A DNA stretch of 64,000 bases from positions 41,742 to 105,741 of the forward strand of contig JBMTCG010000001.1 of the NCBI GenBank assembly GCA_049430665.1. The letters run 5' to 3'. Shown here one piece after another: positions 1 to 64,000 of the stretch. The stretch comes from Flavobacteriales bacterium. Lineage in GTDB: Bacteria; Bacteroidota; Bacteroidia; Flavobacteriales_C; GCA-002722245. Position 1 is the stretch's first letter, and each line of letters begins with the position of its first letter. The notes beneath the pieces were generated by a model. The model worked only from the letters and a program-made list of their open reading frames with translations. It did not search any database and was not told the DNA's origin. Both the position numbers and the translations under genes were made by a program.

Positions 1-1553
1 GCAGTAGCTTCGGCGATGGTGGCCACTGTTGTTTCTTCCTCAGCACCAAAGGCTGCGCTGCTTTTGTTTTTTCGTCTCCAGTTGTCTTCTAATTTACGTT
101 GTCCCCATAGGGCTGCAAATTTTGCTTTTCCGGCGCTTACCAACGACGGATTGTAGAAATACCATTTGCCACTTTGGTCGCTTTGTAAAGTGTTGTTTTG
201 TTTGGTGGCCGCATCGGCATTAAGCAATTCTTGTTCTTTGCGTTGGTCTTCTTCTTCAATAAAGCGGGCAATGGTTTTATCAATCTTTTTTAAACGCGCT
301 TCTTCGGGCATTTTGGCTAAGGTAAGTAAGCTATCTTGTGTATTGATGATTTCAATTTGAACCACTAAATCTTTGAGGTTGTTCTTTTTGATTTCGGTAG
401 GCTCGTAAAGTGCATCTTCTGCGGGCATCACGGTAAGTGAACTGTCGTAATAAGAAGCTGCACCTAAATAATCTGATTTTTTAAAGTTGATTTCTGCAAC
501 AGCCAAAAAAGCCAGAGCTTTTTGTTTTCTGTTTTTTACGCTTTTGTTGGCAGCCAATAGATAGTATTCGGTGGCTTTAACCTCATCGCCATTTTGATGA
601 TAGATTTGAGCAACGGTGTAATAAATTTGATCGAGGTATTCTTTGTTCTTTTCTTCTTTTGCCATCTTTAGCAACGAACGCGCAAAATCATCTGATTTGT
701 TACCAGCACTTTGCGCTTTTGTCATTTCTATTACAGCGCTAAACTGCATATCGTAATTACTAACGCCGCTTGTTACTTTTTTGTAAGCTGCAATGGCTTC
801 TGTTTTATTGCCTTCTCTAGTTTGCAATTGCGCTAAAACATAATACCATCTTGTTTTTAATTTCTTTTTGGCTTTAAAGGTTAGCGCTTCATTCAATGCT
901 TTAATGGCTTCTTTATTGTCGTTGGTTTTAATGAAGTACTGTGCTTTTGCGACTAAATAGTAGCCTTTTTTCTTCTTTGGAACTTCTGTATCGTTATCAA
1001 GTTTATCTATGATTTTTCTTGCTTCTTCGTATTTCTCATCGGCAACATAAGCGCGCATCAACCAAATTAAGGCATCGTATTTTATCTTTTTCTTGTCGTA
1101 TTCTTTGGCAATGTATTCAAAGGTGTTGGCGGCATTGCTGAATTCTCTTTTGTAGAAATACGATTTGCCTAGAAGGAGATAACAATCGTCGATAAAAGGA
1201 TTCACTTCTCTTTCTTCAGTTTTGCCGTCTTTTTTGTTTTTCAATTTAAAGCGCATACTGTGGCGATCTATGCCTTTTGATGCTTTTTGAATACTAATGT
1301 CTAACAGAGAAGCTACTTCTTTTGAGGAGCTTTCGTCGCCATCGGGAAAAACAGAAATGATGTTTTGATATTCATCGACCGTACCGGTGTATAGCTTTTG
1401 TTCCGACTCTTTTAGTTTTTCATTACCATTGAAGAAAACGTTGTAGCGTGTGGTAAGTGCATGGTAGCCTTTATTCACTAAAGAATTGCGCTCTTTGCTG
1501 CAACTTGCCAAAAAGAGAATCAAAAGAATACTATAAAATTTTATGCTTTTCAA
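1..1553 (-). CDS. TPR-repeat lipoprotein, partial (N-terminus in window, C-terminus beyond coordinate 1)
   Basis: My own translation of the minus strand gives an uninterrupted ORF from a TTG near 1553 (LKSIKFYSILLILFLASCSKERNS...) running off the window start. It has a lipobox LASC and TPR-like helical repeats. It is absent from the ORF track because it has no stop in the window. Confidence 0.5.
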   Translation of the reverse strand, partial: MKSIKFYSILLILFLASCSKERNSLVNKGYHALTTRYNVFFNGNEKLKESEQKLYTGTVDEYQNIISVFPDGDESSSKEVASLLDISIQKASKGIDRHSMRFKLKNKKDGKTEEREVNPFIDDCYLLLGKSYFYKREFSNAANTFEYIAKEYDKKKIKYDALIWLMRAYVADEKYEEARKIIDKLDNDTEVPKKKKGYYLVAKAQYFIKTNDNKEAIKALNEALTFKAKKKLKTRWYYVLAQLQTREGNKTEAIAAYKKVTSGVSNYDMQFSAVIEMTKAQSAGNKSDDFARSLLKMAKEEKNKEYLDQIYYTVAQIYHQNGDEVKATEYYLLAANKSVKNRKQKALAFLAVAEINFKKSDYLGAASYYDSSLTVMPAEDALYEPTEIKKNNLKDLVVQIEIINTQDSLLTLAKMPEEARLKKIDKTIARFIEEEDQRKEQELLNADAATKQNNTLQSDQSGKWYFYNPSLVSAGKAKFAALWGQRKLEDNWRRKNKSSAAFGAEEETTVATIAEAT

Positions 1554-1623
1554 TGAGGTATAAACTAAAAACGAGTAAAAATATTTTAATTTTCTCTATT
1601 ATTGAAGATAAATAAATCAGCAA

Positions 1624-2427
1624 TTGAAAAAACCGGTAACCGTTAAAAGTAAGAAAATACTGGGGATAATTAAGAAACAGCACGTTTTGCTGGTTCATGA
1701 AGAATCTCAAACGGGCACTGCTGTGCTCTTTTTTAAGTCGCGTTTGGTAAGTATTGTCTTGGTTTCTCTGGCTATTTTTCTAGTGATCTTTGCCTTGGCT
1801 TTTGTTATTTTGGCTTATACTCCTGTGCAGCAATATGTGCCCGGCTTTTTAAGCGATCACCAAAAAGAAATATTGCTAGATGATGCCCGTAAGACCGACG
1901 CTTTAGAAGAAGAGCTTAAGGGTAAGGAGGTGTATTATTCACATTTAGATTCGTTGATAGAAGAGTGGATTCCAAAGAACGATACTTTAAAAGGAGAGGT
2001 AAATGCGGCCAATATTTCGGTGCTGATGCCCGCCGAAGAGCAAATGAAAGCCATTAAAAACTTTTACTTCTATGCTCCGCTTCACGGCTTAATTTCTAAG
2101 CATTTCAATTATCAGGAAAAGCATTACGGAGTGGATATTGTATCGAAAAAAAACGAAGCGGTGAAAGCTACTTTAAATGGAAGAATAATATTGTCCACTT
2201 GGTCGGCAGAAACAGGAAATACTATTGTTTTACAACATTCAAACAATTTAATTTCGGTGTACAAACATTGCTCGGCCATGCTTAAAAAGGAAGGACAGTT
2301 TTGCAAGGCAGGCGAGGTAATCGCCATTATTGGTAATACGGGTGAAGATTCTTCGGGTCCGCATTTGCATTTTGAATTGTGGTTGAATGGAACGCCGTTG
2401 AATCCGGCGTCACATATGAGTTTTTAA
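1624..2427 (+). CDS. M23 family metallopeptidase (LytM/EnvC-like) with N-terminal TM anchor
   Basis: C-terminal motif GNTGEDSSGPHLHFELWLNG is the M23 zinc-site signature. A hydrophobic segment lies near the N-terminus. The exact start is uncertain. Confidence 0.7.
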   Translation: MKKPVTVKSKKILGIIKKQHVLLVHEESQTGTAVLFFKSRLVSIVLVSLAIFLVIFALAFVILAYTPVQQYVPGFLSDHQKEILLDDARKTDALEEELKGKEVYYSHLDSLIEEWIPKNDTLKGEVNAANISVLMPAEEQMKAIKNFYFYAPLHGLISKHFNYQEKHYGVDIVSKKNEAVKATLNGRIILSTWSAETGNTIVLQHSNNLISVYKHCSAMLKKEGQFCKAGEVIAIIGNTGEDSSGPHLHFELWLNGTPLNPASHMSF

Positions 2428-2636
2428 TGTTAAGCACGCAAATATTTTACTTGTTGTTTATTGCTGTTACGTGGTTTGGTAGCTATTCGTATGTGCAGAA
2501 GCAGATTATGCCGATACCTAAATTGCAAAGTATTTTTAAGGTGCAATGGCAAAAAACAGTAGCGACGTATTTGCTGTCATTAATTTTAGCACTGGCGATT
2601 ACTCAGTTGGCGATTTATAGCACGAAGTTTTTTTAA
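2379..2636 (+). CDS. small hydrophobic ORF, hypothetical
   Basis: 85-aa ORF with two hydrophobic segments that overlaps the M23 gene end. There is no homology I can name, so it may be spurious. Confidence 0.2.
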   Translation: MVEWNAVESGVTYEFLMLSTQIFYLLFIAVTWFGSYSYVQKQIMPIPKLQSIFKVQWQKTVATYLLSLILALAITQLAIYSTKFF

Positions 2637-2641
2637 GTAAA

Positions 2642-2741
2642 GGACAATAGTTCCTTCGGGGTACCTCAGGATGACAAACTGGGTAAGAGCTACCTTTAAG
2701 AGTGGTTGTCATCCTGAGGTACCCCGAAGGAACTATTGTCC
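2642..2741. repeat. perfect 36-bp inverted repeat (GGACAATAGTTCCTTCGGGGTACCTCAGGATGACAA / reverse complement) with 28-nt spacer; palindromic interspersed element, copy 1
   Basis: Arms at 2642-2677 and 2706-2741 are exact reverse complements. The element sits between convergent gene ends (2636 and 2753), so it likely also acts as a bidirectional terminator hairpin. A related copy is at 57207-57300. Confidence 0.8.
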
Positions 2742-2752
2742 TATACGTTAAT

Positions 2753-5071
2753 TTAAGGCGCTATTGTCTCAGGAATGGAATCTATTATAATATTCTCCGC
2801 TCCCACCGAATCAATTTCTACCACCACAGTATCCATTTTTGGAGCTTTCATTCTGCAGTTGTGTGGCACATCAATAGGGAAAGGCTCTTTAGGGAAAGGA
2901 GTAGGTTTTAGTTTGCTTTTCTTATCGGCAAATGCTTTTTGCATAAACAAACCAAAAATTGGCAAGGCGGTTTTCATACCTTCACCCGTTGCCGAGTTTT
3001 TAAAGTGTACACAACGGTCTTCCGCACCCACCCAAGTTCCACCAATCAATCCGGTGGTTACACCAACATACCAACCATCGGAATAGTTGTTTGAAGTCCC
3101 GGTTTTACCGCCCATTTGTGCGTTGTTGCCAAACAGAGCATATTGAAATAAAGCTTGCGATGTACCATTGTATTCTTCCACAGTTCCTCTTAGCATATAC
3201 GACATCAACCAAGCGGTTTCCTCTGTTAATGCTCTTTCTTGGGTAGAATTGAATCGTGCTATTTCTTCTCCTTTTTGATTCACGATGTGTGTAACCAAAA
3301 TAGGTTTAATTCTAAATCCGCCGTTGATGAAAGTCGCGTATGCAGTGGTTAATTCCAAGAGGTTAACATCATTGGTTCCTAAACCGATAGAAGGTACTGC
3401 CATTAACGGACTCTCAATTCCGCATTTTTTGGCGGTTTGGGCAACGTTATCCGGACCGCATTGTAGGGTTAATTGCACCGCTATGCTGTTAATAGAATTA
3501 GCCATGGCTCTGCGCAATGTAAGCGTATCGCCCGAGAAATGTCGGCTTGCATTTTTAGGTTCCCAAACGTGATGCACACCATCTTCATCGTATTCGTGAC
3601 GAACATAGCGGTCTATTCTTGTATCACATGGTCCGTTGCCTTGCTCGAAAGCTGTTGCATAAACAAAAGGCTTAAAGGTAGAACCCGGCTGACGTTTAGA
3701 TTGTGTGATATGGTCGAATTTCATGATTTTGTAGTTCCAGCCACCCACCCATGTTTTGATGTGTCCGTTTTTCGGGTCGAGAGTGAAGAAACCACAACGC
3801 AACATTTTTTTGTAATGCGCCAATGAATCGTAAGAACTCATCATCTTTTTGGTGAAGCCAGCATCGTGTGTAAATATTTCGCAAAGGTGAGGTTTGCGTA
3901 AGAAATATTGAATGGTATCTTCATTGTCTTCCCAGCGTTTTTTAAGTGCACGATACACATCTGTTTGTTTGATAGCATTTTCTAAATAGCCTGGTATCTC
4001 TTGTTTTTTGGCATCAACCCAAGGATTTTGACCAGCCCATTGCGCATCAAATTTACCTTGTAATGATTTCATGTGTTCTTGAACTGCTTCTTGCGCGTGC
4101 ATTTGCAAATTCAAATCAATGGTGGTGTAAATTTTTAATCCGTCGCTGTAAATATCATAACCGTTATCGCTACACCATTCTTCTAGTTCGCGCGCAACTG
4201 CGGCACGAACGTAGGGTACTTTGCAATCTTCTGGGTTTTCAACGTGATAATCTAGAGTAATAGGTTTGTCAATGGCTTTAGCGTATTCTTTATCGGTAAT
4301 TACGCCATGTTTTTTCATCAACGATAAAACAACATTTCTTCTTTCCAAAGATTTTTCGGGATGTAAAACCGGATTGTAAGTAGTGGTAGCTTTAAGCATA
4401 CCAATTAAAACAGCCGATTCATCGGCCGTTAAATCTTTTGGTTTTTTATTGAAATAGGTTTTAGCGGCAGTATTGATACCAAAGGCATTGCTGCCAAAAT
4501 CTACTGTGTTCATGTACAACAACAAGATTTCTTCTTTGCTGTAATTTTCTTCCAAACGTTTGGCCACCATCCATTCTTTAACCTTCACATTCACAGTGCT
4601 AATGCCTGGAATGTAGCTCAATAAACCTTTGTTTACTTTACGCATTTTAAAGATATTTTTGGCCAGCTGCATGGTAATGGTACTACTACCTCTTTTATCT
4701 CCTTTGATCATGTACCACAAAATGGCAATATTGGCTTTCCAGTCGATGCCGGTGTGCTCGTAAAAACGCACATCTTCGGTAGCTACCAAACCTTTGTGAA
4801 AAAGCGGATTGATGTCCTTATATCCTACAGAAGAGCGATTTTCACGAAAAAACTTGCCAATAACCTGACCGTCTTCAGCATAAATAACAGATGCAACAGG
4901 CAACTTAGGGTCTTTCAATTCTTTCACCGAAGGCATATTTCCCATTAACCATAGGAAATTGTGTTGAACAACTAAGTATAGAAATATGATGGTGAGAATA
5001 GGGTAGCGATAGCGTTTTTTCTTCCAAAGATAGATTCCGGCACTTTTAACTTTCTCCCAAATTTTCTTCAT
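2753..5071 (-). CDS. mrcA: penicillin-binding protein 1A (class A PBP: GT51 transglycosylase + transpeptidase)
   Basis: Transglycosylase motifs (ATEDVRFYEHTGID; GSSTITMQLAKN). Transpeptidase SxxK (QPGSTFKPFVYATA), plus SxN and KTG motifs (KTGTS). Confidence 0.85.
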   Translation of the reverse strand: MKKIWEKVKSAGIYLWKKKRYRYPILTIIFLYLVVQHNFLWLMGNMPSVKELKDPKLPVASVIYAEDGQVIGKFFRENRSSVGYKDINPLFHKGLVATEDVRFYEHTGIDWKANIAILWYMIKGDKRGSSTITMQLAKNIFKMRKVNKGLLSYIPGISTVNVKVKEWMVAKRLEENYSKEEILLLYMNTVDFGSNAFGINTAAKTYFNKKPKDLTADESAVLIGMLKATTTYNPVLHPEKSLERRNVVLSLMKKHGVITDKEYAKAIDKPITLDYHVENPEDCKVPYVRAAVARELEEWCSDNGYDIYSDGLKIYTTIDLNLQMHAQEAVQEHMKSLQGKFDAQWAGQNPWVDAKKQEIPGYLENAIKQTDVYRALKKRWEDNEDTIQYFLRKPHLCEIFTHDAGFTKKMMSSYDSLAHYKKMLRCGFFTLDPKNGHIKTWVGGWNYKIMKFDHITQSKRQPGSTFKPFVYATAFEQGNGPCDTRIDRYVRHEYDEDGVHHVWEPKNASRHFSGDTLTLRRAMANSINSIAVQLTLQCGPDNVAQTAKKCGIESPLMAVPSIGLGTNDVNLLELTTAYATFINGGFRIKPILVTHIVNQKGEEIARFNSTQERALTEETAWLMSYMLRGTVEEYNGTSQALFQYALFGNNAQMGGKTGTSNNYSDGWYVGVTTGLIGGTWVGAEDRCVHFKNSATGEGMKTALPIFGLFMQKAFADKKSKLKPTPFPKEPFPIDVPHNCRMKAPKMDTVVVEIDSVGAENIIIDSIPETIAP

Positions 5072-5076
5072 GATGA

Positions 5077-6267
5077 TTATTTAAGTAATCCAAGGGCAAT
5101 GTAAGCCATAAGTCCCATACCCGTTTCTAAAGCACTTTCGTCGATATCGAAAGTAGAAGTATGTATGCCCGAAGTAATTCCTTTGTTGGCATTTCTAACG
5201 CCTAAGCGGTAGAAACAAGAAGGCATTACTTGCGAGTAAAAGGCAAAATCTTCAGAGGTCATTCTTAGGTCTAATTCCTCCACGTTTTCTTTGCCCAAAT
5301 AGTCATCGGCCAAAGCCCATGATTTAACGGTAGTATTTTCTTCGTTTACCAAGAAAGGATATCCTTTTTGAATGTCGAAATCAACGCTGCCACCCATTCC
5401 TTCAGCCACGCTATTGGCCAATTTAAACATGATATCGTGCGCTTTCACCCTCCATTCTTCGTCCATTGTTCTGAATGTTCCTTCCATCTTTACAATATCG
5501 GGCACCACATTGGTAACGCCCAAACCTTCAATTCTTCCGAAAGAAAGAACAGATGGAATGATAGGAGAATTATGGCGACTCACTACTTGCTGCATGGCAA
5601 CAATCATGTGAGAAGCAATTAAAATAGGGTCGATATTGTTGTGAGGCATAGCGCCGTGTCCGCCTTTACCTTTAACAGTAACATAAATTTCATCGCAGCT
5701 TGCCATGTACATTCCTCGGCGAAAACCTACTTTTCCAGCATCCATAGAAGGGAAGACATGCTGCCCAATAATCAATTCTGCATCGGGATTTTTAAGTGCT
5801 CCTTCTTTAATCATTAAGGAAGCACCGCCCGGCAATACTTCTTCACCTGGCTGAAAAATCAACTTCACGGTACCTTCAAACTGATCTTTTAGCGCATTCA
5901 ATATTTTTGCTGTACCCAACAACGAAGAGGTGTGCACATCGTGTCCGCAAGCATGCATTACCCCAGGATTTGTTGAGCAATACGATACTTCATTCTCTTC
6001 TAAAATAGGAAGAGCGTCCATATCGGCGCGCAATGCAATTACTTTTTTACTCGGATTTTTACCTTCAATATGCGCCACAATTCCTGTTTCTACGTAACCT
6101 GCAGTAAAAGGAATGCCATTGTCTGTAAGGAATTGCTGAATGTATTTAGATGTTTTGTATTCTTTAAAAGACAACTCTGGATTGGCGTGCAAATACCTAC
6201 GCACCTGAATAATATCTTTCAGGTAATCTTTTGCTAAACCGTGTACTTTGTCTTTCATTAGGGGCAA
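5077..6267 (-). CDS. M20 family amidohydrolase (N-acyl-L-amino acid amidohydrolase-like)
   Basis: MHACGHDVHTS and DMDALPI motifs, typical of M20D metal-binding sites, in a roughly 396-aa protein. Confidence 0.75.
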   Translation of the reverse strand: MPLMKDKVHGLAKDYLKDIIQVRRYLHANPELSFKEYKTSKYIQQFLTDNGIPFTAGYVETGIVAHIEGKNPSKKVIALRADMDALPILEENEVSYCSTNPGVMHACGHDVHTSSLLGTAKILNALKDQFEGTVKLIFQPGEEVLPGGASLMIKEGALKNPDAELIIGQHVFPSMDAGKVGFRRGMYMASCDEIYVTVKGKGGHGAMPHNNIDPILIASHMIVAMQQVVSRHNSPIIPSVLSFGRIEGLGVTNVVPDIVKMEGTFRTMDEEWRVKAHDIMFKLANSVAEGMGGSVDFDIQKGYPFLVNEENTTVKSWALADDYLGKENVEELDLRMTSEDFAFYSQVMPSCFYRLGVRNANKGITSGIHTSTFDIDESALETGMGLMAYIALGLLK

Positions 6268-6537
6268 AGATATAAAAATTAGGTTAGGGCAGAAAGGGCT
6301 TTGTGAAATGTAAAAAGCACTAAAAAATGATTTTCAGTTTTTAGCGGTACTGATTAATATTACGTCGATTTACTTGACAAGGGGCTAAAAAAAAAAGTAA
6401 ATTCTACTACTTGCACTACTACTGCTATGGCGTCAACACATTTATTTGAATTAATTCACTCTCTTTCTCCTACTGAGAAAGGGTAAATTAAAAAAACCGC
6501 TTTTTCATCCTCAAACGGTGAAGAGAAATCGTACATA

Positions 6538-7368
6538 TTGTTGTTCGATGCTCTCGCCAATCAAGAGGTGTATGATGAAGACAAAATCATCAAGAAGTTT
6601 AAGGGCGCAGCATTCATCAAAAATTTATCGAAAAGCAAGAATCATCTGTACCATGTTATTTTAAAGCGATTAGCACAATACCACGAAGAAAATATCATTG
6701 AGATTAAAATTAAGGGTTTAGTGAATCAGGCTACCATTTTGTATAAGAAAGGATTGTACGAACATGCAGTGATTCACTACGAAAAGGCCTTGCGTTTAGC
6801 TTTAGACGCAGAAGAATTGGAAGTGGCCTTAGAAATTTATACCTGTCTTTTAGACATCTACTTTGTGGGAAGTATGGGCATAAAATTTCCTTATGAAGAG
6901 GAAATGAAAGTGCTTTCAAAAAAACTGAACAATGAACATTTGATAGCGCAACTGCACACCAAAATTGCAGAGAAAATGTTCTCCGACGATTTTAATTCTG
7001 AGCCAGAACAGGTGCAAAGTATTCACGATATTTTGAATGCGCCTTTGCTTCAAAAAATTAACGATAACGATAGTTTTTTTGCACAGTGGGGCAAGATGTG
7101 CATTCATACCCACAGCTACTATCTGCTAAGTCAGCATGAAGATGCCGATGCTATGAAAGCAAAGCAACTGGAGTTTTTGCGTACCCACCCAGCCATGACC
7201 AGTAAAACGCCCATGCGCTATGTAAAACATTTGGCCAACATGATCAATGGCAAATTAAATACTTGCCATTATGATGACATTCCTTCTCTTTTAGAAGAAT
7301 TGAAAAACTTTCAAAGCAACGAAAATTTGTTAGAGCATATTAAACCTTTACAGCTCTCGGTATATTAG
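6538..7368 (+). CDS. helical-repeat (TPR-like) hypothetical protein, N-terminal part; same frame as the next ORF, separated by one TAG
   Basis: ORF with a TTG start. The stop TAG at 7366-7368 lies in the same frame as the ORF starting at 7378. Confidence 0.45.
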   Translation: MLFDALANQEVYDEDKIIKKFKGAAFIKNLSKSKNHLYHVILKRLAQYHEENIIEIKIKGLVNQATILYKKGLYEHAVIHYEKALRLALDAEELEVALEIYTCLLDIYFVGSMGIKFPYEEEMKVLSKKLNNEHLIAQLHTKIAEKMFSDDFNSEPEQVQSIHDILNAPLLQKINDNDSFFAQWGKMCIHTHSYYLLSQHEDADAMKAKQLEFLRTHPAMTSKTPMRYVKHLANMINGKLNTCHYDDIPSLLEELKNFQSNENLLEHIKPLQLSVY

Positions 7369-7377
7369 ATTCAATCG

Positions 7378-7962
7378 TTGTCTTTATATACTCAAATTAA
7401 TCAACTCGACAAGGCTTATGCTCTCTTAGATGAAAGTATATTGTGGTTCGAAAAGAATGAACATTTGGTATCAGACTACTTTAAAATCATCTTTTACGAC
7501 TCAGTTTTCTTAGTGTATTTTATGAAAGGTGAGTTTAAAAAATGCATTCCTTGGATGAATAAAATAGCACATTCGAAAACGCCTTTCAGAAAAGAGTTGC
7601 GCTTGAGTTTAAAACTAAATTTATTGCTGTTACATTTTGAGCTTAAGAATTACGAATTGATTAGCTATCAAATCAAATCGTTGTACCGTGAAATACTAAA
7701 ACAAGAAAACAATCAAGAATCAACAAAATACATTCTACGCTGGTTTCAAGATTGTTTGAAAGACGCTAATAACGAAGCGTCACTTAAGAAATCAGCTGAG
7801 GAAATTAAATATCGTTTGCATAAAATGACTGAAAGTGGCGAGTGGAAACTGCTACTAGAAATGCGCTTATTTCACGCATGGTTGGAATCGAAAATCAATA
7901 AAAAGTCGGTTGCTGAAAACTACGCTAAAGAATATTTATTAGAATTAGCAGAACCAATCTAA
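7378..7962 (+). CDS. helical-repeat hypothetical protein, C-terminal part of a possibly interrupted gene
   Basis: Frame-1 ORF beginning 9 nt after the in-frame TAG of the previous ORF, with the same composition and repeat style. Confidence 0.4.
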   Translation: MSLYTQINQLDKAYALLDESILWFEKNEHLVSDYFKIIFYDSVFLVYFMKGEFKKCIPWMNKIAHSKTPFRKELRLSLKLNLLLLHFELKNYELISYQIKSLYREILKQENNQESTKYILRWFQDCLKDANNEASLKKSAEEIKYRLHKMTESGEWKLLLEMRLFHAWLESKINKKSVAENYAKEYLLELAEPI

Positions 7963-8010
7963 AGAGATACTAAACAAAAAAGTCCTACCGATTTCACTCG
8001 AAAGGACTTC

Positions 8011-8032
8011 TGCTCTCCCTCTTGGACTTGAA
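8011..8032. repeat. att-site direct repeat (distal copy of the tRNA-Asn 3' end)
   Basis: Exact 22-nt match to 12726-12747. It lacks the upstream tRNA body, so it is a partial tRNA 3' end only. Confidence 0.7.
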
Positions 8033-8337
8033 GCCTAAGAGGAAATGCTGTAATATTAAGTCATTTAGAACTATCAACTTTTAGGGACACCTAATTTGTC
8101 ACCTAATTCTTAAAAAGAACCATATAGCAAATATACAGTTTTCAGTTTTTGAACACTAAAATTCCTCTACAAATTAAAGCCTGTATGGAGAAATATATTT
8201 GACTTCTCCTTACTAAAGTATTTTCATCGTTATCATCAATTGGATAAATTCCTGAATATATCCATTCATTGTATGAGTACCTGAACCATCTGCGCGTACA
8301 GATATTTTCACTCCGTTTTAAGGGATTATTCCGATTT

Positions 8338-9375
8338 TTATTGCAAAATAATCTTTTTTACTTCAACCAAATTACCTGAACCGTCTATAATATTAACAAA
8401 ATAAGTTCCAGTACTAAATGTATTAAGGTTAACTGAATATGACGGCTGACTGATTGTTTGTTGGTAAACCTCTTGATTCAATGTATTCAAAATTTTAATT
8501 TGGTAGCCATTGCTAGTTGAGTTGGCAATAGAAATATTTAACTGGTCATTAGTAGGGTTCGGGAAAATCTTAATGTTATTGGAATAACTAATAGGATTGA
8601 ATCCTGTTACATTCAGATTGATGACTAATGTATCCGTAACCGTCAAGTTTTGTAAGCATAGACTTTCATTGTACAATGCGGTTACTTCATTAGCGGTTAT
8701 TGCTCGGTCATAAATTCGATAATCATCAAGCGTTCCATCAAAATGCCCACCAGCTGGCCACACTTGGTGCGCACCAATAAATAAATCTGTACCATTGGTA
8801 ATTGGAGCCATTGCGCTACCTGATTGACTACCAGTTTGAGATACTAGTACATTGTCAATGTAAATTTTGAATTGTGAAGCCATTACAGAGCCAGCAGCCC
8901 CATCGTAAACGCCAACAACATGATGCCAGCTTCCATCGCGATATGTTCCATCTGTCATTTGGCCAATTGATTTTGCAGGACCATCATTGTTGAAAAGAAC
9001 TCTTCCATCATAAAACCCGCCTGTTATTGAGTGAAGATGTATTGTTAAACCATCTTGATTGTTTAACCCGCGTCCGCTAATTATTATACCGCCATAAGTG
9101 GTTTTAAACCAAGCAGAAATAGTATAAGAAGTCACATTGGTTTGTTGCAGACTTACTTGAATGGTGTCGTTGCCGTCAAACTGATAAGCATGATTGGGTC
9201 TTCCAAATCTGTCTGCTGTAAGTACTGCCCCTTTAACAGTTCCGTTGTGTCCGTTACCTGAGTTGTCACTAGCATTTCCCGTAAACGACCAATAAGCCAC
9301 CAATCCATTAGTTGGTATTTGAGCAATTGATGTCATTGCCAAAACCATTAGTAAAAAAGTAAACGTTTTTTTCAT
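8338..9375 (-). CDS. secreted LamG/concanavalin-like jelly-roll domain protein with T9SS C-terminal sorting domain
   Basis: N-terminal signal peptide. The central region is typical of the LamG-like (Laminin_G_3) fold. The C-terminal roughly 80 aa (KIFPNPTNDQLNI...GTYFVNIIDGSGN...KKIILQ) match the type A T9SS sorting domain pattern. Confidence 0.65.
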   Translation of the reverse strand: MKKTFTFLLMVLAMTSIAQIPTNGLVAYWSFTGNASDNSGNGHNGTVKGAVLTADRFGRPNHAYQFDGNDTIQVSLQQTNVTSYTISAWFKTTYGGIIISGRGLNNQDGLTIHLHSITGGFYDGRVLFNNDGPAKSIGQMTDGTYRDGSWHHVVGVYDGAAGSVMASQFKIYIDNVLVSQTGSQSGSAMAPITNGTDLFIGAHQVWPAGGHFDGTLDDYRIYDRAITANEVTALYNESLCLQNLTVTDTLVINLNVTGFNPISYSNNIKIFPNPTNDQLNISIANSTSNGYQIKILNTLNQEVYQQTISQPSYSVNLNTFSTGTYFVNIIDGSGNLVEVKKIILQ

Positions 9376-9412
9376 AACTGATTTTTAAAGTTTTGGGAAA
9401 TATAAGGAAAAA

Positions 9413-9461
9413 TCTCCATATATGGAGAAAACAATTCTTTTGCATCTCTCCATTTTAGGAG
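9413..9461. promoter_or_regulatory. two TCTCC-N6-GGAGA palindromic operator-like sites in the divergent promoter region (9413-9428 perfect palindrome TCTCCATATATGGAGA; 9446-9461 TCTCCATTTTAGGAGA)
   Basis: Seen directly. The second site ends 2 nt before the XRE gene ATG at 9463. A related GGAGA-N13-TCTCC arrangement with a TATGGAGAAA half-site is at 8188-8210. Confidence 0.5.
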
Positions 9462-9462
9462 A

Positions 9463-9753
9463 ATGAAAAAATCTCTAAAGACAAGTCAATCTAAGAAGCC
9501 ACGACGAATACTAAAGTCTGATGAGAGAAACGATTTCAACAAAAAAATAGGTGACTATATTCGTGAGAAGCGAGAAGAAGCGAAATTAACACAAACCCAA
9601 TTAGCGGATAAACTTTATGATGGTCAAATGGAACCCAAAGGAGTATGGAAAATAGAAAATGGCTTGTACACCCCTAATCTTTATGTTATTGCGGAAATAG
9701 CAAAGGTTTTTAATCTTTCGTTATCAGAATTCCTAAAAGATTTCAAGTATTAA
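9463..9753 (+). CDS. XRE-family helix-turn-helix transcriptional regulator
   Basis: The LTQTQLADKLYDGQ...VWKIENG segment is a classic Cro/C1-type HTH. It is a small, 96-aa protein. Confidence 0.65.
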   Translation: MKKSLKTSQSKKPRRILKSDERNDFNKKIGDYIREKREEAKLTQTQLADKLYDGQMEPKGVWKIENGLYTPNLYVIAEIAKVFNLSLSEFLKDFKY

Positions 9754-9857
9754 CACCTCATTATACTTCCCTTTTTACCCTTACCGCCTCCTTTAAGCCC
9801 CCCTATATCAAATAGCTAAAACAAAAAAACAAGCGCAATTACCGCGTTTATTACTAT

Positions 9858-10718
9858 GTGCTACCATGCAGCACAATATTCAAAGGCATTTATGTCCGAA
9901 TCGCCAGCAATTTTTTCGGTTTTCAATTTCACTTGTGTCATTTGACACATATCATAAATAAAGAAATTTTACTCGGAGAAGTCCCATTTGACACACTTTC
10001 ACCTTTTGGTCAGTATTTATATTCAAATAACAACTTGTATTACCGAAGGTGCGTCCAGATGAAAGCATACATGACAACAAAAGAATTTCTTGCGAAAGCA
10101 AATACCAGCAGGTCATCATTAATCAGATTAACAAAAGATTTAATGAAGAAAAAAGCTGAATGGAAAATAACTTATATCAAAGAAACAGCTAAAGGAAACT
10201 TGTTTCACCACTCATTACTTTCTCAATTCATTCCCGAATGGTGTTTAAATAAGTTAGTCGAATACGAAGAACATTTTGATGACATGAGAAATTTAGTAGC
10301 TGTATTGGAAGACTCCAATTCATTGCCATATATATTATATAAGATGAAATGGGATAGTTTCATTACGGTTGCTTATGCCAAAACTTATAAGCCGGAAAGA
10401 TGCTTTATCATGATGTCAGAAGTCGCCAACATACTAGAAGAAAAATGCGGGAAGGGAATCGAATTCCGTATGTTTTTTACTACAGAATCATTTTCCCATC
10501 GGGAAGGACACCACAATCATTTTTTCCTTCGGGTAGGAAACCATGAAAGAAGAGAATACGCATTAGATTTTATCAAGGATTACTTTGCTGGTGACCGAGT
10601 AGATATTAAATCATACGACCAAGAAAAAGCTGGCCTATTTTATATTGCCAAAAGTGGTTTGCAGGGAACCGAATGGGACATAAGAGGGAATAACTTAGGT
10701 AATGCCCAAACCAAATGA
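9858..10718 (+). CDS. hypothetical element protein with HUH-like motif (HHNHFFL) followed by Y..K residues; probable true start at ATG 10059
   Basis: The ORF track start of 9858 is probably too early: MKAYMTTKEF at 10059 follows a promoter-like region with TTTGACACA repeats. The His cluster plus downstream Tyr resembles rolling-circle Rep/relaxase HUH motifs, but only weakly. Confidence 0.35.
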   Translation: MLPCSTIFKGIYVRIASNFFGFQFHLCHLTHIINKEILLGEVPFDTLSPFGQYLYSNNNLYYRRCVQMKAYMTTKEFLAKANTSRSSLIRLTKDLMKKKAEWKITYIKETAKGNLFHHSLLSQFIPEWCLNKLVEYEEHFDDMRNLVAVLEDSNSLPYILYKMKWDSFITVAYAKTYKPERCFIMMSEVANILEEKCGKGIEFRMFFTTESFSHREGHHNHFFLRVGNHERREYALDFIKDYFAGDRVDIKSYDQEKAGLFYIAKSGLQGTEWDIRGNNLGNAQTK

Positions 10719-10848
10719 AAAAGGTAATACTAACCAAAAAGCAAATCTTAATGGTAATTAATGCTATGAAATCCGGTGAAATCAAAGTCCCAATTTATAT
10801 GAGCGGAGCTACTTTTAATGCTGTTTTCAATACTAAAAGCAACAAAAT

Positions 10849-10876
10849 GTTGTGTCCGCCGCAGGCGGATCACAAC
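10849..10876. terminator. GC-rich hairpin between convergent element genes (bidirectional terminator candidate)
   Basis: GTTGTGTCCGCC-GCAG-GCGGATCACAAC forms an 11-bp stem with one bulge. It has T-rich flanks on both strands and lies between the gene ends at 10718 and 10905. Confidence 0.4.
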
Positions 10877-10904
10877 ACCGTTTATTGATTATATCTCTGC
10901 AAAA

Positions 10905-11177
10905 TCAAATAGCGTTAAAATAGTATTCAATTGATTTTCGAGAATAATACCAAGCACCATTTAGCTTCTTTGATTTAATTTTTTGATTAACTCTTAAAGA
11001 CTTTAGCGTGTTCGCGGAGCAACTTAAAATCTCACGAGCTTCACCACCTTTTACCCATTCCTTATTATTAGTTTGTGTTTTTTCGGACAACATTTGTCCG
11101 ATTTCGTGTAAGAGTTCTGTTTTTAAACTGCGGATGATTAATTGTAAATCGTCATGTGATACTAAATTTAGGTTCAT
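10905..11177 (-). CDS. excisionase-family (MerR-like HTH_17) DNA-binding protein
   Basis: The C-terminal segment EWVKGGEAREILSCSANTLKSLRVNQKIKSKKLNGAWYYSRKSIEYYF matches the excisionase/HTH_17 pattern. It lies immediately upstream of the integrase on the same strand. Confidence 0.55.
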   Translation of the reverse strand: MNLNLVSHDDLQLIIRSLKTELLHEIGQMLSEKTQTNNKEWVKGGEAREILSCSANTLKSLRVNQKIKSKKLNGAWYYSRKSIEYYFNAI

Positions 11178-11213
11178 TATTCATGTTGTTTAACCTATTG
11201 TTATTGTGGGTGG

Positions 11214-12611
11214 CTATGAAGCCAGTTTTATGATTTTAATTTTTTTGGAGAGGGCTTTTCCTTTTTTCAATTTCTTTTCAAGTTGCGCCATATCATTTTG
11301 AATTTTGGCATTACCAATTTTGGCATATATTTTTGTTGTCTTTAAATCCCTATGTGACAAAATTTCGCTTACTGTTTCAATAGGGACGCCATTTGCTAAA
11401 GCAACAGTTGTCGCAAATTTGTGACGTGCTGCGTGGTAACTTATTTCTTTGTTGATACCACATAAAGCTGCGATTTTCTTTAAATAATCATTGGTGGTTT
11501 GGTGACTATAAATTGGAAATATTTTATTCTTTTCGATAGAAATAGGGTGATTTTTATACTTCTCTACAATTCGTTTTGCTTCAGGGAGTAATGGCAAATT
11601 AATCTTCTCGTCTGTTTTTTTTCGATTGGTTACAATCCAGTATTTACCATCAATTCCACGTATTATTTCACTACTTTGAAGTTTACTAACATCTGCGAAT
11701 GCTAATGCTGTATAGCACGAAAACACGAATACATCACGAACAAGCGAAAGGCTTGGATTACTCAAATTTTCTTGTTCTAATTTTAGTAACTCTTCAGAAT
11801 TTAAAAAAGGACGTTGGGTGTCTTTGAAAACACCATTCCAATGTTCTGACAAATTATTGTTGAGCCATTTATTTCTATACGCCATACTAAGTATTTTCTT
11901 TAAGGCTTTACAATACCCTATGGCAGTGTTAAACTGGTGTTTGTATTCTGTTCTTAAAAAGTATTCAAAATCGCCAATGATAGTTGTAGAAAGGTCATTT
12001 AAAGCAATATCCTTAGTAAGGAAACGAAAAGAAATAAAGGCTTTAAGCATACGCAAGGCTATTTCATGTTTTTCAAGTCGTGATTCGGAAACCTTGCCAA
12101 TGCTTACCTGTTCTTTGAAATCTTTATTATGTAATTCGTATGCTTCTATTAAGGTATATTGTTTTTCACCAATGCCTTTTAGCAGATTTACAATCATTTC
12201 GGGAGTAGCCGTTTTTCCAGCCAATTGTAAAGTATTATAATGCTTTCGCACCTCATTAGATTTACTAGACAAAAAGCAATTCAATATTTGAGCCTCTTCT
12301 TTATTGCCTTTAGCTTTTTGGGCTTTAGAATCCCACTGAGAAGGTAAAATCCATTGTTTAGTACTTAGGTCTGAACGATTGCCGTTAATTGTTATGCGCA
12401 AATAGATAGGCGTTGCGCCCGTTTGTCTGTTCTTCTTCGCACCGCGAAGGTAAAATAAGGTTGAAACCATTCTTTGAAACCATTTTTTTTCTTTGTTATT
12501 GTTTTTCATTAGTATAAACAATTTAAAATTAATAATCAAGTGCCTGTTGCAGATTTCTTGGAGAAATAGAAGAAAATAGGTGTCCCTGTTTTGCTGGGTT
12601 AATAAGGACAC
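11214..12611 (-). CDS. tyrosine-type site-specific integrase (probable true start ATG near 12509, MKNNNKEKKWF)
   Basis: The N-terminus is Bacteroidota integrase-like (ATPIYLRITINGNRSDLSTKQW). The C-terminal catalytic region HAARHKFATT...LSHRDLKTTKIYAKI carries the RHR-Y-type catalytic residues. It sits next to tRNA-Asn. Confidence 0.8.
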   Translation of the reverse strand: MSLLTQQNRDTYFLLFLQEICNRHLIINFKLFILMKNNNKEKKWFQRMVSTLFYLRGAKKNRQTGATPIYLRITINGNRSDLSTKQWILPSQWDSKAQKAKGNKEEAQILNCFLSSKSNEVRKHYNTLQLAGKTATPEMIVNLLKGIGEKQYTLIEAYELHNKDFKEQVSIGKVSESRLEKHEIALRMLKAFISFRFLTKDIALNDLSTTIIGDFEYFLRTEYKHQFNTAIGYCKALKKILSMAYRNKWLNNNLSEHWNGVFKDTQRPFLNSEELLKLEQENLSNPSLSLVRDVFVFSCYTALAFADVSKLQSSEIIRGIDGKYWIVTNRKKTDEKINLPLLPEAKRIVEKYKNHPISIEKNKIFPIYSHQTTNDYLKKIAALCGINKEISYHAARHKFATTVALANGVPIETVSEILSHRDLKTTKIYAKIGNAKIQNDMAQLEKKLKKGKALSKKIKIIKLAS

Positions 12612-12660
12612 CGAAAAGGCACCCTACTTTTGATAGTTTTTGATGTTTTTTGCTGGGGTA

Positions 12661-12699
12661 TTAAAACAAAAAACCGTGCAACCTTCTATTGTTGCACGG
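12661..12699 (-). terminator. intrinsic terminator downstream of tRNA-Asn
   Basis: CCGTGCAAC-CTTCTATT-GTTGCACGG is a 9-bp stem. On the minus strand it is followed by a U-run (complement of AAAAAACAAAA at 12661-12673). Confidence 0.55.
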
Positions 12700-12727
12700 C
12701 TTTGACCACATTTGCTCTCTGGTCTTG

Positions 12728-12801
12728 CTCTCCCTCTTGGACTTGAACCAAGGACCCTCTGATTAACAGTCAGATGCTCTAACCAGCTGAGCTAAGGAAG
12801 A
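12728..12801 (-). tRNA. tRNA-Asn (anticodon GTT)
   Basis: Manual fold of the minus strand gives acceptor TCTTCCT/AGGGAGA (one G-U pair), D-arm GCTC-AGCTGGTTA-GAGC, anticodon arm TCTGA-CTGTTAA-TCAGA (GTT), variable loop GGGTC, T-arm CTTGG-TTCAAGT-CCAAG and discriminator G. CCA is not encoded. A 5' UCC start occurs in E. coli tRNA-Asn too. Confidence 0.8.
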
Positions 12802-12890
12802 ATGGTTTTCCGAAAAACGGAGTGCAATAATAGTTCAAAGTTTGGAATTATGCAATATATTAGCGCCTACAAACGCAAAAAAAATTTATC

Positions 12891-13820
12891 ATGAGCTTAG
12901 TTATCGTTGGAACAGTAGCATTTGACGCTATAGAAACCCCTTTTGGAAAAACAGACAAAATCGTTGGTGGATCAGCTACTTACGTGGGTTTGTCGGCTGC
13001 AAAACTCGGACAAAAACCAAAATTAATTGCAGTGGTTGGAGATGATTTTCCGAAGACTGCCATTGATATGTTGAAGCAAAATAATTTCGATTTAGAAGGT
13101 TTAGAAATCAAAAAAGGAGAAAAAACTTTCTTCTGGTCGGGTAAATATCATTTCGACATGAACTCTCGCGATACTTTGGTTACTGAATTAAATGTGTTGG
13201 CTGGTTTCGACCCTGAAATGCCCGCTTCTTACCAAGATTGCGAATACTTAATGTTGGGAAATTTAGCTCCTGCCATTCAACAAAAAGTGATTAAAAGCAT
13301 GACTAAGCGTCCGAAATTAATCGTTATGGATACCATGAACTTTTGGATGGACATCGCATTAGAAGAGTTGAAACAAACTATTTCTATGGTAGATGTGGTT
13401 ACAGTAAACGACGAAGAAGCGCGCCAATTAACAGGCGAATATTCATTGATTAATGCGGCACACAAAATATTAACCATGGGTCCTAAATACCTTATCATTA
13501 AAAAAGGTGAGCACGGCGCATTATTGTTCGATAAAGAAAGAATGTTCTTCGCTCCTGCCCTTCCATTGGCCGATGTAGTTGACCCTACTGGTGCTGGTGA
13601 TACTTTTGCTGGTGGATTCATTGGCTATATCGCTAAAACGGGTGATATTTCTTTCGATAATTTCAAACGTGCCGTAATTCACGGTTCGGCTTTGGCGTCT
13701 TTCTGTGTGCAAGATTTTGGAACTAAAAGAATGGAAACGTTAACTTACAGTGAAGTTCGCGATAGAATAGATAAGTTTGTGAGCCTAACAAGATTTGAAT
13801 TAGAAGCAGTAGCTTATTAA
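12891..13820 (+). CDS. PfkB-family carbohydrate kinase (ribokinase-like)
   Basis: The DPTGAGDTFAGGF motif is the PfkB signature 2. Size is about 309 aa. Confidence 0.7.
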   Translation: MSLVIVGTVAFDAIETPFGKTDKIVGGSATYVGLSAAKLGQKPKLIAVVGDDFPKTAIDMLKQNNFDLEGLEIKKGEKTFFWSGKYHFDMNSRDTLVTELNVLAGFDPEMPASYQDCEYLMLGNLAPAIQQKVIKSMTKRPKLIVMDTMNFWMDIALEELKQTISMVDVVTVNDEEARQLTGEYSLINAAHKILTMGPKYLIIKKGEHGALLFDKERMFFAPALPLADVVDPTGAGDTFAGGFIGYIAKTGDISFDNFKRAVIHGSALASFCVQDFGTKRMETLTYSEVRDRIDKFVSLTRFELEAVAY

Positions 13821-13885
13821 TCAAGAATCATAAAATGAAAAGCCCCAAGTATTAAAATACTTGGGGCTTTTTCTATTTTAGCAAG

Positions 13886-14866
13886 ATGATGAACATTAGC
13901 CTTGAAGAAAAAACATTAGAACTAAAATTCACTTGGAAGATAGCACGCAACGCATCTGATTTTAAAAGGAATTTTTTTGTAAAAGTAAGCGATGGCGACT
14001 ATCACGCTATGGGAGAAGCAGCGCCCAACGTGCGCTACGGAGAAAGTGCCGAATTAATTATTACCCAATTTCAAGAACTTATGAGCGCTGGCTTATCTGC
14101 TATTAAAAATGTGGAAATGCTGCATGCTCTCTTTCAAAAAATTACAACATGCAATTCTTTACGCTTTGGTATCGAATCGGCTTTCGTTAATTATTGGAGT
14201 AAAAATGAAGTTGAACAATACTTGGCCATTCCTAAAGCCAAAGAAATATTTACGGCCTTTACCATGCCTATTATGCCCATTGGGGAAATGTGCGATTTTT
14301 ATAAAAAGCACGATTTGCAGCGTTTCAAATATGTAAAACTTAAAATCAATGCCGAAAATGGTGTAGATGCCTTGAAAGAAATCTCTAAAGTATCCAAACA
14401 AGAAATCATGATTGATGGAAATGAGGCATTTCAAAATCCCGACGAAGTACTTAAATACATTGAATTCATTGAGAAATACCCTATCGCCTTTTTAGAACAG
14501 CCCATGCCTTCATCAAAAGTTGAGGAATACAAGCAGCTAAAACCCAAAAGCTCCGTCTTGTTGATGGGCGACGAATCTATAACCGATAACCCCGATATGG
14601 ATTCCATTGCACAACAGTTTCACGGTGTAAACATGAAATTACAGAAAGCAGGAGGTTATATCAATGGTTTGCGCATTATTAATGAGGCTAGAAAAAGAAA
14701 TTTAAAAACCATGATAGGTTGTATGGTAGAAACAAGTATGGGTATTGGCAGCGCGATGCACCTTTGCGCGAATATTGATTTTATTGACCTCGACGGATTT
14801 TTAATTTTAAAAGAAGAACCATTTCAGCGCATTAAAGAGCGTAATGGAAATTTATCTTTCCAATAG
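13886..14866 (+). CDS. enolase-superfamily dipeptide epimerase (L-Ala-D/L-Glu epimerase-like)
   Basis: KLKI..., IDGNEAF and FLEQP metal-ligand region motifs of the MR/MLE subgroup. Size is about 326 aa. Confidence 0.6.
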   Translation: MMNISLEEKTLELKFTWKIARNASDFKRNFFVKVSDGDYHAMGEAAPNVRYGESAELIITQFQELMSAGLSAIKNVEMLHALFQKITTCNSLRFGIESAFVNYWSKNEVEQYLAIPKAKEIFTAFTMPIMPIGEMCDFYKKHDLQRFKYVKLKINAENGVDALKEISKVSKQEIMIDGNEAFQNPDEVLKYIEFIEKYPIAFLEQPMPSSKVEEYKQLKPKSSVLLMGDESITDNPDMDSIAQQFHGVNMKLQKAGGYINGLRIINEARKRNLKTMIGCMVETSMGIGSAMHLCANIDFIDLDGFLILKEEPFQRIKERNGNLSFQ

Positions 14867-14920
14867 AAGTAACTATTTCAATTTTTGTAGCTCTTAGCTA
14901 TAAGAACAAAAAAATATACT

Positions 14921-15430
14921 ATGAAAACGAAAATAAAAGTATTGCTTCTCTTCATCTTTATTGGCTTAGGGGTGAATGCTCAAAAAAACATCATAAAAAT
15001 GCATACAGGAAACTTCTTTCCATCGCGTTTTAAATTCCAATACGAAAGAAAATTAAGCGAGAAATTAAGCGCTGGCGCAATTGGCTCTTTTTTCATGAAC
15101 AACTACTTGGGTTATCGCATTGAGCCTTATGCAAGATTTTATTTGGGATCGAAATCAACCAGCTTCAACGGCGTATTTTTTCAATTGAAAGGACATTATA
15201 CCTATGTAACCGATAAGAGTCCGGAAAGAGAAATCATCGATGAATACGGCTCATCAATGTGCTTGGGTTATGAAGCGGTGAGCTCGTCTTCGGGCTTAAC
15301 TTTCGACTTTTTTATTGGTCCGCGATTCTCGCAACTAGCCTACAAATCTATTTCTGAATCAACAGAATTATTCAAGATCCTTTACTGCTTACCTGTAGAT
15401 ATGGGTATTTCGGTAGGTTATGCATTTTAA
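14921..15430 (+). CDS. small outer-membrane beta-barrel-like protein, hypothetical
   Basis: Signal peptide. Alternating aromatic/hydrophobic strands and a C-terminal aromatic residue (…VGYAF). Confidence 0.4.
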   Translation: MKTKIKVLLLFIFIGLGVNAQKNIIKMHTGNFFPSRFKFQYERKLSEKLSAGAIGSFFMNNYLGYRIEPYARFYLGSKSTSFNGVFFQLKGHYTYVTDKSPEREIIDEYGSSMCLGYEAVSSSSGLTFDFFIGPRFSQLAYKSISESTELFKILYCLPVDMGISVGYAF

Positions 15431-15486
15431 TTCCTGCATCTGTAACTTATCATCGAGAAAACGCTCTTACAGTTAAACAAGAATGC

Positions 15487-16254
15487 ATGAAAAATTTAAA
15501 ATTCAACTTTCTGCTATCATTTTTCTTGCTGCTAATAAGCGCGTCAAATGGGCAATTTAAGCTTGATATATTTGGCGGCGCTGCTCTACCAGGAAAAGAA
15601 TTAAGTCAATTGAATTTTCCTAAAATTGGGGCAGGCTACAGAGTGGGTTTACATTACAGTTTTTTTAGTGAACATAAACTGCGCTTAGATGCTGGAATCG
15701 ACTTTAATTATATTGTATGCGGAGATAAAAAATACCGATTTGGTGGAGACAAAGATTACTTTTACAACTTGGCATTAACTGCAAATGCAGATGCCCGACT
15801 GGTGCTAAACACAAAAACAATTAAACCATATATTGGTGTGGGTTATGGGGCTTTAGGTACATCAGTAAACGAGAAATTCTACAATTCCAAAACCGCAAAC
15901 ACAACTACAAGTGAGGTGATTACCAACATCACTACTTGGAACAACACCATAGCTGTTGGGTTTCTTATAGAATTAACCGAAGATGTAGAGTTAGATTTTG
16001 GCATTACGCATTTCAATGGAGGTAAAAATAGATTTGTTGATTTCGATTCGGTAAAAACCGACAACAACTATGTGTACATAACTCCTAAAACATCATCTAT
16101 TTTCGATTTGTATTTTCTACACCTTGGTTTTATTTTCACGTTGCATCGCGATTACAACGGTTCAAGTAACTTTCAAGGCGGAAGCTCGATACGAAGTAGT
16201 GTTGGCAGTATAAATACGGGGAAAAGTCACAGATACAGAGGGCCACAAAGATAA
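15487..16254 (+). CDS. outer-membrane beta-barrel (porin-family) protein, hypothetical
   Basis: Signal peptide and beta-strand periodicity. It is a paralog-like neighbour of the previous gene. Confidence 0.4.
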   Translation: MKNLKFNFLLSFFLLLISASNGQFKLDIFGGAALPGKELSQLNFPKIGAGYRVGLHYSFFSEHKLRLDAGIDFNYIVCGDKKYRFGGDKDYFYNLALTANADARLVLNTKTIKPYIGVGYGALGTSVNEKFYNSKTANTTTSEVITNITTWNNTIAVGFLIELTEDVELDFGITHFNGGKNRFVDFDSVKTDNNYVYITPKTSSIFDLYFLHLGFIFTLHRDYNGSSNFQGGSSIRSSVGSINTGKSHRYRGPQR

Positions 16255-16335
16255 TATTGATTATAAACGTTCTTTAAATCGGCATTTTTAAGTTTTCATT
16301 TGTAAATTGCAGCATGAAAGTGAAATCGAAGTAAA

Positions 16336-16818
16336 TTGGACACCAGTAAGTATAACGACATTGTTAAAGAATATACAGCGCCACTGTATAAATTCTTGTA
16401 CAAATCAGTGCGTGATAAAGATGCGGTTAAAGATTTATTGCAAGACACTTTTGTCAAATTGTGGGAACACAAAGACAATGTTCAAATTGAAAAGGTGAAA
16501 TCGTGGCTATTTACTACGGCTTACCATTTTATGCTGAAATACTTAGAAAAGGATAAGCGCAATGTTCGCCAAGAGGAAGAAGTGGTGATACCCACAGCGC
16601 CCAACACCAATTATGAAGCAAAAGAATTGGTAGATATATTAATTAAAAAATTACCCGAAATACAACGCTCAATATTGTTGTTAAGGGATATGGAAGGATA
16701 CGACTATAAAGAGATTGGAGAAATACTTAAATTGAATGAATCGCAGGTGAAAGTTTATCTTTTTCGTGCGCGACAAAAACTAAGAGACGAACTAAAAGCA
16801 ATGAATGTAGATATATGA
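16336..16818 (+). CDS. RNA polymerase ECF-type sigma-70 factor
   Basis: Region 2 (LLQDTFVKLWE) and region 4 (LLLRDMEGYDYKEIGEILKLNESQVKVYLFRARQKLR). Confidence 0.8.
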   Translation: MDTSKYNDIVKEYTAPLYKFLYKSVRDKDAVKDLLQDTFVKLWEHKDNVQIEKVKSWLFTTAYHFMLKYLEKDKRNVRQEEEVVIPTAPNTNYEAKELVDILIKKLPEIQRSILLLRDMEGYDYKEIGEILKLNESQVKVYLFRARQKLRDELKAMNVDI

Positions 16819-17540
16819 TGCAGGAGATTACTCCATATAATTTTGATGAATTTCTTTTCGAATATTTCGAGGGAACGCTTAATGAAGTTGACAAGAAAAA
16901 ATTCTTAGCCTTTATTGAACAAATTCCTTCATATAAAAAAGATATGGAACTGTGGGGGCAATCAATAGTAGCCAGTGACAATATAGATGTGCCAGAAGGA
17001 TTAGAGAACCTATTTACAAGAAAAGAAAGCTTTTGGAAAAGTAGCAAAGGCAAATGGACTATGGGTGTTGTTGCCGTTGGTATCATAGCGGGCAGTGTTG
17101 CATTATATAATCTAAAAGAGACCACATCCACTACTCCAACACTTCCAAAACCCGAGCAAACTGAAATGAAAGCGTTGCAAAAAAATGAGCAAAACAACAC
17201 TCAACAATACTTCAATAGTACTAACGACAAAATAGAAAAAACTGCTTCGGCTACTATTCGCTCGGCAAATGATAATAATAAAATTCCTACAACTTCATTT
17301 ATAGGAAAAGCTAACCAAGAGGAAATAAAAGATGTACCGCATCTCTCTATTGAAAAAGATACAACACAACAAAATTTCAGTAATACAGATGGAGTTATTG
17401 GTAATGCTGAAATAGTAACGCCCTCAGATGGACCAAAAAAGCCCGTTGATCAGCCAGAAATAGAAATCGAAAAAAAGAAAAAAAACCTAGGTAAACCAAA
17501 GAACATCATTGATATGCGAAATAATTTGGAAGAGAATTAG
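16815..17540 (+). CDS. putative anti-sigma factor (single-pass membrane protein)
   Basis: It overlaps the sigma gene by 4 nt. The N-terminal roughly 70 aa form a cytoplasmic domain, followed by one TM helix (VVAVGIIAGSVALY) and a low-complexity extracytoplasmic tail. Confidence 0.5.
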   Translation: MMQEITPYNFDEFLFEYFEGTLNEVDKKKFLAFIEQIPSYKKDMELWGQSIVASDNIDVPEGLENLFTRKESFWKSSKGKWTMGVVAVGIIAGSVALYNLKETTSTTPTLPKPEQTEMKALQKNEQNNTQQYFNSTNDKIEKTASATIRSANDNNKIPTTSFIGKANQEEIKDVPHLSIEKDTTQQNFSNTDGVIGNAEIVTPSDGPKKPVDQPEIEIEKKKKNLGKPKNIIDMRNNLEEN

Positions 17541-18477
17541 TCTTTTGCCTTTTTTTCTGTTCTTCTTTCAAACACTTTCTGCTCAAAATTATACTCCTTT
17601 TTTACAGGGTCAAGCTGCATTTTTATATTATAATCCCGCATTTGCGGGCTCAACAGGCTTTCATAGAGCGGCAATAGGAACAAGCTTTTCAGGTAGCAAA
17701 TTCAATCCCAATTTCCAAAGATATTACGGCTCATATGATCAATACATATCTAAAAGAAAACTTGGATTTGGGGCTATTTCAACCAATATCCCAAAATATC
17801 TAGGCGACGTTAAAAATAAAGTGAACTACAATTTTTTTGAGGTAATGCTCTCACCTAAAGTACGACTAAGCAAAAAGCTAATGCTTTCATTCGGCTTGTC
17901 GGGAAGCGTTGCAGGTCGATCATACAGAAAGAGTGCTATCGATCCCCTTGTGAACAATAGCATCTCAAAGCGACTAAATTTGAACTATTGCGGTGGCCTG
18001 GTATTGAATTCTAAAAGCTTCTATTTTGGCTACAGTTTAAGGCAATACACACCTATTATTGCTTCACAAGACACCTCCTTTAAGTGCGATATTCAAGAAA
18101 TTCCTGCTTTGGTTTCCACTTTTCAGGGAGGTATGATCTTCAAAAGCAATAAAGCTTTCAACTTTGCTCCTTCATTCATTTACCAGCGCTATCACCATGC
18201 AGCAATGCAAGGACAAAATGACCTAACATTAATTGCTAATTTTAAATATCGCACGTTCTTTTGGGCATTGGGATTTGGCAGCACTAACTTGCAACTAAGT
18301 GTAGGTTACTATGGTGAACGTTATCGATTTGGATATTCTAAAGGCCTTATGTACAACGTTAGCAATTCTTCTTACATTTTTGTTGGTCAAGAATTATTCT
18401 TCTCTTATACTTTTGAAGATTTCTCTTCAAAGCTTTTTGCACGTAAAAAAGACGACGCCATAAAAGAAGAAAAGTAA
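17509..18477 (+). CDS. PorP/SprF-family T9SS-associated outer membrane protein (candidate)
   Basis: Signal peptide, then QGQAAFLYYNPAFAGS, which resembles the conserved N-terminal motif of the PorP/SprF family (…NPAxAG). Size and beta-rich composition fit. Confidence 0.5.
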   Translation: MICEIIWKRISLLPFFLFFFQTLSAQNYTPFLQGQAAFLYYNPAFAGSTGFHRAAIGTSFSGSKFNPNFQRYYGSYDQYISKRKLGFGAISTNIPKYLGDVKNKVNYNFFEVMLSPKVRLSKKLMLSFGLSGSVAGRSYRKSAIDPLVNNSISKRLNLNYCGGLVLNSKSFYFGYSLRQYTPIIASQDTSFKCDIQEIPALVSTFQGGMIFKSNKAFNFAPSFIYQRYHHAAMQGQNDLTLIANFKYRTFFWALGFGSTNLQLSVGYYGERYRFGYSKGLMYNVSNSSYIFVGQELFFSYTFEDFSSKLFARKKDDAIKEEK

Positions 18478-18478
18478 A

Positions 18479-21283
18479 CTAAAGTTTCGAAATAAAATCG
18501 GTAATTGAGCCCTCTTCTTTAATACCTAATTTCTCTTTCAATCTGTATTTTCTTTTCTCCACTCCACTTATAGATATGCTTAATAAATCAGCTATTTCCT
18601 TATTCGATTTATTCATGCGTATGTAAGAGCACATCAACAAAGTAGATTCGTTCATTTTAGGGTCGAGTTGCTTTAATTTTTGAAAGAAATTATCGTTCGT
18701 TTTATCGAAATGCATTTGAAATTTCTCCCAGTTTTCAGCTTCTTTATCTTCCACACCAATAGAGCGAATTAAACTTTTTAGTTCACTGTTACTGGCCTCA
18801 TCTTTCATGTTTTTAGATATGTTGGTGAGCTGTGTTTTCAAAAAAGACAAAAACTGCTTTTTCTGCGTAAAAGTTAGAGCCAAAAAGGCCATCTCATCAT
18901 TCTTACGCTGCAATTCCACTTCTAAAATTTCTGTCTTATGCATTGCTTCTTGATTCTGAATTTCCTTTATTTTCTCTAACTCCATTTTTTCTCTTTGAAC
19001 TTTAAAGCGTTGCTGTACTTTCCTTCTAATGAGCACCACCACCAAAACAGTAAATAAAATGTAAAACAAATAGGCCCAAATGGTGCGGTACCAAGGAGGT
19101 AGAATAGTAAATGCCAACACTCCGGCATCAAACATTTTTCCATTCAACTCGGCTTGAACTTTAAAAGTGTACTCTCCTTCGGGAAGATTGGTGTATTCTT
19201 TAAAAGAATTGGTTGATTCATCTTTCCAAACAAAAGAATGGTTACTAGAGCTTAATTCGGTATGGTAAATAATTTTAGAATTTACACCATAAACAGGCAA
19301 AGCAAAACTAAAGGCCAAACTGTTTTGTTTATAGGTATAAGACAAAGTTTTATTTAAGCCCATCAACAAGGTAGAATCGTTATCAGTATTGAGTAATTTA
19401 ACTTGGCGAATCAAACATTTCGGACCCTTCACCCCCGCACTTTTACTTGGATCAAAAAGTGCAAATCCCAATTGTGTAGCAATTAAATATTCACTGTTGG
19501 AGATTTTACCAACGTATTCGGCACTTCCCACCAATTTATCTTTAACATTGGCCGAAGCAACTGCGCTTATCACATACTTTCCTTGCCTTAATTCTATAAA
19601 TGCTGGACGCTCATTCAAAATAATATACAGCTCGTTTACACTTCCTTCCACCATCCGCAAACGCTTAATGGTATTAGGAAAAAAACTAAACTCTTGATCT
19701 TTCACCAACTCATCTTTTTCGTTGATAATATAAATTCCCCCATCAGAAGAAACTTTTAACTCATGATTCACCTTTACGATATCGTTGAAATAACCAGCAT
19801 AAAAATGATACTTATCAGCGTAGTTTTCCACCTTGGTGGCTTTGGTATACTCACTATTGAGTTCTATTCTGTACAATGCGGCAACACCTTGCACCAACCA
19901 CAATACCCCTCTATCATCAATTTCAAACATACGACACGACTCCCCAAAACCTGCAATGGCATTTCTAAATACCCAATGTCCTTTTCTAAAAGCGTACACA
20001 CTTAAATCGGCGTAAGTTCCACAAATCAATAGTGAATCTATTCCGGGTATTTTTTTGAAAGTCCAACCACCATAATACTTCGCTTTCGATATTTTCTTTG
20101 CCTTTATGCCATTCACCTCATACACATCACTTTCATCAGAACAAATGAGTTTACCATTCATCACCTTCATATCGTTGATGATTAAACCAATACCATTCAC
20201 TTTTTGAAAAACGCGATTCTTATTCTTGTTCCACCCAGCAGCATAATACATACCTTGCGATGTACCCAAATACAAAGTATCGTTCAGTAAAACCGATGAG
20301 TAGCCCATGCCCTCCACGCCTTGAATTTCATTGATATAACTGAAAGGAGAATTCCATTTAATTAAGGCGATTCCATTGTTCAAAGAAGCCCATAAAGAGC
20401 CCTTGCTGTCTTTATAAATCTCGTTTACGAAGTTGTTTTTGAGTCCGATTTTCTTATCTAAAACCTCCAACACATTCCCTTCAAAATCGAAAATTAAAAT
20501 ACCATTTAATTCAGTAGAAACAGCCACCGTGTTGTTGTTTAACAATTCGGCATCTGTTGCAATCATGTTCATCTTTCTCTTCAAGAGCTGGCCATCTTCA
20601 ATGGTAGAAAAACCATCTTTTTGAATGATTAAATAACTATTGTCGGACTTCTTCACCACACCCACCACAGCAGAAGTATCGGCCAATTGCCTTTTCATAA
20701 AAAGAGGCTGATATTTACCTTCCATGATTTTTCCCAATCCTCTGTGGTCGTTGTACACAAAAAGTTCATCATCAACCACGCCCACAAAACCAAACTCGCT
20801 TAACTCACCACGGGGTGTTTCTTCGGGCAAAATAATTTCCACTGTTTTTCCATCATAGACATAAATACAGTTGGAAGAAGAGAAATATACCTTTTGGTGG
20901 TAATAAGCGATGTGAAAAATAATGTTGGGATGATTGTAAGGCTTAGGTGCCAAATCCTTTAAAGAAACGAAAGTGGTTTTTCCCTTAGCATCCTTGTCTA
21001 AGAAACCAAAATCTTCAAAAGCACCTAAATATATTTTTCCTTTTTCATCGCGGGTGAAACAAGTCGGACTATGATCAAACACCGCGATAGAACGCCAGCT
21101 ATTGCCATCAAATTCTAAAACCGAATAAGCATTGGCAAAATGCATCATACCCGATGTATCTTCTATTGCGGCATAATTAATAGAGTGACCTTGGTAATCA
21201 TCGGTTGTATAATGATGAATTTCGGGCAAGGTAGCTTTTACAAAAAATGGAAGCAGTAATAAAAGCAGAGTTATTTTTTTCAT
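18479..21283 (-). CDS. transmembrane one-component regulator: periplasmic two-component-regulator propeller repeats + Y_Y_Y domain, TM helix, C-terminal LuxR-type HTH
   Basis: 934 aa. The long N-terminal beta-propeller-like region has a YYY-like segment, followed by a TM helix (WAYLFYILFTVLVVVLI). The C-terminus LLMCSYIRMNKSNKEIADLLSISISGVEKRKYRLKEKLG is a LuxR/GerE HTH. No kinase or receiver domain is present. Confidence 0.65.
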   Translation of the reverse strand: MKKITLLLLLLPFFVKATLPEIHHYTTDDYQGHSINYAAIEDTSGMMHFANAYSVLEFDGNSWRSIAVFDHSPTCFTRDEKGKIYLGAFEDFGFLDKDAKGKTTFVSLKDLAPKPYNHPNIIFHIAYYHQKVYFSSSNCIYVYDGKTVEIILPEETPRGELSEFGFVGVVDDELFVYNDHRGLGKIMEGKYQPLFMKRQLADTSAVVGVVKKSDNSYLIIQKDGFSTIEDGQLLKRKMNMIATDAELLNNNTVAVSTELNGILIFDFEGNVLEVLDKKIGLKNNFVNEIYKDSKGSLWASLNNGIALIKWNSPFSYINEIQGVEGMGYSSVLLNDTLYLGTSQGMYYAAGWNKNKNRVFQKVNGIGLIINDMKVMNGKLICSDESDVYEVNGIKAKKISKAKYYGGWTFKKIPGIDSLLICGTYADLSVYAFRKGHWVFRNAIAGFGESCRMFEIDDRGVLWLVQGVAALYRIELNSEYTKATKVENYADKYHFYAGYFNDIVKVNHELKVSSDGGIYIINEKDELVKDQEFSFFPNTIKRLRMVEGSVNELYIILNERPAFIELRQGKYVISAVASANVKDKLVGSAEYVGKISNSEYLIATQLGFALFDPSKSAGVKGPKCLIRQVKLLNTDNDSTLLMGLNKTLSYTYKQNSLAFSFALPVYGVNSKIIYHTELSSSNHSFVWKDESTNSFKEYTNLPEGEYTFKVQAELNGKMFDAGVLAFTILPPWYRTIWAYLFYILFTVLVVVLIRRKVQQRFKVQREKMELEKIKEIQNQEAMHKTEILEVELQRKNDEMAFLALTFTQKKQFLSFLKTQLTNISKNMKDEASNSELKSLIRSIGVEDKEAENWEKFQMHFDKTNDNFFQKLKQLDPKMNESTLLMCSYIRMNKSNKEIADLLSISISGVEKRKYRLKEKLGIKEEGSITDFISKL

Positions 21284-21503
21284 AGCGAAAGCTTATAGCC
21301 CTAAAGTAGCAAGTAAATTTAATGAAGTCAAATTGTGTCCAATATTTAGTTAATTGATTTTCAATTATTTAAACAATACTGTCCCGTATTTGTCCGGCTA
21401 CAAAATAAAATCCGTCCAGCGCTTGTCACCCCTATTTACTACCCTACAGTTAACTATATACTTAAATTTGTTACAAGAAAAGTAGATTGAATCCCCCAAT
21501 GAG

Positions 21504-21538
21504 CGGACGGTCTCTTCCCAAGAGCCGTCCGTTTTTTT
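21504..21538 (+). terminator. strong intrinsic terminator (12-bp GC-rich stem, CCC loop, T7)
   Basis: CGGACGGTCTCTT-CCC-AAGAGCCGTCCG followed by TTTTTTT. It sits in a divergent intergenic region, with no annotated plus-strand gene upstream. Confidence 0.6.
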
Positions 21539-21594
21539 AAATTCAATTTCAAACAATGTGTTTTCTCGATTGGTTTCAATATAATAGGTTAAAA

Positions 21595-21624
21595 GAGGCC
21601 GATGCTCATCGGCCTCTTTTTTTT
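21595..21624 (+). terminator. second intrinsic terminator (GAGGCCGATG..CATCGGCCTC, T8)
   Basis: Perfect 10-nt inverted repeat followed by eight T, 55 nt upstream of the AraC-family gene start. Confidence 0.6.
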
Positions 21625-21677
21625 AAATTATATCTATAGAAAATTATATCTTTACTTCTATTGCTCCCCACTTATCA

Positions 21678-22778
21678 ATGGCACTGAATTACAAAAAAAC
21701 TGCATTATCTATTTTCGTTGTTGGCACTTTGCTTACAACTATTGCTTTCTTTTTTAGGGAACAAAAATTAAATCTGTTTCCAAACAACTCATATTTCAAA
21801 GTAGCTTCATATACCGATAGCTCAGAAGGGGGAAATTCGATTTTAGAATTAAAAGTTGATCCGGGAAAGTTCGCTTCAATGAATTACACTTTGGGCAACA
21901 AACTAGAATATCCTTTTTTAGGGATGTATTTTCAGAATAAAGTAGACAGCAATTACCTTGATATTAGTGCTTATGAATCGATGGTGATTAACATAAAAGC
22001 CGATAAGGCCTCTATGATTCCTATAGACATTAGTGTGTTTTGTGATGGTATTTCTCAATACGGAAAACCCAACTCGTATGTGAGTCATATTTACGATTTA
22101 AAAGACGAAAAAATAAATGGTGAATATCGAATTTCTCTTGATAAATTCACGGTTCCCGAATGGTGGTATACCGAAAATGCCATAGAAAATAGCGGAAAAT
22201 TGAAATGCAATTTCGAAAAAATGCAATCGATTAATATTGAACAAGGAGTAAATGCCAAAGCAGGGGTGAGCGATAATATTGCCGTGTATGACTTGTATTT
22301 AAAAAAGGAAAATATCTATTACCTCTACATCTTTTTATTATCGATGATTTTAGGCGTAACAGCACTAGTCATTGATTATGTAAAACGCAAAAAAACGGTG
22401 TTTGTACCTTACCAAACCACACCCGAAATTCACAATGGAAATGATGCCTTAGAAAACAAGGTTTTTGATTATATCGCCAACAATTATTCTAATCCCGATT
22501 TATCTCTTTCTAGTATCAATGCCGATACTGGCATTGCCGAAAATAAAATATCAAGCATCATAAAAACCAAGTGCAATCAGTCGTTCAAGCAGTACATCAA
22601 CAACATTAGAATGACCGAAGCCAAACGCTTGTTGAAAGAAAGTGATGCCACCATTTCTGAAATTGCATACTCGGTAGGTTACAACAATGTAACGCACTTT
22701 AACCGTGTGTTTAAAACCGAAACGGGTATTGCGCCAGGCGACTTCAGAAAAAATGCACAAAGTGCAGAAACAGCATAA
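21678..22778 (+). CDS. membrane-anchored AraC-family transcriptional regulator
   Basis: N-terminal TM helix and a second TM segment (YLYIFLLSMILGVTALVI). The C-terminal AraC HTH pair reads …SFKQYINNIRMTEAKRLL…ISEIAYSVGYNNVTHFNRVFKTETGIAPGDFRK. Confidence 0.75.
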   Translation: MALNYKKTALSIFVVGTLLTTIAFFFREQKLNLFPNNSYFKVASYTDSSEGGNSILELKVDPGKFASMNYTLGNKLEYPFLGMYFQNKVDSNYLDISAYESMVINIKADKASMIPIDISVFCDGISQYGKPNSYVSHIYDLKDEKINGEYRISLDKFTVPEWWYTENAIENSGKLKCNFEKMQSINIEQGVNAKAGVSDNIAVYDLYLKKENIYYLYIFLLSMILGVTALVIDYVKRKKTVFVPYQTTPEIHNGNDALENKVFDYIANNYSNPDLSLSSINADTGIAENKISSIIKTKCNQSFKQYINNIRMTEAKRLLKESDATISEIAYSVGYNNVTHFNRVFKTETGIAPGDFRKNAQSAETA

Positions 22779-22823
22779 AAAAGCCTCATCCGTCTTTCAA
22801 CGAATGAGGCCCAGGTAAGAGAA

Positions 22824-24290
22824 CTACTCTACATACCACTTTACCACCCTATTCTCCCCTTCCTTGTTCAATTTCAAAAGATATAAGCCTGTTGGCAAAA
22901 ATTGTTTGCTTTCAGCTAATGTGCCGAAATATTCGTGTAGTTTTTTGCCTTGAATATCGTAAACTGAAATATTGTAATTCTGAGTTAAGGAAAACGCTGT
23001 GCTTTCTTCCTTCACCGTGGTAGTCCAATCGGCAAAACCACCAAATGTAACAAGTATCTTAGAAGGAGAAGAACGTTGCAGAGTCGACGATTGATCGAAC
23101 ACATCATCATAAGCAAAAGCATAAGTTTTGTTGTTGTAGCTGATGCCATTTTCATGAAAAAACTTAGCGTAATAATTACATGGCGCACTTAGATAATACT
23201 GCGATGGATCGGAAAAATTCTGAGTACCAACATTGGGCGTAGTAGTATTAATCACATGGCGCGAAATGGCCGCACATATTTGGGCTTGCATCATTAAATC
23301 GACAGGAGCATCGCCATTGATTTGATTCAACACTCCTTTCCCTTCAAATACTTCTTGCGTTGTTGGTCGGCGACTTATAATAGCCGTTCTTCCGTTAAAT
23401 CCGCCAGATTGGGCCACCATCACCAATTGTACATTTTGCACTCTTCCTTTCCAAACACCAGCATCACCTGCGGAAAAAATCAAATCTTCGTTGGCATACT
23501 TCGTCCAAACGGCGTCGATATAAGGTTTCATGTAATCTACATATGGCCCTATATTCGGCATAGTACCAATGGTTCCATCTGCAAAGGCTTCGGTTTTGGT
23601 TGGGAAAAGAATTACACCAATATTGGGATTATAACAGCCTTGAAATTCAATAGGTACAGAAGCCAGGAAGTCGGCACCAATATCGGTATGCACTTTCAAT
23701 TCTCCTGTTTTTTGATGCGAATTACCACCACCCCACAACTCTAATCCCATTGGATAATTGTATGAGTCAACACGTGTGGTATTTCCCCAGAAACCGTATT
23801 GATTATAAGTCATTTCAATAATTTCGTAAGCGATGCCTTTGTTAGGATCGGTGGGGTCGGTATGGTTGGGAGAAGCATAACCCGACGGCGCACCAGTAGC
23901 TCCAAAGAAATACATATACAAGGGACTTCCAATAGAAATGAACATTCTGCAACCTTGAATACCTGCTAAACTTACTGTTTTATTAGGGATATCGCTTAGT
24001 TTGGTGAAGCAGGCAGCGTACATTCCGTTGTTGCCCGGACCTTTATTACCGCCATACACCGGACCAGCAACAGTGTTGTAGCTTGGACTCATGGGCATTT
24101 GTTGGCCATTGGTCATATCTACCCATACGTGTGCACCCGGCGGACCAGTTAAATCTTCACCCACAATGGCCACATACAATTGGTTATCGGCATAAGGTGA
24201 ATTGTTCTTAATTTCAAAAGGAATAGTTTGGGCAAACAAGGCGTTCGCCCAAACTATAGGGAGGAGAAAAGTAGCTCTTAAAAAATTCAT
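22824..24290 (-). CDS. secreted protein with T9SS C-terminal sorting domain (enzyme-like N-terminal domain of unknown family; possibly glycoside-hydrolase-like)
   Basis: Signal peptide. The C-terminal roughly 90 aa (…ISVYDIQGKKLHEY…GLYLLKLNKEGENRVVKWYVE) fit the type A T9SS sorting domain. I cannot assign the catalytic domain. Confidence 0.55.
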   Translation of the reverse strand: MNFLRATFLLPIVWANALFAQTIPFEIKNNSPYADNQLYVAIVGEDLTGPPGAHVWVDMTNGQQMPMSPSYNTVAGPVYGGNKGPGNNGMYAACFTKLSDIPNKTVSLAGIQGCRMFISIGSPLYMYFFGATGAPSGYASPNHTDPTDPNKGIAYEIIEMTYNQYGFWGNTTRVDSYNYPMGLELWGGGNSHQKTGELKVHTDIGADFLASVPIEFQGCYNPNIGVILFPTKTEAFADGTIGTMPNIGPYVDYMKPYIDAVWTKYANEDLIFSAGDAGVWKGRVQNVQLVMVAQSGGFNGRTAIISRRPTTQEVFEGKGVLNQINGDAPVDLMMQAQICAAISRHVINTTTPNVGTQNFSDPSQYYLSAPCNYYAKFFHENGISYNNKTYAFAYDDVFDQSSTLQRSSPSKILVTFGGFADWTTTVKEESTAFSLTQNYNISVYDIQGKKLHEYFGTLAESKQFLPTGLYLLKLNKEGENRVVKWYVE

Positions 24291-24542
24291 AGTAGTAGAT
24301 TTTGGTGGATTTCCTCCAAACTAAGTGTGCAATGAAAAAAAAGAGAATTTTCTAAGGAAAAAATGAAAAAAAACGACAGTAAAATCATCTCCTTTACACA
24401 CTATTCACAACAATAAATTCAAATTATTTTATTGATTAACAAGCATTTAATTAATCCATCAGAGAATATTTTGAAGAAAAATACCAAAGCGCTTTTTTCA
24501 CAATAATTCATATCCTCCTTTTAGATTTCTTACTTTAGCTTC

Positions 24543-25271
24543 ATGAAAATTTTAGCAGTTATTCCATCGCGATACGCCTCTACCCGTTTTCCAGGAAAAC
24601 CCTTAGTAGATATTAAGGGAAAAACCATGATACAACGTGTTTATGAGCAAGCAAAACTTTGTAAAAGCTTTGCCGAAGTGATAGTGGCTACCGACGACCA
24701 AAGGATACTTAAACACGTGAAAACTTTTGGCGGAAAAGTGATGATGACGAACGAAAATCATCCATCGGGAACCGACCGCTGTGCAGAGGTTTTATCGAAA
24801 TTAGAAGAACAATACGATGCTGTGGTAAATGTTCAAGGCGATGAGCCTTTCATACAACCAGAACAATTGGAACAACTCATTGAATGCTTTAAAAACCCCA
24901 AAACACAAATCGCTACTCTCGTTAAAAAAATTGATACTACCGATGATTTATTGAACATCAATTTACCTAAAGTGATTTTCAATAAGGACATGAAAGCGTT
25001 GTACTTTTCGCGCTTGCCAATACCCGGACAAAAATCGGTGGACACCGAACAATGGGTGAAAAATCATCCCTATTACCGTCATATTGGTTTGTATGGTTAT
25101 AGAGCTTCTGTGCTCAAAGAAATCACCCAACTACCTCCTTCTCCCCTTGAAAACATTGAATCATTAGAGCAATTGCGTTGGTTGGAAGCAGGTTACACCA
25201 TCACTGTTGCCGTCACCGAATTTGAGTCGATAGGTATTGATACTCCTGGGGATTTGGATAAAATCATCTGA
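24543..25271 (+). CDS. kdsB: 3-deoxy-manno-octulosonate cytidylyltransferase (CMP-KDO synthetase)
   Basis: N-terminus MKILAVIPSRYASTRFPGKPL is the KdsB signature. Size is about 242 aa. Confidence 0.85.
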   Translation: MKILAVIPSRYASTRFPGKPLVDIKGKTMIQRVYEQAKLCKSFAEVIVATDDQRILKHVKTFGGKVMMTNENHPSGTDRCAEVLSKLEEQYDAVVNVQGDEPFIQPEQLEQLIECFKNPKTQIATLVKKIDTTDDLLNINLPKVIFNKDMKALYFSRLPIPGQKSVDTEQWVKNHPYYRHIGLYGYRASVLKEITQLPPSPLENIESLEQLRWLEAGYTITVAVTEFESIGIDTPGDLDKII

Positions 25272-25331
25272 CTTTAATCAGTTTTCCTATTGACAATAGT
25301 ATGACAGACGATAGCGCTGCGTTGTTGATAT

Positions 25332-26582
25332 TTGCTACGAATAATTAGCTTTGGCGCGCAAGTGAGGGAATTAAAAATTATAGCTTTTACACACAAAACA
25401 ACCGATATCAATAGTATTGGTTTGTTGCATTTAGATGATTCTCAAAGAGAAACCCGTCTAAAGCAGTTGGTAAATCTTAGCGGCGTTGACGAACTAATGT
25501 ACCTTTCCACTTGTAACCGAGTGGAATTTGTTTTTGTAAGCGGCGAAGAAACAAACAAAACTTTCCTTCATAAATTTTTCACTTCTTTCAATCCTACTGC
25601 CGATGCGCAATGGATGGAAAACAATTGTGCAGTATATGAAGGTGAAAATGCCGTAAAACACCTATTCCACCTAGCATCTTCCTTAGATTCTTTGGTAATT
25701 GGCGAAAGAGAAATTATCACTCAAGTGCGCAATGCCTACGAAGAATGTGCGCAATTGAATTTAACGGGAGACACTATTCGTTTGGCGATTAAACACACGA
25801 TTCAAGCAGCGAAAGAAGTGTACACCAAAACCGATATCGCTAAAAATCCGGTTTCTGTTGTTTCTTTGGCCTACAGAACTTTACGCGAATTCAATCTTAA
25901 AAATAACGCACGCTTCATCATCATTGGCGCAGGCGAAACCAATACCAACATGGCTAAATTCTTAAGCAAACACGGCTTCGAGAATTTTTCTGTGTACAAC
26001 CGTACTTTTTCTAAAGCCGAGAAATTGGCCGAACAACTAAAAGGCAAAGCTTTTCCTTTGGAGGATTTGCACAAAAGAACCGAAGGTTTTGATGTGCTGC
26101 TTACTTGCACTGGCTCTGAAGAACCTATTGTAAAAAGTGCTTTGTACGAGAAATTATTGGCAGGCGAAAACAACAAGAAAATTGTAATCGATTTAGCGCT
26201 TCCTGCAGACATCAACGCTCAAGTTTTAGCTCAATTTCCAATTCATTATATCGGTATTGAAAGCTTAAAAGAAAAGGCCGAAGAGAATATGCGCAAACGA
26301 GAAAAAGAATTGTCACTTTGCCACGATATCATCAATAGCAATTGTATAGAATTTCAAGATATTTTTGCCGAACGTCAAGTCGTTAAAGCCATGCAAGAAG
26401 TACCTCAAAAAGTAAAAGAAATCCGCCAGCACGCCGTAGAAAATGTTTTCGCTAAAGACATTGAATCTTTGGATGAACACTCAAAAGAAGTTCTAGACAA
26501 AGTGTTGGCTTACATGGAGAAGAAATACATCAGCGGACCAATGATCATGGCCAAAGAAATCATGTTGAATAAAACGAATTAA
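25332..26582 (+). CDS. hemA: glutamyl-tRNA reductase
   Basis: Motif LSTCNRVEFVF, an NAD(P)-binding GAGETN-like segment and the size. It lies immediately upstream of hemC/D. Confidence 0.8.
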   Translation: MLRIISFGAQVRELKIIAFTHKTTDINSIGLLHLDDSQRETRLKQLVNLSGVDELMYLSTCNRVEFVFVSGEETNKTFLHKFFTSFNPTADAQWMENNCAVYEGENAVKHLFHLASSLDSLVIGEREIITQVRNAYEECAQLNLTGDTIRLAIKHTIQAAKEVYTKTDIAKNPVSVVSLAYRTLREFNLKNNARFIIIGAGETNTNMAKFLSKHGFENFSVYNRTFSKAEKLAEQLKGKAFPLEDLHKRTEGFDVLLTCTGSEEPIVKSALYEKLLAGENNKKIVIDLALPADINAQVLAQFPIHYIGIESLKEKAEENMRKREKELSLCHDIINSNCIEFQDIFAERQVVKAMQEVPQKVKEIRQHAVENVFAKDIESLDEHSKEVLDKVLAYMEKKYISGPMIMAKEIMLNKTN

Positions 26583-26584
26583 AG

Positions 26585-28150
26585 TTGAGCTCATCTAAAA
26601 CCATCACCATAGGTTCACGCGGCAGCGACCTCGCACTATGGCAAGCCTACCACGTAAAAGCACAATTAGAATCTTTAGGGCAAACAGTTGAGCTTAAAAT
26701 CATAAAAACCAAAGGCGATCAAATACAAAATCTAAGCTTCGATAAAATTGAAGGCAAAGGTTTTTTCACCAAAGAAATTGAAGAAGAATTATTGGCTGGA
26801 ACCATTGATTTGGCGGTACATTCACACAAAGATTTAGAAACAGAACAACCTGCAGGATTGAAAATTGCTTGCGTCTCTAAACGCGAAGACCCAGCAGATA
26901 TATTACTCATTCGCAAATCGCATTTCGAACCATCTAAAAATTTATCGTTGAAAGAAAATGCCATTGTAGGTACTTCTTCTGCACGCAGAAAATCGCAATT
27001 GTTGGCTTTCAGAAATGATTTGGTGATAAACGATTTACGCGGAAATGTTCCTACCCGAATTCAAAAATTACGCGATGGTAAATACGATGCTATAGTTTTA
27101 GCCGCCGCTGGCGTAAGAAGATTGAAATTAAATGTAAGCGATTTACAAGAATTGCGTCTCGACCCGCGAGAATTTGTTGCTGCACCCGCTCAAGGTGTTT
27201 TGGCTTTACAAATTCGTGAAAACGACAAAGAACTCGATGCCATTTTACAAGCGATGAATGCACCTCAAGTGCAAAAAGAAATTGCAGTGGAGCGCAAGGT
27301 TTTGAATAAAATGCAAGGTGGTTGTCAGCTTCCATTGGGTGTTCATTGCATTCACGAAGATGGCATTTTTAAAACATGGGCAGCTTTGGGGAAGAGTGAG
27401 GGTGAAGTGAAGAGAGTGTATACTGAGGGTGAAAATTATGAGGTTTTGGCTGATGAAATTTTGCAAAAAATTCATCAAGAAAGACCTTCGTTTAAGGTGT
27501 TTGTTTCTAAAAAAATCTCTGCCGATTCATTGTTCAACAAAGCTTTTTTAGGCAAAAATGTTGAGGTAATTGGCGAAGCACTCATCGCCTTCAAAGGCAT
27601 TGATTTTACTGATGTTCCAAAGAGTGATTGGATATTTTTCACCAGTAGAAATTCAGCTCGATTTTTCTTTAAAAAGAATCCTGATATTTCAGATAGAAAA
27701 GTGGCTTGTGTAGGTTCGGGCACTTATCAAGAAGTAGTAAAACACGTTTCAAAAATCGATTTCGTTGGAAATGACGTTGACGTAAGAAAAGTGGGTGAAG
27801 CTTTCGCGAAAGAAGTGGGCGGTGGCATTGCGCTTTTCCCTGTTTCCAACATTACCCGCAGAACCATTCAACAATATTTCAAAAACCCATTACAAGCTTT
27901 AGATTTCCCTACCTACGAAACCTTGGAAAAAGTAGAATTCGAGATTCCTTTTTGCGATGTTTTGGTAATGACTAGTCCGAGCAGCGTTCGCGCCTACTTC
28001 ACCAAATACCCTTTACAAGAAAATCAAAAAGTGGTGGCCATCGGACCAACAACAGCCAAAGAATTAGAACTGTTTGGTGTTAGAAATTACACTCAACCAA
28101 AAATTACTGGAGAGTTAGGATTGGTGGATGAGGTGTTGAAGGCAATGTAG
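26585..28150 (+). CDS. hemC: bifunctional hydroxymethylbilane synthase / uroporphyrinogen-III synthase (HemC-HemD fusion)
   Basis: The N-terminal roughly 300 aa are HemC-like (ITIGSRGSDLALWQA...). The C-terminal roughly 220 aa (FVSKKISADSLFNKAF...) are HemD-like. The 521-aa total equals the sum of the two. Confidence 0.7.
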   Translation: MSSSKTITIGSRGSDLALWQAYHVKAQLESLGQTVELKIIKTKGDQIQNLSFDKIEGKGFFTKEIEEELLAGTIDLAVHSHKDLETEQPAGLKIACVSKREDPADILLIRKSHFEPSKNLSLKENAIVGTSSARRKSQLLAFRNDLVINDLRGNVPTRIQKLRDGKYDAIVLAAAGVRRLKLNVSDLQELRLDPREFVAAPAQGVLALQIRENDKELDAILQAMNAPQVQKEIAVERKVLNKMQGGCQLPLGVHCIHEDGIFKTWAALGKSEGEVKRVYTEGENYEVLADEILQKIHQERPSFKVFVSKKISADSLFNKAFLGKNVEVIGEALIAFKGIDFTDVPKSDWIFFTSRNSARFFFKKNPDISDRKVACVGSGTYQEVVKHVSKIDFVGNDVDVRKVGEAFAKEVGGGIALFPVSNITRRTIQQYFKNPLQALDFPTYETLEKVEFEIPFCDVLVMTSPSSVRAYFTKYPLQENQKVVAIGPTTAKELELFGVRNYTQPKITGELGLVDEVLKAM

Positions 28151-28151
28151 C

Positions 28152-28463
28152 TTAGAATTTCTTCAGTTCCTTTTTAAGCTTTTTCGGACTCTGGCGTGTT
28201 TCAAATATGGTGATGATTTGAATTTCAGCTGATTTTACCCTGTAATAAATTGTAGTTTGTTTGGTCACAACACACTTATGAATTCCATTTTGAAGATTTG
28301 AAATGGGGAATGCGTCGGGATTTACACTAATTATGTCAAGAGCTCTATCGAGTTTACCAATAAATTCCTTTTTTACTTCAATTGACCATTCATTTTGAAG
28401 TCGAATAAGCAATTTATCCAACTTTACCGAAGCTCGCTTAGAAATAGAAACCTTCTTCGCCAT
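28152..28463 (-). CDS. type II toxin-antitoxin system RelE/ParE-family toxin (candidate)
   Basis: 103 aa and basic. The TTIYYRV…IQIITIFETRQSP pattern is typical of the RelE/ParE fold. It overlaps the upstream small gene by 1 nt. Confidence 0.5.
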   Translation of the reverse strand: MAKKVSISKRASVKLDKLLIRLQNEWSIEVKKEFIGKLDRALDIISVNPDAFPISNLQNGIHKCVVTKQTTIYYRVKSAEIQIITIFETRQSPKKLKKELKKF

Positions 28464-28726
28464 TATCTATGCTTAGCCATAAATTTTTGGTAGTCCACTT
28501 TCTCGCCTTTATCTAGCTCTTCAATACCAGCAAGTATCTCTTTCTGCTCAGATGAAGTTAACTCATTCCAAAAATCTACATCCTCCTTTTTGATAATACT
28601 TTCAATCATCTTAATCACCGATGTATTGGTGGTGTGTGAGAGATATTGAATGATATTTAACTTTCTTGTTTGGATATTCATAAAGCGAACAATTATTAAA
28701 TCAAATATAATGCATCTAAGATTCAA
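28463..28726 (-). CDS. putative antitoxin (small acidic protein; likely start at internal Met, MNIQTRK...)
   Basis: Small ORF immediately upstream of, and overlapping, the toxin gene. It is acidic and helical. A palindrome GGGCGAATTCAATTCGCCC at about 28800-28818 lies in its promoter region. Confidence 0.4.
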   Translation of the reverse strand: MNLRCIIFDLIIVRFMNIQTRKLNIIQYLSHTTNTSVIKMIESIIKKEDVDFWNELTSSEQKEILAGIEELDKGEKVDYQKFMAKHR

Positions 28727-28861
28727 ATGAAAGTAAGAGTTGATAATTCGAGGCCAATTGAACTACCTAGTTACCTCAGAAATATCAACAAACACCTGTG
28801 GGCGAATTCAATTCGCCCCTACCATTTTATTTTGTATTTTAGTCCACTTTAAAACTAAAAT

Positions 28862-30181
28862 ATGGGTTGCAGCGGATGCGAAACAGGAAGAGGTAATACG
28901 AATGGCGTACCTACGGGGTGCGGCAATAAGGGTCAGTGTGCTGCTCAAGGATGCAATAAATTCAGCGTTTTCGATTGGTTAAGCAATATCTCGGTTCCTT
29001 CTTCAGAAGAGCCTTACTACGGTGTGGAAGTGCGATTTAAAAACGACAGAAAAAGTTATTTCTGGAATGTAGATAAATTGCCTTTGGCCATTGGAGATGC
29101 AGTAGCGGTGGAAGCTTCACCAGGTCACGATATAGGTACTGTTTCTTTAACTGGCGAACTCGTGAAATTGCAAATGAGCAAGCGTAATTTCCCAGAGAGC
29201 GAAATGAAAAAGCTCTATCGTAAAGCCAAACAAACAGATATTGAAAAATGGAATGAAGCTATTTCTTTAGAAAAAGCAACATTGCAGAAAGCCAGAAAAC
29301 TAGCCATCGACCTCGGTTTAGAGATGAAAATTGGCGATGTGGAATACCAAGGCGATCGTTCAAAAGCTACGTTTTTCTATACGGCTAATGGCCGCGTAGA
29401 TTTCCGTCAGCTCATTAAGCAATATGCTGAGCATTTTCGCATTCGTGTGGAAATGCGCCAAATTGGTGCCCGACAAGAGGCATCTAAATTGGGTGGCGTT
29501 GGTTCATGCGGAAGAGAATTGTGTTGCTCTACATGGTTAACCGATTTTAGAACGGTGAATACTTCCGCCGCAAGATATCAGCAGTTGTCGTTGAACCCTC
29601 AAAAGTTGGCCGGACAATGTGGTAAACTAAAATGCTGTTTGAATTATGAATTGGATTCTTACCTCGATGCAGTGAAAGAATTCCCTCAGGTTAACACCAA
29701 TTTGTTCACCAAAAAAGGAGAAGCTTATCAGGTTAAAACAGATATCTTCAAAAGAATCTTGTACTACGTTTATCGTGAAGATCCATCTGTTTTTCACGCA
29801 GTACCAGTGAGTCGCGTGAAAGAAATTATCGCCATGAATCGTGCGGGTAATCATCCTGAAGATTTATTGTTGATTCCTGTTGCTGATAAAACAACCAAGA
29901 AACCAGAACCCGACTATGCAAATGTAGTGGGTGAAGATGACTTAACACGTTTCGACCGCAAACGTGGTGGTGGCAACGACAACAGAAATAGAAATCGTGG
30001 TGGTGGAGGTGGTAACAACAATGGCAATCGCCGTCCGCAAGGGCAGGGTCAGCCGCAAGGCCCCAACCCAAATCGTCCGCGACCAAACAATAACGGTCCG
30101 CGACCGAACAACAACAGACCAAGACCAAACAACAACAATGGTCAGCGACCAAACAACAATCAACCGCCAAAGCAAGTTTAA
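28862..30181 (+). CDS. PSP1 C-terminal domain protein (RicT/YaaT-like) with Cys-rich N-terminus and low-complexity Asn/Pro/Arg-rich C-terminal tail
   Basis: The conserved PSP1 segment GSCGRELCCSTWLTDF and an N-terminal CxxC cluster. The tail reads RPRPNNNGPRPNNNRPRPNNNNGQRPNNN and is encoded by a DNA repeat at about 30060-30170. Confidence 0.7.
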   Translation: MGCSGCETGRGNTNGVPTGCGNKGQCAAQGCNKFSVFDWLSNISVPSSEEPYYGVEVRFKNDRKSYFWNVDKLPLAIGDAVAVEASPGHDIGTVSLTGELVKLQMSKRNFPESEMKKLYRKAKQTDIEKWNEAISLEKATLQKARKLAIDLGLEMKIGDVEYQGDRSKATFFYTANGRVDFRQLIKQYAEHFRIRVEMRQIGARQEASKLGGVGSCGRELCCSTWLTDFRTVNTSAARYQQLSLNPQKLAGQCGKLKCCLNYELDSYLDAVKEFPQVNTNLFTKKGEAYQVKTDIFKRILYYVYREDPSVFHAVPVSRVKEIIAMNRAGNHPEDLLLIPVADKTTKKPEPDYANVVGEDDLTRFDRKRGGGNDNRNRNRGGGGGNNNGNRRPQGQGQPQGPNPNRPRPNNNGPRPNNNRPRPNNNNGQRPNNNQPPKQV

Positions 30182-30714
30182 TGATTAATGTTCGAAGCCT
30201 AATGTTAAGGAAGTCAGATAAAAGAAAGCAAAATCCATTCATCCTTTTGGCTTTTGCCTTCTTACTTTTTGCTTTAACATCTTGCGACTCTTCTTTGGTT
30301 TACAATGAATCTTACCCGGTAAAAGATTTGAAATGGAACCAGAAAACGCCCTATGTTTTCACCACCGATTCCATCACCGATATCAACCAAGGATACAATG
30401 CCTACATCGATTTACGGGTGAATGAAAACTACGCCTACCGCAACATTTACTTCTTTGTAGAAATTGAAATGCCCAACAAGCAAATCATTAGAGATACCGT
30501 AAACGGATTTCTACAAGATGAAGCGGGCAATTGGTTAGAAGATGTTTCGGGCTTTGGCACCATCAAACAAAAAGAATTTTTGTACCGTCAGAAATTTAGA
30601 TTGCCCTTCGCTGGAAAATACAAATTCTCTATTTTTCAAGCCATGCGTTTAGAAAATTTAGAAGATGTAGAGGATGTTGGTTTTAAACTTAAAACCATAG
30701 AACAAGAGCAATAA
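30181..30714 (+). CDS. gldH: gliding-motility lipoprotein GldH-like
   Basis: Lipoprotein of about 160 aa (lipobox LTSCD). It is located between a PSP1-domain gene and a class A PBP gene. Composition and size fit GldH. No alignment was run. Confidence 0.5.
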   Translation: MINVRSLMLRKSDKRKQNPFILLAFAFLLFALTSCDSSLVYNESYPVKDLKWNQKTPYVFTTDSITDINQGYNAYIDLRVNENYAYRNIYFFVEIEMPNKQIIRDTVNGFLQDEAGNWLEDVSGFGTIKQKEFLYRQKFRLPFAGKYKFSIFQAMRLENLEDVEDVGFKLKTIEQEQ

Positions 30715-30793
30715 ATATTTAGAATACAACGAATAATAAAATACACTTTCAAAGAATAAACACTTTCATAATTTTGAGCAAACAATCACAGCA

Positions 30794-33430
30794 ATGGCAT
30801 TAAAAGATTCAATAAAAAAATACAGCAAGCAACTGAAATGGCTTTGGGGCTTGTTTTTTACTGGTGTACTATTGGTTTTTCTTTTCTTTTACGCTATCTC
30901 AGAATGGGAACTTTTTGGAGCGCTTCCCTCTTTCGATGAGTTGGAGAATCCCAAGAGTAATTTAGCGGCAGAAATTTATTCATCTGATCGCGTTTTGTTG
31001 GGGACTTTCTTCAAAGAAAACCGCTCTAATGTGGAATATAAAGAAATTGCCCCAATTGTAATTAAAACATTGATTGCTACAGAAGATGAACGTTTTTTTG
31101 AACATGCAGGTATCGACCCTCGTGCTTTGGCTCGCGCCATTAAAGGTATGGGTAAAGATGGTGGAGGAAGTACTTTAACACAACAGTTGGCTAAGCTTTT
31201 ATTTACAGAGAAACCTGCCGACAATATTCTAGTTCGTGTGATTCAAAAACTAAAAGAATGGGTAATTGCCGTTCGTTTGGAAAGACACTACACCAAAGAA
31301 GAATTGGTGACAATGTACCTTAATAAAGTCGATTTCATCAACAATGCCGTAGGTATTAAATCGGCTTCAAGAATTTATTTCAGTAAACTACCTAGTGAAT
31401 TGAACATGCAGCAGGCAGCTATGTTTGTGGGTATGTGCGTAAATCCATCACTATACAATCCACTGAGAAAAACCAGAGTTGATACAGTGATTTACAGAAG
31501 AAATGTGGTGATGACGCAAATGGTGCGCAGCAACATTATTACGCAAAAACAACGCGACTCCCTAAAGGTATTGCCGCTAGGATTAAAGTTATCGTTGGCT
31601 TCTCATAAAGAAGGAACTGCTACCTATTTTCGTGAGGAATTGAGAAGATACATGTCCGACTGGTGTTCTAAAAATGAAAACCCTAGCACGGGTAAAAACT
31701 ATGATTTGTACCGCGATGGTTTAAAAATTTACACCACCATCAATAGCAAAATGCAGGTTTATGCAGAGAATGCGGTGAAGAGTCACTTAGGTGGTGAATT
31801 ACAAGATGTATTCTTTAAACACTGGAAAAACAAGAGCGGCATGTACAAAAAAATGGCTCCGTTCTATTTTGAAGGTGTAAATGAAAAGCAATACAAAGAG
31901 CAAGTAGATAAAATTATTGTGGAAGGTATTCGTGCTTCATCGCGCTACAATGCAGAGTTAGATTTGCGTCCGCACATTCGTAAAGCCTTAGCGAAATACT
32001 TAAAATACAAAGACCCTGATAACAGCTATGAAGCTCGTTTAAAATCAATGGAAGAAAACAGGTATTTCTACCAAAGTCAGCTCAACAGCTACAAACGCGA
32101 TACAGCCAACTCTCCGCTAGGTGCAGAAAAAGCAGCAGCATTCAAAGATTCTGTTGATCAATTGAAAGAGAGAATGGAAGAATTGCGCAATGAAAGAAAA
32201 GACATTCAAGAAGATGTAGATCGCGCTTGGAAAGCTTATCAACGCGTTTGGAAACCATTTGATGATTCTATCATGCGCGCTTTCAACAAACCTATTAAAA
32301 CCACTGTCTTTACTTGGAAAGGCGACAAAGATACCATTATGAGTTTGCGCGATTCTGTGCATTACGCCAAATGGTATTTGCAAACAGGTATGTTGTCTGT
32401 AGATCCTCAAACGGGCTACATCAAAGCCTGGGTAGGTGGCATCAACTACAAACATTATCAATACGATCACGTGAGTCAGGGCCGCCGCCAGGTAGGGTCA
32501 ACCTTCAAAGCTTTCGTTTATGCTACTGCGGTAGAGAATGGCTGGGGACCATGCGACAAGGTGTTGAACAATCCAGTTACTTTTCCGCAAGGAATGTATG
32601 GTATACAATCCAGTTGGACACCCAAAAACTCAGAAGTATCAAAGTTAGATGGTGAGATAGTTACTTTAAAAATTGCCTTAGCGAACTCTATCAACAACGT
32701 GTCGGCTTTCTTTATGCACGAATACGGTCCGGAAGCCATCATAGATGTAGCGCGTCGTTGCGGTATCACTTCACCATTGGATATGTTACCTTCAATCTGT
32801 TTAGGAACTCCCGATATTTCCTTGAAAGAAATGGTATCGGCTTACGCTTGTTTTGCTAACAAAGGCGTTTGGGTAGAACCTACTTATATTTTAAGAATAG
32901 AAGATAAAAATGGAAATGTGATTTTCAATTCACACCCTAAAACGCGCGAAGCATTGAGTGAAGAGACAGCATTCAAAATGGTAGAATTGTTATCGGGTAT
33001 TGCGGCTTACGGACCGATTATCAAAGGTGAAAAAACCTACGGTACTGGTATTCGTTTGCGCTCATCTGCAAAACCATATGGTAACATTCCATACTCAATT
33101 AAAATCGCAGGAAAAACGGGTACAACACAAAACCAATCTGATGGTTGGTTCATGGGTATAACGCCCGATGTGGTTACTGGTGTGTGGGTAGGTTGCGACG
33201 ACCGAAGTGCGCATTTCACCTCCTTGCGCTTGGGTATGGGTACCAACATGGCCTTGCCAATTTGGGGATATTATATGAACAGTTTGTACAAAGACAAAGA
33301 CCTCAAAATATCTAAAGATGCTATTGAGAAGCCAGCTAGTTTAAGTGGAGTGCGCTTCGATTGTGAAGAGAAGAATAGCGACTTCAACTTTAATATGGAT
33401 GATATTATTGAAGGTGGCGGGGGGATGTAG
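30794..33430 (+). CDS. penicillin-binding protein 1A paralog (class A PBP)
   Basis: GT51 motifs (ATEDERFFEHAGID; GGSTLTQQLAK). Transpeptidase RQVGSTFKAFVYATA, plus SIN and KTGTT motifs. Confidence 0.85.
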   Translation: MALKDSIKKYSKQLKWLWGLFFTGVLLVFLFFYAISEWELFGALPSFDELENPKSNLAAEIYSSDRVLLGTFFKENRSNVEYKEIAPIVIKTLIATEDERFFEHAGIDPRALARAIKGMGKDGGGSTLTQQLAKLLFTEKPADNILVRVIQKLKEWVIAVRLERHYTKEELVTMYLNKVDFINNAVGIKSASRIYFSKLPSELNMQQAAMFVGMCVNPSLYNPLRKTRVDTVIYRRNVVMTQMVRSNIITQKQRDSLKVLPLGLKLSLASHKEGTATYFREELRRYMSDWCSKNENPSTGKNYDLYRDGLKIYTTINSKMQVYAENAVKSHLGGELQDVFFKHWKNKSGMYKKMAPFYFEGVNEKQYKEQVDKIIVEGIRASSRYNAELDLRPHIRKALAKYLKYKDPDNSYEARLKSMEENRYFYQSQLNSYKRDTANSPLGAEKAAAFKDSVDQLKERMEELRNERKDIQEDVDRAWKAYQRVWKPFDDSIMRAFNKPIKTTVFTWKGDKDTIMSLRDSVHYAKWYLQTGMLSVDPQTGYIKAWVGGINYKHYQYDHVSQGRRQVGSTFKAFVYATAVENGWGPCDKVLNNPVTFPQGMYGIQSSWTPKNSEVSKLDGEIVTLKIALANSINNVSAFFMHEYGPEAIIDVARRCGITSPLDMLPSICLGTPDISLKEMVSAYACFANKGVWVEPTYILRIEDKNGNVIFNSHPKTREALSEETAFKMVELLSGIAAYGPIIKGEKTYGTGIRLRSSAKPYGNIPYSIKIAGKTGTTQNQSDGWFMGITPDVVTGVWVGCDDRSAHFTSLRLGMGTNMALPIWGYYMNSLYKDKDLKISKDAIEKPASLSGVRFDCEEKNSDFNFNMDDIIEGGGGM

Positions 33431-33450
33431 AGACGCAAAATGTTGCGTCT
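33431..33450. terminator. hairpin AGACGCAA-AATG-TTGCGTCT between convergent genes
   Basis: 8-bp perfect stem followed by TAATATTT, lying between the gene ends at 33430 and 33491. Confidence 0.4.
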
Positions 33451-33490
33451 TAATATTTAGAGTGAGTGGGAGAGTGAGTTTGGAGTTAGA

Positions 33491-34366
33491 TTACTTCTCC
33501 TCCTCTATCACCTCTTCTTCCACCAATATTTTGCTATCAGCTGGATTTACAGGTTGAACCTTAGGAACACGAGGTTGTGGTAATTTAGCTGCTAATTTAG
33601 CTGCGATATCGGGGAAATATATCTTCACAATATTGCCCACATTGTTTTCTGTACAAGGAAAAGTAGTGGATACTACACCCTTAGAAATGATTTGTCCGCG
33701 ATGATTGTAAACGGTATAATGAAACTTTAAAATGCGATTGTAATTGTTCTCCGACACCTTCACCAAATCAGATAAGTCATTCTCAATATCCATTTCATTT
33801 AAGAAAACAAATAAGTCGGTTTCGTATTTGCCACCTAAATAACCCAGTAATTTCGGGTCTCTAATCATGGTATTCATAAAACGCGGAGTGCTGTTTTGAT
33901 GGGAAATGATTTGTCCGTTTTGCACTCTTGTACCTTCTTCTCCACCTTGTTTTTTCTGTTGTTTGCTTTCAAATTTCTTTAGTACTGGAGCCAATCCTTT
34001 TCCTTCTTCCTTGGGTTCTTCGGGAATAGGTTCATAGCTTCTGCTGATAGAGCCGTACACGCGACGCAAATCTTTCAAAGAGTCTTCTACCAAGTGAATG
34101 AGAGAAGTGGTGCTGTACAGGTATAAAAATTTATTTTGAAGAGCCGCAGCTGCACCATAACGAAAAGAACGCACAATTTGCGCACTGTTCATGTTAGAGG
34201 TGGTAGCCAATTGATTTTGAATGTTGCACACGTACATGTTTTCCTCGAAAGGAACAATCATCACTTTTTCGAACTGATAAGAAGTGTCAATAAGTGTAGT
34301 ATCCTTTTGTGCATGAAGGCTGCCCAAAGAAAGAAAAAACAAAGTGATGAGAGTAAACTTACGCAT
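33491..34366 (-). CDS. secreted hypothetical protein
   Basis: Signal peptide (MRKFTLITLFFLSLGSLHAQ). No recognisable domain. Confidence 0.4.
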   Translation of the reverse strand: MRKFTLITLFFLSLGSLHAQKDTTLIDTSYQFEKVMIVPFEENMYVCNIQNQLATTSNMNSAQIVRSFRYGAAAALQNKFLYLYSTTSLIHLVEDSLKDLRRVYGSISRSYEPIPEEPKEEGKGLAPVLKKFESKQQKKQGGEEGTRVQNGQIISHQNSTPRFMNTMIRDPKLLGYLGGKYETDLFVFLNEMDIENDLSDLVKVSENNYNRILKFHYTVYNHRGQIISKGVVSTTFPCTENNVGNIVKIYFPDIAAKLAAKLPQPRVPKVQPVNPADSKILVEEEVIEEEK

Positions 34367-34444
34367 ATAACAAGTTTACTCATTATAGAAGCCAACGTTA
34401 GATCGCTCTATGAAATATTACTAACAGTAAACTGTGTATTGTGT

Positions 34445-35779
34445 TTAGAAGAAGAATTTCACCACATCGTTGAAGAGGGCAAATGCCATCAACGCGAACA
34501 GTAAAATCATACCACCCATTTGCGCGTACTCCATGAACTTCTCTCCCGGTTTGCGACGGAAGGTAATTTCATACAATAAGAAGAGTACGTGTCCGCCATC
34601 CAAAGCTGGAATAGGCAACAAGTTCATGAAAGCCAATATCACAGAAAGTAAGGCAGTAATACCCCAAAATTTCTCCCAGTAGCCCGGACCGAAATCATCG
34701 GGAAACAAACTACCCAAAGTACCAAAACTTCCTAAATTGCTTGCGCCTTCTTTGGTGAAAATCAATTTGAATTGTTTTACATAACCTACCAAGGTTTCAA
34801 CCGCTACATCTAAACCTGCAGGAATAGATTCGAAAAAGCCGTATTCTGTTTTCTTGGTTTCAAGGAAAGTAACTGGAGATTGAGGAACAGCACCAATAAT
34901 GCCTTCCTCCGTAACATCGCATTTAACGTGAACCGTATCGGCTTTTCTCAATACAACAAGATCAACCTTTTGCTTTTTATGCTTTAAAATTTCGGTATGA
35001 AAATCAGAAAAATAAAGAGTAGAAACAGTATCAATACCAATCAATTGATCACCTTTTTGCAAGCCCGATTTTGATGCAGGTAAATCGGCAATTAAATCAT
35101 TAATCACAAATGGAATTCTTGGTTGAAAAAGCGCTTGCTTCTTCTCTGCCATCATCGTTTTATGGAAATCGGCAGGCAGTGTAATTACTTTTTGTTCACC
35201 GTTCCTATCAACCGTTACATTGCGCTTTCCATCGAGCATAATCATCAATGTAACATCACGCGTATCTTTAGGTTTTGTGGTATCTACAAAAAGAATTTTA
35301 TCGCCATCTTGAAATCCATTTTGAAGCAACAAAGAATCGTAAGCGTAACCATATTTCGCATTTTCAACAGGAAGATATTCTTGTCCCCACGTAAACAAAG
35401 ACATACTGTAAATTGCCCAAGCTAAAAGTGCATTTACAGTAACGCCCCCAATCATAATAATCAAACGTTGCCAAGCCGGTTTAGAGCGAAATTCCCAAGG
35501 TTGAGCAGGCTCTTTCATCGCCTCCTTGTCCATCGACTCATCAATCATTCCCGCTATTTTCACATAACCACCAAAAGGCAACCAGCCAATACCGTATTCG
35601 GTTTCACCGCGTTTGAATTTGAACAAAGAAAACCAAGGATCGAAGAACAAATAAAATTTCTCTACTTTGGTTTTGAAGAGGCGCGCAGGAATAAAGTGTC
35701 CTGCTTCGTGTAATAAAACGAGAATAGATAAGCTTAAAATTAAACTTACCGCTTTTACAAATATTTCTGAGTATTCCAT
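34445..35779 (-). CDS. rseP: RIP metalloprotease RseP (site-2 protease, M50)
   Basis: HEAGHFIPARLF HExxH motif in TM1, PDZ-like middle region and a C-terminal LDGG motif (ALDGGHVLFLLYE). Confidence 0.85.
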   Translation of the reverse strand: MEYSEIFVKAVSLILSLSILVLLHEAGHFIPARLFKTKVEKFYLFFDPWFSLFKFKRGETEYGIGWLPFGGYVKIAGMIDESMDKEAMKEPAQPWEFRSKPAWQRLIIMIGGVTVNALLAWAIYSMSLFTWGQEYLPVENAKYGYAYDSLLLQNGFQDGDKILFVDTTKPKDTRDVTLMIMLDGKRNVTVDRNGEQKVITLPADFHKTMMAEKKQALFQPRIPFVINDLIADLPASKSGLQKGDQLIGIDTVSTLYFSDFHTEILKHKKQKVDLVVLRKADTVHVKCDVTEEGIIGAVPQSPVTFLETKKTEYGFFESIPAGLDVAVETLVGYVKQFKLIFTKEGASNLGSFGTLGSLFPDDFGPGYWEKFWGITALLSVILAFMNLLPIPALDGGHVLFLLYEITFRRKPGEKFMEYAQMGGMILLFALMAFALFNDVVKFFF

Positions 35780-35787
35780 TGAGTGGC

Positions 35788-36951
35788 TTAAACCGTTTTT
35801 ACTATTATTTCATTTGCCATTGCTCTGGCATTTTTGTCTGTTTCTAGATAATCCTCTAATGTAGGAGTGCTCAACCATTTCACATCGTTCATGCATTGCG
35901 CAATCACATCGGGCATCTCTGTAAATCTAAGCTTATTTTTCAAAAAAGCATCAACCACAATTTCGTTGGCAGCATTCAAAATGCAAGGAGCATTTCCGCC
36001 GCGTTTCATTGCTTCGTAAGCCAAATCGAGATTTCTAAAGGTTTTCTTATCGGGTGCTTCGAAAGTTAGTGAAGGATAATTCAAAAAGTTAAATCTTTTG
36101 AAATCAGATTTAATACGCTGTGGATAGGCCAAAGCATACTGAATAGGCAACTTCATATCTGGCAAGCCCATTTGCGCTTTCATTGATCCATCTTCAAACT
36201 GAACAATAGAATGAACGATAGATTGAGGATGCACAATCACATCAATTTGTTCGGCATTTAAACCAAACAACCATTTGGCTTCAATCACCTCTAAACCTTT
36301 GTTCATCATCGATGCAGAGTCGATGGTGATTTTTGCACCCATCTCCCAATTGGGATGTTTCAAAGCTTGTTCTCTGCTAACATTCGCCAACTGTTCAGCG
36401 CTCCATCCGCGGAATGGTCCGCCAGAAGCCGTTAAATAAATCTTCTCTATCTTATTGTGAAACTCACCCGCTAAACATTGAAAAATAGCAGAGTGTTCTG
36501 AATCTACAGGATAAATATTTACCCCTTTTTCACGTGCCAATTTCGTTACCATTTCACCTGCAACCACCAAAGTTTCTTTGTTGGCTAAAGCGATGTGTTT
36601 ACCAGCGTTAATAGCGGCTAATGTGGGTTTCAATCCGGCAAAACCAACCACAGCGGTAAGCACCACATCAATAGCCTCTGCTTCCATAGCTTGCGCCAAG
36701 GCAGCCTCACCAGCCCACACATGAACGTCTTCACTCGCCAATGCCTCTTTCACATAAGTGTACTTCGATTCGTCGGCGATAACAACGGTATTGGGCTTAA
36801 ATTTCTTGGTTTGTTCAATGAGCAAATCGGCGTTAGAATTAACCGTTAATACTTCCACTTCAAACTGATCGGGATGTTCTTGAATCACCTCTAAAGCTTG
36901 TGTTCCAATAGAACCTGAAGAACCTAGTATGGCGATTTTTTTCTTTTCCAT
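35788..36951 (-). CDS. dxr: 1-deoxy-D-xylulose 5-phosphate reductoisomerase
   Basis: N-terminal KIAILGSSGSIGTQALEV NADPH-binding motif and the size. It is adjacent to rseP, as in many bacteria. Confidence 0.85.
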   Translation of the reverse strand: MEKKKIAILGSSGSIGTQALEVIQEHPDQFEVEVLTVNSNADLLIEQTKKFKPNTVVIADESKYTYVKEALASEDVHVWAGEAALAQAMEAEAIDVVLTAVVGFAGLKPTLAAINAGKHIALANKETLVVAGEMVTKLAREKGVNIYPVDSEHSAIFQCLAGEFHNKIEKIYLTASGGPFRGWSAEQLANVSREQALKHPNWEMGAKITIDSASMMNKGLEVIEAKWLFGLNAEQIDVIVHPQSIVHSIVQFEDGSMKAQMGLPDMKLPIQYALAYPQRIKSDFKRFNFLNYPSLTFEAPDKKTFRNLDLAYEAMKRGGNAPCILNAANEIVVDAFLKNKLRFTEMPDVIAQCMNDVKWLSTPTLEDYLETDKNARAMANEIIVKTV

Positions 36952-36966
36952 TTTGTTGAATACGAA

Positions 36967-38034
36967 CTACTTCTTGCCTAAACCTTGAAGAGTCCAGTCG
37001 AAAGTATCCATCTCTTTGATGCACGCCGTAAGCAAATCAATGGCGCCTTGAATGTCGTTTTTATCACTCATCTCAATCACTTGGTGAATGTGACGCGTAG
37101 GTATAGAAATGCATCCAGCAATAGAACCACCAGCGTTAGAACGCTGAATTCCTGCGGTGTCTGTTCCACCACCCGTAAGGATTTCTGGTTGCCATTTGAT
37201 TTTATTTTTATCGGCCGTTTTCTTCATGAACTTCACCATACGCGTATCGCAAATGGTAGAAGAATCCATAATTTTTATAGCCACTCCTTTACCTAAAGAG
37301 GTAATTTTTTCATGCTCGGGAGCACCAGGTAAATCGTAAGCGATGGTAGTATCTAAGCCAATTCCAAAATCGGGATTGATTTCTAAAGCAGATACATTGG
37401 CACCACGAATTCCAACTTCTTCTTGCACCGTAAATACAGCGTTTAGCGTGTAAGGAATTTTTTTGCCTTTTAATTTTTTGAGTGTTTCTATCAAAATAAA
37501 AACAGAAACTCTATTGTCGAGAGATTTTGCATTAACGCAATTCCCCATTTCAATCAATTCGCGCTGACGCGTAACAGGAGAGCCAATCTCTACAATCTTT
37601 TCTACCTCTTTTGCATCTAAACCTAGGTCGATATAGAAATCGGAAATTTTTGCCGGATGATTTCTTTCTTCTGGCGACATTACGTGAATAGGTTTTGAGC
37701 CCATAACGCCAATAATATCCTCCTTTCCATGAACAATAACGCGCTGTGCGGTTAAAGTTTTTGGGTCGAAGCCACCTAGAGGATGAAATTTTAAGAATCC
37801 ATTTTTGTCGATGTGCGTCACGATGAAACCAATTTCATCCATGTGCGCCGCCACCATAATTTGTTTGTTTTTAGTTCCTTTAACAACAGCATTTACATTG
37901 CCCATGTTGTCGAAACGAACCTCATCACACAAACCTTTTAATTCACGAAGAACCAATTGACGCACGCGCTCCTCAAAGCCTGGCGCACCAGCTACTTCAG
38001 TAATTTCTTTGAGTAAAGCAACGTTGATGCTCAT
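36967..38034 (-). CDS. M42 family aminopeptidase (FrvX/YpdE-like)
   Basis: HMDEIGFIV motif. Size is about 355 aa. Confidence 0.7.
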   Translation of the reverse strand: MSINVALLKEITEVAGAPGFEERVRQLVLRELKGLCDEVRFDNMGNVNAVVKGTKNKQIMVAAHMDEIGFIVTHIDKNGFLKFHPLGGFDPKTLTAQRVIVHGKEDIIGVMGSKPIHVMSPEERNHPAKISDFYIDLGLDAKEVEKIVEIGSPVTRQRELIEMGNCVNAKSLDNRVSVFILIETLKKLKGKKIPYTLNAVFTVQEEVGIRGANVSALEINPDFGIGLDTTIAYDLPGAPEHEKITSLGKGVAIKIMDSSTICDTRMVKFMKKTADKNKIKWQPEILTGGGTDTAGIQRSNAGGSIAGCISIPTRHIHQVIEMSDKNDIQGAIDLLTACIKEMDTFDWTLQGLGKK

Positions 38035-38035
38035 A

Positions 38036-39484
38036 TTAGCAAACCTGACTTAATTTTATCGTATTTGTTTTTCCTTTTTCGTGAATCGGCATAGAAGCGA
38101 TGTTGATGTAGAAATCATCTTTTTCTAAATGACCTTTCGACACCAAGAATTCTTCTAAGTCGCTAATGGTTTTATCGGTACTTTCATACTTGTCGTAGTA
38201 GAAACCTTTAACACCCCAAATTAAACTCACCATAGCCAATAATTCTCTGTTGGCAGTGAATACGTAAGTGTAGGCTTTAGGTCGGTGACTAGCAATTTTA
38301 AAAGCAGTATAGCCAGAGTGCGTCATGGTGATGATGGCTTTTGCGCCAACTCTATCAGAGAGACGAACACCAGAGATACAAATGTTATCTGTTACCAATC
38401 TTTCCGGACGGTGAATAGCGTCAAATCTGTGGTTGTAGATACCTTCAAATTCTTCCATTTTGCGAACGATATTCGACATAGTTTCAATAACTAAATCGGG
38501 ATGTTTACCCACCGATGTTTCACCACTCAACATCACTGCATCGGCACCATCCATCACCGCATTGGCAACGTCGTTCACCTCAGCACGAGAAGGTGTAATA
38601 CCATCAATCATACTCTCCATCATTTGTGTTGCCACAATGATAGGTTTAGAATGTTGTTGGCATTTTTTAATCATCATTTTTTGCAACAATGGAACATCTT
38701 GGTAAGGAACCTCAATACCTAAATCACCACGCGCTACCATGATAGCATCGGTAGCTTCAATAATTTCGTCGATACACTCAATAGCTTCAGGTTTTTCAAT
38801 CTTAGCAATGATGCGAGCAGTACTTCCTTTTTTATCCATAATCGCGCGCAAATCATGAATACATTTTGCTGTACGCACAAAAGAAAGTGCAATCCATTCT
38901 ACCTTTTGTTCTAAAGCGAAATCTAAGTCTCTCAAATCTTTCTCAGATAGAGAAGGAAGAGACACTTTTGTATTGGGAAGGTTAACACCTTTTTTCGATT
39001 TTAAAACGCCAGTATGTTGCATTTCAACAACTACCTCGTCTACTCTATTGGTAGAAACTACTTGAATTTGTAGTTTACCATCGTCGATTAATATTTTTTC
39101 TCCTGGATTAACATCGCGCGGAAAAGCTTGGTAGGTCATGAAAACGCGCTCAGCATTACCCACGCATTCTTTAGTAGTAATGGTAAAGCGTTGTCCGGCT
39201 TTTATTTCTAACCCGTCGTTTTCCATCATACCAATACGCAATTTCGGACCTTGTAAATCGGCCAAAATAGCTACGTTAGTACCCAATTCTTTGGCTACAG
39301 AACGAACAGCATCTAAATTACCTTTGTGGAAAGCATGGTCGCCATGCGAAAAATTCAAGCGACAAACATCTACTCCTTTTCTAATCATTTTAGTGAGCAT
39401 TTCACTGCTGTTACAAGCAGGGCCCATCGTAGCGACAATCTTAGTTCTCTTTGGAATCATTTCGAGTTTTTTTGAAGGAACCAA
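38036..39484 (-). CDS. pyk: pyruvate kinase
   Basis: N-terminal RTKIVATMGPA, the MVARGDLGIE active-site motif and the size of 482 aa. Confidence 0.9.
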   Translation of the reverse strand: MVPSKKLEMIPKRTKIVATMGPACNSSEMLTKMIRKGVDVCRLNFSHGDHAFHKGNLDAVRSVAKELGTNVAILADLQGPKLRIGMMENDGLEIKAGQRFTITTKECVGNAERVFMTYQAFPRDVNPGEKILIDDGKLQIQVVSTNRVDEVVVEMQHTGVLKSKKGVNLPNTKVSLPSLSEKDLRDLDFALEQKVEWIALSFVRTAKCIHDLRAIMDKKGSTARIIAKIEKPEAIECIDEIIEATDAIMVARGDLGIEVPYQDVPLLQKMMIKKCQQHSKPIIVATQMMESMIDGITPSRAEVNDVANAVMDGADAVMLSGETSVGKHPDLVIETMSNIVRKMEEFEGIYNHRFDAIHRPERLVTDNICISGVRLSDRVGAKAIITMTHSGYTAFKIASHRPKAYTYVFTANRELLAMVSLIWGVKGFYYDKYESTDKTISDLEEFLVSKGHLEKDDFYINIASMPIHEKGKTNTIKLSQVC

Positions 39485-39571
39485 ATATAGTTTTTTTGTT
39501 TAAGGTTTAGGCCTTAATCAGCAAAGTTTTTTGAACAGCAATTTGGGGTAAAAAATATAGTAAAGTCTTTG

Positions 39572-39991
39572 TTAAATCAATAAGCTTGCACCCGATTTTA
39601 AAGTAGTAGGGTCGATGCTAAAAGCAGTGAGTACATTGGGTACTTTTTTGAGCTTTTCTACTTCTTGTTCAAGCTCTTCATCTTCAAGCGGACCGCGTAT
39701 TTGCAAAAAGTAGTCGACTGTTTTCATTTCGGGAATCAAAATACCTGCATCACCTCTGTTGGCGATGAGTGAATAGTGAATATGATTCTCTTCATCTTCG
39801 TAAGAAAAAATAGAGAACAAACTTTTGGTCTTCAACTTATCAACAATCATTGATAAGTCGTCTTCTCTTTTGAGCTGATAATTTAGGTGCTGATTCAAAT
39901 TCCAAACAAAGCGATAATCTTTGAGGTGACAAGAAATGCCAATCAACAAAAAGTCGAATTCGGGTTCAAAATCTAAAGTGAGTTTTGCCAT
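39572..39991 (-). CDS. IPExxxVDY-family small conserved protein of unknown function
   Basis: Contains IPEMKTVDYFLQIRG. It lies immediately downstream of rnc and overlaps it by 19 nt. Confidence 0.4.
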   Translation of the reverse strand: MAKLTLDFEPEFDFLLIGISCHLKDYRFVWNLNQHLNYQLKREDDLSMIVDKLKTKSLFSIFSYEDEENHIHYSLIANRGDAGILIPEMKTVDYFLQIRGPLEDEELEQEVEKLKKVPNVLTAFSIDPTTLKSGASLLI

Positions 39992-40707
39992 GTGTCGAAG
40001 AATCCCGATAAAAATAGCTTTTTCGCGGCAGATTGTTCTGCTTCTTTTTTAGATTTTCCCATCGCTTCCTCCTTCATGTCGTCTTCAATGAAGAGTCCGA
40101 TACGAAATGATTTATTATGCTCCTCCACTCCTTCATCCAACACTTTGAAATACACACGAACCTTATTTTTTTGCGACCACTCAATCAATTTACTTTTAAA
40201 ATTATGGTCGGTATCTTTTATCTCCTGCATGTTGTAAAAAGGAATGAGCATTTTTTGATGCACAAATTTTCGCGCTGCACTCAATCCCTGGTCGAGATAT
40301 ATTGCGCCAATCAATGCCTCCAAAGCATTGCCGCCTAGTGACAATGGAAAATTCTCTTGATTCATTTTGGCTTTCACCAAATGTTTTAGTTCCAAAGAAT
40401 CGGCAATGCCGTTGAGTGTTTTTCTACTCACCATGGCCGATTTAATTTTGGTTAATGTTCCTTCGTCTTCGTTGGGAAATTCTTCATACAAAAACTCGGC
40501 AATAACAATCCCCAAAACAGAGTCGCCCAAATATTCTAAACGATCGTTGTATTCGTGTGGCTTTGCATTATTTCCCAAAATGGAACGATGTGTAAAAGCC
40601 GTTTTGTAGAGGTCGATATTAGAAGGAAAAAACCCGGTCACTTTTCGTAACCGGGTAATGAATTGTTTGTCTTTAGAAAAATAATATCTGATGCGATTAA
40701 GCAACAT
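39973..40707 (-). CDS. rnc: ribonuclease III
   Basis: The RNase III signature ERLEYLGDSVLG and a C-terminal dsRBD-like region. Confidence 0.85.
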   Translation of the reverse strand: MLLNRIRYYFSKDKQFITRLRKVTGFFPSNIDLYKTAFTHRSILGNNAKPHEYNDRLEYLGDSVLGIVIAEFLYEEFPNEDEGTLTKIKSAMVSRKTLNGIADSLELKHLVKAKMNQENFPLSLGGNALEALIGAIYLDQGLSAARKFVHQKMLIPFYNMQEIKDTDHNFKSKLIEWSQKNKVRVYFKVLDEGVEEHNKSFRIGLFIEDDMKEEAMGKSKKEAEQSAAKKLFLSGFFDTWQNSL

Positions 40708-40709
40708 TA

Positions 40710-41963
40710 TTAGCCTTCGTAAGCTTTAAAGATAATGCTTGCGTTGTGACCGCCAAACCCGAAAGTATTGGTTAAAGCATATTTTATTGTTCTCTCTTGC
40801 GCTTTGTTGAAAGTGAAATTCAATTTATTATCCAATTCAGGATCATCGGTAAAGTGATTGATGGTTGGTGGAACAATTCCATTTTGAATTGCCAACACAC
40901 AAGCCAATGCTTCAATCGCTCCGGCAGCACCCAAAAGGTGACCTGTCATCGATTTCGTTGAACTGATATTTAAATTGTAAGCATGCGCTCCAAATACTTT
41001 TTGAATAGCCTTTGTTTCGGCTAAATCTCCAAGCGGAGTAGAAGTACCGTGAACGTTGATGTAATCAATATCCGTTGGTTTAATATTTCCATCTTCCAAA
41101 GCCATTCGCATTACGTTCATAGCGCCCAATCCTTCAGGATGAGGAGCAGTGATATGGTGTGCATCGGCAGATAAACCACCACCTACAACTTCAGCATAAA
41201 TTTTAGCACCACGAGCTTTAGCATGTTCGTACTCTTCTAACACCATTGAACCCGCACCTTCACCTAAAACAAACCCTTCGCGGTCTTTGTCGAACGGACG
41301 AGATGCAGTTTCAGGAGAATCGTTACGAGTTGATAATGCTTGAAGAGCATTGAATCCACCTACACCAGCAGCATTTACAGCAGCTTCAGAACCACCTGAC
41401 ACTATGATATCAGCTTTCCCTAAACGAATGTAGTTAAATGCATCAATTATAGCATGGGTAGAAGAAGCACAAGCAGAAACGGTGGCGAAGTTCGGACCTC
41501 TAAATCCGAATTTCATGGAAATATGACCAGCTGCGATATCGGCAATCATTTTAGGGATAAAGAAAGGATTGAAACGAGGTGTTCCATCTCCTTTGGCGAA
41601 AGCTTCCACTTCTTGTTGGAAAGTCTCCAATCCGCCAATACCAGAACCCCAAATCACACCAATGCGATCTGGATTCTCTTTTTCAATATCAATACCAGCA
41701 TGTTGTACAGCTTCGGTAGCACATACAATAGCATATTGAGCATAGCGGTCGATTTTTCTACCTTCTTTGCGATCAAAATGCTCTTCGGCATTAAAATTTT
41801 TTACTTCGCAGGCGAAACGCGTTTTAAACTTCGAGGCATCAAAACGAGTGATAGGCGCAGCGCCACTCACTCCGTTTTTTAGTCCCTCCCAAAAAGAAGG
41901 AACATTGTTGCCAAGAGGTGTTAACGCGCCAAGGCCCGTAATAACAACCCTTTTCAGTTCCAT
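40710..41963 (-). CDS. fabF: beta-ketoacyl-ACP synthase II
   Basis: Active-site Cys context (ATVSACASSTHAI), the His-His motifs and the 417-aa size. It is adjacent to acpP. Confidence 0.9.
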   Translation of the reverse strand: MELKRVVITGLGALTPLGNNVPSFWEGLKNGVSGAAPITRFDASKFKTRFACEVKNFNAEEHFDRKEGRKIDRYAQYAIVCATEAVQHAGIDIEKENPDRIGVIWGSGIGGLETFQQEVEAFAKGDGTPRFNPFFIPKMIADIAAGHISMKFGFRGPNFATVSACASSTHAIIDAFNYIRLGKADIIVSGGSEAAVNAAGVGGFNALQALSTRNDSPETASRPFDKDREGFVLGEGAGSMVLEEYEHAKARGAKIYAEVVGGGLSADAHHITAPHPEGLGAMNVMRMALEDGNIKPTDIDYINVHGTSTPLGDLAETKAIQKVFGAHAYNLNISSTKSMTGHLLGAAGAIEALACVLAIQNGIVPPTINHFTDDPELDNKLNFTFNKAQERTIKYALTNTFGFGGHNASIIFKAYEG

Positions 41964-41975
41964 TATACTAGAGAA

Positions 41976-42212
41976 TTACTTTGCGTTAGTCTCGATATAT
42001 TTGATAGCATCTCCTACAGTACCAATTTTTTCAGCTTGGTCGTCTGGAATAGCAATGTTGAATTCTTTTTCGAATTCCATGATTAATTCTACGGTATCCA
42101 ATGAATCCGCTCCTAAATCGTTGGTGAAGCTCGCTTCGTTAGTTACTTCGCTTTCGTCAACTCCTAATTTATCAACGATGATTGCTTTTACTCTAGATGA
42201 AATGTCAGACAT
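41976..42212 (-). CDS. acpP: acyl carrier protein
   Basis: [17 protein letters not shown] phosphopantetheine-attachment motif. Size is 78 aa. Confidence 0.9.
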
Positions 42213-42301
42213 TGTCTATTGGTTTTTTTGGTTAAACAAGATTACAAAGAAAACAATTTTTACGAAAAGCCACAATCCTTTGCATTTTTTCTTCATAATA
42301 A

Positions 42302-42886
42302 TTGCACTTTTGTAGAAACACAGAACAAATGAACATAGCAGTATTCGCCTCGGGCTCGGGCAGCAACGCACAAAAAATTTTCGATCATTTTAAAAATCAC
42401 CCACGCATTAAAGTGACGCTAGTGTTATGTAACAAGCCAAACGCTTTTGTAATTGAAAGAGCGAAACAAGAGAATATTCCAGTCTTAATGATAGACAAAA
42501 GCACCTTCACAGACGAAACATATATATTATCGGCATTAAAAAGTTATCAGGTCGATTTTATCGTTTTAGCAGGTTTTTTATGGTTAATTCCTAGCTTCCT
42601 CACCAAAGCCTTCCCCAATAAGATGGTAAACATTCATCCGGCATTGTTGCCAAAATATGGTGGAAAAGGCATGCACGGACATTTTGTTCACGAAGCGGTT
42701 TTTGAGAATAAAGAAAAAGAATCGGGTATTACCATACATTATGTAAATGAAGTGTACGATTCGGGTGAAATTATTTTTCAAGCCAAGTGCAATGTAGAGG
42801 GATTAAATCCCGAAGAAATTGCTGCTGCGGTTTTAAAACTAGAGCATGAACATTTTCCAAAAGTGATTGAAAAACTATTGAGTTAA
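42302..42886 (+). CDS. purN: phosphoribosylglycinamide formyltransferase
   Basis: N-terminal IAVFASGSGSNAQ and the formyl-transferase core. Confidence 0.8.
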   Translation: MHFCRNTEQMNIAVFASGSGSNAQKIFDHFKNHPRIKVTLVLCNKPNAFVIERAKQENIPVLMIDKSTFTDETYILSALKSYQVDFIVLAGFLWLIPSFLTKAFPNKMVNIHPALLPKYGGKGMHGHFVHEAVFENKEKESGITIHYVNEVYDSGEIIFQAKCNVEGLNPEEIAAAVLKLEHEHFPKVIEKLLS

Positions 42887-43362
42887 TGGCAAACGTTACT
42901 ATATATACAGATGGTGCCGCAAAGGGGAATCCGGGCAGAGGTGGTTACGGCGTGGTATTGATGAGCGGACCCCATAAAAAAGAACTATCGCAAGGCTACG
43001 AGCATACCACCAACAACAGAATGGAATTGCTAAGTGTGATTGTTGGTTTAGAATCACTCACCAAACCCGATTGTAATGTTACCATTTACTCCGACTCCAA
43101 ATACGTAGTTGATTCTGTAGAAAAAAAATGGGTCTTCGGCTGGCAAAAAAAAGGCTTTAAAGGCAAAAAGAACGCTGATTTATGGAAGCGCTTCTTGTTG
43201 ATATACCCCAAGCACAAAGTGAAATTCGTTTGGGTGAAAGGTCACGCCGGAAACCCTATGAACGAGCGCTGTGATGTGTTAGCCGTAGCCGCCGCCGAAA
43301 GTAGAGAACTACTTAAAGACGAAGGCTACGAAGCTTCTAAAGATACAGGGAGCGAAGATTAG
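42886..43362 (+). CDS. rnhA: ribonuclease HI
   Basis: VTIYTDGAAKGNPGRGGYGVVL and the downstream D…E…D catalytic spacing. Confidence 0.85.
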   Translation: MANVTIYTDGAAKGNPGRGGYGVVLMSGPHKKELSQGYEHTTNNRMELLSVIVGLESLTKPDCNVTIYSDSKYVVDSVEKKWVFGWQKKGFKGKKNADLWKRFLLIYPKHKVKFVWVKGHAGNPMNERCDVLAVAAAESRELLKDEGYEASKDTGSED

Positions 43363-43994
43363 TTTAATTTGAATGCTGCGTTAAACTCCAATTTCACTAA
43401 ATCATCACAAGCAGCCATCATCATGGTTGGAGGAGCAATACCGAAATCGGTCATTTTGATAGAGAAAGCACCTACAACGCTCATTTCTTTACCTACATAT
43501 CTTTTTTTAGCTTGAAAAGAAATCGCTTTGGTTACATTGTGGAAAGTTAGATTTCCTTTCACCGTTAAAACAGAATCTTTGTTGGCGATATATGTACTAA
43601 TGAATTTCACCATTGGGTATTTCAAAGCCTCGGTAACTTCTAAAGTATGACTGTCGCGACTGGCATTATCTGAATTGAAACAAGAAACAGCGCAAACCAT
43701 AGCTACTGCGTTGATGGTTTTTAAACTATCGTTGTACACAATATTGCAGCTAATGCCTTTGCAGGTTCCCGACCAATCGTGCGCAGGATGCGACATGTAA
43801 TAGGTAATGTATGATTTCGATTTATCGGCAGCCAGTTTAGAAATATTGCCAGCAGGATGAAAAGAAATCAATAGAATTGCAAAAAGCAACGACAACGAAA
43901 TTTTTGTAAATGTATTCATAAAACAGATTTTAAAATTTAATCGACACAAATGCTGCCGTAAATGTAAGTGCGGTAAATCCGCCAGATATAGCAT
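43359..43994 (-). CDS. YceI-family periplasmic protein (probable true start about 43919, MNTFTKISLSLL... signal peptide)
   Basis: VKGNLTFHNVTKAISFQA matches the YceI G-L-T-hG-T motif. A signal peptide is present. Confidence 0.55.
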   Translation of the reverse strand: MLYLADLPHLHLRQHLCRLNFKICFMNTFTKISLSLLFAILLISFHPAGNISKLAADKSKSYITYYMSHPAHDWSGTCKGISCNIVYNDSLKTINAVAMVCAVSCFNSDNASRDSHTLEVTEALKYPMVKFISTYIANKDSVLTVKGNLTFHNVTKAISFQAKKRYVGKEMSVVGAFSIKMTDFGIAPPTMMMAACDDLVKLEFNAAFKLN

Positions 43995-44604
43995 GTGCTC
44001 TCTTCCACATAGTATAATTCTGAGGATATTTACTTGGAAGTCCGCTCAATATATTAGTGGTAATCATTCCAGTAATATGCATCACCGCGAAAAACTTATG
44101 CCAATCTATACTACTCCACTTACCGCCCTTATAAGAAAGCAATGGCGGTGGCGCTAAAAAAGCCAAAGCAGCACCAGCAATATAACCAGCATTGGTGGCT
44201 GCAACAAATCCCTCATGAATATCTTTAGTAATATAATTATTGTACAACAACAACCCAGTAGTGGCAGTACCCAACATGGCAGCTAACGTACCGTAACCCA
44301 CCACTTGATGCGTAACCAACATGGCGCGACGCACCTTCATTTCTTTTTCTCTATTGGTCAAAGTAAGTGGCACCCATCCTGTGGCTCTCAACAATCCTTT
44401 TTCGCCATAAATCCAGCGCTGCGTAAAAATCATACGCTCGGGTAATAAAGGGGGAGTTTCTTCCAACATCATATCGCCCATCAACAATGAAGTATCACTA
44501 AAAACAGCAGAAGTATCTCCCAAAAGGCTATCGCTTGGGGTGTTTTGAGCGTTTGAAAGTGAAAACGCTAAACCTAAGATGAGAGAGAGAAATAACTTGC
44601 GCAT
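43930..44604 (-). CDS. membrane protein, hypothetical
   Basis: Signal peptide plus several hydrophobic helices. No family assigned. Confidence 0.4.
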   Translation of the reverse strand: MRKLFLSLILGLAFSLSNAQNTPSDSLLGDTSAVFSDTSLLMGDMMLEETPPLLPERMIFTQRWIYGEKGLLRATGWVPLTLTNREKEMKVRRAMLVTHQVVGYGTLAAMLGTATTGLLLYNNYITKDIHEGFVAATNAGYIAGAALAFLAPPPLLSYKGGKWSSIDWHKFFAVMHITGMITTNILSGLPSKYPQNYTMWKRAHAISGGFTALTFTAAFVSIKF

Positions 44605-44648
44605 AAATTAATTGTTTGTACAATGATAGAAATAATTAAAAGAAAAGT

Positions 44649-44666
44649 ATGTGATATATATCACAT
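44649..44666. promoter_or_regulatory. perfect 18-nt palindrome ATGTGATATATATCACAT upstream of the membrane-protein gene
   Basis: Seen directly. It is AT-rich and lies in the promoter region of the 43930..44604 gene, immediately 3' of pepN. This is operator-like rather than terminator-like. Confidence 0.35.
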
Positions 44667-44683
44667 TTAAGAATGATTGAGAT

Positions 44684-47380
44684 TTATTCTGATTTCGTTT
44701 GCTGCAACACGTTCTTATAAAACTGCGCCAACTCTTTGTCTTTCTCTTTGGCGATGGCCAAGTTGATTTTATCTTCTATTTTCTTTCTTTCTTCTTTAAG
44801 TTTATCAAATTTTTCTTGCATTTGTTTAGCGTCGAAAGAACCTTTTTTGGTGTCTTTGTTGTCGTTGATGTCGCGCTGCAAATCGGCCATTCTTGCATCG
44901 TAATAACCACGCAAACCCGCCATCGCCAAAACAGCTTCCTTTCTTACTTCTACATCGTCATCGTTAGTGGCAATATTGTACAAAGAATCTAATCCTTTGA
45001 AGAAAATTTCTTTTTTCTGTTTCACTAAATACATTCCAAAATGTTCTACCAATTGAGCCTGGCGCGCTCCTTCGTAATGGGCAATGGCATTGGTGTAAAA
45101 GGAGTAGATTTCTTCTTTGTTTTTGTAGCCTTTGTAAATGTCGCCTAGCGTTAATGAAACCCACTCGGCATAAGATTGTTCTTTTTGTTTAATGATGTCG
45201 TAAGCCTCTTCTTTTTTGTAGATAGAATATGCGCGAATGGTAGTTGCCACCACATAATTGCTCGAATCGTTAAAGGTTTTCTTTAATACTGGTTCTGCTT
45301 CTTCGAAAGAATAATTTTTTCTAATGAAGCGAATGGCCGCAGCGCGCACGTGCGATTTAGGGTCTTTCACCGCCAATTTAAAAGTTTTGTCCATTACATC
45401 GGTAAGCAAAGAATCACTTAGTGTAGTGTCGGCCGACAAGTGATCTAAGGCCATTAATTTAATGGCCCAAAACTTATCGTTCAAAGCCGTTACCAAGAAA
45501 TCATCTTTAGTTCTTTTGGGCGTGGTATCTGCCATTACATGCTCAAAAGCTTCATATCTATCAAATATATTTTTGCTTTTTTCAAACTGAGTAAGCCATT
45601 CGTTGGTAGATTTTCTTTCGTTTTTTTCGCACAACAAAACTTTGTCGGCATCAATGCTTACCCATTCTGGTTCGCCATTGGCAATTACTCTAAAAGTATC
45701 GCATTTGTTGGTCATCCAAACGCGTGAACGTTTTGGTTTGCCACCCGAATAAACATCAATATCAATAGGAAAACGATACACGCTCGATTCTAATAAAGGC
45801 TGTGTTTGCTCAACAATCACCGAAATAGAATCGGAAACCTTATCGTAGCGGTAAGAAATATCTAGCATAGGATGTCCTTTGGTAAAGAACCATTGATTGA
45901 AAAACCAATATAAATCTTCGCCCGTAATTTTCTCGAAAGACATGCGCAACTGCGCCATCTCCGTAGATTTAAATTTATTGCTTTCTAGGTAATCTTGAAC
46001 AGCTGCAAAGAAGGCCTCTTCACCCACATAATTGCGCAACATGTGCAACACCAAAGAGCCCTTTTGATAGCTATGTCTGTCGAACATATCGTCGATAAAA
46101 GAATAGTTGTAGCGCACCAATCTTTCCTTTTTGCTTTGTGCTTCATCTAAATAAGCTTGCAAATCCAGTAATCTGTGGTAATCTCCTTCGTCTTTTCCGT
46201 ATTTATGGTCGATCCACAAACACTCGCCCATTGTGGCAAACGATTCATTTAAAGGCAAATTGGCCCACGATTCACAAGTAACCAAATCGCCAAACCAATG
46301 GTGAAAAAGTTCATGCGCTATTACATCTTCATGGTCTTCATCTAACAACTCTTTTTTAGAACGCATCACGTAAGGCGCATGAATCACCGCCGAAGTGTTT
46401 TCCATTGCGCCCCAATGAAACTCGCGCACTATCATTTGAGAATACTTCTCCCAAGGATAAGGCACGCCCAACTTTTGCGAAAAGAAAGTAAGCATCTCGG
46501 GCGTATTGCCAAACACCGCCAAAGCATCGGCAGAATCTTTGTGTTCTACATAATATTCTAGCAATACATTATTCCACTTAGATTTAATCACTGCAAATTC
46601 ACCAACAGCCACCATCACCAAATAAGTAGAATGCGGCAAATCTTGTTTCCAATAATCGGTGCGTGTGCCATCGCTGTTTTTAGTAGAACTTTTGAGCAAA
46701 CCATTGGATAAAGTTTGAAATTGCTCATCTACATTAATGTAAACCTCTTGGGTCATTTTTTCTGCTGTGGCTTCAATGGTAGGAAACCAACAAGAAGAAG
46801 ATTCGGCTTCACCTTGAGTCCAAATTTGTTTGGGTTTGTGCGGATTATTGCCATCAGCATGCACAAAAAACAAACCTTTTTCTTTGTCCTCGGCAATTAA
46901 TTTTTTCTCTAAAAGCTTTTCGGGTTGGGCGGTATAATCAATAAAAATTTTGTACGATTCGGTTCTTTTGTATTCTTTATCCAACTGAATCGCAATGGTT
47001 TTATCGTTGTATTTGTAAGTAAGTTTTTTCTTATTGCCCAAAGAATCGAGCAAAGAAACTTCTTTAATAATCATTCCTTTGGCATCCAATTCCAAAGTTT
47101 TAGTAGCATAGAAATAAGGCTTTAAAGTAAGCGTAGCTTTGCCATACACCTCTTTGTTTTGCCAATTAAAACGAAGATCTAAAACGGTGTGTACTAAATC
47201 TTGTTTTAAAGTACGAGCAGCATGATAAACAGGTCTTTTTTCTGAAACAATAGGTGTTTGCGGAGGAACAACAGTGCTTTTCTTTTGTTGCAACAGCTGA
47301 CAAGCCGAAGCAAATACAGCGAAGGTAAAAGGTAAAAGCCAAAAACGAGTTAGTTTTATCATGCGCACCAATTTCCACAA
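44684..47380 (-). CDS. pepN: M1 family aminopeptidase N with C-terminal HEAT/ARM-like repeats
   Basis: A GAMEN-like motif (WGAMENTSA) upstream of the zinc site HELFHHWFGD…ESFATMGE. Confidence 0.85.
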   Translation of the reverse strand: MWKLVRMIKLTRFWLLPFTFAVFASACQLLQQKKSTVVPPQTPIVSEKRPVYHAARTLKQDLVHTVLDLRFNWQNKEVYGKATLTLKPYFYATKTLELDAKGMIIKEVSLLDSLGNKKKLTYKYNDKTIAIQLDKEYKRTESYKIFIDYTAQPEKLLEKKLIAEDKEKGLFFVHADGNNPHKPKQIWTQGEAESSSCWFPTIEATAEKMTQEVYINVDEQFQTLSNGLLKSSTKNSDGTRTDYWKQDLPHSTYLVMVAVGEFAVIKSKWNNVLLEYYVEHKDSADALAVFGNTPEMLTFFSQKLGVPYPWEKYSQMIVREFHWGAMENTSAVIHAPYVMRSKKELLDEDHEDVIAHELFHHWFGDLVTCESWANLPLNESFATMGECLWIDHKYGKDEGDYHRLLDLQAYLDEAQSKKERLVRYNYSFIDDMFDRHSYQKGSLVLHMLRNYVGEEAFFAAVQDYLESNKFKSTEMAQLRMSFEKITGEDLYWFFNQWFFTKGHPMLDISYRYDKVSDSISVIVEQTQPLLESSVYRFPIDIDVYSGGKPKRSRVWMTNKCDTFRVIANGEPEWVSIDADKVLLCEKNERKSTNEWLTQFEKSKNIFDRYEAFEHVMADTTPKRTKDDFLVTALNDKFWAIKLMALDHLSADTTLSDSLLTDVMDKTFKLAVKDPKSHVRAAAIRFIRKNYSFEEAEPVLKKTFNDSSNYVVATTIRAYSIYKKEEAYDIIKQKEQSYAEWVSLTLGDIYKGYKNKEEIYSFYTNAIAHYEGARQAQLVEHFGMYLVKQKKEIFFKGLDSLYNIATNDDDVEVRKEAVLAMAGLRGYYDARMADLQRDINDNKDTKKGSFDAKQMQEKFDKLKEERKKIEDKINLAIAKEKDKELAQFYKNVLQQTKSE

Positions 47381-47429
47381 ACATAAACAATAGCTTTTTC
47401 AAATAAAATAAATCACGTAAGTTTGTTAC

Positions 47430-47900
47430 ATGTTGCAAATCAAAGTAAACAATCAAGAAATTAAAACGCTTTCGCTTTCTTCTTCTGCCGAAGTAGAGAT
47501 GCTAGAGCCAGGCAGATTTCTTTTGCGCAAAGACAACAAAGTGTTTGAAATATTTTTGTTGGGCGAAAGTGAAGATGGCAACGAGATGGAAATACAAATC
47601 AACCAGCATTATTTCAAAGTAAATATTCAAAATGAGCTCGATCAACTCTTAAACAGTTTGGGCTTTAAGAGCAGCGATGTGAAGAAAGTGAAAGAGTTAA
47701 AATCGCCTATGCCTGGTAAAATAGTGGCGGTGATGGTAAATGAAGGAGATGAAGTGAAGCCTGGACAGCCCCTACTGATTTTAGAAGCCATGAAAATGGA
47801 GAACGCATTGCAGGCCATTTCAGAGGGGAAAGTGGAAAAAATTATGGTAGAAAAAGGAACATCTGTAAATAAGAACGACATATTGATTAAGTTTGCATAA
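47430..47900 (+). CDS. biotin/lipoyl-attachment (BCCP-like) protein
   Basis: EAMKMEN biotinylation motif near the C-terminus. Size is 156 aa. Confidence 0.65.
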   Translation: MLQIKVNNQEIKTLSLSSSAEVEMLEPGRFLLRKDNKVFEIFLLGESEDGNEMEIQINQHYFKVNIQNELDQLLNSLGFKSSDVKKVKELKSPMPGKIVAVMVNEGDEVKPGQPLLILEAMKMENALQAISEGKVEKIMVEKGTSVNKNDILIKFA

Positions 47901-48759
47901 AATAAGAGTGCGTATGTTTAAATATATTTTACCAATAATTACATTGTTTTTTGTTGCTTGTGGAGACAGCGATAACGAAGGAGGAAAACAAAATACACAA
48001 GAAAATTTTGCGCAAAACAACTCTCAGTTTGGCAGAAAAAGAGCTTTGGTGATCAGCAAAGACGGCATAACCTTAACCGAACAAACAGATTACCCAGTAT
48101 TTAAAGATGCGGAAATCACGATGATTAGTCCGAAAGACAAAGCCACCCCAGGCAAAACTAACTTCGAATTTTCTGTAGGCAATTTCACCTTAGGCGAACA
48201 AACCTCTGAACAAGAAAAATTAGGGTTTAAAGGAGAAGAAGACGGCCAATTCATCACCTTCATAAGTAGTGGTCATTTGCCAAAGCATTCGATAGAATCA
48301 ACTATTGAAGAGATGATAAACCCTGGGGAAAACTACGTATTTGCTGCACTAACCCGCTCTTACAACATGTCGGTACACGATGCCGCCAAAGGTTTTGTTT
48401 TTTCTAAAATCACTATTGAAGACAACAACAAATCAAAAATCACCAAACCAACTGGCAGCCACATTGTGCCTTTGAGTCCGATGGGCGAATACCCCTTTGA
48501 ATTCTCTAAAAAAATATTATTAGATTTCTTCTTAATCGATACCAAATTGAGCGATGGCGGAAACTACGTTTTGATTACAATCGACAACACAGAATTTAAA
48601 ATTACCAAATGGGCTTCATTCTCTATTGAAGGGTTGAGTTTTGGTAGTCACAGTATTTCTTTCAAACTGATGGATGCCAAAAATCAAGTGATACCCGGAC
48701 CCTTTAACGACCTTGGTAGAATTGAATTTAGCTTAAAGGAAAAAGAAATTACTTTGTAG
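47893..48759 (+). CDS. lipoprotein, hypothetical
   Basis: Signal peptide plus FFVACGDS lipobox. No family assigned. Confidence 0.4.
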   Translation: MHKIRVRMFKYILPIITLFFVACGDSDNEGGKQNTQENFAQNNSQFGRKRALVISKDGITLTEQTDYPVFKDAEITMISPKDKATPGKTNFEFSVGNFTLGEQTSEQEKLGFKGEEDGQFITFISSGHLPKHSIESTIEEMINPGENYVFAALTRSYNMSVHDAAKGFVFSKITIEDNNKSKITKPTGSHIVPLSPMGEYPFEFSKKILLDFFLIDTKLSDGGNYVLITIDNTEFKITKWASFSIEGLSFGSHSISFKLMDAKNQVIPGPFNDLGRIEFSLKEKEITL

Positions 48760-48761
48760 TA

Positions 48762-49421
48762 CTATTGGTGAATCACCAATATGTCTTCTTTAATCTCGAA
48801 TTTGTAATCTTTAGAATAACCCGCTAAGAAATCTTGCACTTCTTTAACCGTTGGGTAATCTCTTGTGCCGTTGAACAAACGAGCATCGTCAACCAAAATA
48901 ATGTGATTTTTTACTGGGTGCTCTAGCACCGTTTTCAACTCTTTAATGATGGGAGTTTCTAAAACACCTTTGGCGGTGATATCACCCGAATAGTGACCAT
49001 CAAGCCAAAACAAAATAGGCTCATTAATATCTTTAATCACTTGAGGCAACATGCTTCCGCTATCGCCAAAAACGATGTTTACATTTTTATCGTTCTCAAA
49101 TTTCTTGATAGCATTTTTGTATAAAATTTCACTCAACTCAATAGAGTACAATTTTTTAAACTGACCCTTCATAGAATTGATCATGATGCCTAAAAAAGTA
49201 CCGCTTTCTACAAAAACCTGAATGTTGTGTTTGTTGGCAAAATGACGAATAACGTCTTGCTTAGCCGAATGTGGAACAGGAACAGAATTAGGATTAGACG
49301 CTCTTTGTTTAATGAACTCATTGTTCGATTGATCATATATCTTTTGCAAAGCATCAATTCTCATTTTCTCATAAACAGATGTTGGCAAAAATGTGCGTAA
49401 GAGCGTTTCTTTAATCTTCAT
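48762..49421 (-). CDS. class I SAM-dependent methyltransferase (TylF/MycF-like, candidate)
   Basis: VFVESGTFLGIMI is a motif I-like Rossmann segment. ILVDDA and WLDGHY segments are also present. This is a weak call. Confidence 0.35.
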   Translation of the reverse strand: MKIKETLLRTFLPTSVYEKMRIDALQKIYDQSNNEFIKQRASNPNSVPVPHSAKQDVIRHFANKHNIQVFVESGTFLGIMINSMKGQFKKLYSIELSEILYKNAIKKFENDKNVNIVFGDSGSMLPQVIKDINEPILFWLDGHYSGDITAKGVLETPIIKELKTVLEHPVKNHIILVDDARLFNGTRDYPTVKEVQDFLAGYSKDYKFEIKEDILVIHQ

Positions 49422-49523
49422 ATCTTAATTTTTCTAAAGTGGCGAAGGTAGCTAATTTTCTAGCGCTCTAAAAATGGAATTTTAGCTATCTTAGTGGCGC
49501 AGCAACAAAAATTCTGAAACAGC

Positions 49524-50642
49524 ATGATTTATCAAGGTATTGCCATGTCGAATCGCTTTCCTTCGGGAAGAAAAAGCGTAACTATTGAAATCGGATTGAG
49601 CGACATCGTGTTTTCTTTAGACGAAGAAAAAATTCGCTTCTCATTGCAAGGTACCGACATTAGCGTAGGTGGCGCTTCAGATAGATTGATTTATTTCAAT
49701 CATCCATCTCATCCCGATATTTCTTTTTACACCACCGATAAAAAAATACTGAAAGACCCTAATTTACATTACCACGAACACGCGCAAAGCGGCGTGAAAA
49801 AAGTAAAGAAAACAAGAGCCATCAATTGGACAATTTGGTTGAGCATCTTAGGATTTTTCCTTGCCATCATTCTTTCGCTCTTCATCTTTAGAACAAACAT
49901 AATGAAAGGCGTGGCCAACCAAGTTCCGCCATCATGGGAAAAAGAAGTAGGCGACAAACTTTTTGAAGAAGTTAAAACAGAATACAAATTGATTAAAGAT
50001 TCTGCATTGATTGCCGAACTTACACAAACCTTGCAGCCATTGGTAAATGGCATTGGCGACACCTCTTTTCATTTTAAATTTTACATCGCCAACAATCCAA
50101 CAATGAACGCTTTTGCTATGCCGGGGGGCAATGTAGTAATACACTCGGGTATTATTCAAAAAGCAGCGTCGTGGGAAGAATTGATGGGTGTTTTAGCGCA
50201 CGAGTTAGCGCACGTTACACAGCGTCATCATGTGCGTGGCATCATTTCTAACTTAGGCATTTATGTGGCACTTTCTGCATTGGTGGGCGATGCCAGCGCA
50301 TTATTGGGAACCTTAGCTCAAGCAAGTGGCTCTTTAACTTCTTTGAAAACCAGCAGAGAATACGAAACCGAATCAGATGAAACAGGATGGCAATATTTAT
50401 TAAATGCCAACATCAATCCCGAAGGAATGATAGGTATGTTTAAAAAATTACAAAAAGAATATCCCGAAGACAAAGACACCGAAGAGCTCACTTCTTTGAT
50501 AAGCAGTCACCCTGCTATTGGCGAAAGAATTGAATTGTTAACCACAAAGAAAAGTGAATTAAAAAACAAAAAAATCATCACATTTAAAAATTCTTTTGAT
50601 ACATTTAAAACGCGCTTAAAAACAGATTTAGATAAACAATAA
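49524..50642 (+). CDS. M48 family zinc metallopeptidase with N-terminal cytoplasmic domain and TM anchor
   Basis: HELAHVTQRH HExxH motif plus the downstream E…D, and a TM helix (WTIWLSILGFFLAIILSLFIF). Confidence 0.75.
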   Translation: MIYQGIAMSNRFPSGRKSVTIEIGLSDIVFSLDEEKIRFSLQGTDISVGGASDRLIYFNHPSHPDISFYTTDKKILKDPNLHYHEHAQSGVKKVKKTRAINWTIWLSILGFFLAIILSLFIFRTNIMKGVANQVPPSWEKEVGDKLFEEVKTEYKLIKDSALIAELTQTLQPLVNGIGDTSFHFKFYIANNPTMNAFAMPGGNVVIHSGIIQKAASWEELMGVLAHELAHVTQRHHVRGIISNLGIYVALSALVGDASALLGTLAQASGSLTSLKTSREYETESDETGWQYLLNANINPEGMIGMFKKLQKEYPEDKDTEELTSLISSHPAIGERIELLTTKKSELKNKKIITFKNSFDTFKTRLKTDLDKQ

Positions 50643-50645
50643 CAG

Positions 50646-51305
50646 ATGGAAATTAATTTAACAGGAAAACCTGCTTTCAATTACGTAAACGTAGATTTAC
50701 AGCCAGGTGAAACCATTATTGCCGAAGCAGATGCTATGGCAAGTATGGCCGCCGAATTAACAATGGAAGCCAAAATGAACGGCGGATTTTTTGGCGGATT
50801 GGTAAAAAAATATGTGGGCGGAGAAAGCTTCTTCGTAAATCACGTTACCAACAACAGCAACGCTGTAAAACGCATTACACTAACACAACCAACACCTGGC
50901 GACATGAAAGTGCTAGAACTTAATGGCGACAGCTATTGCCTGCAAGGCGGTGCCTATGTGGCGTCAACTCCGGGAGTGAAATTGGGCGTTAAGTGGGCTG
51001 GTATCGCTTCTTTCATTGGTGGCGAAGGATTATTTAAACTTCAAGTTTCTGGCACAGGAAAAGTGATTTTTGGTGCTTACGGTGCTTTAATAGAAAAAGA
51101 AATTGATGGCGAATACATTGTAGATTCGAGTCATTTGGTGGGTTATACTCCCGATATGAAATTGAAAATGCAACTATCAGGAGGCATTTTCTCTAGCTTC
51201 TTTGGTGGCGAAGGACTCGTTACAAGAGTAGAAGGAAAAGGCAAAATCATCATTCAATCGCGCAGCGTGAGCGGACTCACAAAGTGGTTAAATAAATTCT
51301 TTTAA
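50646..51305 (+). CDS. AIM24/TIGR00266 (DUF124) family protein, paralog 1
   Basis: The GEsfF, GGEGLF and GG-GE motifs are spaced as in AIM24-family proteins. It is one of three tandem paralogs. Confidence 0.6.
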   Translation: MEINLTGKPAFNYVNVDLQPGETIIAEADAMASMAAELTMEAKMNGGFFGGLVKKYVGGESFFVNHVTNNSNAVKRITLTQPTPGDMKVLELNGDSYCLQGGAYVASTPGVKLGVKWAGIASFIGGEGLFKLQVSGTGKVIFGAYGALIEKEIDGEYIVDSSHLVGYTPDMKLKMQLSGGIFSSFFGGEGLVTRVEGKGKIIIQSRSVSGLTKWLNKFF

Positions 51306-51349
51306 CCCAGCTAACATTGAACTTTAAACATTAAACATTGAACTAATTT

Positions 51350-52027
51350 ATGAATGTTAAGATAGAAAAAGGTCCGGGTGCAGCAGCTGCAAAAGTAACC
51401 TTACTTCCCGGAGAATCATTCACTGCAGAAGCAGGTGCGATGATAGCCATGAGCGACAATTTACAAATTGAAACAACCACACATAAAAAGAATTCGCGCG
51501 GCATTATGAAAGCCATCAAAAGAATGGTTTCGGGCGAAAGTTTTTTCTTAAATCATTTCACTGCAGGTTCTCAAGGTGGCGAAGTGTATTTGGGTACAGC
51601 ATTGCCTGGCGACATGTTTACTTACGAATTGAATGGCGATAAACTAATCGTTCAGGCTGGTTCTTACGTAGCTTCAGATCATGATGTAAACATTGAATTC
51701 AACTGGCAAGGTTTCAAATCTTTGTTCTCTGGCGAAAGTGCATTTTGGTTGAGTGCCAGCGGAAGAGGAACAGTAATTTTAAATTCATTTGGCGCTATTT
51801 ATCCTATTGAAGTTGATGGCGAATACATTGTAGATACAGGTCACATCGTAGCTTTTCAAGAAAGCTTAAATTTCAGTATTTCAAAAGCGGGAACAAGTTG
51901 GATTAATTCTTATTTCGGCGGAGAAGGCTTAGTTTGTCGCTTCAAAGGAAAAGGAATAGTTTGGTGCCAATCGCACAACGATAACTCATTTGGATTTACT
52001 TTAACTCCTGGATTAACACCTAGATAA
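51350..52027 (+). CDS. AIM24/TIGR00266 family protein, paralog 2
   Basis: Same motif pattern (SGESFFLNHF … GGEGLVCRFKGKG). It is tandem to paralog 1. Confidence 0.6.
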   Translation: MNVKIEKGPGAAAAKVTLLPGESFTAEAGAMIAMSDNLQIETTTHKKNSRGIMKAIKRMVSGESFFLNHFTAGSQGGEVYLGTALPGDMFTYELNGDKLIVQAGSYVASDHDVNIEFNWQGFKSLFSGESAFWLSASGRGTVILNSFGAIYPIEVDGEYIVDTGHIVAFQESLNFSISKAGTSWINSYFGGEGLVCRFKGKGIVWCQSHNDNSFGFTLTPGLTPR

Positions 52028-52028
52028 A

Positions 52029-52703
52029 ATGGAAAACACATTCGAACATTATATGGAAGGACAACCCGATTACGCGTTGTTAACCGTTAAAATTCCTTCG
52101 GGAAAAACATTAAAAGTAGAGGCTTCGGCCATGGCTACCATGGATACGAACCTTAAAATGAAAACCAAGATGAAAGGCGGCTTGGGCCGTTTACTCACTG
52201 GCGAATCTATTTTCATTAACGATTTTACTGCCGAAAATGGTGATGCAGAAATTAAAATCGCTCCTTCTTCTCCAGGTGATTTGGTGCGCTATGCCATGAA
52301 TGGCAGCGAAACTTTCTATTTGCAAAGCTCGGCTTTTGTGGCTTCTGCTCCATCGGTAACCGTTAATTCTAAATGGCAAGGGTTCAAAGGATTTTTTAGC
52401 GGTGCTGGATTGTTCTTGGCGCAGGTAAGCGGACAAGGCGATCTTTGGTTCAACTCCTTTGGTGGAATTTTAGAGATAGATGTAAAAGATTCTTATGTAG
52501 TTGACACTGGAAATATAGTGGCGTTCACTGGTGGATTACAATACCAAGTAACGCGCTTTGGCGGATACAAATCTTTGTTCTTCTCTGGCGAAGGATTGGT
52601 GTGCCGATTTAGCGGTGAAGGTAAAGTGTGGATTCAAACGCGCAAACCTGGTCCAATGGCTTCCTGGGCTTATCCATTTAGACCAGAAGGCAAAAACAAT
52701 TAA
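52029..52703 (+). CDS. AIM24/TIGR00266 family protein, paralog 3
   Basis: Same motif pattern (TGESIFINDF … SGEGLVCRFSGEG). It starts 1 nt after the stop of paralog 2. Confidence 0.6.
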   Translation: MENTFEHYMEGQPDYALLTVKIPSGKTLKVEASAMATMDTNLKMKTKMKGGLGRLLTGESIFINDFTAENGDAEIKIAPSSPGDLVRYAMNGSETFYLQSSAFVASAPSVTVNSKWQGFKGFFSGAGLFLAQVSGQGDLWFNSFGGILEIDVKDSYVVDTGNIVAFTGGLQYQVTRFGGYKSLFFSGEGLVCRFSGEGKVWIQTRKPGPMASWAYPFRPEGKNN

Positions 52704-52711
52704 ACACTAAT

Positions 52712-55700
52712 GTGACTTCATCAAAAAGAAATATTGTAATAAGCAGTGGTTTGGCGATAGCTCTGCTGCTTATTACTTCTTTCCTCTATTTTCAACACAG
52801 CGCCAACAACCTAAGCACTTCTCTACAAGAAAATTTCGCGCAAGAACTTAGCGCACAGCAAAAATTACTACAACTAGAACTAAGTAATCTAGCCACTCAA
52901 AACAACAACGAAGAAGAACTGCTCAGCACCAAATTTTTAGCGTTCAAAAACTTGTATGAAAAAGAAGGTATAAGTCTCTTCATCTACAAAGATTCTTCCC
53001 TAGTTTTTTGGAGCAACAACGAAGAACCTATCGACAATTTATTATTGACCAAAGATGGATTTTTGAATTCGTTGGGTGGATTTTACGAGAAAATCTCTCT
53101 GCAAAAAAACAACAAAACTTATGTGGCCTTGCTCACCATTAAACAAGAGCATCAATTTGAAAATTCATTTGTAAACACCACCTTTCAAAAAAGATTTACG
53201 CTACCTAAAAACGTTGATATCACTGTAGATAATAAAATAAGTGACTTTCCTTCCTTATCAAATAATTACTTGCATCTCGATTTCTCAAAGGCCGAAAATC
53301 ACAGCAACATCACGGTTTCATTCATAGAATTTTTCGCAATTTTACTATTGCTTTTTGCGCTCTTCCACACAATTAAAAACACTGCGCTTTTCATCTCCTG
53401 TTTGCTATTACTAAGATATTTATTGCTCGAATTTCAATTTCCTTTTCATCTCTACGAAGCAACATTAATGGCCCCCGAATTCTTTGCTTACTCAACGTGG
53501 TTACCCTCTTTAGGAGATTTGTTGTTGCACAGCATTTTTGCTCTTACATTCATTCTGTTCATTGCCAAACAAGAAATTAAATTGAATGCAGCGCCACGAA
53601 TTACAACATTCCTTGTGCTCTTCGCGCTGCTATGTGCCTCCGTATTGCTTTCAGAAACCATTGAAGTTTTGGTTTTCAACTCGAATGTTGAATTGGATGT
53701 AAAAAAAGTATTCGCCCTCGATTTCTACAGTTTTACGAGTCTGTTCATCATCTTAATTTTAATGTATTCTTTCCTGCTCTTCGCCATTAAAATGAGCAAA
53801 GTATTGAAAGAAAACAATATTGAAAACAAGTTGATTGCAAGCAACATCATCATTTGTTTAAGTATCGCATGTATATTCTATTTTGTATTAGATGAGATAG
53901 ATGACATTTACACTTTGTTACTTATTATTCCTATTGCTGCTATACTGTTCTTCCGCACCTACAAAGGATATTCCACGTTTGAGCCAAGTTCTACGGTGTT
54001 TCTAATGCTCTTTATTTCCTTCTATGTTTCGGCCGTTTTAGAAAACAATTTAGAGCGCAAAGAAAAAAATTACCGCAAACAAAAAATATCGTTGATGTCG
54101 ACTAACCGCGACCCCATTGCCGAATACCTTTTTAACAGTGTTGTACCTAAAATTAAGAGTGATAGCATACTTTTTTATATCGACGATTCTTTGCTTACCA
54201 TTCAATATTTAAGAGAAAATTTCTCTGATAAATATTGGGATAAATACGATTTAAATGTGGTAAACAACGATGATCTTTCAAAGATGGAAATGATTTATCC
54301 TAATCTTTTTCATTCAGAAAATTTATCGAAAAATGGAGCCTATATTGCCGAATTTCCCTTGCCGGAAAATCACAAATTTCATGTATCACTCACCCCCAGA
54401 GATATGCCCGATGAGCCAGGATTTCCGGTACTTTTGGTAAACAAAGAAACCGAAAACAACACTTTAAATGCCGAATACTCATCAGCCAAATATTACGATG
54501 GAAAATTGGTGAACAATAATGGCGCTTACCACTACCCTTTGGCGCTCTCTTCTTTCACCAATAACAACGATGAAGAATTTCAATGGTTGGAAACAAATGG
54601 ATACAATCATTTGCTTTACCGAATCGACAAAAATTCAAGCATCATCATCAGCTTAGAATCGTGGGGCGTATGGAATTTATTTTCTGTTTATTCTTACCTC
54701 TTCATCTTGTTTTGCTTAATTGCACTAGTCTCTTTCTCACTCTCCTATCTATTTTCTCACTCTCCAGTTCAGCCATCGTTTAAAAACCGACTACAATTCA
54801 GTATGCTTATTTTGCTTTTTTTCTCAGCAGTAATGACGGGTGCTGGTTCGGTATATTATATAAGCAAACAATACAACAAAAAGAACGAAGAAGCCATTAC
54901 TGAGAAAATAAAATCGGTGAAGATGGGTGTAGAACGCCGACTCAAACGCAGAAATGGTTTTAGCGACAAAGAATTGATACAAGAAAAACTTGATAGATAC
55001 TCTAAAATATTTTTTAGTGATATCAATCTTTTCGATGCCAATGGAAGAATAATTGCTTCTTCACGCAACGAAATTTTTAGCGAAGGTTTACTGTCGCAAA
55101 ACATGCACCCACAAGCTTTCTATCAAATGCATTATTTGCACAAAACGCATTACACGCAAACCGAAGAAATCGAATCGATGAAATATCTATCGGCTTATAC
55201 TCCTTTTTTCGATGACAAAAGCAAAGTAATGGGTTACCTTAATTTGCCTTATTTCTCTCGACAAAATGAATTGAGTACAGAGATTTCGAACTTCTTGGTG
55301 GCCTTGGTAAACATTTACGGATTGTTGGTAGTATTATCACTTTTAGCTGCTTTAGTAGTGTCAAATTATATTACCAAACCACTTAGTATCATTCAAGAAA
55401 AATTGAAAAATATTTCATTAGGCAAACGCAACGAAATGATTCAATGGAGTGGCACTGATGAAATTGGAAGTTTGGTTTCTGAATACAATAGAAAGGTTTT
55501 AGAATTGAGCGAAAGTGCAGAAAAATTAGCCAAATCGGAACGTGAAGGTGCATGGCGTGAAATGGCTAAACAGGTAGCACACGAAATTAAAAATCCGCTC
55601 ACACCCATGAAGCTCAATGTGCAATATTTAAAACGTTTGTACAAGGATATTCCACAAGATGAATTTGAAGAAAGACTCACCAAAATTTCAAACAGTTTAA

Positions 55701-56221
55701 TTGAACAAATTGATACGCTCTCGAACATTGCTACTGAATTTTCGAACTTCGCGCGCATGCCCGATCCTGTTTTGGAAGAAGTAGATATGTTGAGTGTATT
55801 AGAAAATTGTCAGCAACTCTATTCCGATAAAGAGGAAGTAAAAATTAACATAGAAAATCACGCTAAAAATACTTTGGTAAAAGCTGATAAAGATCAAATG
55901 TTGCGCGTTTTCAATAACTTGGTGAAAAATGCCATTCAATCTATACCCGAGGATAGAAGCGGAAAAATTGAAATGATTCTTAAAAATTTGAACAACAAAA
56001 TTATCATTGAAATTCGCGACAATGGAAAAGGAATTTCTGAAGACGTTAAAGAGAAAATTTTTATTCCTAATTTCACAACGAAGAATTCGGGCATGGGGCT
56101 CGGACTCGCCATGGTGAAAAAAATGATAGAAGGGATTGATGGTAAAATTTGGTTTGAAAGCACCGAAAATATCGGCACTACATTTTATATAGAATTGCCA
56201 ACATTGAACATTGAACATTAA
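52712..56221 (+). CDS. very large multi-TM sensor histidine kinase (periplasmic N-domain, polytopic membrane region, second sensor region, HAMP, HisKA, HATPase_c)
   Basis: H-box AHEIKNPLTPM. N, G1 and G2 boxes (NLVKNAIQS … IRDNGKGI … GMGLGLAMVKKM). There are at least 8 hydrophobic helices. No receiver domain is present. Confidence 0.8.
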   Translation: MTSSKRNIVISSGLAIALLLITSFLYFQHSANNLSTSLQENFAQELSAQQKLLQLELSNLATQNNNEEELLSTKFLAFKNLYEKEGISLFIYKDSSLVFWSNNEEPIDNLLLTKDGFLNSLGGFYEKISLQKNNKTYVALLTIKQEHQFENSFVNTTFQKRFTLPKNVDITVDNKISDFPSLSNNYLHLDFSKAENHSNITVSFIEFFAILLLLFALFHTIKNTALFISCLLLLRYLLLEFQFPFHLYEATLMAPEFFAYSTWLPSLGDLLLHSIFALTFILFIAKQEIKLNAAPRITTFLVLFALLCASVLLSETIEVLVFNSNVELDVKKVFALDFYSFTSLFIILILMYSFLLFAIKMSKVLKENNIENKLIASNIIICLSIACIFYFVLDEIDDIYTLLLIIPIAAILFFRTYKGYSTFEPSSTVFLMLFISFYVSAVLENNLERKEKNYRKQKISLMSTNRDPIAEYLFNSVVPKIKSDSILFYIDDSLLTIQYLRENFSDKYWDKYDLNVVNNDDLSKMEMIYPNLFHSENLSKNGAYIAEFPLPENHKFHVSLTPRDMPDEPGFPVLLVNKETENNTLNAEYSSAKYYDGKLVNNNGAYHYPLALSSFTNNNDEEFQWLETNGYNHLLYRIDKNSSIIISLESWGVWNLFSVYSYLFILFCLIALVSFSLSYLFSHSPVQPSFKNRLQFSMLILLFFSAVMTGAGSVYYISKQYNKKNEEAITEKIKSVKMGVERRLKRRNGFSDKELIQEKLDRYSKIFFSDINLFDANGRIIASSRNEIFSEGLLSQNMHPQAFYQMHYLHKTHYTQTEEIESMKYLSAYTPFFDDKSKVMGYLNLPYFSRQNELSTEISNFLVALVNIYGLLVVLSLLAALVVSNYITKPLSIIQEKLKNISLGKRNEMIQWSGTDEIGSLVSEYNRKVLELSESAEKLAKSEREGAWREMAKQVAHEIKNPLTPMKLNVQYLKRLYKDIPQDEFEERLTKISNSLIEQIDTLSNIATEFSNFARMPDPVLEEVDMLSVLENCQQLYSDKEEVKINIENHAKNTLVKADKDQMLRVFNNLVKNAIQSIPEDRSGKIEMILKNLNNKIIIEIRDNGKGISEDVKEKIFIPNFTTKNSGMGLGLAMVKKMIEGIDGKIWFESTENIGTTFYIELPTLNIEH

Positions 56222-56235
56222 ACTTTGAACTAAAT

Positions 56236-57198
56236 ATGAAATACACTATTGGAATCGACATTGGAGGAACCAACACAGAAATTGGATTGGTAGATGAAAA
56301 CGGACACGTTGTAGCTTACAAAAACTTATCTACAAAGGCTTATCCGGTTTTTGAAATGTTTGTAGATACTTTATCTGATGAAATTAAAACCATCATCAAC
56401 GCCAACAAAGACAAGGAATGTTTAGGTATTGGTATTGGTGCGCCAAACGCGAACTATTACAACGGTATGATTCAAGAAGCCGTGAATTTGTTGTGGAGAG
56501 GTGATTTACCATTGAAAAAAGAAGTAGAAAAACGAACAGGCTTAAGCGTTTATGTTACCAACGATGCGAACGCTGCTGCTATTGGTGAAAAACTATTTGG
56601 TGCTGCTAAAGGTATGCGCGATTTCGCTGTTATTACTTTGGGTACAGGCGTGGGCTCTGGCATTGTAGTAAATGACGAAATGGTGTATGGTCACGATGGA
56701 TTTGCAGGTGAGCTAGGACACATCATCATTGAAGAAAACGGACGCTTATGCAACTGCGGAAGATACGGCTGTTTGGAGACTTACGCTTCTGTTACGGGCT
56801 TGGTAAATACTGCCCGACAAATGGCAGAAAACTATACAGGTAATTCAACTTTAAAAGCTGTAGGCAAGGAAAATATCACAGGTAAAATGATTGGTGATGC
56901 TGCGCGTGATGGCGATGAATTGGCAATTGAAATTTTCGATTACACTGCAAGAAAATTAGGAATAGGCTTGGCAAATTTGGTTGCTATCACAAGACCAGAA
57001 GCCATAATTTTATACGGTGGTATGGTTAAAGCCAACGAAGTATTGCTTGTACCAACAGAAAAATACATGAACGAATTCATGCTACACATGTGGAAAGGAA
57101 AAGTGAAATTGTTGAAATCAACTCTGCCTGGTCCGAACGCCGCAATTGTTGGCGCCGCTGCATTAGCTGCTGAAGAAGTTAGTAAAGGAAGAAAATAA
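56236..57198 (+). CDS. ROK-family glucokinase
   Basis: N-terminal IGIDIGGTNTEIGLV and the ROK zinc motif CNCGRYGCLETYAS. Confidence 0.8.
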   Translation: MKYTIGIDIGGTNTEIGLVDENGHVVAYKNLSTKAYPVFEMFVDTLSDEIKTIINANKDKECLGIGIGAPNANYYNGMIQEAVNLLWRGDLPLKKEVEKRTGLSVYVTNDANAAAIGEKLFGAAKGMRDFAVITLGTGVGSGIVVNDEMVYGHDGFAGELGHIIIEENGRLCNCGRYGCLETYASVTGLVNTARQMAENYTGNSTLKAVGKENITGKMIGDAARDGDELAIEIFDYTARKLGIGLANLVAITRPEAIILYGGMVKANEVLLVPTEKYMNEFMLHMWKGKVKLLKSTLPGPNAAIVGAAALAAEEVSKGRK

Positions 57199-57206
57199 AT
57201 AAGTAG

Positions 57207-57300
57207 GGCAATAGTCCCGTCGGTTTAAGGGTGACAACTACTACTCAAGTAACACTTACCCAGTATGTCATCCTGAGGTACCCCGAAGGAACTATTGTCC
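57207..57300. repeat. second copy of the palindromic interspersed element (right arm 57266-57300 exact; left arm degenerate)
   Basis: CTTACCCAGTATGTCATCCTGAGGTACCCCGAAGGAACTATTGTCC matches copy 1 (2642-2741) over 46 nt with one mismatch. The left arm GGGCAATAGTCCCGTCGG…GGTGACAA is a diverged partner. Confidence 0.7.
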
Positions 57301-57319
57301 TGCACATCAAACCACAATT

Positions 57320-58093
57320 ATGAGCTACACCAATATCATATCACAAATTGCGGATGGAATCTCCACCATCACCATCAACCGTCCGCAACAACTCAATGTG
57401 CTCAACAAACAAACCATTGAAGAGTTAAACTCCGCATTGAATGAATTAGAAAATAATGCGTCTGTGCGTGTTGTCATCATCACAGGTGCTGGTGAAAAAG
57501 CATTTGTTGCTGGTGCCGACATCAAAGAATTTGCTCAATTCTCTACCGAACAAGGCAAACAACTGAGCGCCAAAGGTCACGAATTGTTGTTCGATAAAGT
57601 CGCCAATTTCTCCAAACCTGTTATTGCAGCCATCAACGGATTTGCATTGGGTGGAGGGTTGGAATTAGCCATGGCTTGTCACATTAGAATTGCCTCTGAA
57701 AATGCACGTATGGGCTTACCTGAAGTCGGACTTGGCGTTATCCCTGGCTATGGCGGAACACAGCGCTTACCTCAACTCATTGGCAAATCAAAAGCCATGG
57801 AAATGATTCTCACAGCCGAAATGATTGATGTTAAAATTGCATTGCACTACGGCTTGATAAATCGCGTAGTTCCATCAACAGAATTACTCGCAAAAGCGAC
57901 CGACATCGCAAAAAAAATAATGAAGAATTCTCCTATGGCTTTAACGTCTGCTATAAAAGCGGTAAATGCCAATTATACTGATGGTCTAAACGGTTTTGCA
58001 GAAGAAATAAAACTCTTTGGTGAATGCTTCGGCACCAAAGATTTTGAGGAAGGAACCACTGCATTTTTAGAAAAAAGAAAAGCGAATTTTTAA
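57320..58093 (+). CDS. enoyl-CoA hydratase/isomerase family protein
   Basis: Crotonase fold motifs AAINGFALGGGLELAMACH and the catalytic Glu context. Confidence 0.85.
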   Translation: MSYTNIISQIADGISTITINRPQQLNVLNKQTIEELNSALNELENNASVRVVIITGAGEKAFVAGADIKEFAQFSTEQGKQLSAKGHELLFDKVANFSKPVIAAINGFALGGGLELAMACHIRIASENARMGLPEVGLGVIPGYGGTQRLPQLIGKSKAMEMILTAEMIDVKIALHYGLINRVVPSTELLAKATDIAKKIMKNSPMALTSAIKAVNANYTDGLNGFAEEIKLFGECFGTKDFEEGTTAFLEKRKANF

Positions 58094-58174
58094 GAAATAT
58101 AAACAATCAAATCTTAATAGTTCCTGCCATTTATAAGTGCACAAACAAGAGTTTAGGCCTATCTTCGAAGCCTA

Positions 58175-59683
58175 ATGAGTGCAATTAAAAAATTACTCGG
58201 ACAAACAGCCGTTTACGGACTAAGCAGCATATTGGGCAGAATGGCCAATTACCTCTTGCTTACTCCCCTTTTTGCACGCGTTTTTTCTGTTGAACAATTT
58301 GGCGTAATCACCAACACCTACTCATGGGTGGCCATGATGATTATTTTCTTTACTTACGGTTTAGAAACTGGTTTTTTCCGTTATGCCTCGTCACATGAAG
58401 ACCGCAAAGATGAGGTGTATTCTACCGCCTTTATCTCTGTGCTATCCACCTCCATTCTTTTGGTGGGCGCTATTGTCTTCTTCTCTCAAGATATTGCTAA
58501 TGCAATGAAATATCCCGACCATAGTGAGTTCATCACCTATCTTGGCATAATCGTAGGTATCGATGCGTTAACCGCCATTCCGTTTGCTGGTTTAAGAATG
58601 AAGGAAAAGGCTAAAAAATTTGCATTTATACGATTGTTCTCATTGGGTGTAAATATTTTCCTCAATTTCTTCTTTTATGTACTTTGCCCTTACCTCACTA
58701 GTGAATACAACTACGAGTGGTTCAACAAATTGATTTATTTAGTTTACGAACCACATGTTGGTGTTCGCTATGTCTTTATTGCGAACCTCATAGCTAGCAT
58801 TGTGACCTTCTTACTACTGCTTCCCGAAATTGTAAATCACCGTTGGAAATTCGATGTTCCTCTTTGGAAAAAGCTAATTCCTTACTCAGCACCCATGCTT
58901 TTTGTTGGCGTTGCTGGAGCGGTAAATCAGCATTTCGATAAATTAGTGACCAACTACCTATTACCCGAAAAATTAGCCTTACACGAAATTGGAATTTACG
59001 GCGCCATATTCAAATTGTCTATCATGATTACGCTGTTTATTCAAGCCTATCAATACGCTGGAGAACCCTTCTTCTTCAAGAAAAGTAAAGATGTTGATGC
59101 TAAAAAAACCTTCGCTGATGTTGCCAAATATTTCACACTAATTACCTGTATCGGTTTCTTGGGAATTATGCTGGGGGCCGAACTTTTACTCAATACTCTT
59201 TTAGGCAAAGAAGAATTTAAAGAAGGTTTATTTGTGTTGCCGCTAATTATGATGGGCTCTATCTTTTACGGCATTTACTATAGCTTAAGCAACTGGTATA
59301 AGTTGAGCAACAAAACATATTTTGGCGGACTCATTTCCTCTTTCGGAAGCGTGATTACCTTGGTGGGTAATTTCTTGCTAATTCCCTTTTTCGAAAAGCT
59401 AATGCCTGGCAAAGGCTACTTGGGTTGCGCCATTACCAACTTTACGTGTTATTTGGCGATGGTGGTGATTTCGTATTATCTCGGACAAAAATATTACCCC
59501 ATCAACTATCCAGTAAAACGTATTTTATTCTATTTGGCTTTGGCCATGGCACTTGTAGCGGTAGATATGCTCATCACTTCACACCTTGGCACAGTGCTTA
59601 GATATTCTATTTCAAGCGTACTGTTTTTGGGCTACATAGCATTGGCTTACATTTTAGAAAAACCGAAAAAAATTATACCTTAG
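58175..59683 (+). CDS. polysaccharide biosynthesis/oligosaccharide flippase-family (MOP superfamily) membrane protein
   Basis: Predicted polytopic membrane protein of about 500 aa, with about 12-14 helices. This is the typical Wzx-like architecture. Confidence 0.55.
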
Positions 59684-59702
59684 AACACCAATATTTGCGA
59701 GC

Positions 59703-60140
59703 ATGACGAAAGTGAAAGTGATCAATAAATCGAAGCATAGTTTACCCAAATACGAAACATTGTTTTCGGCAGGTATGGACCTTCGCGCAAACATGGAAAA
59801 TCCTATTGTTTTAAAACCGCTCGAAAGAGCTTTGATTCCAACAGGATTGTTCATTCAACTGCCGCAAAATTGTGAAGCACAAATTCGTCCGCGCAGCGGC
59901 TTAGCCTTCAAAAAAGGAATCACCGTTTTAAATTCTCCAGGCACCATTGATGCCGATTATCGCGGAGAAATTGGCGTTTTGTTGGTGAACCTTTCGGCGC
60001 AAGATTTTGTAGTTGAAGATGGAGAGCGCGTAGCACAAATGGTTGTTGCCGAGTTCAAACAAATAGCATGGGATGAGAGTGCAGAATTAGAAAACACAGA
60101 TAGAGGCGCTGGTGGTTTCGGAAGTACAGGAGTTAAATAA
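59703..60140 (+). CDS. dut: dUTP diphosphatase
   Basis: Motifs [18 protein letters not shown] and [13 protein letters not shown]. Confidence 0.9.
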
Positions 60141-60160
60141 ATTATATAAAAATCAACCGC

Positions 60161-61162
60161 ATGAAAATTATCGTTCCAATGGCAGGTATGGGTAAAAGAA
60201 TGAGACCTCATACACTTACCACTCCAAAACCTTTGATTCCTGTTGCAGGAAAATCAATCGTTAAAAGTTTAGTTGAAGACCTTGTAGGTGTTTGCAAAGA
60301 AAAAGTTGACGAAATTGGTTTCGTTATTGGCGACTTCGGTAAAGAGGTTGAAAAAGAATTAATCGCTATTGCAGAAAGCTTAGGCGCTAAAGGAAAAATA
60401 TTTTATCAGAAAGAAGCATTGGGTACAGCGCACGCTATTCTTTGTGCACAAGAGCTTTTGGTGGGTAAAACCATTGTAGCTTTTGCAGATACTTTGTTCA
60501 AAGCAAATTTCACTTTAGATGACGCTGCAGATGGTATTATTTGGGTTCACAAAGTAGAAGATCCGCGTGCTTACGGTGTGGTGAAAATCGACGCCAACAA
60601 CCACATCACCGACTTCGTTGAAAAACCAGAAACTTTTGTAAGTGACTTGGCCATCATTGGTATTTACTACGTGAAAGATGGTGAAATGCTAAGAAAAGAA
60701 ATGCAGTACTTAATCGACAACGATTTAAAAGACAAAGGAGAATATCAATTGACTAACGCTTTGGAAACAATGAAACAAAAAGGCGTGAAATTCACTCCGG
60801 GCGCTGTTGATGAGTGGTTAGATTGCGGTAACAAAAATGCCACAGTAAACGCCAACCAACGTGTGTTGGAATTCAAAAAAGGAGACGCTTCATTGAAAGG
60901 TTCTTTCAAAATTGTTAACTCTGTTATCATTGAGCCTTGCTTCATTGGCAATGGCGTAGAGTTGGTAAATTCGGTGGTGGGTCCGCATGTATCTATCGGA
61001 GACAATACCAAAATCACTTCTTCCGTTATCAGCAACAGCATCGTACAAAAAAACACCAAAATTTCTAATTCAAACATTAAAAATTCTATGGTAGGCAACT
61101 ATGCTGAAATTACAGGCGCAGCGCGTGAATTGAGCGTGGGCGACTATAACACAGAGAATTAA
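60161..61162 (+). CDS. sugar-phosphate nucleotidyltransferase with C-terminal left-handed beta-helix (hexapeptide) domain
   Basis: N-terminal MKIIVPMAGMGKRMRP…PKPLIPVAGK is the NTP-transferase G-x-G-x-R motif. Hexapeptide repeats lie in the C-terminal third. Confidence 0.7.
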   Translation: MKIIVPMAGMGKRMRPHTLTTPKPLIPVAGKSIVKSLVEDLVGVCKEKVDEIGFVIGDFGKEVEKELIAIAESLGAKGKIFYQKEALGTAHAILCAQELLVGKTIVAFADTLFKANFTLDDAADGIIWVHKVEDPRAYGVVKIDANNHITDFVEKPETFVSDLAIIGIYYVKDGEMLRKEMQYLIDNDLKDKGEYQLTNALETMKQKGVKFTPGAVDEWLDCGNKNATVNANQRVLEFKKGDASLKGSFKIVNSVIIEPCFIGNGVELVNSVVGPHVSIGDNTKITSSVISNSIVQKNTKISNSNIKNSMVGNYAEITGAARELSVGDYNTEN

Positions 61163-61164
61163 TA

Positions 61165-62892
61165 TTGATGCAATGGCGTTTAGCGATAGCTTTAGTACTG
61201 CTTGTTTTTGCTTCGTGTAAAAACAAGCAGTTGCTTAGCGCCAATGATGAAAAAAAGCTCTCTCCCGACGACGACTTCAAATTCAACTACCACTTTGTAG
61301 AAGCCAAAAGGTGTCAGATTTTACACCAAAACGACAAAGCAAAAGCGAATTTCGAAAGTGCTTTAAAAATCGACAACACCTGCGCTACCTGCTACTACGA
61401 ATTGGCCATTATGGCCGATGAAGCCCACAACACTGCTGATGCACTTCGTTTGCTTAAAAAAGCCTTGAAATACGATGGCGAAAACAAATGGATTTTACGT
61501 TTCTACGCCGAGCTTACCCGTGAGCAAAAAATGTACGAAGAATGCATTTGGGCTTATGAAAAAATGGTGAAGGTTGAACCTACCGAACTGCAACATTACT
61601 ACGATTTAGCACAAACACACATTGAAAACAGAAATTACGAAAAAGCCATAGTGGTTTACAACTCAGCTGAACAAAAATCGGGAATTAAAGCAGAAACTTC
61701 CATTCAAAAACATTCAATCTACGCTCGTTTAAACAAACCAACAGAAGCTATTGGTGAATTGCAAAAACTCATTGCCCACTTTCCAAAGGAAACTAAATAT
61801 TTAATTCTGCTGGCCGATTACTACCACTATCTTAAACGGGATGAAGAAGCGGTAAAGATTTATGAAGATGCTGTAAATGTAATCCCTTGCCTTACACAAG
61901 CCCGACTATCTCTTTACGATTTCTATAGAACGCAAAACGAAAGAACAAAAGCTTTCGATCAGCTAGAAAAAGCATTCAAGTGCAAAGACATGAATGTAGA
62001 TAGCAAAGTGGAAATTCTACTAAAATATTACAGCATTTCTAAAAACGATTCAATGCTGAGCAAAGAAATCTATCATTTGCTAGAGGTGGTCAATACCACT
62101 CACCCTAACGAAGCAGTTGCCATAACATTATTGGCCGATTATTACTACCGCGACAACGCATTCGAGAAGGCACGCAACGAATACAAAAAGGCATTAGATT
62201 TACAAGGCGATAAGTATTTAATTTGGAGACAAATTTTAGAAGTTGATGCTCAATTAAAAGACTATCAAAATATGTTTGATGAAGCTAATAAAGCTTTAGA
62301 ATTATTTCCCATTCAAGCCGAATTGTATTGGTACAAAGGCATAGCAGCTATGCAACTTAAAAAGAACGACGATGCAATTGAAGCACTTGAAAGCGGAGTT
62401 GAATTGGTAGAAGGCAACAAGGCCTTAAAAGCCGAATTTTACTCGTACTTGGGCGATTTGTACAACACCAAAAAACTATATTCAAAATCTGATGAAAATT
62501 ATGATAAAGCGCTAGAACTCGACCCTAAAAACTTCTATGTTCTCAACAATTATTCATACTACCTATCATTGCGAAAAGAACAATTGGAAAAAGCAGCAGA
62601 GATGTCGAAACTATCCAACGAATTGTCGCCAGAAAATGCATCGTTTGAAGATACCTATGGATGGATTTTGTACGAACAAAAGAAATACAGCGAAGCATTG
62701 GAATGGCTGCATAAAGCCGAGCAACATGGCGGAGAAAATAACGGCACTATTTTAGAACACATTGGAGATGCTTACTTTCGCAACGGAAATGTAGAAGAAG
62801 CAATGAATTATTGGAAAAAAGCCAAGGCTTCGGGGAACGAAATAAGTGATACTTTAGATTTGAAAATACAGCGTAAAAAAATTATTGATTGA
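61165..62892 (+). CDS. tetratricopeptide-repeat lipoprotein
   Basis: Lipobox VFASCKN. It has multiple TPR units, for example AYEKMVKVEPTELQHYYDLAQTHIENRNYEKA. Confidence 0.65.
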   Translation: MMQWRLAIALVLLVFASCKNKQLLSANDEKKLSPDDDFKFNYHFVEAKRCQILHQNDKAKANFESALKIDNTCATCYYELAIMADEAHNTADALRLLKKALKYDGENKWILRFYAELTREQKMYEECIWAYEKMVKVEPTELQHYYDLAQTHIENRNYEKAIVVYNSAEQKSGIKAETSIQKHSIYARLNKPTEAIGELQKLIAHFPKETKYLILLADYYHYLKRDEEAVKIYEDAVNVIPCLTQARLSLYDFYRTQNERTKAFDQLEKAFKCKDMNVDSKVEILLKYYSISKNDSMLSKEIYHLLEVVNTTHPNEAVAITLLADYYYRDNAFEKARNEYKKALDLQGDKYLIWRQILEVDAQLKDYQNMFDEANKALELFPIQAELYWYKGIAAMQLKKNDDAIEALESGVELVEGNKALKAEFYSYLGDLYNTKKLYSKSDENYDKALELDPKNFYVLNNYSYYLSLRKEQLEKAAEMSKLSNELSPENASFEDTYGWILYEQKKYSEALEWLHKAEQHGGENNGTILEHIGDAYFRNGNVEEAMNYWKKAKASGNEISDTLDLKIQRKKIID

Positions 62893-63695
62893 TGCGACAA
62901 CTGCTCTATATATCTACCTTTTTGCTCTTCGCTGCGTTTGCCTGCAAGGCATCGAAAAAGAAAGCAAAAACAAAAGAGGCGTACACCGAAAATAATGTGT
63001 CGGTAAAAGCCAAATATTACAATCCGAAATTCAATTGGTTGAAAGGTAAGATGGACATTTCAGGAAGCGATATTCCGGTAGAAGTGAGCGCAAACCTTCG
63101 CATGAAAAAAGACAGTATCATTTGGATTTCGGCTTCCGTTGGCGGTTTTCCAGTGGCTAAACTGGTTTTTACCAAAGATACCCTTATCGTTCTCGACAAT
63201 TTTAAAAACCGCTATTTCGCTGGCAACTACAAAAAGATTAACGATTCACTGCAAACAAACATCAACTTTGAAATGCTACAGGCTGTTCTTTTGGGTGAAT
63301 TTTATCCTTTGTTTCACGACTCAACATACACTTCTTATCAAGAAAATTTAAGTGTTTTATACTGCACTCCTAAAAGAGAGCAAACCGAATTGGCTATTCA
63401 AAACAAAGGATTTTCTTCATCTTCAAAACCCTTTCATGCTATTTGGCTAAACGACGACAGCACTCGTGTTCAGAGAGTTTACTATCAAGAACCCCTTAAA
63501 AAAGTAATTTTAGATATCGTGTACTTAAGTAGGCACGATGACGATAAAAAATTACCTAAAATAACAGAGGTAAGAATGAAAGGCAAAGACGAAAAAGAAA
63601 GCACTATTCGTTTAGAATTAAACAAAATGGATATTCAAAAAGATGCTTTAGATACCGAAATAAAAATTCCTCAAGGATATGTTAAGATGCAATAA
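62889..63695 (+). CDS. DUF4292-like lipoprotein (LolA-like fold, candidate)
   Basis: Lipobox AFACKAS and the 268-aa size. Its position after a TPR gene and before an EnvC-like gene matches the usual Bacteroidota arrangement. It overlaps the neighbouring genes by 4 nt and 17 nt. Confidence 0.45.
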   Translation: MMRQLLYISTFLLFAAFACKASKKKAKTKEAYTENNVSVKAKYYNPKFNWLKGKMDISGSDIPVEVSANLRMKKDSIIWISASVGGFPVAKLVFTKDTLIVLDNFKNRYFAGNYKKINDSLQTNINFEMLQAVLLGEFYPLFHDSTYTSYQENLSVLYCTPKREQTELAIQNKGFSSSSKPFHAIWLNDDSTRVQRVYYQEPLKKVILDIVYLSRHDDDKKLPKITEVRMKGKDEKESTIRLELNKMDIQKDALDTEIKIPQGYVKMQ

Positions 63696-64000
63696 AATAT
63701 TCTTAGTCGTTTTACTTTTTTCTTTTTCGCTAGGCTACGCGCAAAAAGACAATCAGAGCGAACTTGCTAAAAAGAAAAGCAAAAAGGAAAAAGAAATGCA
63801 AGACTTAATTGCATTGGAAAAGGAGACAAAACTCAAAAAGAAATCTACCGAACTTACGCTCTTCATCCTCAACAAAAAAATAAGTGTGCGCGAGCAAATG
63901 ATTAACGCATACAACCAAGAAATTAGGAAAGTCGCTCGCAATATTGAAGGACAACAATCGGTGGTTAGAAAACTAGAACGCGATTTAACTAGTTTGAAAA
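63679..64000 (+). CDS. EnvC-like coiled-coil N-terminus of a probable M23 peptidase/murein hydrolase activator (partial, runs off window end)
   Basis: My own translation from ATG 63679 is MLRCNKIFLVVLLFSFSLGYAQKDNQSELAKKKSKKEKEMQDLIALEKETKLKK…, a signal peptide plus coiled coil. It is not in the ORF track because there is no stop in the window. Confidence 0.45.
   Translation, partial: MLRCNKIFLVVLLFSFSLGYAQKDNQSELAKKKSKKEKEMQDLIALEKETKLKKKSTELTLFILNKKISVREQMINAYNQEIRKVARNIEGQQSVVRKLERDLTSLK

Follow-up and report, generated by a model that had tools for sequence, protein, structure and literature searches.

The window analyzed here (the whole stretch of DNA, 64 kb long) contains a 394-bp region between two divergently transcribed regulator genes. 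As an earlier reading of the same DNA, made from the sequence only, had stated, a Reg_prop/Y_Y_Y LuxR-type gene lies on the minus strand and a membrane AraC-type gene on the plus strand (Table 1). The C-terminal HTH of the LuxR-type protein gave a weak GerE/sigma-70 region 4-type match. The AraC-type protein yielded an AlphaFold model with a pLDDT of 87, and Foldseek matched it to CBM11 and CIA30 (E of ~1e-7). The region was compared across a set of 14 related loci from uncultured Flavobacteriales, all of them MAGs or metagenome contigs, in which the AraC proteins were 46 to 87% identical to that of the window.

Table 1. Features of the divergent control region and its flanking genes, in window coordinates
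Feature	Coordinates	Strand	Remarks
Divergent regulator gene	18479..21283	-	Periplasmic Reg_prop/Y_Y_Y sensor, TM segment, LuxR/sigma-r4-type HTH
Fifth repeat, TGTC(C/T), -139	21336..21340	+	TGTC kept in an ungapped stack of 10 loci
Distal repeat pair, TGTCCCG-TATT-TGTCCGG (-95, -84)	21380..21397	+	Same positions in every locus holding the region
Proximal repeat pair, CGTCCAG-CGCT-TGTCACC (-62, -51)	21413..21430	+	Retained even in L002
Possible -33-like element of P1	21435-21437 (-40..-38)	+	Conserved TTT
P1 -7 box, TAAATTTG	21463..21470	+	Consensus TAnnTTTG, -12..-5; Bacteroidota sigma-A type; predicts start at 21475
RNA1, candidate sRNA, ~64 nt	21475..21538	+	Invariant 5' block, covarying hairpin 1, U-tail
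RNA1, unpaired invariant 5' block (AAGAAAAGTAGATTGAATCCCCC)	21475-21497		
RNA1, terminator hairpin 1	21504-21531		
RNA1, U-tail	21532-21538		
Conserved block before terminator 2 (GTGTTTTCTCGATTGGTTTCAATATAATAGGTTA)	21558..21590	+	Two TAGGTTT-like motifs
Terminator 2	21591..21624	+	Hairpin and T-run at the equivalent place in 14/14 loci
Putative AraC promoter, -7-like box TATCTTTA	21647..21654	+	Downstream of terminator 2
Membrane AraC-type regulator gene	21678..22778	+	TM, CBM11/CIA30-like beta-sandwich, second TM, AraC HTH (HTH_18)

Two terminators reading on the plus strand had been noted at 21504-21538 (T7) and 21595-21624 (T8), and both were present. In terminator 1, C21504-G21510 pairs with C21525-G21531 and, beyond a bulged T21511, C21512-T21516 pairs with A21520-G21524, enclosing a CCC loop and followed by T7 at 21532-21538 (-21.1 kcal/mol). 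Terminator 2 has a 13-bp stem (A21591-T21603 with A21608-T21620; loop GCTC; -19.4 kcal/mol) whose GC-rich core spans 21595-21616; its 8-T run occupies 21617-21624, and it ends 54 nt ahead of the AraC ATG at 21678 (given earlier as 55 nt). Scanning both strands of the window (128 kb) for hairpins followed by T5, with a cutoff of -13 kcal/mol or below, returned 10 elements, and terminators 1 and 2 both ranked in the top four. Two such rare, strong elements on the same strand within 394 bp are therefore far beyond chance. In the minus-strand reading, a T-tail is missing from hairpin 1 and is limited to T4 for hairpin 2; therefore, both are mainly plus-strand elements. A repeat or mobile element was rejected, both hairpins being unique within the 64-kb window.

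Conservation of the hairpins in related loci and covariation in orthologous regions, which the sequence-only reading had named as checks, could both be evaluated with the comparison set. In the alignment of loci, hairpin 1 was 94.7% paired, with changes on both sides in 6 of its 12 pairs (stem variants included CGGACGG/CCGTCCG, CAGATGG/CCATCTG, CAGGCGG/CCGCTTG, and TAGACGG/CCGTCTG), and its loop (CCC or CCCCAA) was conserved while the stem covaried. Of 500 shuffles, none reached its paired fraction or its covariation score and 2 reached its count of six pairs; slid controls paired at 24 to 57%. Terminator 2 was compared by per-locus folds, the MAFFT alignment being out of register there and unsuited to pair counting; an equivalent hairpin (-16 to -21 kcal/mol) with a T-run was retained in 14/14 loci, built from at least 8 different stems. 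By their stem-loops and U-tracts, and by structure kept despite sequence change, both elements are predicted to be intrinsic (Rho-independent) terminators.

The earlier statement that no plus-strand protein gene lies upstream of the terminators held as well. The sole upstream plus-strand ORF (43 aa, TTG start, 21354-21485) was disrupted by stop codons in the closest relatives, with interruptions in L014, L003, L004, L021, L027, and L020. A 13-codon ATG frame across the hairpin was frame-shifted in L003 and had lost its ATG in L004, and no frame was found open in every one of the compared loci. Small-protein candidates (the 43-aa, 27-aa, and 13-codon ORFs) were rejected, none being conserved across loci, and by this comparison the RNA1 region is not protein coding.

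What precedes terminator 1 is instead a candidate transcription unit of its own. The -7 box of the predicted promoter P1 was perfect (6/6) in 13/14 loci, with differing central "nn" bases (TAAATTTG, TAATTTTG, or TATCTTTG), and matched at 5/6 positions in L002 (TCAATTTG). Its position agrees with mapped flavobacterial sigma-A promoters, in which the -7 box lies at -12 to -5 (PMC9723704). The -33 element is weak (TTTA or TTTC, 24 nt from the -7 box). An invariant unpaired block of 21 to 22 nt (AAGAAAAGTAGATTGAATCCC) opens exactly at the predicted start, 21475: RNA1 positions 1 to 21 were identical across the 14 loci apart from one G/A change, and the 4-nt gap from the -7 box to 21475 was variable among loci. 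RNAalifold returned the same hairpin fold with the 5' 28 nt unpaired, and the RNA1 fold had a z-score of -4.8. These features are consistent with RNA1 being an independent transcription unit, with its own promoter box and its own terminator, and comparison among loci suggests that its 5' end is a conserved single-stranded seed region.

The element was confined to this genomic setting. A covariance model (R1) found one copy per locus, at 69 to 92 bits, and no other copy in the 64-kb window, where the RNA1 18-mer was also unique with up to 3 mismatches allowed. When metagenomes were scanned with a 20-mer and 262 kb with a covariance model, every copy among the matches listed was directly upstream of AraC. 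Those AraC homologues at ≤44% identity that have no LuxR-type neighbor had no copy of the element either. An exact scan of viral contigs with the 22-nt RNA1 5' block gave zero matches, and an exact-text literature search for the RNA1 core sequence retrieved no paper. Since conservation of the RNA1 gene extends over a small group of uncultured Flavobacteriales, these data point to a new but ordinary-type sRNA candidate and not to an AraC riboswitch; RNA1 is thus a candidate for a familiar kind of sRNA but a new family. The unannotated small RNA suggested earlier therefore stands in kind, given the promoter box, conservation from +1, the unpaired seed-like block, the covarying stem, and the lack of a conserved ORF, but not in size, the predicted length being ~64 nt and not 100 to 250 nt. 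Overall, an independent small-RNA gene in this interval, untranslated and outside the AraC mRNA, is in our view fairly probable.

Upstream of P1, the 12 loci with the full upstream region have four (T/C)GTC(C/A) repeats exactly at -95, -84, -62, and -51, forming two 18-bp composite sites (7-4-7) that are 33 bp apart and end at -45. Two distal copies are degenerate, with positions unchanged in every locus that has this part. L002 has lost both the distal pair and the LuxR-type gene and retains the proximal pair and RNA1. The fifth repeat lies 44 bp (4 × 11) farther upstream than the one at -95 and adjoins what may be a -7-like box for the divergent LuxR-type gene (reverse complement of 21329-21336, ACAATTTG); it may also have a role in the control region. 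The LuxR-type ATG lies at a fixed -192 to -194 from the RNA1 start, such that the geometry of the control region is tied to the divergent gene. The sequence-only reading had mentioned neither the promoter and the phased repeats nor this fixed geometry. The composite repeat motif occurs once in the 64-kb window, and no further copies of the repeat operator that would indicate a regulon were found within it. A TGAnnnTCA palindrome is also present in the control region. The repeat array looks like a candidate activator operator, with phased direct repeats at a fixed distance from the core promoter as in AraC/HTCS-like activator-dependent promoters. Its most likely binders would be the two flanking membrane-anchored regulators, with the AraC-type protein slightly favored.

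Taken as a model, RNA1 transcription would start at ~21475 from a Bacteroidota sigma-A promoter with its -7 box at 21463-21470 and a poor -33 region. An activator would most likely sit on the two pairs of 11-bp-phased direct repeats (-95/-84 and -62/-51), and the candidates for this role are the two flanking membrane-anchored, glycan-sensor-type regulators. Transcription would stop at terminator 1, giving a ~64-nt RNA1 that would act in trans, its first ~22 nt, single-stranded and almost invariant, serving as a seed for pairing with mRNAs elsewhere in the genome. At terminator 2, either read-through from RNA1 or another very short transcript would end, and this element would also shield the AraC promoter downstream. 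A conserved RNA1 target site in the AraC mRNA was not found across loci. Two cis targets were tried and rejected: a site in the AraC ORF at 21821-21850 (-21 kcal/mol) was specific to the window, and complementarity to the LuxR-type leader was not conserved. In the 64-kb window as a whole, the best predicted RNA1 sites were inside or antisense to ORFs, and none was credible at a translation start.

A rival reading, that there are two tandem sRNA genes and that terminator 2 closes an independent RNA2, is possible but doubtful. The block before terminator 2 contains two TAGGTTT-like motifs, TTGGTTTC at 21571-21578 and TAGGTTAA at 21585-21592. From the first, which corresponds to a perfect -7 box (TAGGTTTG) in a distant clade, an RNA2 of 42 nt would start at ~21583; a FopS-like position would instead place the start at ~21555-21558 and the length at ~70 nt. 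In 4/5 distant-clade loci, this box matches TAnnTTTG perfectly and keeps its spacing to ATAATAGG or ATTATAGG, and TAGGTT(A/T) immediately 5' of hairpin 2 is nearly invariant; however, in the clade of the window the box is degenerate, often without the TA and the final G, and a 42-nt RNA with an 8-nt tail would be very small. The second unit (21558-21626) also gave a weak full-length match to Rfam FopS (RF04319) that includes AGGUUAA (26.8 bits; E of 0.01 to 0.065). Yet this score is half of the gathering score of 56, many unrelated sRNA models score similarly on the terminator alone, and FopS was recovered neither in targeted scans of L003 and L020 nor in six loci scanned together, despite the aligned AGGUUAA. 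FopS membership was therefore rejected. The block at 21558-21590 remains ambiguous between a weak promoter P2 with the 5' tail of a 42-nt RNA2 and a part of read-through RNA1, and terminator 2 may either close a second, tiny transcript or serve as a fail-safe.

The sequence-only reading had offered, as its other option, a riboswitch- or attenuator-type leader governing the AraC gene. On that account, P1 would be the true AraC promoter, RNA1 and the spacer would make up a ~200-nt 5' UTR, and terminators 1 and 2 would be conditional attenuators that a protein, an RNA, or a metabolite could override. The plus-strand order of promoter, two terminators, and AraC fits such a leader, and the RNA1 start and the AraC ATG are separated by a nearly constant 203 to 209 nt in 12/14 loci, which hints at some coupling. 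Against it, a 5/6 -7-like box (TATCTTTA or TATTTTAG) lies ~10 to 23 nt ahead of the AraC ATG in every locus; in the window it predicts a start at ~21659 and a 5' UTR of ~19 nt, compared to a median flavobacterial 5' UTR of 24 nt (PMC9723704). These boxes are imperfect, being without the final G, and in the distant clade the box directly follows terminator 2 and overlaps its T-tract, so read-through transcription of AraC is possible there. Also against a leader, L021 has ~60 nt more than the other loci between terminator 2 and the AraC ATG, and this added sequence lies upstream of the AraC box.

Searches for regulatory structure gave the leader little to work with. At the gathering score, Rfam/Infernal scanning, which had been put forward earlier as a check, found only tRNA-Asn at 12728-12801 in the window and nothing in five orthologous loci, such that no riboswitch or leader family reached threshold in the interval; subthreshold matches in an E-value scan of the window were terminator driven. 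In the consensus fold, the 28 nt preceding hairpin 1 form no pairs and thus no aptamer, and a conserved leader peptide is absent. No antiterminator pairing was conserved or significant (seed-to-spacer P = 0.04 to 0.88 in 13 loci). MFE folds frequently showed the RNA1 seed (GAUUGAAUCC) paired over a long range with AUUCAA after terminator 1; this helix was rejected as no better than in dinucleotide shuffles. Tunable attenuation would, moreover, be a poor fit for two terminators as stable as these in tandem (-21 and -19 kcal/mol). Given that a -7-like box belonging to AraC itself follows terminator 2 and that no antiterminator was found, the leader or riboswitch interpretation is therefore unsupported, and we regard it as unlikely.

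Very unlikely, in our view, is the absence of any functional RNA, with the conserved blocks being DNA operators or promoter parts and the hairpins being insulator terminators that guard AraC from stray or divergent-promoter transcription: the many conserved DNA motifs (five phased TGTC repeats, the TGAnnnTCA palindrome, and the duplicated TAGGTTT) and the freely varying stem sequence of terminator 2, as in a pure terminator or insulator, would fit, and the invariant +1 to +22 block might conceivably be a site in DNA and not an RNA seed, but a perfect, conserved sigma-A -7 box pointing at the terminators, invariance from the exact predicted +1 through 21 to 22 nt, and the conserved loop (CCC or CCCCAA) on the covarying stem of hairpin 1 would all be left unexplained.

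With an independent sRNA gene as the preferred reading, the locus offers a compact, testable module that combines a promoter, a phased operator, a 22-nt seed, and two candidate sensor-regulators, one of them with a CBM-like periplasmic domain. We tentatively suggest, as a conjecture that may well prove wrong, that RNA1 is the dedicated output of paired glycan-sensing one-component regulators (Reg_prop/Y_Y_Y-LuxR type and CBM11-like-AraC type), in which a periplasmic carbohydrate, the glycan being the presumed signal, would act through the 11-bp-phased TGTCC operator on the sRNA and, through it, on surface or glycan-utilization mRNAs. We know of no description of such a membrane sensor-to-sRNA module from Bacteroidota, in which posttranscriptional control is known to us almost solely from gut Bacteroides; for environmental Flavobacteriales, we are aware of very few characterized sRNAs and of none tied to a defined regulator. 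If true, flavobacteria of freshwater and groundwater would have an sRNA tied to the sensing of glycans outside the cell. As to annotation, the 394 bp taken as a divergent promoter region would contain at least one additional transcription unit, with AraC insulated from that unit and not riboswitch controlled.

Among known systems, attenuation leaders and riboswitches share with the RNA1 locus the order of a promoter, then intrinsic terminator(s), and then a same-strand gene downstream, but the RNA1 locus has no aptamer, alternative pairing, or leader peptide, and its AraC gene has its own box. The "indep" sRNAs of Flavobacterium psychrophilum, such as Rfp18, are independent, terminator-ended, conserved noncoding transcripts with sigma-A promoters; Rfp18 itself is a multi-stem-loop RNA that pairs through its third stem-loop (PMC9723704). 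RNA1 resembles this group in its independent, terminator-ended design and is set apart from Rfp18 by the description of the latter. The FopS/GibS-type sRNAs of Bacteroides thetaiotaomicron (RF04319) are 65 to 70 nt long, have a canonical sigma-A (TAnnTTTG) promoter, and are tied to glycan-utilization control; FopS is multicopy, with 12 to 15 paralogues per genome (PMC11697453). RNA1 has the same architecture but no sequence kinship to FopS and no match to any Rfam model, and in contrast to the multicopy FopS it is present as a single copy per locus, with none elsewhere in the 64 kb. FopS genes are also not described as being paired with a dedicated regulator or operator, unlike the RNA1 locus.

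The control region itself recalls two regulatory arrangements. For Bacteroides AraC-type HTCS and SusR-like membrane regulators, prediction places two conserved, directly repeated sites separated by a spacer (12- to 16-bp sites with 5- to 9-bp spacers) upstream of activated promoters, before PUL operons (PMC3878776). The RNA1 locus likewise has direct repeats upstream of a promoter; however, the apparent target is an sRNA promoter and not a PUL operon, and its regulators are without the kinase and receiver modules of HTCS. In the enterobacterial pairs oxyR-oxyS, gcvA-gcvB, and sgrR-sgrS, an sRNA is divergent from a transcription factor gene, and the two share a compact control region that contains sites for the factor. 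The RNA1 locus differs from these pairs in having a second regulator gene downstream, in the retention of RNA1 without the divergent gene in L002, and in its regulators, which are membrane-anchored one-component sensors, whereas those of the enterobacterial pairs are soluble LysR- or SgrR-type proteins. Nevertheless, the RNA1 locus is like them in its layout, with the LuxR-type ATG fixed at 192 to 194 bp from the predicted +1 and the phased repeats lying between.

The gap that separates the Reg_prop/Y_Y_Y regulator gene from the gene for the membrane AraC-type regulator holds both of the plus-strand hairpin and T-run elements that a sequence-only reading had placed there. Ten such elements of −13 kcal/mol or lower were found in the window (both strands scanned), and hairpins 1 and 2 were among the four strongest. 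Read on the minus strand, hairpin 1 lacks a T-tail and hairpin 2 has T4 only, and no second copy of either hairpin sequence occurs in the window. Those of the remaining elements that were checked lie at gene ends; one of these, a strong terminator behind the GH64 gene (22782-22811, minus strand; −20 kcal/mol; T5), occupies the 45-bp gap of the convergent AraC and GH64 genes.

Features of the regulator intergenic region (window coordinates unless a locus is named)
Feature	Position	Strand	Description
Intergenic gap	between 18479-21283(-) and 21678-22778(+)		394 bp, between Reg_prop/Y_Y_Y gene and AraC gene
RNA1	21475-21538	+	candidate sRNA, about 64 nt; invariant 5' seed and terminator hairpin
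Hairpin 1	21504-21510/21525-21531 and 21512-21516/21520-21524	+	loop CCC, then T7; −21.1 kcal/mol
Hairpin 2	21591-21603/21608-21620	+	eight T at 21617-21624; −19.4 kcal/mol
TAGGTTT-like direct repeat	21571-21578 and 21585-21592; in distant-clade locus L018, 3298-3305 and 3332-3339		before terminator 2

Related loci came from a search of species-representative genomes with the AraC protein (four syntenic loci, L001-L004), from a metagenome scan with an exact 20-mer (at least four further syntenic copies and one chance match in GC-rich DNA), and from protein homologues at 46 to 55% identity (six more loci; L018-L023, L027). All carriers are uncultured Flavobacteriales-type MAGs or metagenome contigs, and AraC homologues at ≤44% identity lacked the element and had other neighbors. 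Except in L002, the order of Reg_prop/Y_Y_Y gene (minus strand), gap of ∼390 to 460 nt, and AraC gene (plus strand) was kept wherever the contig extends far enough upstream; beyond the regulator pair, neighboring genes vary between loci. A long near-perfect hairpin in L004 (7129-7209), both strands of which matched miRNA precursor models from plants and animals (E ∼1e-3), is probably a palindromic repeat.

Ten loci stacked without gaps on one anchor remained aligned between about −140 and +22 relative to the predicted RNA1 start. The −7 box of the predicted promoter P1 (TAAATTTG, 21463-21470; Bacteroidota sigma-A TAnnTTTG) was perfect in 13 of the 14 compared loci, with differences at its two free positions. 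Because the sigma-A −7 box of Flavobacterium psychrophilum has been mapped at −12 to −5 (PMC9723704), we placed +1 at 21475. The four bases ahead of this position are variable between loci, and the 21 bases that begin with it (AAGAAAAGTAGATTGAATCCC) are the same in all loci bar one G/A change. A short variable linker leads from this 5' block to hairpin 1, the stem of which covaries across loci (94.7% of cells paired; 6 of 12 pairs changed on both sides). Of 500 shuffles, two equaled the six-pair count and none came up to the observed covariation score or paired fraction; slid controls were 24 to 57% paired. The loop was preserved as CCC/CCCCAA, and RNAalifold independently gave the same hairpin, leaving the first 28 nt of RNA1 unpaired. 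A marginal 4-bp helix, AUUG/CAAU (21486-21500), could present AAUCCCC of the seed (the unpaired 5' block) as a loop, which would give two C-rich loops counting that of the terminator; its stem is too weak to assess.

No reading frame was open over the RNA1 region in all compared loci: the 43-amino-acid ORF seen in the window is interrupted in close relatives, and a 13-codon frame over hairpin 1 is shifted in L003 and lacks an ATG in L004. A covariance model of RNA1 returned exactly one copy per syntenic locus (69 to 92 bits) and no further copies in the rest of the window or at unrelated loci. RNA1 is a noncoding, single-copy, syntenic unit with a covarying structure and a conserved promoter/operator geometry; it is predicted to be transcribed and to act in trans.

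The earlier reading had also proposed a leader governing the AraC gene; the evidence runs against this. Each locus has a −7-like box matching 5 of 6 positions (TATCTTTA at 21647-21654, or TATTTTAG) ∼10 to 23 nt before the AraC ATG, so that the 5' UTR would be of a length normal for flavobacteria. The ∼60 extra nucleotides between terminator 2 and the ATG in L021 lie 5' of this box. Neither an aptamer-like structure nor a leader peptide was found at the compared loci, and the sole recurrent alternative pairing in MFE folds, between the seed and AUUCAA after terminator 1, was no better than shuffled controls. Two features still speak for a leader: the near-constant spacing of +1 and the AraC ATG (203 to 209 nt in 12 of 14 loci) and the missing final G of the proximal boxes. 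Despite this spacing, the sequence between terminators 1 and 2 is unrelated between the window clade and the distant clade (five loci).

Every locus has an equivalent of terminator 2, a hairpin of −16 to −21 kcal/mol with a T-run, drawn from at least eight unrelated stem sequences and immediately preceded by a nearly invariant TAGGTT(A/T). A second TAGGTTT-like motif upstream matches the −7 consensus perfectly (TAGGTTTG) at four of the five distant-clade loci but is degenerate in the window clade (TTGGTTTC); the spacing is ∼34 nt in the former and 14 nt in the latter. The duplication might represent a promoter box together with an RNA motif, or else a repeat to which a protein binds. Terminator 2 may close either read-through RNA1 or a tiny RNA of its own, which would measure ∼42 nt in the window and ∼66 nt in distant-clade loci. 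The Rfam FopS model matched window 21558-21626 weakly (26.8 bits; gathering score, 56), with no match in the orthologous regions of L003 and L020 or in six loci scanned together, and the region was therefore not assigned to FopS.

Four (T/C)GTC(C/A) repeats stand at exactly −95, −84, −62, and −51 in every locus holding the region, as two 7-4-7 composite sites 33 bp apart. With an additional TGTC at −139, all repeats are spaced by multiples of 11 bp; the composite motif has no other occurrence within the 64-kb window, and the divergent gene has its start codon at a constant −192 to −194. The −33 region of P1 is poor (conserved TTT at −40 to −38, 24 nt from the −7 box), and beside it the phased direct repeats end at a fixed place, −45; promoters that depend on an activator usually look like this. 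In Bacteroides, AraC-type HTCS and SusR-like membrane regulators are predicted to use spaced direct repeats (PMC3878776). L002 (MAG TH-11nov19-287, 2860-2930, corresponding to window 18543-21409) has a clean deletion of ∼2.87 kb that takes out nearly all of the LuxR-type Reg_prop/Y_Y_Y gene and the distal repeat pair but retains the proximal pair, RNA1, terminator 2, and the AraC gene intact. This arrangement, which may be genuine or may stem from misassembly, mildly favors the AraC-type protein as the candidate binder. Between the repeats and the start of the LuxR-type gene lies a palindrome (TTGATTTTCAA, 21354-21364) that most loci preserve as TGAnnnTCA; a dimeric HTH of LuxR type may bind there.

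The structure of the AraC-type protein, predicted with good confidence (pLDDT 87), comprises a transmembrane helix, a beta-sandwich, a second transmembrane helix, and an AraC HTH. The extracytoplasmic sandwich (residues 28 to 211) resembles CIA30, CBM11, and CBM30 carbohydrate-binding modules (Foldseek E, 3e-8 to 1e-7). The divergent protein carries a Reg_prop/Y_Y_Y sensor of the kind typical of oligosaccharide-sensing HTCS and a C-terminal HTH of weak GerE/sigma-70 region-4 type. Given these two sensor domains, a glycan signal is a reasonable, if tentative, inference. The adjoining GH64 beta-1,3-glucanase gene (22824-24290, minus strand) is an insertion peculiar to the window: in L001, L002, and L014, window ∼22751 is joined straight to ∼24543 without it. 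Its position beside a regulator with a predicted CBM11-like sensor, a beta-glucan-binding fold, is suggestive.

We propose that an activator on the phased repeats would switch on P1, yielding an RNA of ∼64 nt in which a free, invariant 5' seed and the terminator hairpin are the only parts; the activator and its signal are putative assignments. Across loci, the seed had no conserved complementarity to neighboring mRNAs, and none of its best complementary sites within the 64-kb window lay at a start codon. A site in the AraC ORF (21821-21850, plus strand; GGGGGAAATTCGATTTTAG; about −21 kcal/mol), among the top five of the window by seed complementarity, is absent from all orthologous AraC genes and was rejected as a target. 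The RNA1 element had no match in Rfam 15, an exact-text literature search for its core sequence returned no paper, and its 22-nt 5' block had no exact match in the viral contigs scanned. RNA1 is a candidate new sRNA family of well-known architecture, so far confined to a few uncultured lineages, and the locus is attractive mainly since it offers a defined promoter, operator, and seed along with defined candidate sensor-regulators. The proposed RNA shares its design, a free 5' seed and a terminator hairpin, with the FopS/GibS sRNAs of Bacteroides, which pair with the translation-initiation regions of SusC-like and glycoside-hydrolase mRNAs (PMC11697453).

Follow-up and report, generated by a model that had tools for sequence, protein, structure and literature searches.

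A membrane metalloprotease with a PH-like domain and three AIM24 paralogs encoded together in a four-gene cassette conserved across bacterial phyla

The gene neighborhood and sequence comparisons reported here are best explained by a functional unit of four genes, an operon encoding an M48 metalloprotease and three AIM24 paralogs (A1, A2 and A3), and not by the five-gene unit, extended by an adjacent sensor kinase, that a preliminary description of this Flavobacteriales locus had put forward. As judged from its sequence relatives, the M48-A1-A2-A3 operon is present in at least five bacterial phyla, and we found no literature on an M48-AIM24 triplet cassette. Our preferred reading, to which we assign a probability of roughly 0.6, is that the cassette encodes a trans-membrane proteostasis module in which a cytoplasmic A1/A2/A3 hetero-oligomer would be docked on the PH-like domain of the membrane protease.

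ORF calling in the window (the whole stretch of DNA analyzed, 64,000 nucleotides) confirmed five plus-strand ORFs at positions 49524-56221, separated by intergenic gaps of 3, 44, 1 and 8 nt (Table 1), so that the gene coordinates, spacing and family assignments of the preliminary description were all reproduced. A gene encoding a ROK kinase lies downstream of the sensor kinase gene.

Table 1. Genes of the locus and predicted features of the encoded protease (positions in the window).
Feature	Position	Strand	Remarks
Gene 1, PH-TM-M48 zinc metalloprotease	49524..50642	+	372 aa; bitopic
PH-like domain, residues 1-82	49524..49769	+	cytoplasmic (predicted)
Single TM helix, residues about 99-122	49818..49889	+	from hydropathy and model
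BepA-like M48 catalytic domain, residues 123-372	49890..50639	+	periplasmic (predicted)
HExxH motif, residues 226-230	50199-50213	+	within M48 catalytic domain
AIM24 paralog A1	50646..51305	+	219 aa; cytoplasmic (predicted)
AIM24 paralog A2	51350..52027	+	225 aa; cytoplasmic (predicted)
AIM24 paralog A3	52029..52703	+	224 aa; cytoplasmic (predicted)
Polytopic HAMP-HisKA-HATPase sensor kinase	52712..56221	+	1169 aa; GTG start

The three AIM24 proteins, previously recognized as tandem TIGR00266 paralogs, score well above the cutoff of that NCBIfam model (195.1 bits for A1, 188.9 for A2 and 205.4 for A3, against a cutoff of 96.6) and reach 200-226 bits with the Pfam AIM24 model, a family with relatives of known structure in the PDB (1PG6 and 1YOX). 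A hydropathy scan revealed no hydrophobic segment above its threshold in any of the three. Mutual identity among the paralogs of this locus is 36-39%, and over related loci identity across paralogs (29-43%) stays below that among orthologs (51-90%), with orthologs sharing 51-89% (A1, across phyla), 54-85% (A2) and 61-90% (A3) of their residues. Each position also carries conserved motifs of its own, among them a WCQSHN..sFG motif specific to the C-terminus of A2 and a sw..pfRP motif in the tail of A3. By these comparisons, A1, A2 and A3 are the products of an ancient triplication, kept as three distinct lineages in a fixed order. Because every position holds a separate and highly conserved orthologous lineage, assembly of the three proteins into a hetero-oligomer is plausible. 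A hetero-trimer in particular would accord with the trimer modeled for plant homologs (PMC6677890) and with the strict co-occurrence of A1, A2 and A3. AIM24 proteins elsewhere are mostly single-domain singletons, and as of 2019 nothing was known about any bacterial member of the family (PMC6677890).

Relatives of A3 are encoded in 307 species-level genomes. Gene order was counted over the best 80 loci. All of A1, A2 and A3 are present, and in unchanged order, in 74 of these 80 loci, the other six triplets being interrupted by contig ends, and a PH-M48 gene lies directly upstream of the triplet in 59 of the 69 evaluable loci (57 by strict adjacency, plus L032 and L070, both with overlapping ORF calls). 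Where all four genes are present (61 loci), the median gaps between M48, A1, A2 and A3 are 3, 11 and 9 nt. The loci span Bacteroidota, Verrucomicrobiota, Sumerlaeota, Gamma- and Betaproteobacteria and Bdellovibrionales, and the cassette is found on megaplasmids of the cultured species Flammeovirga kamogawensis and Aureibacter tunicatorum. Since dozens of distant genomes share this gene order, the M48-AIM24 arrangement is not a product of chance. No further neighboring gene is conserved across lineages in the loci examined.

The product of gene 1 matches Peptidase_M48 (PF01435) over residues 165-340 with 97.2 bits (cutoff 20.3), and its N-terminal ~135 residues receive no Pfam or NCBIfam assignment. 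In the AF2 model of this protein (pLDDT 86.9), the N-terminal domain is a seven-stranded β-sandwich with a C-terminal helix cap, a confidently modeled PH-like fold. The unusual N-terminal domain noted in the preliminary description is thus a PH-like domain that proves almost exclusive to the PH-TM-M48 architecture. A hydropathy scan detected a single strong membrane segment (residues 104-122, peak 2.72), the peak of which falls within a long helix modeled at residues 85-121. Lysine and arginine residues within 15 positions of this helix average 5.3 on the N-terminal side and 2.5 on the C-terminal side, and the charge bias favors an N-in topology in 46 of 48 protease homologs. This bias and the family resemblance of the catalytic domain predict that the N-terminal domain is cytoplasmic and the catalytic domain periplasmic.

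Residues H226, E227, H230, E281 and D285 are invariant across the 48 homologs, and the M48 active site, with its HExxH motif and downstream Glu ligand, is intact by sequence. The top sequence matches obtained with phmmer are 3C37, a soluble Geobacter M48 peptidase (E-value 7.9e-33), and BepA (YfgC; 1.2e-17), and Foldseek returns the same two proteins as the nearest structures to the catalytic domain (1.7e-12 and 2.7e-9, respectively). The catalytic fold, HExxH motif and downstream Glu are shared with both. Moreover, soluble periplasmic BepA of E. coli has a counterpart of the hydrophobic helical segment that follows the HExxH motif in the cassette protease. In contrast with BepA, the cassette protease is encoded with three AIM24 genes, its AF2 model presents no TPR region, and its N-terminus carries a PH-like domain and a membrane anchor in place of a signal peptide. 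An assignment as a BepA equivalog was rejected, with a score of 109.7 bits for NF052400 (cutoff 570) over profile positions 44-265 of 483 only. HtpX was likewise rejected as an identity, given scores of ~31 bits or less against NCBIfam equivalog cutoffs of 245-422 and one strong TM segment as opposed to the four of the HtpX architecture.

In an alternative reading, the AIM24 triplet would be an autonomous cytoplasmic hetero-oligomer with an activity of its own, the M48 gene being co-regulated with it and its product making no physical contact. Consistent with this alternative, no M48 gene adjoins the triplet in 10 of the 69 evaluable loci, four from Flavobacteriales and six of verrucomicrobial type in which A3 is fused to a GYF domain (L062, deposited as 'Proteobacteria bacterium', is among these six), and one verrucomicrobial locus (L091) encodes a PH-M48 protein with no neighboring triplet; M48 and AIM24 partners thus need not be encoded in cis. 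The AIM24 proteins are also far better conserved than the protease (mean pairwise identity of 60-67% versus 38%), and A3 has acquired lineage-specific N-terminal additions, namely GYF_2 and a weak, below-cutoff L7/L12-C-like match; the singletons that predominate elsewhere in the family fit the same picture. Against it stand the near confinement of the PH-like domain to this M48 subfamily, the placement of the triplet 3' of a PH-M48 homolog in 7 of 8 sampled cases, and the gaps of a few nucleotides maintained across phyla, which point to co-transcription and perhaps to coupled translation. The pairwise identity matrices of the four cassette genes correlate with r values of 0.51 to 0.87, in line with co-inheritance but confounded by shared phylogeny. 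On balance, we consider an autonomous triplet possible but rather unlikely.

The sensor kinase matches HisKA (32.3 bits) and HATPase_c (81 bits) at its C-terminus, both above their Pfam cutoffs, and its hydropathy profile presents about 12 hydrophobic segments. The preliminary description had counted at least eight TM helices and two extracytoplasmic regions, in place of which three large outside regions are predicted if all 12 segments span the membrane (residues about 27-199, 444-662 and 713-864). It had also placed the kinase, the protease and the AIM24 proteins in a single module of five genes that would act in envelope-stress or proteolysis-gated signaling. Several observations are compatible with such a module: the kinase gene starts 8 nt past A3 in the same orientation, the gap between the two yielded no terminator-like site, and A3 and the kinase remain neighbors in four related genomes (L007, L008, L009 and L013/L088) despite divergence of the kinase to 53% identity. 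In keeping with the orphan status previously proposed, a small receiver profile made from three E. coli sequences detected no receiver domain anywhere in the 64-kb window; no response regulator was called in L001, L087 or L088 either. In this locus, the kinase is probably co-transcribed with the cassette, as may hold for its clade.

The neighborhood comparison suggested in the preliminary description nevertheless upheld the association of the M48 gene with the triplet and not that of the kinase, which lies downstream of the cassette in only 4 of 62 evaluable loci, all from close Flavobacteriales relatives; a lack of co-localization in other genomes is what the preliminary description had named as refuting its proposal. 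The kinase is absent downstream of the cassette in L010-L012, the A3 proteins of which are 88-90% identical, and iterated kinase and receiver searches over the 80 loci identified no other adjacent kinase or regulator. Furthermore, the kinase family occurs throughout the Bacteroidota with 30-38% identity over its full length, and a 36%-identical ortholog has no M48 or AIM24 gene nearby. Because its adjacency is limited to these four loci and its family is found without the cassette, the kinase, like the ROK kinase encoded downstream of it, is by sequence comparison a lineage-specific syntenic neighbor and not a component of the module. The neighborhood data refute the five-gene module as a general model, we regard it as very unlikely overall, and no result points to two-component signaling.

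Less probable still is that the cassette constitutes a mobile stress-resistance or anti-phage island of a Ter-like or abortive-infection-like kind. Its patchy occurrence across phyla, with A3 proteins of Bacteroidota and Proteobacteria sharing 64-70% identity, and the large secondary replicons that carry it in two Cytophagales would accord with mobility, and AIM24 genes have been reported to adjoin TerD genes within a conserved neighborhood proposed to encode a membrane-associated stress complex (Anantharaman, Iyer and Aravind 2012, as cited in PMC5822837). However, the Ter-linked neighborhood, as that citing account presents it, contains a single AIM24 gene, whereas the cassette has a fixed triplet and an M48 gene, and in the 11 contexts that were inspected no called or annotated gene belongs to a Ter family, TerD, TerB and TerC included. 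PADLOC-DB 2.0 gave no match to any of the five proteins at E-values up to 0.01, no relative was found among 2.9 million viral contigs, the flanking genes are ordinary and differ by lineage, and both megaplasmids are typed as non-mobilizable. An M48 domain facing the cytoplasm, where it would process the AIM24 proteins or be inhibited by them, is the least credible arrangement: co-encoded protease/substrate and protease/inhibitor sets are common and the AIM24 C-terminal tails are conserved, but the charge bias places the catalytic domain outside in nearly all homologs, this domain resembles that of periplasmic BepA and not that of HtpX, whose active site faces the cytoplasm, and a 100-residue N-terminal domain would not usually be exported if it lacked a signal peptide.

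Known systems offer partial analogies for the four-gene proteostasis module that we favor. The FtsH-HflK/C and NfeD-stomatin operons combine a membrane-anchored protease with oligomeric, membrane-proximal partners. By analogy, the cassette may likewise co-encode a membrane quality-control protease with oligomeric non-enzymatic partners, with the differences that these are AIM24 and not SPFH proteins, and that they are predicted to be soluble and to lie across the membrane from the catalytic domain. Eukaryotic members of the AIM24 family act as non-catalytic stabilizers of membrane complexes, as illustrated by yeast Aim24 with MICOS and by plant PAWH1/2 with Hrd1 (PMC6677890, PMC8633786). PAWH1/2 bind and stabilize the Hrd1 ERAD complex, and models of them based on bacterial 1YOX and 1PG6 show a flat-faced trimer whose C-terminal helices point toward the membrane (PMC6677890). 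The eukaryotic proteins share their domain family with A1, A2 and A3 and belong to one- or two-gene families, often with a membrane anchor of their own, whereas the cassette comprises three ancient, predictedly soluble paralogs and a protease with a dedicated PH-like domain.

Taken together, these comparisons suggest that PH-TM-M48 would be a bitopic inner-membrane protein with its PH-like domain inside the cell and a BepA-type protease in the periplasm. A1, A2 and A3 would form a hetero-oligomer, in the simplest case a 1:1:1 trimer, that would bind the dedicated PH-like domain at the inner face of the membrane, so that a scaffold or regulator in the cytoplasm would be coupled to a quality-control protease in the periplasm. 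More tentatively, and with odds that we place against it, the protease and an A1/A2/A3 hetero-trimer could form a single trans-membrane machine in which a cytoplasmic AIM24 ring is docked on the PH-like domain and controls, or reports on, the periplasmic protease. Such a machine would represent the first biochemical role for a bacterial AIM24 protein, and it would suggest that the roles of eukaryotic AIM24 proteins in ERAD and in mitochondrial inner-membrane organization descend from an ancestral partnership between protease and scaffold. The cassette provides a first testable handle on the role of AIM24 proteins in bacteria.

Five same-strand open reading frames (ORFs) separated by short gaps (3, 44, 1 and 8 nt, in order) had been listed in the preliminary description, and these ORFs, their gaps and their family assignments were all reproduced using the ORF list, Pfam and NCBIfam (see table). 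The first gene encodes an M48 protease whose Peptidase_M48 match is limited to residues 165-340. It is followed by three AIM24 paralogues (A1, A2 and A3), which share 36-39% mutual identity and were scored against a family cutoff of 96.6 bits, and by a large sensor histidine kinase. A contig from a Flavobacteriales bacterium metagenome-assembled genome (MAG; GCA_049429285.1) encodes identical proteins with the same gene calls. No Bacteroidota-type TAnnTTTG motif is present on the plus strand in the 102 nt upstream of the M48 gene. The 219-aa ORF that diverges from this gene matches nothing in Pfam or NCBIfam; its sole match is to PADLOC 'mad2' (weak, E 4e-5), and it is not kept beside the cassette in other genomes. 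A 288-aa ORF, likewise without a Pfam or NCBIfam match, lies directly 3' of a biotin-carboxyl-carrier-like gene.

Coordinates of the cassette, its neighbours and variant genes in the window and in related loci of other genomes (L-numbers)
Sequence	Feature	Coordinates	Strand	Remarks
Window	Biotin-carboxyl-carrier-like gene	47430-47900		
Window	288-aa ORF	47893-48759	+	TTG start; 281 aa in MAG call
Window	219-aa ORF	48762-49421	-	
Window	M48 protease gene, 372 aa	49524-50642	+	ORF list, Pfam/NCBIfam
Window	A1 AIM24 gene, 219 aa	50646-51305	+	AIM24/TIGR00266, 195 bits
Window	A2 AIM24 gene, 225 aa	51350-52027	+	AIM24/TIGR00266, 189 bits
Window	A3 AIM24 gene, 224 aa	52029-52703	+	AIM24/TIGR00266, 205 bits
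Window	Sensor kinase gene, 1169 aa	52712-56221	+	GTG start; HisKA and HATPase_c at C-terminus
Window	ROK-family sugar kinase, then enoyl-CoA hydratase	56236-58093		
L045	A3 with N-terminal GYF_2	7737-8660		Pfam E 6e-11
L025	A3 with N-terminal extension	7641-8645		also in other proteobacterial loci
L037	A3 with N-terminal extension	7587-8645		
L074	A3 with N-terminal extension	7605-8663		
L051	Second M48 gene	5060-5917	-	second M48 loci mostly labelled Moraxellaceae
L054	Second M48 gene	6613-7488	-	
L076	Second M48 gene	4120-4980	-	
L080	Second M48 gene	11779-12639	-	
L093	Another M48 gene, at locus edge	10797-11116		
L084	Singleton AIM24 gene	12168-12920	-	Hahella sp. NBU794

The four first-sampled homologues of the M48 protease (66%, 43%, 40% and 35% identity), originating from Bacteroidota, Verrucomicrobiota and one unassigned metagenome, are each followed on the same strand by three AIM24 genes, and no histidine kinase was found in any of these four neighbourhoods. 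Comparison of an alignment of A3 orthologues with 185,579 species, represented by one genome each, revealed A3 relatives encoded in 307 genomes. The neighbourhood counts rest on the best 80 loci of this search, all at least 64% identical, whose ORFs were classified with profiles derived from the first five cassettes. These 80 loci encompass Bacteroidota (Flavobacteriales, Chitinophagales, Sphingobacteriales and Marinilabiliales), Verrucomicrobiota, Sumerlaeota, Betaproteobacteria (Undibacterium), Bdellovibrionales and Gammaproteobacteria (Steroidobacter, Hahella, Reinekea, Moraxellaceae and Agarilytica). The order A1-A2-A3 is maintained in all of them and the triplet is complete in 74, with contig ends accounting for the remaining six. 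Immediately upstream of the triplet, a gene encoding an M48 protease with an N-terminal PH-like domain (PH-M48) is present in 59 of the 69 evaluable loci (57 identified by script, plus L032 and L070, where ORF calls overlap), and where the four genes are all present (61 loci), the gaps between them have medians of 3, 11 and 9 nt. The linkage between the M48 gene and the AIM24 triplet is thus deep and spans at least five phyla. Several MAG records (L007, L009, L023, L039, L045 and L070) bear species names that are implausible given their content (e.g. isolates of 'Klebsiella pneumoniae', 'Akkermansia muciniphila', 'Chryseobacterium gleum' and 'Chitinophaga pinensis'), and phylum assignments based on titles alone require caution.

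Neighbour clustering across the 80 loci uncovered no cross-lineage conserved gene beyond these four; the largest cross-lineage clusters are apparently antisense ORFs of high-GC genomes, and the others reflect lineage-specific synteny. The cassette is also present in the complete genomes of two cultured Cytophagales, Flammeovirga kamogawensis YS10 and Aureibacter tunicatorum NBRC 107587, in both cases on large non-mobilizable secondary replicons, where RefSeq labels its products as 'M48 family metallopeptidase' and three 'TIGR00266 family protein'.

The proposal that all five genes form one module is partly supported: it holds for the linkage of the protease and AIM24 genes, and fails for the kinase, whose adjacency is purely local. 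Of 62 evaluable loci, just four (L007, L008, L009 and L013) have a kinase orthologue after A3. These are the window's closest relatives, and the orthologue is missing from L010-L012 despite A3 proteins that are 88-90% identical. Iterated searches with the kinase core and receiver domains across the 80 loci returned no further adjacent kinase or regulator, and the kinase was rejected as a module member because of its restricted adjacency. The kinase family itself is Bacteroidota-wide, its members of about 1,200 aa showing 30-38% identity in full-length alignments, and one orthologue (36%) has neither M48 nor AIM24 genes nearby. In the window, the gene for a ROK-family sugar kinase begins 14 nt past the histidine kinase gene and precedes that of an enoyl-CoA hydratase; the locus of a 53% identical kinase orthologue (L088) retains the order of cassette, kinase, ROK kinase and hydratase, suggesting that the histidine kinase may be part of that block and not of the cassette. 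With only 8 nt and no terminator-like site between A3 and the kinase (promoter and terminator scans of positions 47000-58500 performed no better than on shuffled sequence), kinase and cassette are likely to be co-transcribed in the window, a property restricted to its clade. Overall, we are highly confident in the four-gene cassette as a conserved unit to which the kinase does not belong.

The kinase appears to be an orphan, as described previously, no receiver domain having been detected across the 64-kb window with a small profile of our own. A hydropathy scan yields about 12 membrane segments; should every one of these cross the membrane, the protein would have three outside regions and not the two originally reported. 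Residues 759-843 show a weak, below-threshold Cache-like match.

Across phyla, orthologues of each AIM24 protein share 51-89% (A1), 54-85% (A2) and 61-90% (A3) identity, and any two paralogues share 29-43%. Each paralogue also displays its own conserved motifs, including differing C-terminal tails. These alignments indicate that the triplication is ancient, with its lineages fixed by position. Mean pairwise identity is 60% for A1, 62% for A2 and 67% for A3, compared to 38% for the M48 protease, and the identity matrices of the four genes correlate (r 0.51-0.87, with a contribution from shared phylogeny), as would be expected if the four were inherited as a unit. No hydrophobic segment exceeds the threshold of the hydropathy scan in the AIM24 proteins, which we accordingly take to be cytoplasmic.

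The AlphaFold2 model of the protease, computed with 48 homologues (pLDDT 86.9), comprises seven β-strands followed by short helices (residues 1-82), a single long helix (residues 85-121) and the M48 domain, and the only strong hydrophobic segment (residues 104-122) lies in the long helix. The isolated N-terminal domain has no Pfam match at E-values up to 1, and its profile matched 484 proteins among 1.84 billion representatives. Among the 150 matches listed, nearly all are N-terminal, most are in proteins of 360-450 aa and the shorter ones resemble fragments; the small number of matches and their position argue that the domain is dedicated to this protease subfamily. One protein of 3093 aa (P0344) contains nine partial matches to profile positions 22-66, which could be repeats of a related β-hairpin unit or a compositional artefact. 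Within the domain, G49 and G50 never vary and F30 and D72 are almost invariant; the secondary-structure assignment locates G49-G50 at the end of strand 5 and D72 just before the C-terminal helix, elements that may correspond to those lining the peptide groove of PTB-type domains.

The catalytic residues H226, E227 and H230 (HExxH) and E281 are preserved in 48 of 48 homologues. The nearest relatives of the catalytic domain are Geobacter 3C37 and periplasmic BepA which, unlike the cassette protease, has a TPR domain; orthology to BepA or HtpX was rejected, both scores falling far under the equivalog cutoffs. In the 15 residues flanking the membrane helix, lysines and arginines average 5.3 on its N-terminal side versus 2.5 on its C-terminal side, and this bias favours an N-in topology in 46 of the 48 homologues. 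The PH-like domain is hence predicted to be cytoplasmic and the protease domain periplasmic, a topology that would place the AIM24 proteins in the same compartment as the PH-like domain and not the catalytic domain.

The rival view, that the AIM24 triplet has an autonomous role, finds support in the loci where triplet and protease gene are not adjacent and in domain variants of A3. A triplet without adjacent M48 occurs in 10 of the 69 loci, four from Flavobacteriales, with MoxR ATPase or PAS-SpoIIE phosphatase genes upstream, and six of verrucomicrobial type, including L062, deposited as 'Proteobacteria bacterium'. One verrucomicrobial PH-M48 gene has no triplet alongside. In a set of loci, most of them labelled Verrucomicrobiota or Pedosphaera (L039, L045, L046, L049, L056, L058 and L062-L065), A3 carries an N-terminal GYF_2 domain and a GGPPPLP-rich linker. 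Among those whose upstream sequence is long enough, most no longer have an M48 gene next to the triplet (L045, L049, L056, L062, L064 and L065); in L039 and L058 the gene is retained, 400-600 nt upstream. Gamma- and betaproteobacterial A3 proteins are extended at the N-terminus by about 110-140 aa, made up of a domain of roughly 70 aa weakly resembling the C-terminal domain of ribosomal protein L7/L12 (best E 9e-5, below the Pfam cutoff) and then a Pro/Ala-rich linker. These lineage-specific variants mark A3 as the partner-recruiting subunit. We favour a functional partnership between protease and AIM24 proteins, with moderate confidence (roughly 0.6 overall).

Several loci present additional members of either family. 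In four loci (L051, L054, L076 and L080), a second, different M48-family gene without a PH domain (about 92-95 bits to the M48 profile) lies shortly downstream of the cassette, on the opposite strand. The singleton AIM24 gene located about 3.5 kb past the triplet of Hahella sp. NBU794 scores only 116 bits against the A1 profile, pointing to a different AIM24 lineage.

For the AIM24 family, structural genomics has delivered two crystal structures, and clear phenotypes are known from yeast mitochondria and plant ERAD. According to a 2019 paper, nothing was known about any bacterial member (PMC6677890), and our literature search found no publication covering both AIM24 and M48 and nothing on the function of bacterial AIM24. 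AIM24 is reported to be linked to Ter genes (Anantharaman et al. 2012, as cited in PMC5822837), a neighbourhood that differs from the cassette, where Ter genes are not seen. A PADLOC scan of all five proteins gave no defence-system match, and viral contigs searched with the A3 alignment contained no relatives. The M48 and AIM24 parts are individually ordinary family members; apparently, neither the PH-TM-M48 architecture nor the operon that joins it to three fixed AIM24 lineages has been described before. The cassette is similar in kind to known membrane proteases co-encoded with non-catalytic oligomeric partners.

In models of plant AIM24 proteins based on two bacterial structures, 1YOX and 1PG6, monomers of three TRAP-like β-sandwich repeats form a trimer that has a flat face and points its C-terminal helices toward the membrane; the plant proteins bind the Hrd1 ERAD complex and stabilise it (PMC6677890). 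By analogy, the triplet would scaffold or regulate a quality-control protease of the membrane; in the simplest model, a hetero-oligomer of A1, A2 and A3 would sit at the inner membrane face, docked on the PH-like domain. The steps beyond gene content, fold and conservation are ones that we infer, and our confidence in this specific trans-membrane docking model is lower than in the partnership as such.

For annotation purposes, the giant kinase beside the cassette should not count as a component of the system. The four-gene operon ties three fixed AIM24 lineages, in at least five phyla, to a protease with a near-exclusive PH-like domain, and it offers hypotheses on their partner (the PH-like domain), stoichiometry (1:1:1), location (the inner membrane face) and process (envelope or membrane proteostasis). 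Through this cassette, the function of AIM24 becomes testable in cultured strains such as the two Cytophagales, Undibacterium pigrum DSM 19792, Hahella ganghwensis DSM 17046, Reinekea marinisedimentorum DSM 15388, Breznakibacter xylanolyticus DSM 6779, Mucilaginibacter sp. Bleaf8 and Steroidobacter species.
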